Part shown: in pieces, positions 1-40,955 of the stretch
How positions within the stretch are numbered: position 1 is the first letter of the stretch
Layout: each line of letters opens with the position of its first letter
From: Chrysochromulina tobinii
Taxonomy: Eukaryota
NCBI GenBank assembly: GCA_001275005.1
Contig: JWZX01002937.1
Coordinates: forward strand, 1-40,955
Length of the DNA stretch: 40,955 nucleotides
Reading direction: 5' to 3'
Program-made: the position numbers and the translations under genes
The notes under the pieces: model-generated
What the model saw: the letters and a program-made list of their open reading frames with translations, nothing else
Told to the model about the DNA's origin: nothing
Database searches by the model: none

Positions 1-1
1 A

Positions 2-853
2 TTCACCATCGCAATTTCGAGAGGAGGGAGCCAGGGCGGGGGTGAGGCAGAAGCACATACTGTGTCCGCGCGGGCATCGGATGCGCGAGCGCGAGGTTCC
101 CACAGAGTTGTCTGTACCCACACAATCGAGGCAGATGTCGAGGTCGCATCCGTGGCCTTCGCACATCCAGCGAGTGGTTCCCGGCCGGATTCTCGATCCG
201 CACGGCCCATTGCAGAGAGGCTGGAATCCGCCGCGGCCGCCGCGGACGGGGGCGGGCACAAGGAAGTGACCACGAGTGCATCTAAACCTGGGAGGTTGGA
301 GTGCCCTTGAAGCGGTGGCTTCGGGCGGGGGTGGTTCGAAAGAGCTAGACTGGTTGCACTGCCTGGCTGCGTCCATCGCACCGACAGTGTAAGCCACCGT
401 TGAGCGTTGGGTCCGGGTGACCGCAGCGGACTGGAGGCGGGCTGCTTCCGTGAGTTCCGCCTCTGCCGCGCGGGCTACGCGAGCTTGCTCCCGCCGAGCA
501 GCGTGAGCGGCCGCCCTTGTCGCCTTAGCGGCTTGTCGACGCAGGCGAGCGTCGAGTGCGGCTTGCCTCCGAGCGTCTATGCGCGCCTGCTTCCGACGAG
601 CGACGGTGGGGTCAAACCCAGCATTCCGCAGCCATACGAGCCTGCGTTGATGCTTGGCAGCGCAGGAAAAGGCCCATGTGATATCCAAGTTGGGGTTCGC
701 TCGCGCATTACGCGCAAGTGTGTAAAATGCCGTGAAGACACTGAGCGCAGAGTCCCAGTTGTCGTAAGCCCACTCCCCCGCCTCGCGCCCTCCTTCCCTG
801 TCTGGCTCTGTGAAGGGCTTTCGCGCCCTGTCCAGCACCGCTATGCCCATCAT
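2..853 (-). CDS. LINE ORF2 C-terminal segment, open to the window edge and absent from the ORF track: Arg/Ala-rich helix then tandem ZZ/C1-like zinc fingers
   Basis: Manual translation finds no stop from ~1110 to position 2 in this frame (first ATG at 853). It encodes ...RRKQARIDARRQAALDARLRRQAAKA...CTRGHFL-x-CNGPCGSRIRPGTTRWMCEGHGCDLDICLDC (122-280), and a second unit CPRGHSM...NCDGE starts at 76. Confidence 0.75.
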   Translation of the reverse strand, partial: MMGIAVLDRARKPFTEPDREGGREAGEWAYDNWDSALSVFTAFYTLARNARANPNLDITWAFSCAAKHQRRLVWLRNAGFDPTVARRKQARIDARRQAALDARLRRQAAKATRAAAHAARREQARVARAAEAELTEAARLQSAAVTRTQRSTVAYTVGAMDAARQCNQSSSFEPPPPEATASRALQPPRFRCTRGHFLVPAPVRGGRGGFQPLCNGPCGSRIRPGTTRWMCEGHGCDLDICLDCVGTDNSVGTSRSRIRCPRGHSMCFCLTPALAPSSRNCDGE

Positions 854-3200
854 GGTGGCCCAAGGTCGAAGCGCCCTGAAGCAGCGGCGAACGAGGCACG
901 GCACCGTCCCACACCTCCCGAAGGCCTCTCGAAGCCATCCACTTGGCTCTGGGGGCAGGCCTGTCAATGATGACAACGCAATCGCGGTATGAGACGGCGG
1001 TGGTCCGAACCGCGTTGACCTTTGTCGGCGGGCCCATGCGGGCCGTGCACGCCGCCTTCCGCCCCTCTCCAATGATGGCGACGATCCACTTGAGAAAGCC
1101 CCTTCCATAACCTAGCGCGAGGGTCCTCGCCGCTTCGGGTGATTCGACGACGAGCTGTGATCTCGGCGCGTCCGGTAACCCAAGCATGAATCGAAGGGCG
1201 GCGTGTCGCTCACGAGGGCCGAGGCGGTCGGCACCGCCTGAGAGGGCTGTCAAGGCGTAATGGGCCTGTTGAGTGCCAAAATCGCTGAGTCGGTGTGCCA
1301 GCCACCCCATGGCTCGTGATCGGTATAGCGCCGAGTCACCGACGCAGCAAGTCGTGATGGTGTGCCATCTCGACTGCGGCGCTCGAGCAGGGATCGGCCG
1401 CCACAAGCCGGCCACTGTAACGCCCTGAGCAAGAAAGCAACCTGTACAGGGGCAGGGGGCGTGCGTCTGGCACCACCATTCCCAGCCTCCCTTTTGAGGT
1501 CGATACTCTCGGAGGCGGTCGAGCTGGGCCTCCCCCGGAAGGACTCGGTCGAGGAGCCCTGCACCGAGGCGGTCGGCGAGAAGCCCACAGCGGTCGGCAC
1601 GTGCGTCGAGGATGCAATCAAATGTAGCCTCTGTGAGCAGCCTGGCTTTGACTGGGGAGCAGCGGAGGAGCTGCCATGTATCGCTAGACTCGAGAAGGGT
1701 GAATGAGGTAGTGCCCACCAGCTGGGCCATCATGAAGGCGTGGCAAAAATCATAAGCGGCGCGGCCAGCGCCCCTCTTGACACCGGCAATGCGACACTTG
1801 GCGTGAGCCGAAGGCATAAGGTCCATTGGCAGAATTGGGGAGTCGAGCATGAATTTGGCGGTAGCGTCAGCAGCCTCGTTCGGAGTAATGCCGTCGTGGC
1901 TGTGGACGTGGACGTAAAGGATGGCCCGATGGCGTTGCTCGAGCTCAGAAATGTTGCCAAGTTCCTTGTCCCGGTAGCGCGCGGTCTTCGCGGAGACCGT
2001 GCGCCCCGGGAAAGCATGCCCTGCTTGCATACCGCTCAAGCAGTCGGTGACCACCACCGAGACAGAATTCACCGTAGCGGCGAGGTGGTCCTGAAAGGCG
2101 GCGAGTTCGGCTTCGTAGGAATGGCGCTCAAAGGTATCTGCGTAGATGTCCAGTTGGCCCCCGAGCACCGAGCAGCCAAGAGCCTCCGAAGCGACGGCCA
2201 GGCACACCCTGCTGATGCGAGTGGCACCAGTTTCCTCGTGGATGTCCTTGGAGCCGTCGGTAGCGACGAAGTGTGAGACAGGGTATTCAGACTCAAGCTC
2301 AAGGAGCTTGTCGAATACAAAACGGCATTCCGTTATCTTGACCGTTTTGCGTGCCTTGTCACTCACAATCTGACATTCCCACCAAAAGCGGGCGGCGAGC
2401 GGGCAATCAGGGTGGGCGGGGTTGCCACGGAGTCTTCCCGCGTCGTCAAAGCGATATGCGAGTCTTACGCGGGCAAGCCATTCCTGCCCACGCCCATTCC
2501 ACCGTACGTGGAAGCCGCCCTGGATACGTTGGTGCCATACTCGGTCGGCGGGCGAGAGTTTAGAATCATAGAAGAAAATTGCTCGGCGAGTAGCCCCGTC
2601 TAAGTCCAGTTGAGATGGCCCCGTGGTGCCGGGGGGGTCAAAAAGCGGTGGGTTTGAGTCGCCCAGGAGGGCCGTGAACGCTTCCTTGAGTGAACGAAGG
2701 CGCCCACTATCCGTTGCCGTGACGCCCGGTGTGAAGACCGCCGTGGGGCAGTGAGGGATGTGAGGAGGGGGTGTCGCAGGGTGAACCCGATCCAAGGGGA
2801 GAGACCCCGTCGGCGAGCTCTTGACAACCACAGATTGCCGATATCCAAGCGCTGCGGAGCAAAACTCAGTGAGTAGCTGAGCGACGGTCTGGGGAGCCAT
2901 GTCATGAGGGATGCGCATTCGAACGCCGTCATGTTGGAGATTGATGACCTCGGCCTGCCACCTCCTGGCCCACTCACATTTAGCCCGACGCGACGCACCC
3001 TCGTAATCCTGAAGGACGTAGGACTTGGCTGTGAGTTCGCTGTCGCGATCCCCATCACGCATAAGAGAATTGATGAGCTCGACGTACTGAACGAGGTGGG
3101 GCCGAGAGCTCACGAGCCACCGAGCACGAGCTTCCTGTTCCCGTGCGAACCGGGCGAGGTTGAAGGTGACGGACAGCGGGGGTGGCGAACGGTGACCCCC
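708..3200 (-). CDS. LINE ORF2 segment with RNase H (about 1850-2275) and C-terminal Cys/His motif (about 1345-1455)
   Basis: HFVATDGSK...YEAELAAF...VVTDCLS...HVHSHDGITPNEAADATAK gives the full RNase H D-E-D-H-D set. CPCTGC...WHTITTC resembles the LINE C-terminal zinc motif. The frame is open upstream of the GTG at 3113 as far as a TGA at ~3243. Confidence 0.85.
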   Translation of the reverse strand, partial: GGHRSPPPLSVTFNLARFAREQEARARWLVSSRPHLVQYVELINSLMRDGDRDSELTAKSYVLQDYEGASRRAKCEWARRWQAEVINLQHDGVRMRIPHDMAPQTVAQLLTEFCSAALGYRQSVVVKSSPTGSLPLDRVHPATPPPHIPHCPTAVFTPGVTATDSGRLRSLKEAFTALLGDSNPPLFDPPGTTGPSQLDLDGATRRAIFFYDSKLSPADRVWHQRIQGGFHVRWNGRGQEWLARVRLAYRFDDAGRLRGNPAHPDCPLAARFWWECQIVSDKARKTVKITECRFVFDKLLELESEYPVSHFVATDGSKDIHEETGATRISRVCLAVASEALGCSVLGGQLDIYADTFERHSYEAELAAFQDHLAATVNSVSVVVTDCLSGMQAGHAFPGRTVSAKTARYRDKELGNISELEQRHRAILYVHVHSHDGITPNEAADATAKFMLDSPILPMDLMPSAHAKCRIAGVKRGAGRAAYDFCHAFMMAQLVGTTSFTLLESSDTWQLLRCSPVKARLLTEATFDCILDARADRCGLLADRLGAGLLDRVLPGEAQLDRLREYRPQKGGWEWWCQTHAPCPCTGCFLAQGVTVAGLWRPIPARAPQSRWHTITTCCVGDSALYRSRAMGWLAHRLSDFGTQQAHYALTALSGGADRLGPRERHAALRFMLGLPDAPRSQLVVESPEAARTLALGYGRGFLKWIVAIIGEGRKAACTARMGPPTKVNAVRTTAVSYRDCVVIIDRPAPRAKWMASRGLREVWDGAVPRSPLLQGASTLGHHDGHSGAGQGAKALHRARQGRRARGGGVGLRQLGLCAQCLHGILHTCA

Positions 3201-5080
3201 CGTTCCAGTCGGGCCTGTGCAATCTCGAGCCGAGCTTTGGCTTCACAGAAAGCCCGGTGGATATCGGTGTCGGTAGGAGGAGCGCGAGCGCTGAGTCCTA
3301 CAAGCAGAACTCCAAATGCATCCGTGCAACGGGCGATGCGACAAGCTTCGTCCGTGAGCAGGGGCGGCCTGAGTTGTTCACGTGAAAGAAGCGCAGGAGA
3401 CAGACAAGAAGCGGGGTAGTCGACTGCAAGCATGGGTTCGCGCTGCCATGAAGCTGCAATCGGCCGTGGCATGGCAGAATTCATCGCGTTGGCGGCAAGG
3501 GGCTGGGGTGAGGCTGAGGGTGAATCCGGGGTCCCCACGTCTCGCTGGTGAAGGGGGCTGCTGACGGCGCTGGAAGTTGTTCCATCTCGAACATCGCTGA
3601 GAACATCACCCTCGTGTAACCAGTGAAGCATCCGAAGGGCGGCGCCTCTAGACTGGTCGCGGTCGAGAAGCTCGCGTAGCGTGTCGGTGAGGCGCTGACA
3701 CGCCTCGTCGTCGACGCGCAAAAATTCACGGCGTTCGGATAGCGTGGCAAACCTGTCATCGGCGGACTGATTGGGGGCGATCCGTGGGTCACTCTCGTCG
3801 TCCCCGTCGTCATCGTCGTGATGCAGGGTCCGCCGGGAGTCTTCTGGTCGCGCCGTGAGCCATTGAAGCCAGTCGACTCCTTGAGCGCGCATGATGCGTA
3901 ACACGGTGAGCGCGTCGACTGAGGGGATGAGTTCCGAGTCGCCGATGAACAGTTGAGCGAGGGCTCGGGCGTGAAGACAGCCACTCCAAAAATTGCTCGG
4001 ATTGGTTCTGTAGGAATCTGAGTGGATAATGCCGAGGAGAACGGGTACGAGCTCATAAAAGGACCGAAGAACGCTCTCGAGACCATAACTCCACAAGACA
4101 CGGGCAACGGCGTGGTGGGCACGGTCGGCGGCGGGGGTGCAAACGGGTGAAGCCAGCGCATTAACAAGCGTCATAAGGCTGGCCGCCATCATAGCGGGCC
4201 AGACGTGCACGTTGCCGTAACCTGAAATGTGAGCCGCCGGTCCGGCAGCAGCAACGAACAGCTGAGACAGGTCGTCATTGACGGACGTGGAAATGCCCCG
4301 AGGGGAAGCATGCAGTTGGACTCGAGGTGAGGAGTACGAGCGCCGAAAGCCTTTAACTCCCTTCTGTTGCAGGACGCGCCGGCACGCCGGTCCGAGCGTC
4401 CCCTCGACGGCCTCGAAGGAGCCACCAAAGCAGGCGCCGTAAAAGAAGGCGTTGCCGTTAATGCTGAGCCCAGCGCAGCCGAGCGCGAGCCTCCTGCTCA
4501 TCGACGAGGTGGCAGCCTGGGCGCCACACGCTGTTATTTTGGAGCGGAGAGTAGAGAGTCCAACCTCGTTGTGGCGGCCGTCCATTCGAGTAGCCATGCC
4601 GCAGTACAAGTAGTGTTCGGAGACGAGGAGGTTGGGGATACGCCGCGGGAGATCGCCGTCGACGAGCGCAGCGATGTAAAATTTCTTGCGGGTCTCGATG
4701 GGGATGAGCGTGCCGTCGCGACCGCGCTTGTATTCGAGAGATTGGACCACCGTTTTGTTGTTGCCCTTGATGTTGAGCTGACAGTCCGTGATGCGACTCC
4801 AGATAGACCAAAACAACGTGATCCTGTCGAGGAAGAAGGCCTCACCAGCCGCGTTGGCGGCGTCGTCGACGAAGACGAGAGATCCCATTTCGCCACCTGC
4901 CCCGTCAGGAGCAAACGCCGTGTAGCCGCTGATCTTGAGCTCGAGTGCTTGCGCTATCGTATCCATCATGATTTTGCAGGCTTCAGGTGAACCTTGCGCG
5001 CCTTGAAGGAAGCCTCGAAGGATTGGAAACGGGTCGGTGGCCCCAAAGGCCGTCTCGTACCGTCCTTGAGCGACTCCGTG
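3110..5080 (-). CDS. LINE ORF2 segment: second half of the reverse transcriptase plus downstream region
   Basis: Same frame as 5081..8404 after one TAG: ENW*HGVAQGRYETAFGATDPFPILRGFLQGAQGSPEACKIMMD...GSLVFVDDAAN. FVDD is at about 4862-4873. Confidence 0.88.
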   Translation of the reverse strand, partial: HGVAQGRYETAFGATDPFPILRGFLQGAQGSPEACKIMMDTIAQALELKISGYTAFAPDGAGGEMGSLVFVDDAANAAGEAFFLDRITLFWSIWSRITDCQLNIKGNNKTVVQSLEYKRGRDGTLIPIETRKKFYIAALVDGDLPRRIPNLLVSEHYLYCGMATRMDGRHNEVGLSTLRSKITACGAQAATSSMSRRLALGCAGLSINGNAFFYGACFGGSFEAVEGTLGPACRRVLQQKGVKGFRRSYSSPRVQLHASPRGISTSVNDDLSQLFVAAAGPAAHISGYGNVHVWPAMMAASLMTLVNALASPVCTPAADRAHHAVARVLWSYGLESVLRSFYELVPVLLGIIHSDSYRTNPSNFWSGCLHARALAQLFIGDSELIPSVDALTVLRIMRAQGVDWLQWLTARPEDSRRTLHHDDDDGDDESDPRIAPNQSADDRFATLSERREFLRVDDEACQRLTDTLRELLDRDQSRGAALRMLHWLHEGDVLSDVRDGTTSSAVSSPLHQRDVGTPDSPSASPQPLAANAMNSAMPRPIAASWQREPMLAVDYPASCLSPALLSREQLRPPLLTDEACRIARCTDAFGVLLVGLSARAPPTDTDIHRAFCEAKARLEIAQARLERGVTVRHPRCPSPSTSPGSHGNRKLVLGGS

Positions 5081-8000
5081 CTACCAATTTTCAACGAGTC
5101 CGCGCAGTGCTTGAAGCCCCTGCTCGGGGAGCCCATAATGACGCATAGCTTGTGCTCCCGCCGAGCGAGAAAAGGACATGAAGCACTTGGTGAGGTCAAC
5201 GTAAAGGACGTACAAGGCTTTGCGACGATAAAGAGCGTCGTCGATGCAGAGGTGCAGGGCAAAAGCCTGCTCTGTGCAGCCCCTGCCCTTGCAGCCGCCC
5301 GCATGGTTCGCAAGAACTCTAGCGCCAACCGGCGTGAGAGCCGTGTGCAAGAGGCACCGTTCGGCGAGTTTGGCGCCATGGTTGATGAGCCAAATGTCGC
5401 GGAGTTGCTCCATGCGCAAAAGTCCGGACGCCTTTTTGGGAATGAGAACAGCCATGATTTGGAGGTAGTGCGCCGGGTAGACGCCTTCCTCCATGCAACG
5501 TAGCAAGAGCTCGAAGTAAGCGAGTTCTGCAGGGTGCCCCTCTGGTAGACATTGGAGCATCTCAATGATGAACGGGTTGAAGGCCCGCGCTTTGCCCTTA
5601 CGTTGTTTACGGGCCTCCCGGCGAAGTACGTCGACCGGAAGGGCGTCGCGAAGGGTCCAGGGGGCCCCACCCGGTAACGTCAAAGTCGGGGAAAGAGGCA
5701 CAAGCATTTGTAGCCAAGTACCGAAGGCTTCGTCATCCGAGGCGCTAAGGCGGTTTTGATTGACGCCGTATCTGTGAGCGAGAGTGTGAACTGCTGAAGC
5801 GCTTCTCTGAATCTCGCCGTCGTCGTCAATGAGCGCCGCGAGCTGGAACCTGTTGGCTTTCTTGCGCTGCTTGATGGCTCGGAGCCGCTCATGCATGCGC
5901 TCAGCGAATTCCTGTGCCGAGCATGGTTCGCCGACCCCGAGGTTGATAGCGTTGTTCAAATGACGACGCCGCGCCTCGACCTCGGGTTGTAATAGAGCAA
6001 TGGCGTCGCGGAGCCGCTTGGCGCATGCGTTGCGAAGATCCTTCCAAGAGAGCGCGCGCCCGGTCGCGGCAGCGCGCCGGATCTCGCGGTCGCGAACACG
6101 TCGGAGGATGACGGCCTTGTAGAGGCGGTCATTGTTGTCGGCAAGGAAGAAAGCTGAAGCACGGGTGTCGTGGTTGGCACTCCACTCGAAGGAAGCACTG
6201 ACGGCCGAGTAAAGGCCTCGCAACCACTGGAGGCGGGTCTCGGGTTCGTTGGGCGGTGCGGCTCGCGGTGCACGAGTGGCCCATTCGTCTGCACCCATAG
6301 CTGTGCTGGCGCTGCGGACGAGGTGTGCTTCTAAGGCGGCGAGGGCGATATCGGCCGTTGCCCCGCGTGGGGCCGTATAAAGCGCAGCGAGGCGGCCATA
6401 AGCGGGCCAGGCGCTTGGGGATTTGCTGATACGGTACGTACTGGCTCGTCCTTCGCCAAGCTTCTCGAGGGTACCCTCGTCGCGAAAAGAGAGACTGACA
6501 CGGTGATCAAAGGCATCGCCATCGCTGCCCCATTCGCCAAGAAAAATGCCACCCTTCTCGGAGGCCCTCCAAAAGGGGAAGGATTCACAATCCACAAAGA
6601 CGAAATCAAGATCTCGGTCGTGGAGGTGCCCCGTGGAGGCTCGAAAAGTAAATTCCCCCTGCTTGAGTCGTGAAGGGATAGCTGCACTGAAAGAGTCGCC
6701 GTCGGCTCCGCCAAACCATCGCCGATAAAGAGCCTCGTCATGGGCCTCGTTAGGTGAGCCATTGCGTCGCGAGGTAGGGGAGGGTGATGCGTTCCAATCT
6801 CCGGCGACTGCAAAAGGTAACGTAATAGCGCCCGAGATAGTGTCCATCGTGAGCGTCATCACTTTGTCCGCCACGAGCTCAATGAATGCCGCGCGCGTGG
6901 CTTGACTGGCGGCGGCAGGAACGTAGACACACGCGAAGAAGAGATCCTCATTCGCGAGGGGCCCGCGCGTTCGAGTGAGGCGAATGCCGAAAGCTCGTCT
7001 GCCTGCGTAAAGTTGTAACAGGTTAGCGACGGCGGGTGTGAGCCGCCCGTCGGCCTGTGCTGCCTCAATGTCGCCGGAGTGGAGGAGAGCGATGGCCGTG
7101 CTGTCTCGGTCTTCACTCTGTGCCGTGTGCGCCTTGCGGAACTGGTTGCGGTGCCACGCAAGCAGAACCCCGCCGCGACGGTGAGCATCTTTGCGAGAGC
7201 TGGTTTCTTCGCCGGCACGCGCCATGACATCGTAGCCGAGTCGGAGTAGTTCGGTTGCAAGGCGGTCGACGCTGGCCTGTCCACCTCCTAATTCCTGCAG
7301 CGCGACCAAAGCCGGTCGGTGCCAAAGTTGAATCGTGGAGAGTAGCGACCGGGTTCGGCAATCAAGGTGGTCAAGACCAGCGGCTTGTCTTTCGGAGATG
7401 GCCGATCCCTTCATGTTGAGAGAAAGGAGCGTGAAGCCGTTCTCGTTGGCAACCGGGAGCTGAGGGTCAAGTCGCAATGGCTGGGGCTCGTCTATTTCGT
7501 CACCGCCACCGCGTAACCGTAGAGTTCGTTGGTTGTTCCTCGGCACATGCCGCGCTGTCGACTCGATCACGCCTGAACCGTCGCGATGACAGCACGAGCG
7601 GGCAGGTAGCAACCCTACTCTTACGAGTAAGGAGGGAGAGGAAGACCTTCCGATGGGGAGTCCCAAGGGCTCGCGTAAGGCCCGTAGCGTTCGTAAGAGA
7701 ATACGTAGCCTGACGCCAGAGTGACGGTGGTGATGACGCGGTGATGACCGGGGCTCGGCGGGAATGCGGCGGCGAGTGGCAGGGCGGGCGGCACTGGCGC
7801 CAAAGGGGACACAACCGGTGTCACCTGCGCGCGTTTGAGCGTTCCTGAGCGCAGTCGCATGGAGGGCTGACCAGGTGCGAGAGCCGGCTGAGGCGGCGCG
7901 TCGCGTGAAGACATTGAAGTCGAGGGAGAGCGGATCGCCACGTAGTCCGCCACCATGAAGAGACAGCCAGATTGCAAACTTCCTCGATGCCATCACGGCG

Positions 8001-8404
8001 CCTTGCCGGCACGGCGCGAGAATGGCGAAGGAGAGCGGGGTCGCGAGCCACGAACAGAGCCCGGCCAAAGGAAAAGCGGCGCTTCGGCGGGTGGCCCCGT
8101 AGCGCAAGAGGGCCGTCAGGGCCCTCTCGAGTAAGCGACGCCGTCGTGGGCAGTGGACGTTCGCGAATCGGCGACCGCGAAAACCGTGCCAGATAGCGGC
8201 GCGAGTCCATGTGAGAGATAAGTGAGGGGCATGGCCCCACCGGACTCCGACTCTATGCGACCGCGTGCCCTGTTGCCCGTACTGTCCGAAGACGTGGTGA
8301 CGCGAAGTCCCCTCGTCGCCCCCGGCCGGGGCCGACAGCTGAATACCCACACACGCGTACGGGGGAGAGACCGTGTGACCGGTTTCCTGCGGAGGACTAG
8401 ACAT
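5081..8404 (-). CDS. LINE ORF2 N-terminal segment: Arg-rich leader, LRLRGG, APE endonuclease (about 6490-7435), first half of RT; ends at a premature TAG
   Basis: First ATG at 8404 lies just upstream of the ORF1 stop (ATGTCTAG). APE and RT motifs as listed for the element. Confidence 0.88.
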   Translation of the reverse strand: MSSPPQETGHTVSPPYACVGIQLSAPAGGDEGTSRHHVFGQYGQQGTRSHRVGVRWGHAPHLSLTWTRAAIWHGFRGRRFANVHCPRRRRLLERALTALLRYGATRRSAAFPLAGLCSWLATPLSFAILAPCRQGAVMASRKFAIWLSLHGGGLRGDPLSLDFNVFTRRAASAGSRTWSALHATALRNAQTRAGDTGCVPFGASAARPATRRRIPAEPRSSPRHHHRHSGVRLRILLRTLRALREPLGLPIGRSSSPSLLVRVGLLPARSCCHRDGSGVIESTARHVPRNNQRTLRLRGGGDEIDEPQPLRLDPQLPVANENGFTLLSLNMKGSAISERQAAGLDHLDCRTRSLLSTIQLWHRPALVALQELGGGQASVDRLATELLRLGYDVMARAGEETSSRKDAHRRGGVLLAWHRNQFRKAHTAQSEDRDSTAIALLHSGDIEAAQADGRLTPAVANLLQLYAGRRAFGIRLTRTRGPLANEDLFFACVYVPAAASQATRAAFIELVADKVMTLTMDTISGAITLPFAVAGDWNASPSPTSRRNGSPNEAHDEALYRRWFGGADGDSFSAAIPSRLKQGEFTFRASTGHLHDRDLDFVFVDCESFPFWRASEKGGIFLGEWGSDGDAFDHRVSLSFRDEGTLEKLGEGRASTYRISKSPSAWPAYGRLAALYTAPRGATADIALAALEAHLVRSASTAMGADEWATRAPRAAPPNEPETRLQWLRGLYSAVSASFEWSANHDTRASAFFLADNNDRLYKAVILRRVRDREIRRAAATGRALSWKDLRNACAKRLRDAIALLQPEVEARRRHLNNAINLGVGEPCSAQEFAERMHERLRAIKQRKKANRFQLAALIDDDGEIQRSASAVHTLAHRYGVNQNRLSASDDEAFGTWLQMLVPLSPTLTLPGGAPWTLRDALPVDVLRREARKQRKGKARAFNPFIIEMLQCLPEGHPAELAYFELLLRCMEEGVYPAHYLQIMAVLIPKKASGLLRMEQLRDIWLINHGAKLAERCLLHTALTPVGARVLANHAGGCKGRGCTEQAFALHLCIDDALYRRKALYVLYVDLTKCFMSFSRSAGAQAMRHYGLPEQGLQALRGLVENW

Positions 8405-10445
8405 GTCCACGCAGCCCCCATCGCGGGAAGACTCCCCATTCCGTCGCCCTTGCTGTGAGGCTGCGAGGGGCACTCGTGTCCCGTAGCCGCAGCCCTATCG
8501 GCGGCGGAGGTGCCGGAGCCAGTTCCGTAGCCGAGGCAGGGGTCGAGCCGGGTGCCGGGGCGGGCGCCGGGGCTGGTGCCGGAGCGGGTGCTGGGGCCGG
8601 AGCGGGCGCCAGGGCTGGTGCCGGGGCGGGTGCTGGGGCCAGAGCGGGTGCCTGAGCGAGCGCCGTGGCAGGTGCCGGAGCGGGTGCAGGGGCAGGTGCC
8701 GGGGCGGGCGCCGTGCCGGGCTGTGCAGAGACGCGGCGGCGGCGGGTGTCCTGGCTCTCCTCGGCGGCGGGGGGGCCCTCTGCGACAATGGCGAGTAGCT
8801 CGGCCGCGCGCGGGATGATGGTGCCCGGTGCAGCGCGGACACATTCGGGTTCTTCGCCAAGCTCGGCGTCAGAAGTTGGAACGGGGGTCTTCATGATCAT
8901 GTGCCCGATCAACTTCTGCAGCTCGTCCAGAGACGAGGCCACCTTGTAGGGGGTGCCGACGTGCGATGGCGCATACGTGATGGATGTCTTCCCGGGCTTG
9001 GTCGTGGAGAGTAGAATTCCGCGCGACATGAGTGCGTTGACTTGAGCGACGGTGGCCGCGTCGTCGGCCGTCTCAACGCGCATGATCACCACGTTTTTGG
9101 AGACCAAATCGGGGGCCTTGAAAAAGGTGACCTGAGACGCCTTGAGCCGGAGGAGGCCGGCGAGACCCGGCTTGATGCGCAGGTTCGCGTCCGTAACGCT
9201 CATGGCGCCCGAGAGGAAGAAGATGTTCACTCCCTGGACTGGGTCGTGACGGAAGGTCTCAAACTGGGCATCGCCAAGAAGGGTGACACTGTTGGCCAGG
9301 CACCAATCCAGATGCGGCTTGCTCACGCAGGTGCACATGTACACATATTGCCCCTTGAAGGCGCGAGGGTCGGTGATGAAGTACGCGGACGAAACCAGGT
9401 GCTGGTGCCAGAGCTCGAAAATAACCTCGGACTGCATGACGTGGAGGCGACCACGGGTCTTGTCTACTGCGATGGCGAAGCGGAGTGCGTCGGCAGGCTC
9501 ATCACGTGGGAGACCAGGGCAGAAGAAGTGGCCAAAAAGTCCTTTGCGAAAGGCTTCCGCGAGCTGGTCGACGTACTCGGGGAAGACGGCAATCGAATAC
9601 AAGCCCGAGATCTGGTTGTCGTCAATGACAATATCGAAGCTGCGATGGCCGTTCTCGTAAACGTCCTCGAAAGTGACGGGCTTGGGCGCACCCTCCTTGG
9701 TCAGAAACGTGTAGTCAATCTTGAGGAGCAGGTCAGCCAGTGCATCCCGCTTCTTGAGCGCAGCAGCAGTTTTGATACCCATGGGCATCATGAAGGGGTT
9801 ATCGACGTGCTTCGCCTCGCGGTTGGTGACTGGGCAGATGAACATGAGGGTGGGGACCTTGACATCCTCGTGCAGCGGATCGATAGATTTGTGAGTGTCC
9901 ATAGTGAGCCTAGAGATGTCGCGCTCGACCACGCCCGGCTCGAAAGTTTGATTGGCGGGCATGCCTGGCAGGCGTTCTCGGACAGTAGTGGCCACGTTGC
10001 GCTTGTCTTGGAGGACGCGAGCAAGGCGACCGAGCGCCGGCGTGAGGTCGGACGCGATCGTCGGTCCGAGTGGGTTCGATGCGGGCTGTGGCGGGGGTAG
10101 GTTGTGTTTGCGAGCGCCACCGTTGTTGACGCCGAGCAAAGTCGTGTTGCCCGGGGCAGTGGGCTGAATGGCAGGAGCAGCGGCCACGGATGGTGGCGTG
10201 TCGCCCGTAACGAGAGTAGAGCTCGTCGGCGGATTGGTAGCAAGGGTGGCCGGAGGCCTCGGTGCCAGTGGTGCTCCAGGATGGGCACGGGTTGCATCTC
10301 TTGCGCCGCCCGAGGCGGTGGTTTCATTTACGGCATCGGCGCGCGCTGCGCGTTTGGCCTTGGCCGGTCGAGTGGGGGCTTGCGCCGTCGTCGTAATGTC
10401 CATTGACACCACGCGGTCGCGCGTATCCGTGTGGGAAGGGTCCAT
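8397..10445 (-). CDS. LINE ORF1 (gag-like position; about 682 aa from first ATG) with a C-terminal Pro-Ala tract
   Basis: Long uninterrupted ORF directly upstream of, and overlapping, ORF2 on the same strand. No recognisable CCHC knuckle; the call rests on position. Confidence 0.75.
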   Translation of the reverse strand: MDPSHTDTRDRVVSMDITTTAQAPTRPAKAKRAARADAVNETTASGGARDATRAHPGAPLAPRPPATLATNPPTSSTLVTGDTPPSVAAAPAIQPTAPGNTTLLGVNNGGARKHNLPPPQPASNPLGPTIASDLTPALGRLARVLQDKRNVATTVRERLPGMPANQTFEPGVVERDISRLTMDTHKSIDPLHEDVKVPTLMFICPVTNREAKHVDNPFMMPMGIKTAAALKKRDALADLLLKIDYTFLTKEGAPKPVTFEDVYENGHRSFDIVIDDNQISGLYSIAVFPEYVDQLAEAFRKGLFGHFFCPGLPRDEPADALRFAIAVDKTRGRLHVMQSEVIFELWHQHLVSSAYFITDPRAFKGQYVYMCTCVSKPHLDWCLANSVTLLGDAQFETFRHDPVQGVNIFFLSGAMSVTDANLRIKPGLAGLLRLKASQVTFFKAPDLVSKNVVIMRVETADDAATVAQVNALMSRGILLSTTKPGKTSITYAPSHVGTPYKVASSLDELQKLIGHMIMKTPVPTSDAELGEEPECVRAAPGTIIPRAAELLAIVAEGPPAAEESQDTRRRRVSAQPGTAPAPAPAPAPAPAPATALAQAPALAPAPAPAPALAPAPAPAPAPAPAPAPAPAPGSTPASATELAPAPPPPIGLRLRDTSAPRSLTARATEWGVFPRWGLRGHV
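8545..8715 (-). repeat. Degenerate 6-bp repeat encoding a (PA)n linker in ORF1
   Basis: Translation PAPAPAPAPAPAPATALAQAPALAPAPAPAPALAPAPAPAPAPAPAPAPAPAP. Confidence 0.9.
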
Positions 10446-10761
10446 CGTTCGGCGCGGGCTCACGCTGCGTGGCTCCGGCGACCGCCGTCGCGCGCAAGGA
10501 GGCTCGCACTGAAAACTCGCGCCGAAAAAAAGGATCGGCCCGTCAACTGGATGGCGTTCGCGAATCAAGCGTGTGCTAGGTATGAGCGTCCGTTCAGCAA
10601 CCTTTTTCTACGGGGTTTCCAACTCTGACGTCGCATATGACAGTTTACGATACTTATCGAGTTATCGACTTCGGTCGTATGAACGTATCGTCTCCTCTCT
10701 CTTCGCTTTCTGGACACTGCCGCGCTCCACCTCACCTTCCGCTCGCACAAGGCGCGCGTCC

Positions 10762-11523
10762 TCACAACGCCGTTCCGCGCTCGAGGTTGGCGCGAATCTC
10801 GGACGTGTACCCGTCGAACGCGCGCCCAATCTTCTTATTAAACACCTCATTGCGCCGGTTGATGTATGTAACGTCCGCGTCCTCGTTGAAGGTGCGCCGG
10901 CGTGACCAGTTGGAGCGGCGCACGGCCGCGTCGTGCATGTCCTCGACGAGTGCCTGCACGCGCTCCTTGGAGACCGGCGGCGCCTGCCCATACGCGAGCG
11001 GGTCTGCATCGCCCTCGTCGACCACCTCATCACCCGTCGCCGCTCGGCCGGCCTCGGCCACGCGATTGGTCTGCTTCTTGTAGTGCCGGTACTGCGCCTC
11101 GTTATTGTACACATCCCACCCGTACTCGGCCCGACGCTTGCCCTTCTTCTCGGCCTTGTACAACCGTTCTGCCGCCGCCTCGGCCGTGATCTCCAAGTGC
11201 TGCTCCACCTCGGTGGCCTCGCCGCCGCCGCTCTCGGCCCGCGCCTTCTGCTTCGCCTCGTACGCGCGCTGGATGCGCTCCTCCTTGAGGCCGGCCTCAC
11301 CAAGCTTGGTGCGCCGGTCCTCAGCCACGACCGCCTTGTGGTTCTGCTGCCGCGCTGCACCAAGCTTTGACTTGAGCTGTGCCAGCCGCTGTGCAGCTGC
11401 GCTCTGCGGGAGCGATGACTGAAGGGCCGAGTCGCTCGATGAGGCCGCCGGTAGAGATGTGCCCAGGATGGCAGGCAGTGGTACTGCGTGGTAGCTCACC
11501 GCATGGCCGTCAATCTCGTCCAT
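10762..11523 (-). CDS. SYF2: Pre-mRNA splicing factor SYF2
   Basis: NHKAVVAEDRR, GWDVYNNEAQYRHYKK, SRRRTFNEDADVTYINRRNEVFNKKIGRAF and the C-terminal NLERGTAL match the SYF2 family. ATG at 11523. Confidence 0.92.
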   Translation of the reverse strand: MDEIDGHAVSYHAVPLPAILGTSLPAASSSDSALQSSLPQSAAAQRLAQLKSKLGAARQQNHKAVVAEDRRTKLGEAGLKEERIQRAYEAKQKARAESGGGEATEVEQHLEITAEAAAERLYKAEKKGKRRAEYGWDVYNNEAQYRHYKKQTNRVAEAGRAATGDEVVDEGDADPLAYGQAPPVSKERVQALVEDMHDAAVRRSNWSRRRTFNEDADVTYINRRNEVFNKKIGRAFDGYTSEIRANLERGTAL

Positions 11524-11720
11524 GGTTTGGCGGGGCAGAAAAAGGCGGACGCCCAAAGGTCACGCGAGTTGTCACGCCCAGGGGGTCGCACCAGACACAC
11601 GCGTTTCACATCAAACTGAGTGTTGTTTGGGGATAGGCCGCTTAGAGCCAAGCGGTTCTGTATTAAATACAATTGTACATCGCAAACGCAACTCGTATTC
11701 CAAAATTTGGGTCGAGACCG

Positions 11721-11820
11721 ATGGCGTACGCCTGTGACCATCTCAGGGCTGCGACAAGCGCTTCTCGCGGTCGGACACCCTCACGAATCACAAGCGCATG
11801 CACACAGGCGAGCGGCCGTG
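11721..11820 (+). pseudogene. Orphan frameshifted C2H2 finger copy
   Basis: tacgcctgtgaccatctcagggctgcgacaagcgcttctcgcggtcggacaccctcacgaatcacaagcgcatgcacacaggcgagcggccg is nearly identical to the fingers at 11996-12439 but has a net +2 nt change after YACDH. Confidence 0.75.
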
Positions 11821-11968
11821 CTCATGCGCTCCTCAATGTTAACTGAGTCGACAGGCAACGAGGAATAGGAACGAACTTGTCGAGAAAGTTTCGGTAATTG
11901 ACACCAAATGTGGCGCGGTGTCGCAAACGGACGAATTTAGAAGGTGCGATTAACGTGCACGATTAACG

Positions 11969-13147
11969 ATGGCGCTGTGCACGGGCGAGCGGCCGTACGC
12001 CTGCGAGCACGAGGGCTGCGGCAAGCGCTTCTCGCGGTCGGACACCCTCACGAATCACAAGCGCACACACACTGGCGACCAGCCGTACGCCTGCGACCAC
12101 GAGGGCTGCGACAAGCGCTTCACGTGGTCGGACACCCTCACGAATCACAAGCGCACACACACGGGCGACCAGCCGCCGTACGCCTGCGAGCACGAGGGCT
12201 GCGGCAAGCGCTTCTCAGAGTCGAGCAACCTCACGGTGCACAAGCGCACACACACGGGCGAACGGCCGTTCGCCTGCGAGCACGAGGGCTGCAGCAAGCG
12301 CTTCTCAGTGTTGGACACCCTCACAAAGCACATGCGCACGCACACGGGCGACCAGCCGTACGCCTGCGAGCACGAGGGCTGCGGCAAGTGCTTCTCGCGG
12401 TCGAGCAACCTCAAGTCGCATATGCGCACAAGCTCGCATATGCGCACAAGCTCGCATGGCCAGTGCAGCCACAATGCGCCGGAGCACCTGTGTGACGACC
12501 TCGAGTGCGTCCAGCGCCGGGACATGCGCCGTCAGGTCGCTGTGGACTTTGGCCTGCAAGCGACCCGCTCGCCAGCAGCGCGCCCAGCGCCTGCCATGCT
12601 CCCATCAACGCCGCAGCGCTCGGGTGGCAGCAGCCGCAAGCGCCCACAGGAGGCCGAGGACTGGTACGAGGACGAGGAGGGCATGCAGCTCGCTGTGGCC
12701 CTGTCGGCCTCCGTCACACAGGCGGGCCTTCCCGATGAAAGGCGACAGTGGCTGGAAGGCCGGCCGGCTCACATGCAAGGCGCTTCTTCCAGCTTCGACA
12801 TGGAGCATGCTGGCAACAACGACCAGTTGGATGAGGTGGAGGTGGAAGTGGAAGTGGAATCGGAGGAGGTGGGTCCTTGCTTCGGCTGCTGCCTGGGCGG
12901 GGAAGTGACCTTGATCGGCACGGCGCGCGATCGACCAGACCCGTCCGAACCCGACGGCGGGTGGGGATACACCCCATGCTGCGGACAGACGGCACACTTT
13001 GACTGCCTCGGGCGCTGGCTCACCCCGGACGATCCTGACCATGGCAGGCTGGTGGAGTCGACGAACGGGCTGGTGGCCATCGAGCTCAAGTGCCCATTTT
13101 GCAAGAAGGCGCTCTCCCGCTCGCGCACGCGCATGCTGATGATCTAA
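11969..13147 (+). CDS. C2H2 zinc finger protein (5 fingers) with a UIM-like motif and a C-terminal RING-type domain
   Basis: Five YACxHEGCxKRF...HxRTH units with TGE/DQPY linkers. EDEEGMQLAVALSAS (12668-12712) is UIM-like. CFGC...TPCCGQTAHFDCLGRWL...KCPFC (12878-13103) is RING-like. Confidence 0.85.
   Translation: MALCTGERPYACEHEGCGKRFSRSDTLTNHKRTHTGDQPYACDHEGCDKRFTWSDTLTNHKRTHTGDQPPYACEHEGCGKRFSESSNLTVHKRTHTGERPFACEHEGCSKRFSVLDTLTKHMRTHTGDQPYACEHEGCGKCFSRSSNLKSHMRTSSHMRTSSHGQCSHNAPEHLCDDLECVQRRDMRRQVAVDFGLQATRSPAARPAPAMLPSTPQRSGGSSRKRPQEAEDWYEDEEGMQLAVALSASVTQAGLPDERRQWLEGRPAHMQGASSSFDMEHAGNNDQLDEVEVEVEVESEEVGPCFGCCLGGEVTLIGTARDRPDPSEPDGGWGYTPCCGQTAHFDCLGRWLTPDDPDHGRLVESTNGLVAIELKCPFCKKALSRSRTRMLMI
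11996..12439 (+). repeat. 84-87 bp minisatellite-like zinc finger array with a terminal 18-bp duplication
   Basis: The finger-coding units are near-identical; tcgcatatgcgcacaagc is duplicated at the end of finger 5. Confidence 0.9.
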
Positions 13148-13516
13148 GCCTAATGTGTGAATCTTGTTGATTTGCTGCCGTGTCGGTTTTGATATGTCGG
13201 CCTTGGCGCGCTTCGGCAGATTGTCCCAAACAAAAAGTCAGTCAGATCGGTTAGGGGATCAGATGATTTATAATCGGAGGTGCCCGAGACGCGAGAGCTG
13301 TGCTACAGCTGGCCAAGTGTTGTTAAGTGTTGAGCTCCGCTCTCGGCTCTGAGTCACAGCACCACACGTTCACGGACGTTTTCTTCTACAATAGCGCTGG
13401 GAATCACAGATTGAGACATGAGAGCCAGCACGGGGCCTCATTACCAGATTACCTCAAACTTGACATGCCCATGGCACGCAATCGTACATTCGTACTGCAA
13501 CCGCAAAGTCATCAGA

Positions 13517-16500
13517 TCACCTACGTACCGTGCCTCCCCCGGATCGCTGTCTCAGGCTCAGCGTATCAGGCGGGGTTCGCGCTGGCGGCGGTATGTGCCC
13601 GCCTGGTGGTGTGTACCCGCCTCGCTGCGGCGAGGGCTCGTAGGGCTGCTGGCCGGGGGGCAGCAGGCAGCGGCGTAGGCCCACGATGCACGGATGGAGC
13701 ACTGGCTCGAGGCACTGTGCCGTGGCGCCAGGCAGTGCGGCGAGCCCCTTGCACACCTCGGTACCCACGTTGCCTGTCTCCTTGGCCACGTGAGCCGTGG
13801 AGCGGCCACATGCGAGTACTCCGTCTGTGGTCGTGCGCGCGCACGTGCCCGCTGCGTTCGCGGTGCCCTGCGCGCACTCGATCGTGGCTTTCGACGTGCC
13901 CTGCGCGCAAGAGACAAAAGCGCCCGCCGTGCCTTTCGCGACGAAGACGACGCCATTGGCCGTCATCTGAGCTGCTTTGAACACAGCGAAGCCCGTCCCA
14001 CCTACAACGACGACCACGCCCATCCCAATCGCTTTGACGATGAAGGCGGTGTGGTGCGCCACGGCAAGGGCTGCTTTGACGGTCAGCTCGCCGGCAGCCT
14101 TACGCGCCTCATTGAGGGCCGAGAGCAACGCGCCCGCCTGCACAAGCAGCTGTACGGATGCCGCCCCCGTGGCCGCACCCGCCTCCGCCAGCTTGATGGC
14201 CGTGAGGCTCGCGAGCTTGCCCACTTCATCCCGCGCGCGCACGGCCGCGGCGACCGCCACCTCGGCCGCCATCGCCGAGGCGGCGACAGTGACGACGGCG
14301 AGGGCGGACATCTTCTCCCTGGCGGCGATGGCCATCTCGGCCAGCGCCTGGGTGGCCGCCACGGCCGCCTGCGCTGTGGCGTGGCTCGCCTTGACGGCGA
14401 GCGTCGCCAGGGCGGGCCAGCCGACGGTCGTGCTCCACTCTGCCGCAGAGATGGCCATCGCCACGCTGTTCTCAGCCGCCGTTGCCGCGAGCCTCGCCAG
14501 AGTGTCTCGGGAGGCCACGGCAAGCGCCATCGCCTGCGAGGCAGCGAGCTGCGCAAACATCGCCACCGCCGCGCCAGCGAGGCTCGCCTGGTCCTTGCCC
14601 CATTGTGCCACCATCACAACGAGCTGAGCGACCACCGCTGCCGCCTTGGCGATCGCCTCGGCACACGTGGCGGCCAAAGCGGCTCCGCGCTGCTTGGTCG
14701 CCGTCCACATCTCGCTGAGCCGAATGGCACACTGCACGACCGCCGCCGCGCGCCCGGCCGCATCCATCGCGATCTTGGCCTGCTCGAGCTCGCTCTCGAG
14801 CCGCTGCACCTCCAGATTCTGACTCTGCACGCGCAGCCGCTCCTCCTCGAGCGCCGACTGCAGCGAGACCAGCTGCTCCACGTGCACCGGTGCCAGCGCC
14901 GCCTCGGTCTCAGGGGTGTAGTCAGGGGACGCCTGAAGGTCGCGGAGCATCGCCTTGAATTGAGGCGACGCCTTGAGATCGTCTAGGGAGATTTCGTGCG
15001 CAGACGGCGTCGCTGGTGGCGTCTCGGGAGGCTCGATGGCAGCAGGGCGCTCGGCAGGGCGCTCTGCGGTCACCTTGCTCGCAATCTTCACCTCGGCTGA
15101 GCTCGCAATCTTGGACAGCGCTGGCGAGGGCCAACTTTGTGCGAGCAGGTTCTTCTCAACGGCCGCCTCGGCAACCAGGAGGTCCTCCGTGCTCTTGTCC
15201 TCAGTGCTCTTGTCCCAAGCTGACGCCTCCCCCGTCCTGCGCGGCGTCTTGTCGATCGCCTGCGCTGCCTCGGTCAACCAAGCTGGCGTGCCTGGCGTGC
15301 GCGCCCCCGCCGCTGTGGACCCTCTGATCTGGGCCGCGAGGTCAGGGGAGGAGCCTGCCGGGCTGGGCATGTACCCTAGGTTGTTGTACGAGCCCGTGGG
15401 GCTCGGCATGTATTTGGCCGGGCTCGGTGTGTGCAACGCGGCGCGCTGCGTCGTATGCGGGCTCAGTGGTCCTGCGCTAGTTGAGCCTCCGAGGTCCTCG
15501 CGCCGTGCTGAGCGTACGAGGTCCTCCACGCCCCTGGTGGCCGCCTCAAGCTCACCGAGCAGCACTTCAGCCCTCGCTTCCACCTCGATCGCCTTGCCGC
15601 GCTCCTCGGCGAGCTGGCGTCGTGCGAGGAGCCCTCGGATAGAGCTCTGAACGATCGTCGCCGCAAGTTCCTCAATCTCTTCATCCGTTGGAAAGTCTCC
15701 TTGCTCCATCTCGGCGGTTATCTCGGCGCTCCCAGCGTCGGCCTCCACCTTGGCTGCCCCAGCCTTGTCCTGAAGTGGAATCAGCAGCGGCGATGAGGAG
15801 CGTTCATAAGGCACTTCGGAGGCGGCCGAGGCCACGGCCGCCTCCCCACCCTCGGCACCTCGGGATTGCGCGGGCGCTCGGGACGGCGCTCCGGATGGGA
15901 CGGGAGCGTGAAAGGAGACGCCGTAACGGCCGTCCGAGTTGCGAATCAGCACCGCCACCCGGGTGTGTGCTTCAGCGGGCGCGGCAGCTGGTGGCGGCAC
16001 CTCCTTGGCTGACCCCGTCTTGTCCTCAAGTGGTGTCAGCAGCGGTGAAGAGGAGCGCTCATAAGGCACTCCCCATGATGAGGAGCGCTCGTAAGAAAGA
16101 TCGTAAGGCACTACGGAGGCGGCCGAGGCCACGGATGCCTCGTCGATGGCTTTGCAAATCGCCTCGCTGGTATAGGCAAACGCAAGGGCCTGAATCTCGC
16201 GAATCTCGCGAATCTCGCGAATCTCGCGAATCTCGCGACTTGTCGGCGACGGCTCAGGCGCGGAAGGCTCAAGTGCGACGTTTGGCGATGCCTTCGGCGA
16301 GACGACCTTCGGTGACCTCGTCGGCTGCTCCAGCGTCACCGCCGACGCCGCCGCCGCTGCTGTGGGCACCGTCGCCGCCGCGGGCAAATAAGGAGCGGCC
16401 ACGAGTGGCGTTGCGTTCTGAGCCTCTGCGGACTCCTCGGCGATCGCCGGCAGCGGCTCGCCGAGATTGGTCCCGAGATTGGCTCCGAGATTGGCTCCGA

Positions 16501-18991
16501 GATTGGCTCCGAGATTGGCTCCGAGATTGGCTCCGAGATTGGCTCCGAGATTGGCCCCGAGACTGGCCTCCTTTCCCGGTGATTCTCCCGAAGATTTCAC
16601 CTCCACAGCCCGCGCCGTCAAATCTCGCTCAATCTCCATCTCACGCTCCGCCAGCTCCAAGCGCTTCTTGAGCTGTTCGAGCTCCGCCTGAACTACAGCA
16701 GCAGCTACTGCCTCTGGCATAAGGGCCTCTGCGACCGCCTTTGCCTCTGCGGCTGCTTTCGCCTCCGCAGCCGCCTTCGCCTCCGCAGCCGCCTTCGCCT
16801 CCGCAGCCGCCTTCGCCTCTGCAGCCGCTTTAGCCTCGTTCGCCTCCAAAACTGCCTTCGCCTCCGCGACCGCCTTTGCCTCGGCGGCTGCCTTCGCCTC
16901 TGCGGCTAATTTCGCCTCCGCGACCGCCTTCGCCTCTGCAGCCGCCTTCGCCTCTGCAGCCGCCTTCGCCTCCGCAGCCGCCTTCGCCTCCGCAGCCGCC
17001 TTTGCCTCTGCAGCCGCCTTCGCCTCCGCAGCCGCCTTCGCCTCTGCAGCCGCTTTCGCCTCCGCAGCCGCCTTCGCCTCTGCAGCCGCCTTCGCCTCCG
17101 CAGCCGCTTTCGCCTCCGCAGCCGCCTTCTCCGCCGCAGCTGCCTTCGCCTCCGCGTCAGCTTTTGCTTGTAATTCCTCGATGGCCGCCTTCGCCTCCGC
17201 TGCCGCCTTTGCCTCCGCTGCCGCCTTCGCCTCCGCAGCCGCTTTCGCCTCCGCAGCCGCCTTCTCCGCCGCAGCTGCCTTCGCCTCCGCGTCAGCTTTT
17301 GCCTGTAATTCCTCGATGGCCGCCTTTGCCTCCGCTGCCGCCTTTGCCTCCGCTGCCACAATGCGTGCCTGTGCGTCCGCGACCTCCTGCTCTAACTTCC
17401 TCAAGCGCGCTTGCACCTCTGACCGCACGCGCGCCTCCGTCTCCGCCTTCTCAGCTGCTGCTCTTCGCTCGGCCTCCGCCTGTGCCTTCTTCGCCGTCTC
17501 CTCCGCAGCCTTCTTTGCCTCTGCTGCTCGCTCGGCCTCCGCAGCCTGCTTCGCCACGTGGGCCTCGGCGGCGGCGATGGCGGCGGCATCGTCAATGTCT
17601 ATCACCGCCCCCGCCCCTGCGACAACAGCGGCCGCCTTGGCCTCCGCCGCCGCCGCCTTAGCCTCCTCGGCTTGCACCTTCAAGGATCGCTCAATGACCA
17701 TCTCGCGCTGTGCTGCCGCGAGTCGAGCCTTGAGCTGCTCGATCTCGAGCTCCTCAGATAAGCTTGAGATCCGCCCGAGCGCTGCTTGCGACGCCTCGGG
17801 CGACAATGAGAGCTCGCTCCACGCTCCGCCGGCCGCCTTTGATGGCGATGTCGGAGCCGACGGCGCCGGTGCAGCCGCTACTACAGGTCGCCATAGGAGA
17901 TCGCCTGGTCGGATGGGTGAATAGCCTGCGAGCCCGCAGCTCTCGACCATCTTGAATACCTTGCCGCTCAAGAAGACGTGTTCCCCTCTCTGGTAGACTT
18001 TGGCAGGGTCGTAGGGTGGAATCGATAGGTCTTGCTCCACTGGCGCCGCCGCGGCTTCCTCTGCGATCGCATCTGAGGCTGGGTTGCCCGACGCCACTGC
18101 CTCGGCTGCGGCCGTGGCAGGAGCCACGTGCTTCAGCCGCACTCCTTGCTGAATCTCAGAGAGGAGACCGCTGCCGCCACCGCCGCCGCCACCAATGCCG
18201 CCACCGCCGCTACCCGGCCGCCAGGACTGTGCGGCGCTAGCACTGCTGGCGCTGCTGGCGCCGCCGCTGCCGGCGCTACTGCTGCGGCTCGCGGAGTCCT
18301 TCGGCTCCGAAGGTGTCTTGCGCAGGACGGCGTTCTGAATCTCGAGGTTGAGAGCTTGCTTGGGCGGCTGCGCCTCGTTCTTCGAGGTGGCTGCCTGGAA
18401 GCTTGGCGAGGAAGATGCCTTCGCTTTTGCCGCCGCCTGCTGCGCCTGCCGCTTCTCCTCAGGTACCAGCGACGAAATGACCGCGAGCGGAGAGATGGTC
18501 TCAGCCGGTGTGCCCGCCGCCGCCGCCGCCTCCCACGGCTGGAGCGCCCACGCGAGACGAGGAGCATCGTAGCCATCCACGTCCTCGTGCTCGGACTTTT
18601 TGCGGCCGCACTTGCAGATGCCAAAGCGGTCGGCGGTGAGGTCGACGCGATAGCGTGAGCACTTGCGCGGCGAGGTAGGTGCCGCCTCGTTGAGCGTTTC
18701 CTCGAGCTTCCGGAAGCGGAATCGCAACTCGTTCGTGTCCGGGACCAAGGGTGAAGTATCGGAAAGGGCCTCAGCCTTTGGGTTCGGCGTCGGCGGGTTG
18801 CGCGACTTGAGCTCAAATCCAGCCATGAAGCCCGAAGGCTTTGGGCTCCGCGTGGGCGAATTGTTCGTCTTGAGGATTTTGGCCTCCTTTTCCAGCTGGA
18901 ACTCCTTCTTCCGAAGCGCGTTGATCTCGGCTCGCAGCCGAGCTATCTCCCGGACCTCAGGCGAGTCCGGTGCAGGGGAGCACCCGTCCAT
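13517..18991 (-). CDS. Large low-complexity coiled-coil protein with two WH2-like motifs, a CBM5/12-like domain, an IQ motif and a hydrophobic Ala-rich C-terminus
   Basis: 1,824-aa ORF from ATG 18991. Motifs: [14 protein letters not shown] and [15 protein letters not shown] (WH2-like), [22 protein letters not shown]...GYSP...LWRPV, and [18 protein letters not shown] (IQ). AAEAKA repeats. In-frame introns cannot be excluded. Confidence 0.75.
16192..16238 (-). repeat. 9-bp tandem repeat (REI)x5
   Basis: gaatctcgc repeated in tandem. Confidence 0.9.
16463..16565 (-). repeat. 12-bp tandem repeat (GANL)x about 8
   Basis: gagattggctcc repeated in tandem. Confidence 0.92.
16730..17358 (-). repeat. 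18-bp AAEAKA coding repeat array with a higher-order duplication
   Basis: gccttcgcctccgcagcc units; the [19 protein letters not shown] block occurs twice. Confidence 0.92.
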
Positions 18992-19220
18992 CAATATTCG
19001 CGCGTGTTAGCCTGGAGTACCCGGAGCTCCGTTACCTTCGCCAAATTTCCGCCTAAAGCGGACCCTTGACGAAACGAAGGTTTGACGCTGTTTCTCATCT
19101 GTAAACAAGGTCCAGTTGTTGACACACGTGTTGTGAACGATGAAACAGCTCTGTGTGAAACGGCTGTGAGCCGGAGCTTGCGGTTCCCGTGATTCACAGT
19201 TGAAAAGGTCGTGCCTGACG
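18992..19220. promoter_or_regulatory. Probable bidirectional promoter between head-to-head genes
   Basis: About 230 bp of lower-GC sequence between divergent ATGs at 18991 (-) and 19221 (+). Inferred from geometry only. Confidence 0.5.
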
Positions 19221-22200
19221 ATGAAACGATTGAAGCCCATGGACGACGACTCTTCTTTCTTGGAAGGAAGCTTGATGGCGGCCCGCTCGACGAATGCGGC
19301 ACTGATCAGCTTCGACGATCTGGACGATGATGGGTTCACACGACCTATTCACGTCGTGCAGCCAGTCGTCACCCAGCAGCCTCCGACTCAGGCAATCTTG
19401 GAGGACCCGCTCGACGATGCCTTCTTTTTCCCTCGAGCAGCAGCTGCCGCCGAGGCAGCAGTGGCAGCAGCGGCACAACGCGAGCCGCCACCTGAGGCTT
19501 CAGCTCATCATTCGGGTGCCGTCGAGGCTCCAGCGGAGCCCGCCACGGCTCGCCTTGCCGACGCTGGCGGACCTGCGGAAGCGCACGCAAACCTGCCAGC
19601 ACCAGCAACCCGGCCTCTGCCGGTGTCGGAGTTCTCAGTGTACTCGCCGAGCGCGACTGCGTCGACGCCGGTGCGCAACGCTGCTACTATGCTCGAGGTG
19701 CCTCTGAGCCCGGCAGAGCGCGCGTCGGCACGCTCATTAGTTGCGAGCCTGCTCGCCCAAGACACGGGCTCGCCGGTAGCTGCCTCCCCATTCTTCTCAC
19801 CCGGCGGCACAGCTGAGGTCGGGTACGAGCCCTTGCCTGCGATTGCGGCCGAAGAGATTACCGCTGAGGTGCTCTTCGACGTCGACGCGTCAGCGAGGAC
19901 GGACCGAGAGGTCTGGCGCAGCAGCTTTAGTGCCAGCAGCGATCGCATCGCACGAGGAGGAGGCGACCTTGGAGGCGACCTTGGCGGCGCAAACGGCCAG
20001 GGCGGCGGCGACGGTGGAGCCGATGGCCGTGGCAGCTTCCATCAGTCTCGAACCGGAATTGATGCCGAGGGTGATGCCCATGGCAGCCTCCCCACACCAC
20101 GGCGGCTGTCGCTGTCGAACGCCTCTCCGGATTGCCTCCCTCATCAGTCGGATGGCCTCCCTCATCAGTCGAAAGCCTCTCCGGAGTTTGATGCGGCCGC
20201 GGCTCAGGATGATGCTGCGCCGGGAGGCTCGGCAACGATAGCTGCGCAGGATGCGGCGACGAGCTCTATCGTCGCGGCCTCGTGCATCTCGCCCATCTCG
20301 TCCATCTCGTCATCCATCTCGTCCTCTGTCGTCGCGGCCTCCTGCAGTGTCTCCTGCAGTGGCCTCGGGATCGCTTGTGCCCATGCTGCCTCCGCCGCCG
20401 CCCCTGCCGCTGCTGCCTCCGCCGCCGCCCCTGCCGCTGCTGCCTCCGCCGTCGCCCCTGCCGCTGCTGCCTCCGCCGTCGCCCCTGCCTCCAGAGCCCC
20501 CAAAGGCAACGCCGTGCGTTCGCTGGAGCCGCCGCTGTCGTCGTCGTCGTCATCGTCGTCGTCTGTATCGTCCGTAGCACGCGCGTCATCGTCATCATCA
20601 GCGGCGGCAGCTCATCAGCAGGCTTCGGCGGAGAAGGAGGCGGCAGCGTGGACAGCGGCGGTGGAGATGGCCTCTTCCGAGGTGGACAGTGCTCGTTACG
20701 GCGCTCTCTCACCGAACGCGGCGCCAGCGGCGGTGACTGTCCTCTCACCGGCAGCTTACTTCGCGCTGCCGAATGGAAATTCAGTCCGGCCGCCGCCTTC
20801 GAAGGCTGCCTCGTCAGCCCCTCGTGGGGGAGCCAGCGCTCGGTACGGCGCCTTTGCTGGTGCCCGCTACGGCGTTGCTTCGTCAGCCCCTCGTGGGGGA
20901 GCCAGCGCTCGGTACGGCGCTCGCATGGGCGCCCGGGACGGCGCCTGGGACGCCGTCGGCCGTGGTGGAATGAGCTCATCGCATGGCTACCACACGGAGC
21001 CTCGCGAGCCAGCAGCGGGCATCGCTGCTGCTGCGAAGGCCGAGGAGGAAGAGGAGTTGCCGTTCTTCGAGCAGTTGGCACGCGGCTTGGCTGCGTTCTT
21101 CTCACCGCCGCCGCCCGTGCGTCCCGCCGCTGGTACACGAACAGCCTCCGCCGCCTCCGCCACCTCCGCCGCCTCCGCCGCCTATGCCTCACATGCCTCA
21201 CATGCCGCCCTACCGGCCACGCCTGTCCCGTCGCTGGTGCGGACGCCAGCGGCTTTGGCGTCGGCGCCGCTACCGACGTCGGCTCTGCTCGACGTGACGT
21301 GGTCAGAGCGACCCGACGAAGTGGCCGAGCTGCTACGTCAATCTCGTCCATCTCGTCAATCTCGTGACGAAGTGGCCGAGCTGCTACGTCAATCTCGTCA
21401 ATCACGTCAATCACCTGACGAAGTGGCCGAGCTGCTGCGCGCTGTAGGCGGCACTGCTGCCGCCTCCGGCGCCGGCGCCGGAGCTCATGCCAGGTCGGCT
21501 GGTGCGTTGGCTGCTGGTGCGTTGGCTTTCCCACAGGGATGCAGCAGCGCCGAGGGAGCTCATGACGGCGCCTCTGCCCATAACGGCGCTCGACCCCGTA
21601 ACGGTCGGGGAGTGCTCGCAGCCCACAACGGCGCTTGGGGTCTGGTGGCCGCCGCATTTATGCACGTACTCGAGAAGAGTGCCTTCGAGGAGGCCTTGGG
21701 CGCCGAGATGGGCGCCGATCAGCCAGCGCGCTCGGCCAGCGCGTGGGAGAACAGCCAGCGGTTACAAAGGGAGGGGCTCGCAGCCAACCGCTGCGGCGCC
21801 TTCGCCGATGCATGCGGACTCTTTGAGGAGTCGTTCCTAATTTGGCCACGCGCATCCACCCTCATCTCGTGCGCCAATATGCTGCTCAAGCATGGCGAGC
21901 TGTGCGGTGCGCGTGCACTCTACGAGGCTCTGCTCAGCGCATCGGAGCAGAGCGCATCGGTGCTCGAGGAACCGAGAGATGGGCTGCGAACCAAGAGACG
22001 GGCAAGCTTGATCAACGGCCAGTCCCCCAGCGGCCACACCTCTGTATTCACACCTCTGTATTCACAGCCCCCCAGCGGCCACACCTATGTTGGCAGCGGC
22101 CACACCTATTACGCCAACGGCCACGCAACGGCCGAGCTGGGCAACGAGATTGACGAGATGGACGAGATGGGGGAGTACAACAACAGCGGCAGCGTCTACG

Positions 22201-23738
22201 GCAGCGGCGGCAGCGTCTACGGCAGCGGTGACGGCACTGGCGGCGCTGGCGGCGCTGGCGGGCTGTGCCTCACGTGGCGGGAACGTGAGGTCGTCATTCG
22301 AAAGCGGAGCGAATGCCTCTCGCGCGAGCTCACACGCACCCAGGCCGCCACTGAGCACGGGACCCACGCCGCCACGCTTCGTGCGCATCTCGCCCATCTC
22401 GAGGCGCAGATTGCGCAGCTCGAGCGATCTCGAGCGTCGGAGCATCGCGAGGCGGTGCGCCAGGCGCAGCAGGTGGCGTACCGGCAGCTCGAAGCGGAGA
22501 TTTCGCAGCGCTACGTGGCCGAGGAGCGTGCAGCACGCGCCGAGGCGGAGGCGAAGCGGCTGCGGTCGGAGTTGGAACGCGAGCGCACAGCGGGGCTCTC
22601 CCCCGACGGGGTGGCGCATTATGAGCGGCTGATACGGACGCTCACCGGCGCGTTTGGGGCGGAGGTGGACGCCCTCGAGGCCGAAGTGGCGCGGCTTGCG
22701 CGCGCCGAGGCGGCCTCCCTACAATGCGCCGCCAAAGCGGCGGCCGAGGCGGCCAAGATGAAGCTAATCTTCGAGGAGACGCAGGTGGACGCGGCACAGC
22801 TCAGCCGTGCTCTGGCCATCGCGCGGCGTGCGCAGCAGCAGGCGACGAAGGAGAAGGAGCTTGCGGAGGCGAGGGCGGCGCGCGCGTTGGAGGAGGTCGA
22901 TTCGATCGCGGCACGGGCGCAGCAAGAGGCGGAAGCGAAGGCGGCGAGTGCGGCGGCTGAGGCGGTCAAAGAGGCGGCCGCCGAGCGCAAAGAGTTGGTC
23001 GCGAGTGCCGCAGCAATGCACAAGGAGTTCGAGACGAAACTTTCGGCGGCGAGGCGCGAGGCCGCGGCGGCCAAGAGCGAGGCAAAGCGCGCGGCCGACA
23101 AGGCGAAAGAGGAGGCGGAGCTTGCTGCTCAAGAGAGTGCGGCGCGTGTGCGCGCGGAGAGCGAGGAGGCTCTAGAGAGGAGGCTCGAAGAAGCGCGTGC
23201 GCGCCTCGTCACTGTAGACAAGGCCACCGCCGCCGAGGCTGCCAGGCGATCGTCGGCCGAGGCTGCGGCGCGCGTCGCCCAGGCGGCCGCCAAGGCGACC
23301 GAGGAGAAGGCCACCGAGGCGCTCGAGACAGCGCGCGTCGAGCACAGCAAGGACTTGCGCCGGTTGCGCGCGTCGCTCGACGCGATTGTCGCGACGCTCA
23401 CGCTCGAGCTCGGAGTGTCGGACCTGAACGTGGCTCAGACGGCCGCATGGGCGCAGGCGGAGCAGCAGCTCGCCCAAAAGGGACGCACACAGCGGCGCGA
23501 GATGCAAAAGGAGCTCCAGAAGCACTCTGACGAAGCCCAACGGCTCCGGCGCGAGCTCGGCAGGCTGCAGGCGCAGGCGCAGGCGCAGGCCCAGGCGCAG
23601 GCAGAGGCTTTCCTCTACGGTGAGCCGCCTGAGCAACCTGCCGACGCGGGTGCAGCTCACGCCGTGGCGCCGGCGCCGGCGCCGGCATCCTTTCCGGCGC
23701 CTGCGCCTGTACGTGCGGCCTGGGAAGACGCTGTGTGA
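19221..23738 (+). CDS. Large low-complexity protein with a TPR-like segment and a long C-terminal coiled coil
   Basis: About 1,505-aa ORF. RLQREGLAANRCGAFADACGLFEESFLIWPRASTLISCANMLLKHGELCGARALYEALL is a TPR-like helix pair; 22330-23600 is an E/A/K/R-rich coiled coil; there are many short internal duplications. Confidence 0.7.
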   Translation: MKRLKPMDDDSSFLEGSLMAARSTNAALISFDDLDDDGFTRPIHVVQPVVTQQPPTQAILEDPLDDAFFFPRAAAAAEAAVAAAAQREPPPEASAHHSGAVEAPAEPATARLADAGGPAEAHANLPAPATRPLPVSEFSVYSPSATASTPVRNAATMLEVPLSPAERASARSLVASLLAQDTGSPVAASPFFSPGGTAEVGYEPLPAIAAEEITAEVLFDVDASARTDREVWRSSFSASSDRIARGGGDLGGDLGGANGQGGGDGGADGRGSFHQSRTGIDAEGDAHGSLPTPRRLSLSNASPDCLPHQSDGLPHQSKASPEFDAAAAQDDAAPGGSATIAAQDAATSSIVAASCISPISSISSSISSSVVAASCSVSCSGLGIACAHAASAAAPAAAASAAAPAAAASAVAPAAAASAVAPASRAPKGNAVRSLEPPLSSSSSSSSSVSSVARASSSSSAAAAHQQASAEKEAAAWTAAVEMASSEVDSARYGALSPNAAPAAVTVLSPAAYFALPNGNSVRPPPSKAASSAPRGGASARYGAFAGARYGVASSAPRGGASARYGARMGARDGAWDAVGRGGMSSSHGYHTEPREPAAGIAAAAKAEEEEELPFFEQLARGLAAFFSPPPPVRPAAGTRTASAASATSAASAAYASHASHAALPATPVPSLVRTPAALASAPLPTSALLDVTWSERPDEVAELLRQSRPSRQSRDEVAELLRQSRQSRQSPDEVAELLRAVGGTAAASGAGAGAHARSAGALAAGALAFPQGCSSAEGAHDGASAHNGARPRNGRGVLAAHNGAWGLVAAAFMHVLEKSAFEEALGAEMGADQPARSASAWENSQRLQREGLAANRCGAFADACGLFEESFLIWPRASTLISCANMLLKHGELCGARALYEALLSASEQSASVLEEPRDGLRTKRRASLINGQSPSGHTSVFTPLYSQPPSGHTYVGSGHTYYANGHATAELGNEIDEMDEMGEYNNSGSVYGSGGSVYGSGDGTGGAGGAGGLCLTWREREVVIRKRSECLSRELTRTQAATEHGTHAATLRAHLAHLEAQIAQLERSRASEHREAVRQAQQVAYRQLEAEISQRYVAEERAARAEAEAKRLRSELERERTAGLSPDGVAHYERLIRTLTGAFGAEVDALEAEVARLARAEAASLQCAAKAAAEAAKMKLIFEETQVDAAQLSRALAIARRAQQQATKEKELAEARAARALEEVDSIAARAQQEAEAKAASAAAEAVKEAAAERKELVASAAAMHKEFETKLSAARREAAAAKSEAKRAADKAKEEAELAAQESAARVRAESEEALERRLEEARARLVTVDKATAAEAARRSSAEAAARVAQAAAKATEEKATEALETARVEHSKDLRRLRASLDAIVATLTLELGVSDLNVAQTAAWAQAEQQLAQKGRTQRREMQKELQKHSDEAQRLRRELGRLQAQAQAQAQAQAEAFLYGEPPEQPADAGAAHAVAPAPAPASFPAPAPVRAAWEDAV

Positions 23739-23829
23739 AGACGCTGTAGGAAGACGCTGTCTGACCGGCAGGGTCCCGCTGTTCACATTCACAGGTGCGG
23801 CCTGGGAAGACGCTGTCTGACCGGCAGGG
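23715..23829 (+). repeat. Duplicated stop-region motif
   Basis: gcggcctgggaagacgctgt and gaagacgctgtctgaccggcaggg each occur twice; gaagacgctgt occurs four times. Confidence 0.8.
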
Positions 23830-24246
23830 CCAGATCACAAAGCTGTCCGTGGATTCGTCGCCGACTTCCGACGCGACTCCCTTCACGAGCGCCTCGTACC
23901 GCCCCTCGACGGCGCGACCGTCCGGGTCCGCGCACCGAGTCGATGCGAATAGAATGTAGGATACTCAATGAGGATACTCTCCGACACGCGGCACGGGTCT
24001 GAGAGATACGTGTAGGACCAAATGAAACCTTGGCAGTGCGCTGTGCGGTGTGCGGTCGTTTATCATGGGAGTTTGAAGAAACCTCTCGAGCCTGCCTCCG
24101 CGCACGTTTCACACCGATTACAAGCACCTATAGACGGGCGAGTGACGCATCTCCGGACACGTCTCGCCACAGCCACTTTCTCTTCGAGAGGGGGCACGTA
24201 TGTGTCGCGCGGTCTGCCGCGCACCCCCCTGCAGCCCTGTGCCTCC

Positions 24247-26027
24247 TCAGAAGCACTTCTTGAGCACCTCGGAGACACCCTTCTCATCATACTCGGCCTT
24301 CGTCATCCAGAAGGCCTCCTTGTCCTTCATGATGTCCGCGAGCACCGAGCCACCCAAGAAGACCATGTGCTTGCGACGCGGCGGGTCCTCGATACGCAAC
24401 TTGAGCTTCGCCGACTGCTCGGGATGGCGCGATCGGGCCAATCAGAGGCACTCCGAGCCAATCAGAGCCAATCAGAGGCACTCCGAGCCAATCAGAGGCA
24501 CTCAAAGGCACTCCGAGGCGATCAGAGGCGCAGTCCGAGGCACTGCGAGAGGCGGTGGGTGGGCAAGCACGCACCTGCTCGGGGGAGCGGGGCGGCGAGT
24601 CCAAATGGGGAGGGCAATCAGCATGCATGCACACGCACCTGCTCCTTGTCGCCCTTGCACACGAGGTCACAGTGGAGCTTCCTGACCTCCTTCTCGAGGC
24701 GCGAGGGCAGCCCGGGGTACATGGTTGAGCCGCCCGAGAGGACAATGTGCTTGTACAGGTCGGGCCGTGTGCTCATGTCGCACGACTGGATGCAATCGAA
24801 GACGAGCTCCGCGAGGCCCTTGCTCTCGACGTCGATCATCGTAGGCTGGAAGAGCGCCTCGGGCGCCTCGAAGCGCTCGGGGCCCACCTTGAGGACGCGA
24901 CCATCCGGAAGGGTGAGTGTCGTGGCAATTAAGAGGCAATCAAGAGGCAATCAAGAGGCAATTAACGACACCTTGAGGACGCGACCATCCGGAAGGGTGA
25001 GTGTCGTGGCAATTAAGAGGCAATCAAGAGGCAATCAAGAGGCAATTAACGACACCTTGAGGACGCGACCATCCGGAAGGGTGAAGGTCTGGACGACGGT
25101 CGTCGTCTCGAGCGCGAGTTTCTTCTCGAGCGCGAGGTCATACCCCACATAGCACACCTGTGGCGGTGGCGGTGGTGGTGGTGACGGTGGTGGTTCGCGA
25201 GTCGATGCGCGTGCGGGCGACCACTCAGTCAGAGCTCGTCGTGGCCAACGCGGTAGCCAATACCATGGCAAATACCATGGCAAATACCATGGCAAGTACC
25301 ATGGCAAAGACCGTGGCAAATACCGTGGCAAACACAGTGGCACTCGGGCGCACTCAGGGGCAATCAAGGGCCATCAGCGCACCTTCTCTTTGATCTCACG
25401 CACGAGCTCAAAATCGGCCGACCGGTTGAAGGTGTAGCCGCGCAGCTGCAGCAGCTTGATCATGTACTCGGTGAGGTGGCGGCCGGCGATGTCGAGCCGG
25501 CGTATGCTCTGCGGCAGCGCGAACCCCTCGTACACGGGCACGATGTGCGTCACTCCGTCACCTGAGTCGACCACCACGCCCGTGAGAAGCCCCTGCGCGT
25601 ACAGCGTCAGCACGGCCTGGATGGAGCAGTGGACGCCCGCGAAGCCAAAGGTCTCGAACATCGTCTCGACGAGCTTCTCGCGGTTCTTCTTTGGGTTCAT
25701 CGCTGCCTCGGTGAGCATAATCTTGTGCTCCGAGGGGTCGATCTTCAGCCGCTCGAAGAACGTGTAGTTGTACAGGTGGATCATGTCGTCCCACCGTTGG
25801 ACGATGCCGTTGGTGAGCGGGTACGAGGTCTCGAGAAAGTCGCGCGCGACCGTGCACTCGTCGCCCACCATGATATCCTTGAGCACCACATCGTTGATCT
25901 TCTCCTCCGCACGCAGGATGGGCCTTCCGACGATCGCCGGGAAGATGTGCGCCGGGAAGTTGTCGCCGGCGAAGCCGCACTTGACGAAGCCGGTGCCGTT
26001 GTCGCACACGATCGGTGGCTTCGACAT
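24247..26027 (-). CDS. ARP2: Actin-related protein 2; exons 26027-25383, 25157-25056, 24887-24639, 24414-24247 (387 aa)
   Basis: [53 protein letters not shown] and [25 protein letters not shown] are Arp2-type. All three introns are GT-AG, phase 0, and splice into one ORF. Confidence 0.95.
24885..25083 (-). repeat. 84-bp tandem duplication forming ARP2 intron 2
   Basis: The segment cacccttccggatggtcgcgtcctcaaggtg occurs three times at exact 84-bp spacing, separated by (ttgattgcctc)-type 11-bp repeats. Confidence 0.92.
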
Positions 26028-26310
26028 GGCCTCACGTGCGGGTCAGCCCCAGCGCTTTCACGCACGCACGATGACCGCACGGCATCTCCGTCGTCATGTG
26101 CCGCAATGTGAATTTCACACCCTGATGAAACCCAAGTTTCGCCAAAGAGTGCAGTTCGAGCAGCGACGAGCTTGGACGAGTGGCAATGTTCTCAAAGTCG
26201 CAACCTGTTCCGCGGGAAGAAAAGCCTCGCGTCGTTCCGAAACGCAGACCCTTCGGCCGTCGCATGAAAGCGCCCGTCTAAGCGGCGGCGGTTGCCTCAT
26301 CACCCGAACG
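26028..26310. promoter_or_regulatory. Probable bidirectional promoter between ARP2 and the Myb gene
   Basis: 283 bp between divergent start codons. Inferred from geometry only. Confidence 0.45.
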
Positions 26311-27713
26311 ATGGACGATACCGCCGACCTCGCGATGCTCACAAGCCCGAACCGCGTCTCACACCGCCGCGTGCGCTCCGACCCGTCCGAGTTTCTGCGC
26401 TCCCTCGCGCGCGCCGACACTTTCGGCGAGGACGATGTCGACGTGGAGGCAACGGGCGAAGTGCAGGCTGTCGAGGCGGATGAGACCGGCCCGGCACGCA
26501 GCCGCTCGAGCTCATCGGCGAGCAGCGACGCCGAGGACGAGCGTGCTGATGCCGACGGACCCAGGTGCGCTCCGCGCCGCCACACGCCCTCCCGTGAGGT
26601 CAAGGTCTGGGCGTTGTTGCGCAGCCGCGCGCGCTCCGGCCGTGGGCGCTCCCTCCCCGCCCTATGCGCTCTGCGCCGCCTCACCGCCGACCCGCGCCCC
26701 TCTGCATCGCCTCCTCCCCCTTGCGCAGGCCGATGAGCACGCTCTTCCGGAACATGAGCTCGCTCTTCGACAACCTGCCCTTCCCGGGGCCGTCGACTTC
26801 GATGTTCACGCCCGAGGAGCTCGCGCAGCCCAAGCAGCCGAACTACTCGAAGAAGGACGTGCCCATGTGGACCGTCGAGGAGGACCTTCTCATCCTGCAG
26901 CTCGTCGACCAGCATGGCAAAAAGTGGTCCAAGATTGCGGCTCACCTGCCGGGGCGCACTGACAACGGGGTGCGCAATCGGTGGAACCGGATGGAGCGTG
27001 CGCACGTGATCAAGCAGCGCCGGCCCGCAGGCGCGGGCTACCGGTGCCGGCGCTGCGGTGAGCCGAAACGCGGCCATATTTGTGCGGCGCGCGTCCTGGG
27101 GCTCTTTGACGAACCCGAGGGGGACGATCTTCACCTCAAGGCGGTGGCCCTGACTGACCTCTCTGCGAAGGCGATGCAGTCGATCCCCGCGGCGCTGTCC
27201 GGGCAGCAGCAGAAGCGGCGCTCGACGCCGCAGCTCTCCGCCGCGAACGCGCTGGCAGTCCCTCCGCCGCCGCCGATGGCGGTCGCGATGGCGGTCGCGC
27301 TGACGCCGATGCTCACAGAGGAGGAGGAGCCCGCAGAGGAGGAGCCGAGCATGATGAGCACCGACCATGATGAGCTCATGTTGAGCTCTGTGCTGTTGTG
27401 CTCTGTCTCGCTCGCGCCGTCGCTAGCGCTTTCGAACGCGCCGCCACTTCTGACCGACGCGCCTGCTGCGCCTGCCGCGCCTGCCGCTGCGCCCATGCCC
27501 TCCGCCGCTGCACCCATGCCCACCATCGCTGCGCCCATCCCCACCGCTGCTGCGCCCATCCCCGCCGCCGCCGCCGCCGCCGCCGCCGCCTCCGCCGCCT
27601 CCGCCGCCTCGTCGAGTGACGAAATGCGTCTTTCGACCAATGAAGTGGACGAATTCCTCGATGAGCTTCTTGCTTTCCACGAAGATGCTGCATCAATATC
27701 TTGTCCTTCGTGA
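26311..27713 (+). CDS. Myb/SANT-domain transcription factor with a CCHC-type zinc knuckle; exons 26311-26564 and 26729-27713
   Basis: WTVEEDLLILQLVDQHGKKWSKIAAHLPGRTDNGVRNRWN (Myb) followed by YRCRRCGEPKRGHIC. A phase-2 intron GTGCGC...GCAG joins the two frames. Confidence 0.85.
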
Positions 27714-28209
27714 AGGCAAGAGTCGAGCGGTCATCGACGGGCAGGAGGTGCAGCACGCCTTCCGGGCTCACGAGCTTGTGCATGGATGGCTCCATGATGC
27801 CGGAAGCCGAACGAGGGTTCGTTACGGCGCGCCGACTAAAATATCGTCAAAGTTACCGACGCCCGCAGGCTGCAGCGTTTTCTGCGGTTACGGCGTACTG
27901 TTCTACACTCTCAGAAGGCCCGCGTACGCAATATGCGACCGGCTCTCAGTCGTACCGGGACACTAACGCGGTATCTAATACTGACCGACACCTCAGCAAA
28001 AACCGTCCGTCATATGGTATTGAGATTGGAGCGTCTCAAGTCGTCACCACGCCGAACGGGTCAGCTCGACCTACGACAAAACATGCGACTGTGTGAATGT
28101 GAACGAACTTGAACTTCCTTTCAGTATTGGGCCGGCCGTGCTCACGCAAAGCCGCCGCTGGTTGCCGCGCACAGCCGCACGCACGCCTGAGGCTGCCTAG
28201 TCGGCAGCT

Positions 28210-31200
28210 ATGCCTGACGAGAAGAAGGTCAAGAAGAAAGGCGGTATCGTCCCTGGCGCGTACGTTTGGGTCAAGGATACGGCGATCGCTGGCAGCGACC
28301 TCTTCACCAAGGGCCATGTGCTTACGATCGACGAGAAAGGCAAGGCAACCGTCGAGACGACCAATGGCGTGAAGACGCAGGAGCTCGTTCTGCCGCTCTC
28401 CGACTGCCACCCGCTGTGCCCTGGTGACGATGTGCCCGACCACTGCCAGCTCATGTTCCTGAGCCAGCCCACACTTCTCGAGAACACAAAGGTACGCTAC
28501 ATGGCCGATAAGATCTACACCTACGTAGGCGAGATTCTCGTGGCCGTCAACCCTTTCCGCTTCATTGAAGGGATCTACGATGTCGACAAGATGGCCATGT
28601 GCAAAGGCAAGAAGCTTTGGAACACGCCGCCGCACGTCTTCGCCATGTCTGAAAAGGTACGCCCTCGAGGGTCGGCGGTGCATCAGGCGGCGAGCTGCAG
28701 TTGCTACTGCTGAGAACTGACGCTGATCGCCAACCACCGCTGCGCCGCTCGCCTGTGATCTCAGGCGTATGTGGCCATGAAGAAAACCAGACTCAACCAA
28801 TGCATCGTCGTCTCGGGCGAGTCGGGCGCGGGCAAGACGGAGACGAACCGGCAACTCATGAACTATCTCGTGTGGCGCGGCACTGACGCTCATTCTGAGA
28901 ACACCCTCACCGAGAAGATTCTGGACACGAACCCGATCCTCGAGGCGTTTGGGAACGCCAAGACGACGCGCAATAACAACTCGTCGCGCTTCGGTCGGTA
29001 TGTGCTCGTTCGCTTCTCCGAACAGAATGAGGTTGTGGGCGCGCAGGTGCGCACTTTTCTGCTCGAGCGCTCGCGCGTCACCTCCACCTCCAAGGCCAAC
29101 GAGCGCTCGTACCACATCCTGTACATGCTGGTGGCGGGCAAGACGCCGCACGCGCCCGAGGCCGTCGATAAGTACCGGTACCTCTCAATGTCGGGCTGCA
29201 CCACCGTGCCGACCTGGGATGACATCAAGGAATACCACACCGTCAAGAAGTCGCTGCTCTCGGTGGGTCTCGCGGATGACCGCGGATGACCACTGATGAC
29301 CGCTGATGACCGCTGATGACCGCTGATGACCGCTGATGACCACTGATGACCACTGATTGCGCCCGTCATCAGGTTGGTCTCGCGCCTGCGGAGCTTGAGG
29401 ACTGCTGGGCCTACATCGCGGCGATGCTCTACCTGGGCAACATCGAGTTTGGCACAGGCAGCGACAAGGCCGTCATCACGGCGCTCGGCGCCAACGACCC
29501 CGTACGCCGTGCCGAGGTTCTCCTCGGTGTGGAAGACATGTCGGTGCTGCTCTGCCAGCGCCAGATTACCGTCAACGGCGAGATCACGTACGCTCAGCAG
29601 ACGCCGGCGAGCGCGAGGACGGCACGCGACGCATTGGTCAAGATCATGTACTCGCGCCTCTTCGACTACCTAGTCCTGCGCGTCAACCAGACGGTCGATG
29701 ACGCGCAGCGCGCCAAAATGTACGCTGGTGGCCTCTGCTGGCCAGTGATGGCCCTCTCATGACCACAGATGGCCATCTGATGGTCACTGATGACCGCTGA
29801 TGAGCGCTGATGAGCTCTGATTGCGCCCGTCCTCAGGTACATCGGGCTGCTCGACGTGTACGGCTTCGAGTTCTTCGAGGTCAACTCCTTCGAGCAGCTG
29901 TGCATCAACTTTGCGAACGAGAAGCTCCAAAACTTTTTCCTGAAGACAGTTTTCGATTCCGAGGAGAAGGTGTACAAGGAGGAGGGCGTGCCCTGGGTGC
30001 CGATCACGTACGCCGACAACAAGGACGTGATCGACCTGTGCGAGAACAGCATGAACGGCATCTACAAGCTGCTCGATTCCGAGTGCCGCACACCTAACGC
30101 CTCTGGCAAGTCCTTCTGCGCCGCTCTTCACACGGCGTATGGGCAGAAGCACACCGTCTTCGGCGCGCCCAAGCTCTCCAAAAAGGAGCAGCGGACGGCT
30201 GATGAGTACTTTCTGGTACGCCACTTTGCGGGCGAAGTCATCTACTTTGCGGACGAGTTCCTCGGCAAGAATAACGACTCGCTCGCGGCCGAGGTCGAGG
30301 GACATCTGCTCAAGTCGAAGAAGGCGATCGTGCCCGAGATTTCGAAGCCCCCCGAAGCTCCGGCGCCCGCGGCCAACGCCAAGGGCGCCAAAAAGGGAGG
30401 GCAGGCCTCCTTCTCCTCTGTGGGCGACAAGTTCGTCAAGTCGCTGCGCGCGCTGCTCGAGGAGCTTGAGTCGTCGCAGGCCCACTTTGTGCGCTGCATC
30501 AAATCGAATCCGGAGCTCAAGCCGCGGGTACGTTTCGTAGGCCTCGAATCGCCTCTCATTGCCTCTGATTGGCACTGAGGGCCTCTGAGGGCCACTGAGG
30601 GCCACTGAGGGCCCCTGGCGACACCCTTGATTGCCTCCCTCATCAGGTGCTCCATGGCGAGTCGGTGATGAACCAGCTCAAGCTGAGCGGCACGCTCGAC
30701 GCGGTGCGGCTGATCCAGGCGGGCTTCCCGACGCGCATTCCGTACGAGATGCTCTACACACGGTACAGTGGCGTCCTGCGCGACGTGCCCGGCATCAACA
30801 TCAGCGCTCTCACCCCGTCCGAGTTCTGCGAGGCGATCTCGGAGGCGTGCGGCGTGAGCAAGAGCGAGTACGCTCTCGGCGTGAACCGCATGTTCTTCAA
30901 GATGGGCTCCGCCTCGTTCCTCGAGGAGCTCGCCGATGCGGACCCCGAGGAGATGAAGCCCAAGCTGATGGAGATGTTCGCCCTCTTCGAGGCCAAACGC
31001 GCGGCCAAGCCCGTGTTTGAGAAGACGGTGCTCATGTGGCTGTACAAGCGCCGCTATGAGCAGATGGTGGCGGAGAGGCGAGAGAGAGAGCGAGAGGATC
31101 TCAAGAAGGCGGAGGATCGGTTTCGGAAGGCGGAGGAGGAGCGCAAGCGGCGCGAGGAGGCGGAGAAGCGCCGTCGCGAGGAGGAGGAGCGACGAAAGGC

Positions 31201-33529
31201 GGAGGAGGAGCGCCGACGGCGCGAAGAGGAGGAGAAGAGCCTCAAAGCGGAGCGCGACGCCCAGGAGGCGGCTGAGAAGATGGCGATGAAGAAGGCGGCC
31301 GAGGCTGAGGCGGAGGCGATCAAGCAGGCCGAGTTGGCCGCCCGGAACTCAGGCGAGGGCGCGGCGGCGGTGCAGAAGGCGAAGGAGAAGGCGGCCCAGC
31401 AGGCCAAGAAGGATGCGGCGGAGGAGGCGGTCAAGTTCAAAAAGGAGGCGTCGACCGTCATCGAGGACGCCAAGGCAAAGAAGAAGGCCGAGGCCGAGGA
31501 GGCCGCCAAGACGCTCTCCGACGTCGAGTCGATGATCAATGCGCTCGAGAACGACGCCGACCTCGAGCAGGCCGTCGAGGCAGCAGGTGGCGTCAAGAGC
31601 CTCATCGACATGGCCGCGAAGCACTCGGACTCGGCGCTCGTGCAGGCACAGTTTGCGGGCGTGCTGCGCGACTTGTGCATCTCGGACGACATTGCAATCG
31701 AGATTGCAAACGCGGGCGGTACCGATGCTCTGATCGAGGCGGCGCGCATACACTACGACTCGATCGAGGTGCAGGCCGCTGTCGCGGGCGCGATGCGGAA
31801 TCTGTCGGAGCTCGACCAGATCGCCGTCGACATTGCGACCGCCGGCGGTATCGAGGTGCTCATCGACGCGTGCGCGCGACACCCTGACTCGGCCGTCGTG
31901 GCGGCGCGCGTCGCGGGCGCGCTGTGGGGCCTGTCTGTGCACGACGACATTGCGGAATTGATCGGCGAGATGGGCGGGACCGACTCACTCATCCTGGCGG
32001 CGAAGAACCACCCGATGAACGAGGAGGTGCAGGCGGCGACCGCGGGCGCGATGCGAAATCTGTCGGTCTCGGACGAGAACAAGCACTCGATCGCGGACAT
32101 GGACGGGCTCGAAGTGCTCATCGCCGCCTCCGAGAACCACCTGCAAAATGCCCTCGTGCAGGCGCAGGTGGCGGGCGCGCTGCGCAACCTGTCGCTCAAC
32201 GATGAGGTGGCTGAGCAGATCGCAGTCTCGGGAGGCATCGAGGCGCTCGTCTCGGCCTCCTCGACCCACGCCGACAACTCGAAGGTGCAGGCGGGTGTCG
32301 CGGGCGCGCTGCGCAACCTGTCGGTCAACGACGAGATCGCGGAGGAGATTGCGCACGCGGGCGGCATCGACGCGCTCATCCTCGCGTCTGAGAATCACCC
32401 GACGAATGCCGACGTGCAGGCCGAGGTGGCGGGGGCGCTGTGGGGGCTGAGCGTGAACGACGAGATCGAGGAAGCCATCGCCGCAGCCAATGGGATCGCG
32501 GTGCTCGTGATGGCGGCGAAGAATCACTTCAGCAACGCCAAGGTGCAGGCGCGCGTCGCCGGCGCGCTGCGCAAGCTGAGCGCGAACGACGAGAACAAGC
32601 ACGAGATCGCGAGCTCGGGCGGGATCGAGATGCTCGTCAAAAGCTCCGAGATCCACCTCAACAACGCGGTCGTGCAGGCGGGCGTCGCGGGCGCGCTCTC
32701 CAACCTGTCCGTCGACGACGAGATTGAGCAGATGATCGCGCAGCACGGCGGCATTGAGGTCCTCATCAATGCGGCCAAGGCGCACATCGACAATGTCAAG
32801 GTGCAGGCGCGCGTCGTGCGCGCGCTCACCAACCTGTCCGTGCACGAGGAGAACAAGGCTCGCATCGCATCGACTTTGGGCATCGCCACCCTGATCGAGT
32901 CGTCCTTCCAACATCTGGAGTCGGCCGAGGTGCAGGCGGGCGTCGCGGGCGCGCTGCGCAACCTCTCCGTCTCGCCGAGCATCGCGCAGCTCATCGTCGA
33001 GAAGAATGCGATCCAGTCGCTCGTGCAGGCGGCGCAGGCGCACTCGACCAATGCGATCGTGCAGGCGGGCGTCGCGGGCGCGCTGCGCAACCTCTCTGTC
33101 AACGAGTCCAACCGCAAGCAGATCATCGCGTGCGGAGGCATCGCGGCGCTCGATATGGCGGCCACGTTGCATGCAGAGAATGAGAAGCTCCAAATCGAGG
33201 TCGCCGGAGCTCGGCGCAATCTCCTGGGCGACTCGCCCGCGAAACGGCCCGGCGCCATCGACACGGCGGCGGCCAATGCCAATGGGACTGGCGGCGCGGA
33301 TGCGGGCGCGAAAAACACGCCGCGCGGGCGCAGCTTCTCGCCGTTCCGCAGACCGTCGTTTGGGCGAAAGGCGTCCCGTACCGGTACGGATGCCGCCGAC
33401 CCTGCCGCGCAGTCGACTGAGGCGGTGCAGGACGGCTCAGGGACGGATCGCGGTTCAAGTTTAAAACGGCTCTTTGGCGGCCTCTCAGGAAGGAACAAGT
33501 CGCCCGCGCGCCCTGCTCGAAAGGAATAG
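28210..33529 (+). CDS. Unconventional myosin with ER/K helix and 13 ARM repeats; exons 28210-28656, 28765-29262, 29373-29719, 29837-30527, 30647-33529 (about 1,621 aa)
   Basis: P-loop GESGAGKT, switch I NNNSSRFG, switch II LLDVYGFE, NSFEQLCINFANEKLQ and HFVRCIKSN. Four GT-AG introns restore a single frame. The tail has 43-aa repeats GGxxxLxxAxxxH...VQAxVAGALRNLS. Confidence 0.93.
29263..29372 (+). repeat. Myosin intron 2 filled with 10-bp (ctgatgaccR) repeats
   Basis: About 8 tandem units. Related units occur in intron 3 (29720-29836), and ctgagggcca units occur in intron 4 (30528-30646). Confidence 0.9.
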
Positions 33530-34311
33530 CATTGCAACTGCAGCTGATAGAGCCGGCCGCTCCTGTGCAGCGTAAGCCTCGGAGCGGGGTAGCTTGTAGC
33601 TACACACAGGTGTGCGCCGGAGTACAGTGCGCCTGGACGTGGACCCTGGTGCCACGGCGGGCCTCAGAGTGCGGTGATGGGAGTGCACTGCCGGCTCGCT
33701 GTACCGTACGTACTGGCGTCATCTCGGTGAATTTGGCGCGCTCTACGATATGTGTTCGGTTCGATTCAAATCTTCATATGAGGCATCTGGTATGTGCGTG
33801 TGCGTGACTGCGGAGCATTACGCCGACTGGACTCGACTCACAACACACAACAAGAGATCATCTTCGTCGCGTGCATTTTTAGTCGTGCACACTCTTCTCA
33901 TCACATGACACATCGTGATTCGTGAGCGCCGAGAGCAGGAATTTTGCGTCCCTGTGAAGGGTGGCTGTGAAATATAATTCTGAGGCTGTGAAATGGTTTT
34001 CTCGTCGCAAGGAGGCGATGGTGGCGGTGGCGCATCCATTGCGCACACGCCCACGTGGCAAAACTGCAAGTGTCTCGGATGACGTGCATGGCCCAATGGT
34101 GTGGCCCCCCAACGGAACTAGAGGTTGCGCAGGGGGCGAGAGGATCCCCCCTGCAGACTTGGACGTGGACACTCTCTGCTGTCTGGATCTTAGTCTGGTT
34201 CTATAGAGCTTAATGTGCAAATTTGCATGTTTTCATGTAATGCAATCTGCATGCATTTGCAAATGGATTTCTTCGTAAAAAAGGTTCTCCGGTGATCTCT
34301 CCGGTCCTGGA

Positions 34312-35530
34312 ATGGTCCTGGGGCAGGGCGGACCGCAGGACTTGCCGGAGGCGCGGCGGCTGTACAGCCTCGGAGCCGCGCAGGGAGATGCTGAGGCGCA
34401 GTTCAACCTTGGGGTCATGCACGAGGACGGGCATGGCGGATTGCAGGACTCACTAGGTGCGCGGCGGCTGTATGGCCTCGCGGCCGCGCAGGGGCATGCT
34501 AAAGCGCAGTTCAACCTCGGGTTCATGCACCACGAAGGGCAGGGCGGACGCAAGGACTTGCCGGAGGCGCGGCGGCTGTATGGCCTCGCGGCCGTCGCAG
34601 GGGAATGCTAGAGCGCAGTGCAACCTCGGGATCATGCACTACTACGGGCAGGGCGGACCACAGGACTTGCTGGAGGCGCGGCGGCTATATGGCCTCGCAG
34701 CCGCGCAGGGGAATGCTCGAGCGCAGTTCAACCTTGGGGTCATGCACTTTGAAGGGCAGGGCGGACCACAGGACTTGCTGGAGGCGCGGCGGCTATATGG
34801 CCTCGCGGCCGCGCAGGGGCATGCTGATGCGCAGTTCAACCTCGGGCTCATGCACGAGGACGGGCAGGGCGGACGCAAGGACGTGCTAGAGGCGCGGCGG
34901 CTGTTTGGCTTCGCAGCTGCGCAAGGCCACGAGCCAGCATTGAGCGAGGCGGAGCGACTGGCCAACGCTATGGCTGAGGCTCTGCTGGCTGAGGATGAGG
35001 CTGAGAAGAGCAAAGCGTCCAAAGTCAAGAAGAAGAAGAAGAAGAGCAGCAACCAGGTTCGTTCAGATGCAAAGGCCGAGGCGGGTTTGGCGGTGGAGGC
35101 CGAGGCTCGGAAGCAAGCCGATGCTCGTGAGATCGAGGCAGCAAACGCCCTAGTGACGGCGAGGGAGCAAGAGGAGGCCGAGGTTGCCCAGGCGGAGGTG
35201 GAGTCCAAGGCAGAGATGGAGGGGCAAGCTCGCAAGCAGGCAGAGCAGGAGGCACAGGCGGCGGAAGCACAGGCGCAGGCTGCAGCAGCGGCAGCAGCAG
35301 CGACGGAGAAGGCGAGGAAGCCGCCTGATCACTTCCTCTGCCCGATCACGCAGGACGTCATGATCGACCCTGTCTCGGCTGCGGACGGCCACATGTACGA
35401 GCGGCGCGCGATCGAGGACTGGTTCATCGGCCACTCGACCAGCCCGATGACGGGCGCGAAGCTCGAGGTTAAGTCGCTCTTCCCCAATTACGCCATCCGC
35501 AGTCTCATCCGCACGTGGCAGGAGCTCTAG
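34312..35530 (+). pseudogene. Sel1-repeat (5 full units) + U-box gene, frameshifted
   Basis: An extra T at 34595 (gccgtcgcag vs consensus gccgcgcag) shifts the frame. The U-box PDHFLCPITQDVMIDPVSAADGHMYERRAIEDW...SPMTG...LFPNYAIRSLI is intact. Could be a sequencing error. Confidence 0.75.
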
Positions 35531-36871
35531 CGCTCAGTACGAGAGTCATGATCGCCCAGGAGCACGCGCCGTCGTACCAGCAGCAGCACAACCCGACGAG
35601 CTCCCAAGCGCTGCACCCTTGCCCTGCTGCTGTGCTTCAGACACGGGCTCCTCCTCTTGGCCAGAGAAGGGGCGAGATGGGCATGGCGGGCGAGGCGGGC
35701 ACGGGCGAGGCGCGCGCGCGGCGGCGGATGGAGGAGCGCCGGGCGGAGCGGCTGCGTAGGAACGTTGGGCGAGGCGGGCTTACTTACTCAATGGATAACG
35801 ACGCGGGACGAGCTGTGACTCTCGCCCGGTGCGAGAAAAGAATGCGGGAGTAGTTTGAGCTAGTGCGCGTGTGGATGGCGGACGGACGGATCAAGATTAC
35901 TTGCGTTGAAAGTCGACAAAAGGCGCGTGCCGTCGCGGACGCGGTATCGACGCCCAGTGCCTGAGCCTGCGCTGTGAGGTGCGGCCGCATCGGTGCGGCA
36001 TTTAGAAAAATGTATCTTTGAATGCCGGGGCGTGCGGGGAAAGTATCGCCAGCACCTATAATACGACGCGCGGTCATGCTTCATCGTTCATGAAAAAGCG
36101 GGCTGCCCTGCGCCGCTGGGGGGACCGGGGCATGGACCGGGGGCACACCCACAGACATCAGGCCGCGCAAAAAGGCGCCCGCGGCCTCGAAGGGATTGCT
36201 GACGCCTTCGCGGCCGTACGCTCCGTCGGGCGATAAGATCTCGCCGTGTATCCCGTCTTGCTCCCCGAGCAAGACGTCCTCGAGGCCCGGCCGCAGGGCA
36301 TCGCGCATGCGCGGTCGCAGGGCCAGGTCCCCTTCCCACGCGTCCGCGATGCCCTCGACCGCCTCCGTGAGCAGCCCTCAGAGTGCGGTGATGAGTGTGC
36401 ACTGCCGGCTCGCTGTACCTACGTACTCGCGTCATCTCGGTGAATTTGGAACGCTCTACGATATGTGTTCGGTTCGATTCAAATCTTCATATGTGAGGTA
36501 TCTGGTATGTCGCGCCGTGTGCGTGACTGCGGAGCAGTCGCCGACTGGACTCGACTCACAACACACAAGTCATCTTCGTTGCACACTCTCAGATCACGTC
36601 GTGAGCGATGAGGCAGCGCAAGCATGGAAGGCCTCCCGACCCGACCACGCGCGCGGTCAATGTCGTCCGCCTCGTCACCCGACCGCCACACCGGCGCAAC
36701 CATCAACGGCGCATCCATTGCGCGCACGCACACGTGGCAAAACTGCTGTCTCGGATGATGTACGTGGTTCTGCAGACTTTAACGTGTACACTCTCTGCTG
36801 TTTGGATCTTGAACTTGGATCTATGGTCTGTGAAGATCATTCTGCATGCATTTGCATTCATAAAAGACACG

Positions 36872-39214
36872 ATGATGGTCTTCGATGGTCTGGGCGGGCC
36901 GCAGGACCTGGAGGAGGCGCGGCGGCTGTATGGCCTCGCAGCCGCGCAGGGGAATGCTGATGCGCAGTTCAACCTCGGTCTCATGCACGAGGACGGGCAG
37001 GGTGGGCGCAAGGACTTGCCGGAGGCGAGGCGGCTGTATGGCCTTGCGGCCGCGCAGGGGCATGCTGATGCGCAGTTCAACCTCGGGGTTATGCACGATG
37101 AAGGGCAGGGCGGACGCAAGGACTTGCCTGAGGCGCGGCGGCTGTATGGCCTTGCGGCCGCGCAGGGGCATGCTAAAGCGCAGTACATCCTCGGGGTCAT
37201 GCACCGCGAAGGGCATGGCGGACCGCAAGACTTGCCTGAGGCGCGGCGGCTGTATGGCCTCGCGGCCGCGCAGGGGGATCCTGAAGCGCAGTACAACCTC
37301 GGGGTCATGCACGACAAAGGGCATGGCGGACCGAAAGACTTGCCTGAGGCGCGGCGGCTGTATGGCCTCGCGGCCGCGCAGGGGCATGCTCAAGCGCAGT
37401 ACAACCTCGCGATCATGCACCGCGAAGGGCAGGGCGGACCGCAGGACTTGCCGGAGGCGCGGCGGCTGTATGGCCTCGCGGCCGAACAGGGGGATGCTCT
37501 TGCGCAGTTCAGCCTCGCGATCATGCACGACAAAGGGCATGGCGGACCACAAGACTTGCCTGAGGCGCGGCGGCTGTATGGCCTCGCGGCCGCGCAGGGG
37601 GATGCTGATGCGCAGTTCAGCATCGGGTTCATGCACCACGAAGGGCAGGGCGGACCGCAGGACTTGCCGGAGGCGCGGCGGTTGTATGGCCTCGCGGCCG
37701 CGCAGGGGCTTGCTAAAGCGCAGTACAACCTCGGGGGCATGCACCGCGAAGGTCAGGGCGGACCGCAGGACTTGCCGGAGGCGCAGCGGCTGTTTGGCCT
37801 CGCGGCCGCGCAGGGGCATGCTTGGGCGCAGTGCAACCTCGCGATCATGTACCACGAAGGGCAGGGCGGACGCAAGGACTTGCCTGAGGCGCGGCGGCTA
37901 TATGGCCTCGCGGCCGCGCAGGGGGATCCTGATGCGCAGTGCAGCCTCGGGATCATGCTTCACAAAGGGCAGGGCGGACGCAAGGACTTGCCGGAGGCGC
38001 GGCGGCTGTTTGGCCTCGCGGCCGCGCAGGGGGATCCTGATGCACAGTGCAGCCTCGGGATCATGCACCACGAAGGGCAGGGCGGACGCAAGGACTTGCC
38101 GGAGGCGCGGCGGCTGTATGGCCTTGCGGCCGCGCAGGGGGATGCTGATGCGCAGTTCAGCCTCGGGATCATGCACCACGAAGGGCAGGGCGGACCGCAG
38201 GACTTGCCGGAGGCGCGGCGGCTGTACGGCCTCGCAGCTGCGCAGGGGCATGCTAAAGCGCAGTTCAACCTCGGGATCATGCACCACGAAGGGCAGGGCG
38301 GACCGCAGGACTTGCCGGAGGCGCGGCGGCTGTATGGCCTTGCGGCCGCGCAGGGGCATGCTAATGCGCAGTGCAACCTCGGGGTTATGCACGAGGACGG
38401 GAGGGGCGGACCGCAGGACTCACCGGAGGCGCGGCGGCTATATGGCCTCGCGGCCGCGCAGGGGAATGCTACCGCGCAGTTCAACCTCGGCGTCATGCAC
38501 GAGGACGGGCTTGGCGGACGCAAGGACGTGCTAGAGGCGCGGCGGCTGTTTGGCCTCGCGGCTGCGCAAGGCCACGAGCGAGCGTTGAGCGAGGCGGAGC
38601 GACTGGCCAACGCTATGGCTGAGTCTCTGCTCGCTGAGGAGGAGGCTGAGAAGGGCAAAGCGTCCAAGGTCAAGAAGAAGAAGAAGAAGAATAAGAGCAG
38701 CAACCAAGTTCGTTTAGATGCAAAGGCCGAGGCGGGTTTGGCGGTGGAGGCCGAGCTAGCTCGAGAGCAAGCCGAGGCTCGCGAGATCGAGGCAGCGAAC
38801 GCCCTAGTGACGGCGAGGGAGCAAGAGGGGGCCGAGGCAGCCCAGGCGGAGGTGGAGTCCAAGGCAGCCCAGGCAGAGATGGAGGAGCAAGCTCGCAAGC
38901 AGGCAGAGCAGGAGGCACAGGCGGCGGAAGCACAGGCGCAGGCTGCAGCAGCGGCAGCAGCAGCGACGGAGAAGGCGAGGAAGCCGCCTGATCACTTCCT
39001 CTGCCCGATCACGCAGGACGTCATGATCGACCCGGTCTCGGCTGCGGACGGCCACATGTACGAGCGGCGCGCGATCGAGGACTGGTTCATCGGCCACTCG
39101 ACCAGCCCGATGACGGGCGCGAAGCTCGAGGTCAAGATACTCTTCCCCAATTACGCCATCCGCGGCCTCATCCGCACGTGGCAGGAAGTCCAGCGCTCAG
39201 TACGAGAGTCATGA
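36872..39214 (+). CDS. Sel1-like repeat (15 full 36-aa units) + coiled coil + U-box E3 ubiquitin ligase
   Basis: AQxNLGxMHxxGxGGxxDLPEARRLYGLAAAQG repeats, a poly-Lys tract and a C-terminal U-box. The start was placed at ATG 36872 by comparison with copy 1; the frame is open from 36608. Confidence 0.9.
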   Translation: MMVFDGLGGPQDLEEARRLYGLAAAQGNADAQFNLGLMHEDGQGGRKDLPEARRLYGLAAAQGHADAQFNLGVMHDEGQGGRKDLPEARRLYGLAAAQGHAKAQYILGVMHREGHGGPQDLPEARRLYGLAAAQGDPEAQYNLGVMHDKGHGGPKDLPEARRLYGLAAAQGHAQAQYNLAIMHREGQGGPQDLPEARRLYGLAAEQGDALAQFSLAIMHDKGHGGPQDLPEARRLYGLAAAQGDADAQFSIGFMHHEGQGGPQDLPEARRLYGLAAAQGLAKAQYNLGGMHREGQGGPQDLPEAQRLFGLAAAQGHAWAQCNLAIMYHEGQGGRKDLPEARRLYGLAAAQGDPDAQCSLGIMLHKGQGGRKDLPEARRLFGLAAAQGDPDAQCSLGIMHHEGQGGRKDLPEARRLYGLAAAQGDADAQFSLGIMHHEGQGGPQDLPEARRLYGLAAAQGHAKAQFNLGIMHHEGQGGPQDLPEARRLYGLAAAQGHANAQCNLGVMHEDGRGGPQDSPEARRLYGLAAAQGNATAQFNLGVMHEDGLGGRKDVLEARRLFGLAAAQGHERALSEAERLANAMAESLLAEEEAEKGKASKVKKKKKKNKSSNQVRLDAKAEAGLAVEAELAREQAEAREIEAANALVTAREQEGAEAAQAEVESKAAQAEMEEQARKQAEQEAQAAEAQAQAAAAAAAATEKARKPPDHFLCPITQDVMIDPVSAADGHMYERRAIEDWFIGHSTSPMTGAKLEVKILFPNYAIRGLIRTWQEVQRSVRES
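36890..38575 (+). repeat. 108-bp high-identity Sel1 coding repeat array
   Basis: gaggcgcggcggctgtatggcctcgcggccgcgcagggg recurs every 108 bp. Confidence 0.95.
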
Positions 39215-39813
39215 TCGCCCAGGAGCACGCGCCGTCGTACCAGCAGCAGCACAACCCGACAGGCTCCCAAGCGCTGCACCCTTGCCCTGCTGCTGTGCTT
39301 CAGACACGGGATCCTCCTCTTGCCAGAGAAGGGGCGCGGCGGGCGCGGCGGGCGCGGCGGGCGCAGCGCGCCCGCGGCGCGGCGGGGAGGATGGTGGAAC
39401 GGGCGGAGCGGCTGCGTTGGGCAAGGCGGGCTAGACTCAACGGAAATCGATGCGGGACAAACTGTGAACTCTCGCCCGGTGTGAGCAAAGAATGCGGGAG
39501 TAGTTTGAGCTAGTGCGGCATTTCTGATGGCGGACGGACGGATCAAGGTCGCTTGCGTTGAAACGCGAAACGGCACAAAGGTGCGTGAGTACGAAGTTCG
39601 GCATTGTTTCGTAAAGGAAATTAAATGAAGAACTCAAAAGTCATCTCAATGTCTCCTGGGGAAGTACATGTAACATCAGACCGAATGAAGATGTTTCCTG
39701 TCGCACCGTTGGCTGAGTTCGCAGGATATGGAAGGAATGCATGCATGCATTCGCTGCGGCAGAATTTCAACAGTTCTTTCACCTGAGGGTGCTGTGAGCG
39801 TTCCTCGCATCAG

Positions 39814-40754
39814 ATGGCACCTCAGCACGCGTCGTGCGACATCGCTCAGCAACTGGGCAGCACGCCCGTTTACTTTTTACTGAGCAGCACTCCCGACCGT
39901 GCTGCGCGACTGCCGCGCATACTCGCCACCATGCGCCGGCAGTCTCTTCAACCAGCTGCCATTGTGCTCAGCATCGCCAGCACCTATAATACGACGCGAT
40001 TTGTCAATTCGTCCTACACCATCGCACCTGAGCTCCTCAACCAGCGGCCGAGGTTGCTCGTTCACACAGTGCCTCGCGACCTCGGTCCCATCACCAAGTA
40101 TGCGGGGGTCAATTACCTACTCGCTCATCTGCAGCCGGCCTCACTGGCTCGACGTGCAATTGTTGTTGTCGGGGACGATGACATATTCTATGGCTCGTCG
40201 TTCATCGAGGATTACGCATGTGCAGTTGCCTCAGGCCCCGAAAACGCAGTGTACTCGGTAAACGGGCGCGCCGCGAGCAACATGCAGAAAGAACAGATGG
40301 CCACAGCCCTCGATCCAAACTTGGTGCTCAGACACTGCTTCGCTGACGGCTCCCTCGAGTGTCACTTTCGACTCGCGCCCGTGTTCTCCAGTCTGGAATC
40401 GATCGCGATTGCCTGGGGCGACTGCTCTCGTCGTGCGTCATGGGCTTCCGAGGTGTTGGGCTGCGCGCTGGCATGCTCGAGGCGCTTGGCGACATGCACG
40501 TGCCGTCCGAGTGCTTCCTCGCCGATGATCTAGCCATCAGCTACTACCTTGCCCTGATGCAGCGCTCCACCGTGCGGCGGCTGCGGCTGCGCACCAAGTA
40601 CAAGTTCGACAATGAATTCGCGTGGAGCAACTCTTCCATCAACACCTTCCACCGGCAACGCAAGTTTGGCGTCAATCGGGCGTGCGCCGCCTCGTTGAGG
40701 TCGTTGATGCGCGCGTCGAAGCCCGACAAGCAGCCGACAAGCCGTGACGCGTGA
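39814..40754 (+). CDS. GT-A fold glycosyltransferase-like protein; exons 39814-40257 and 40392-40754
   Basis: LSSTPDR...QSLQP..IVLSI, DLGPITK, IVVVGDDDIFY (DxD), then GFRGV and CFLADDLAISYYL. A phase-0 GT-AG intron joins the two ORFs. An additional 5' exon is possible. Confidence 0.75.
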
Positions 40755-40955
40755 AGACCGCGAGAGTGTGATTTAGCATTTAAGGTGAAAGGCCGCGAGG
40801 TGAGTCACGAGAGGCGTTGGTAGCCCGTTAAGCCGTAGCCCGTAGGTGTAGAATTTATCGACTTGAATGACGTGTTGCACGCCGGTGTGAAACGAGATCC
40901 GACAAAATTTTCGAACTCCCGCAATGCGGGACCCCACTCGACTTTTCTCGCGGCC

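Follow-up and report, generated by a model that had tools for sequence, protein, structure and literature searches.

A conserved ubiquitin-tail motif ahead of the endonuclease domain of an algal LINE ORF2 as a candidate processing site

ORF2 of an algal LINE carries, in frame and just ahead of its APE domain, the six residues LRLRGG that form the C-terminus of ubiquitin, and these residues recur in related elements whose leaders have diverged. We are inclined, by a little, to regard LRLRGG as a conserved ubiquitin-tail copy at the leader/APE junction, where a host deubiquitinase-type protease would cut after Gly-Gly and so free the APE-RT-RNase H protein.

The element was found in the window, i.e. 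the whole stretch of 40,955 nt of the Chrysochromulina tobinii contig JWZX01002937.1 that was analysed. It is a non-LTR retrotransposon with two ORFs on the minus strand and the domain order APE, RT and RNase H in ORF2, the position of the APE N-terminal to the RT being the defining character of APE-type non-LTR retrotransposons. Its features are as follows:

10448..10526, minus strand: 5' UTR hairpin region just 5' of the ORF1 AUG (inverted repeat I1)
8397..10442, minus strand: ORF1, encoding 681 aa with Ala-Pro repeats in the tail; a weak lead suggests an RRM type
8397..8404, minus strand: overlap of ORF2 start and ORF1 stop, AUG-UC-UAG, a candidate termination-reinitiation junction (from sequence)
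7523..8404, minus strand: Arg-rich, mostly unconserved leader of ORF2, reaching the motif after 294 codons (from composition and lack of a Pfam match)
8114..8245, minus strand: leader block common to P0014, in frame (30/44 residues identical)
7505..7522, minus strand: LRLRGG, the ubiquitin C-terminus, with the predicted cut after the second Gly (from sequence and conservation)
7436..7504, minus strand: 23-residue linker beginning Gly-Asp, the predicted new N-terminus (from sequence)
6590..7435, minus strand: APE endonuclease domain (Pfam PF03372)
4400..5800, minus strand: RT region (approximate), with the stop at 5081-5083 inside (PDB match and RVT_1 of relatives)
1854..2258, minus strand: RNase H domain, its frame reached after the frameshift near 3240 (PF00075, E 0.0019, below the curated cut-off)
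1..1500, minus strand: Cys/His-rich C-terminal part of ORF2 (from sequence)

The APE was matched by PF03372 (Exo_endo_phos) at residues 359-635 with an E value of 1.6e-5, above the curated cut-off. The RT region gave weak R2/L1 ORF2 matches, with an R2 protein as the best PDB sequence match (E 0.009), and RVT_1 was matched in close relatives of the element, of which the named ones are Chrysochromulina parva gene models. The copy itself is broken by a stop within the RT (5081-5083) and by two frameshifts, near 3240 and near 900. The relative P0007 reads through the position of the RT stop, and the metagenome locus L002 reads through the frameshift near 900 owing to a one-base difference at 901. 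A metagenome scan had yielded 92 pattern matches, two of which were confirmed (L001 and L002); since both represent the same insertion as the window, they add nothing independent, and both also stop short of the 3' end of the element, which lies beyond base 1 of the window. Relatives were not found in the viral contigs and genome contigs searched, and Rfam gave 0 matches on positions 1-11000 (E<=1).

LRLRGG occupies positions 7505-7522 of the minus strand, corresponding to residues 325-330 of the frame 8494-5081 (P0001), and the first APE strand, FTLLSLNMKG, begins after 23 residues C-terminal to it, which places the motif just before the APE of ORF2 as the earlier note had stated. It is the single occurrence in the six frames of the window; by chance, 0.067 occurrences would be expected in such a window and about 4e-5 at a distance of 50 residues or less from an APE. 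As the hexamer was picked after the fact, it is conservation that carries the weight, not these figures.

Conservation was assessed among 22 representative clade proteins, including that of the window, with a recognisable first APE strand. Four of these (P0005, P0060, P0173 and P0174) start too close to the APE and were dropped, leaving 18 informative proteins, the leaders being visible only where gene callers had retained them. Exact LRLRGG-G is found in 4/18 (P0001, P0014, P0016 and P0048) and IRLRGA-G in one (P0164); a different motif, L[R/H]GN, is carried by 11 of the 18, and two have neither (P0029 and P0007, the latter being a spliced gene model in which internal gaps are apparent). Identity is 66-69% for P0001, P0014 and P0016 and 29% for P0048, and the exact motif is, on the sequences compared, present in only two independent lineages. 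One of the search queries contained the motif; P0016 and P0164, however, came from a profile that lacked the motif and had been built without either protein, and the best match of P0048 in the query search was on the RT side. The chance of the exact recurrence in P0048 is about 1e-4 within 60 residues.

Averaged over five cross-subfamily pairs, identity rises from 0.11 across the 30 residues preceding the motif to 0.80 within it, falls to 0.34 over the following 10 residues and is 0.67 from there into the APE. The proposal that the motif is conserved just before the APE while the leader diverges was thus borne out at the sequence level. The residue at +1 after the motif is Gly in all five motif-bearing proteins. 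In P0164, P0181 and P0182, IRLRGA-G has Ala where the scissile Gly is expected, so that Ala would stand at P1 of the predicted cut; this copy may be decayed, as it carries a duplication and a frame change.

The match to ubiquitin is confined to the tail. When the 100 residues up to and including GG were searched against PDB with phmmer, no match fell below E 0.07, and a beta-grasp domain of around 76 residues ahead of GG had no significant match in PDB or Pfam; an AlphaFold model of leader plus APE, at a pLDDT of 31, was uninformative. The absence of an evident ubiquitin fold upstream, already remarked on in the earlier note, was thus found again, and further ubiquitin residues ahead of LRLRGG are absent in 5/5 motif-bearing proteins. 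The near-motif GLRLRD, which had been pointed out at the end of ORF1, is indeed present there; it is not kept in the one paralog covering that site, whose loose end at 8482 reads differently (by hand translation of the frame), and was rejected as a second site. Also rejected was an additional xRRGG site nearer the N-terminus, which P0029, P0177 and P0194 have and most of the 18 leaders lack.

At the DNA level, LRLRGG is intact in a 90%-identical paralog, where the codon of the second Gly and the two codons after it differ synonymously; of the 16 changed codons listed, 11 are synonymous. The similarity of this paralog ends at 7541, six codons upstream of the motif, and it has its own Met four codons past GG, which could start the APE without the motif. 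The contigs that show it come from three runs, possibly of the source culture, have 22 differences in 212 nt and match P0005. In a 151-nt fragment of a marine RNA library, none of the differences listed falls in the motif. Contigs from RNA libraries span the motif colinearly and intron-free (X14 at 7449-7737 and X15 at 7428-7576); given a depth of 4-9 and the possible presence of DNA, these are not counted as expression.

The leader comprises 300 aa from the first AUG, with 15% Arg and a single Lys, and has no Pfam match at E<=1, in keeping with the earlier description of an Arg-rich leader of about 300 aa without recognisable domain. Its codon signal is weak and, with one Lys in 300, it looks barely protein-like. 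The comparison of its first part with a paralog gave 12 replacement and 3 synonymous codons. A block of 44 residues is 68% identical to P0014, in frame, and run X13 has a DNA match at 8139-8192 within it. The third-frame ORF 8868-8116 was rejected as the true coding frame of this block, with no Pfam match and no synonymous excess, as was a transmembrane segment in the leader, the best 19-residue hydropathy of 1.6 being unconvincing. Folding of 8100-8500 gave a z of -0.86, and the lowest z among 120-nt windows was -2.6, in 1/30; this region thus shows no unusual RNA structure, leaving a ribozyme or IRES there unsupported.

The first in-frame AUG of ORF2 (8404) overlaps the ORF1 stop as AUG-UC-UAG, i.e. 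8404-8397 shows the overlapping or closely spaced start and stop of termination-reinitiation. In excerpts of PMC2699510, the junction of RHDV is given as AUGucUGA, with the same spacing as in our element, and SART1 is described as using UAAUG. In a paralog covering the ORF1/ORF2 junction, both spacer letters are changed and AUG and UAG are unchanged among the 21 of 33 differences listed, which makes their preservation likely, not certain. The DNA around the junction, at 8331-8482 and 8253-8284, is common to a paralog. Only two in-frame Met residues, 31 and 168, precede the conserved APE Asn and both lie upstream of the motif; therefore, any AUG-started product with an intact APE includes LRLRGG. 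We infer that ORF2 is translated from the AUG that overlaps the ORF1 stop.

In the sequence of events that we envisage, ORF2 translation would begin at this AUG, a host DUB-type enzyme would cleave the precursor after the Gly-Gly of LRLRGG, and APE-RT-RNase H would be released from the leader of about 300 residues with Gly-Asp at its N-terminus. The freed leader would end in diGly, and a C-terminal diGly is a known degron. That cleavage occurs and that the enzyme is the host's we infer from sequence. Scans against Pfam at E<=0.01 to 1 revealed no protease domain, either in the parts of the element covered or in relatives that carry the motif, and this, together with the lack of a ubiquitin fold, favours a host DUB-type enzyme.

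In ubiquitin-ribosomal protein fusions, other fusion precursors of ubiquitin or ubiquitin-like proteins and the ubiquitin insertions of pestiviruses, a C-terminal LRLRGG is in frame with the next protein, as it is in our element, and the cut is expected after Gly-Gly. However, such fusions carry the whole ubiquitin fold, whereas our element matches in six residues only, with an unconserved upstream part. Linear diGly sites without ubiquitin fold are also known, i.e. the LxGG sites of coronavirus PLpro and the internal Gly-Gly of USP1 autocleavage, which are likewise ubiquitin-tail-like motifs inside a polypeptide and are cut by a DUB-type protease; there, however, the protease is part of the same polypeptide, and none was detected in our element. 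Fusions of ubiquitin are described for algae in excerpts of PMC6332867. According to excerpts of PMC7477763, LRGG tetrapeptides are very poorly hydrolysed by DUBs, as these enzymes need an exosite on the ubiquitin surface. Slow cleavage may suffice, or a less fold-dependent enzyme may act. The missing ubiquitin body, the IRLRGA variant, the motif-less P0029 and P0007, the barely protein-like leader, the paralog Met after GG and the limitation of the exact motif to two lineages count against this reading.

Alternatively, the cut after Gly-Gly might be the work of a DUB-type protease from a retroelement, whether a domain of this family that escaped recognition or the OTU/Josephin domain of a different element working in trans, much as LxGG sites in viral polyproteins are cleaved by the papain-like proteases encoded there; we consider this unlikely. 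A dedicated protease would have no need of the ubiquitin body. Josephin and OTU domains are known in ORF2 proteins of non-LTR elements, as described in excerpts of 10.64898/2026.06.17.732966 and PMC8557442, and these Dualen/RandI and Josephin/OTU elements resemble ours: they occur in algae, combine APE, RT and RNase H in a long ORF and are connected to the ubiquitin system ahead of the APE. In the outgroup protein P0128, an OTU domain was weakly matched before the APE (E 0.005, below the cut-off). However, those elements encode a DUB domain, whereas ours carries a substrate motif, and no protease family was matched in the scanned element parts or motif-bearing relatives, with the 3' end outside the window. 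Nor does our element have the single ORF with Josephin and restriction-like endonuclease of Dualen/RandI, as it has two ORFs and no Josephin, OTU or RLE Pfam match in the scanned parts.

It is equally improbable, in our estimation, that the motif stays uncut and serves as a docking or decoy site for a ubiquitin-system protein, or as an RGG site for Arg methylation or RNA binding. This would account for conservation at the protein level without efficient catalysis on a bare tail and would tolerate the IRLRGA variant, but a binding motif need not occupy a fixed domain boundary that holds other junction motifs or 2A-like sequences in relatives, and a lone RGG leaves the Leu-Arg-Leu part unexplained.

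We would likewise give low odds to a hexamer without function, whether it matches ubiquitin by chance, survives from a ubiquitin fusion since lost, or belongs to an untranslated spacer ahead of a downstream ORF2p start. In excerpts of PMC6332867, algal fusion genes hold degenerate ubiquitin-tail remnants of around 10 residues; furthermore, our leader resembles translated GC-rich non-coding DNA, and the paralog Met after GG would permit a downstream start. On the other hand, identity jumps at the motif, the paralog change within it is synonymous, P0048 has it again without deviation, and none of the five proteins has additional ubiquitin residues before it. The leader frame is also open beyond chance, over 291 codons from the ORF1 stop to the motif, as compared with 30/20000 shuffles.

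Least probable of all is a translational signal, i.e. ribosome skipping or recoding as in 2A, with the ubiquitin match being incidental. The D(V/I)ExNPGP core is absent, the part upstream of LRLRGG is unconserved whereas 2A needs its upstream context (excerpts of PMC3708506), and agreement with ubiquitin at six of six positions, in two lineages, would have to be coincidence. In favour of such a signal, the position is that of 2A in other LINEs, and a basic, Trp-containing stretch of about 25 residues before the sister motif could act in the ribosome tunnel.

Cleavage by a host DUB-type enzyme would give LRLRGG a role parallel to that of the 2A peptides found at the same position in other LINEs. 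Excerpts of PMC3708506 describe 2A-like peptides in the APE-type non-LTR elements Ingi, L1Tc, Rex1, Crack, L2 and CR1, where, as in our element, a short signal lies in the N-terminal part of ORF2, sometimes directly before the APE, and is proposed to split off APE-RT. Two of the 11 outgroup proteins checked also have a 2A-like NPGP at the motif position, and none has LRLRGG. Unlike these 2A peptides, our motif has neither NPGP nor a conserved upstream context, and as LRLRGG copies a protease substrate, the separation would be post-translational and dependent on a host enzyme. The outgroup proteins with GPAGANPGP before the APE are P0128 and P0068, provisionally labelled RTE-like.

Ahead of the sister motif L[R/H]GN, some 25 residues form a conserved basic stretch with Trp, and the motif is a candidate for an undescribed cleavage or skipping signal. 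It is followed by Thr or Gly and lies 8-15 residues before the APE, and the sequence further upstream diverges; the stretch was seen in P0165-P0169, P0176-P0179, P0194, P0041 and P0099. Among the L[R/H]GN relatives is a family with a single 3359-aa ORF1-ORF2 fusion, in which ORF1-like sequence is joined to the APE. Nothing relevant on strings of the L[R/H]GN type was present among the literature matches listed. The leaders of P0176, P0178, P0179 and P0194 contain a hydrophobic, signal-peptide-like stretch and then a small Cys-rich segment, 150-250 residues before the APE; P0194 also has a chromodomain-like C-terminus (by eye; no Pfam match), and the leader of P0029 contains a GNAT acetyltransferase domain at residues 336-441.

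In trees without labelled references, the clade of the window element forms a well-supported group apart from the RTE-like matches. P0048 is placed next to the L[R/H]GN families, in the main branch that does not hold the window element, and a single group of LRLRGG elements was rejected with a p-AU of 0.0004, obtained from a quick tree of 18 rows; in further trees, long branches make some placements unsure. Given this separation of P0048 from the window element, the motif was either kept or regained across a deep split. P0041 and P0099, which carry LHGN, fall on the window element's side of the tree; each motif type is thus represented on either side of the split, so that one of them, if not both, was replaced or regained. 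Considering that LRLRGG, L[R/H]GN and 2A-like NPGP are found at one position, this position behaves as a swappable junction. It is tempting to speculate, at somewhat less than an even chance, that this algal LINE clade has a toolbox of interchangeable processing signals before the APE, i.e. a bare ubiquitin tail cut by host deubiquitinases and a basic helix ending in L[R/H]GN as an undescribed cleavage or skipping signal.

For LINE ORF2 proteins outside animals, whose production and maturation are largely uncharted, LRLRGG offers a precise candidate processing site, with L[R/H]GN as a second candidate signal. If our reading is correct, host deubiquitinases would join 2A skipping and self-encoded proteases as routes by which retroelement polyproteins are split, and the maturation of a retrotransposition enzyme would be under the control of the host ubiquitin system, giving the host a handle on transposition. 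It would also imply a protease that cuts a six-residue ubiquitin tail without the ubiquitin fold, with a possible use as a compact co-expression tag for algae. No report of an LRLRGG or LRGG junction motif in transposons was present among the literature matches listed, whose coverage lacks Repbase and most subscription journals.

Regarding the remainder of the element, ORF1 has no Pfam match at E<=1 and its AlphaFold model reached a pLDDT of 31; its Atlas structure neighbours are mostly RRM proteins, every one with a TM below 0.5, and the ESM Atlas gave leads under 0.9 only. The hairpin region at 10448-10528 is common to several contigs from the same runs with unalignable flanks, a possible promoter or RNA element; two contigs of run X13 align solely at 10448-10528 and 10466-10528. 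Directly upstream of the element lies a SYF2 splicing-factor gene (10762-11559, minus strand), then a C2H2 zinc-finger array (11725-12430, plus strand). The window further contains an ARM-repeat/myosin-like gene at 30599-33529 and two paralogous Sel1-repeat/U-box genes, at 34321-35911 and 36605-39563, that are 89% identical across 1.6 kb.
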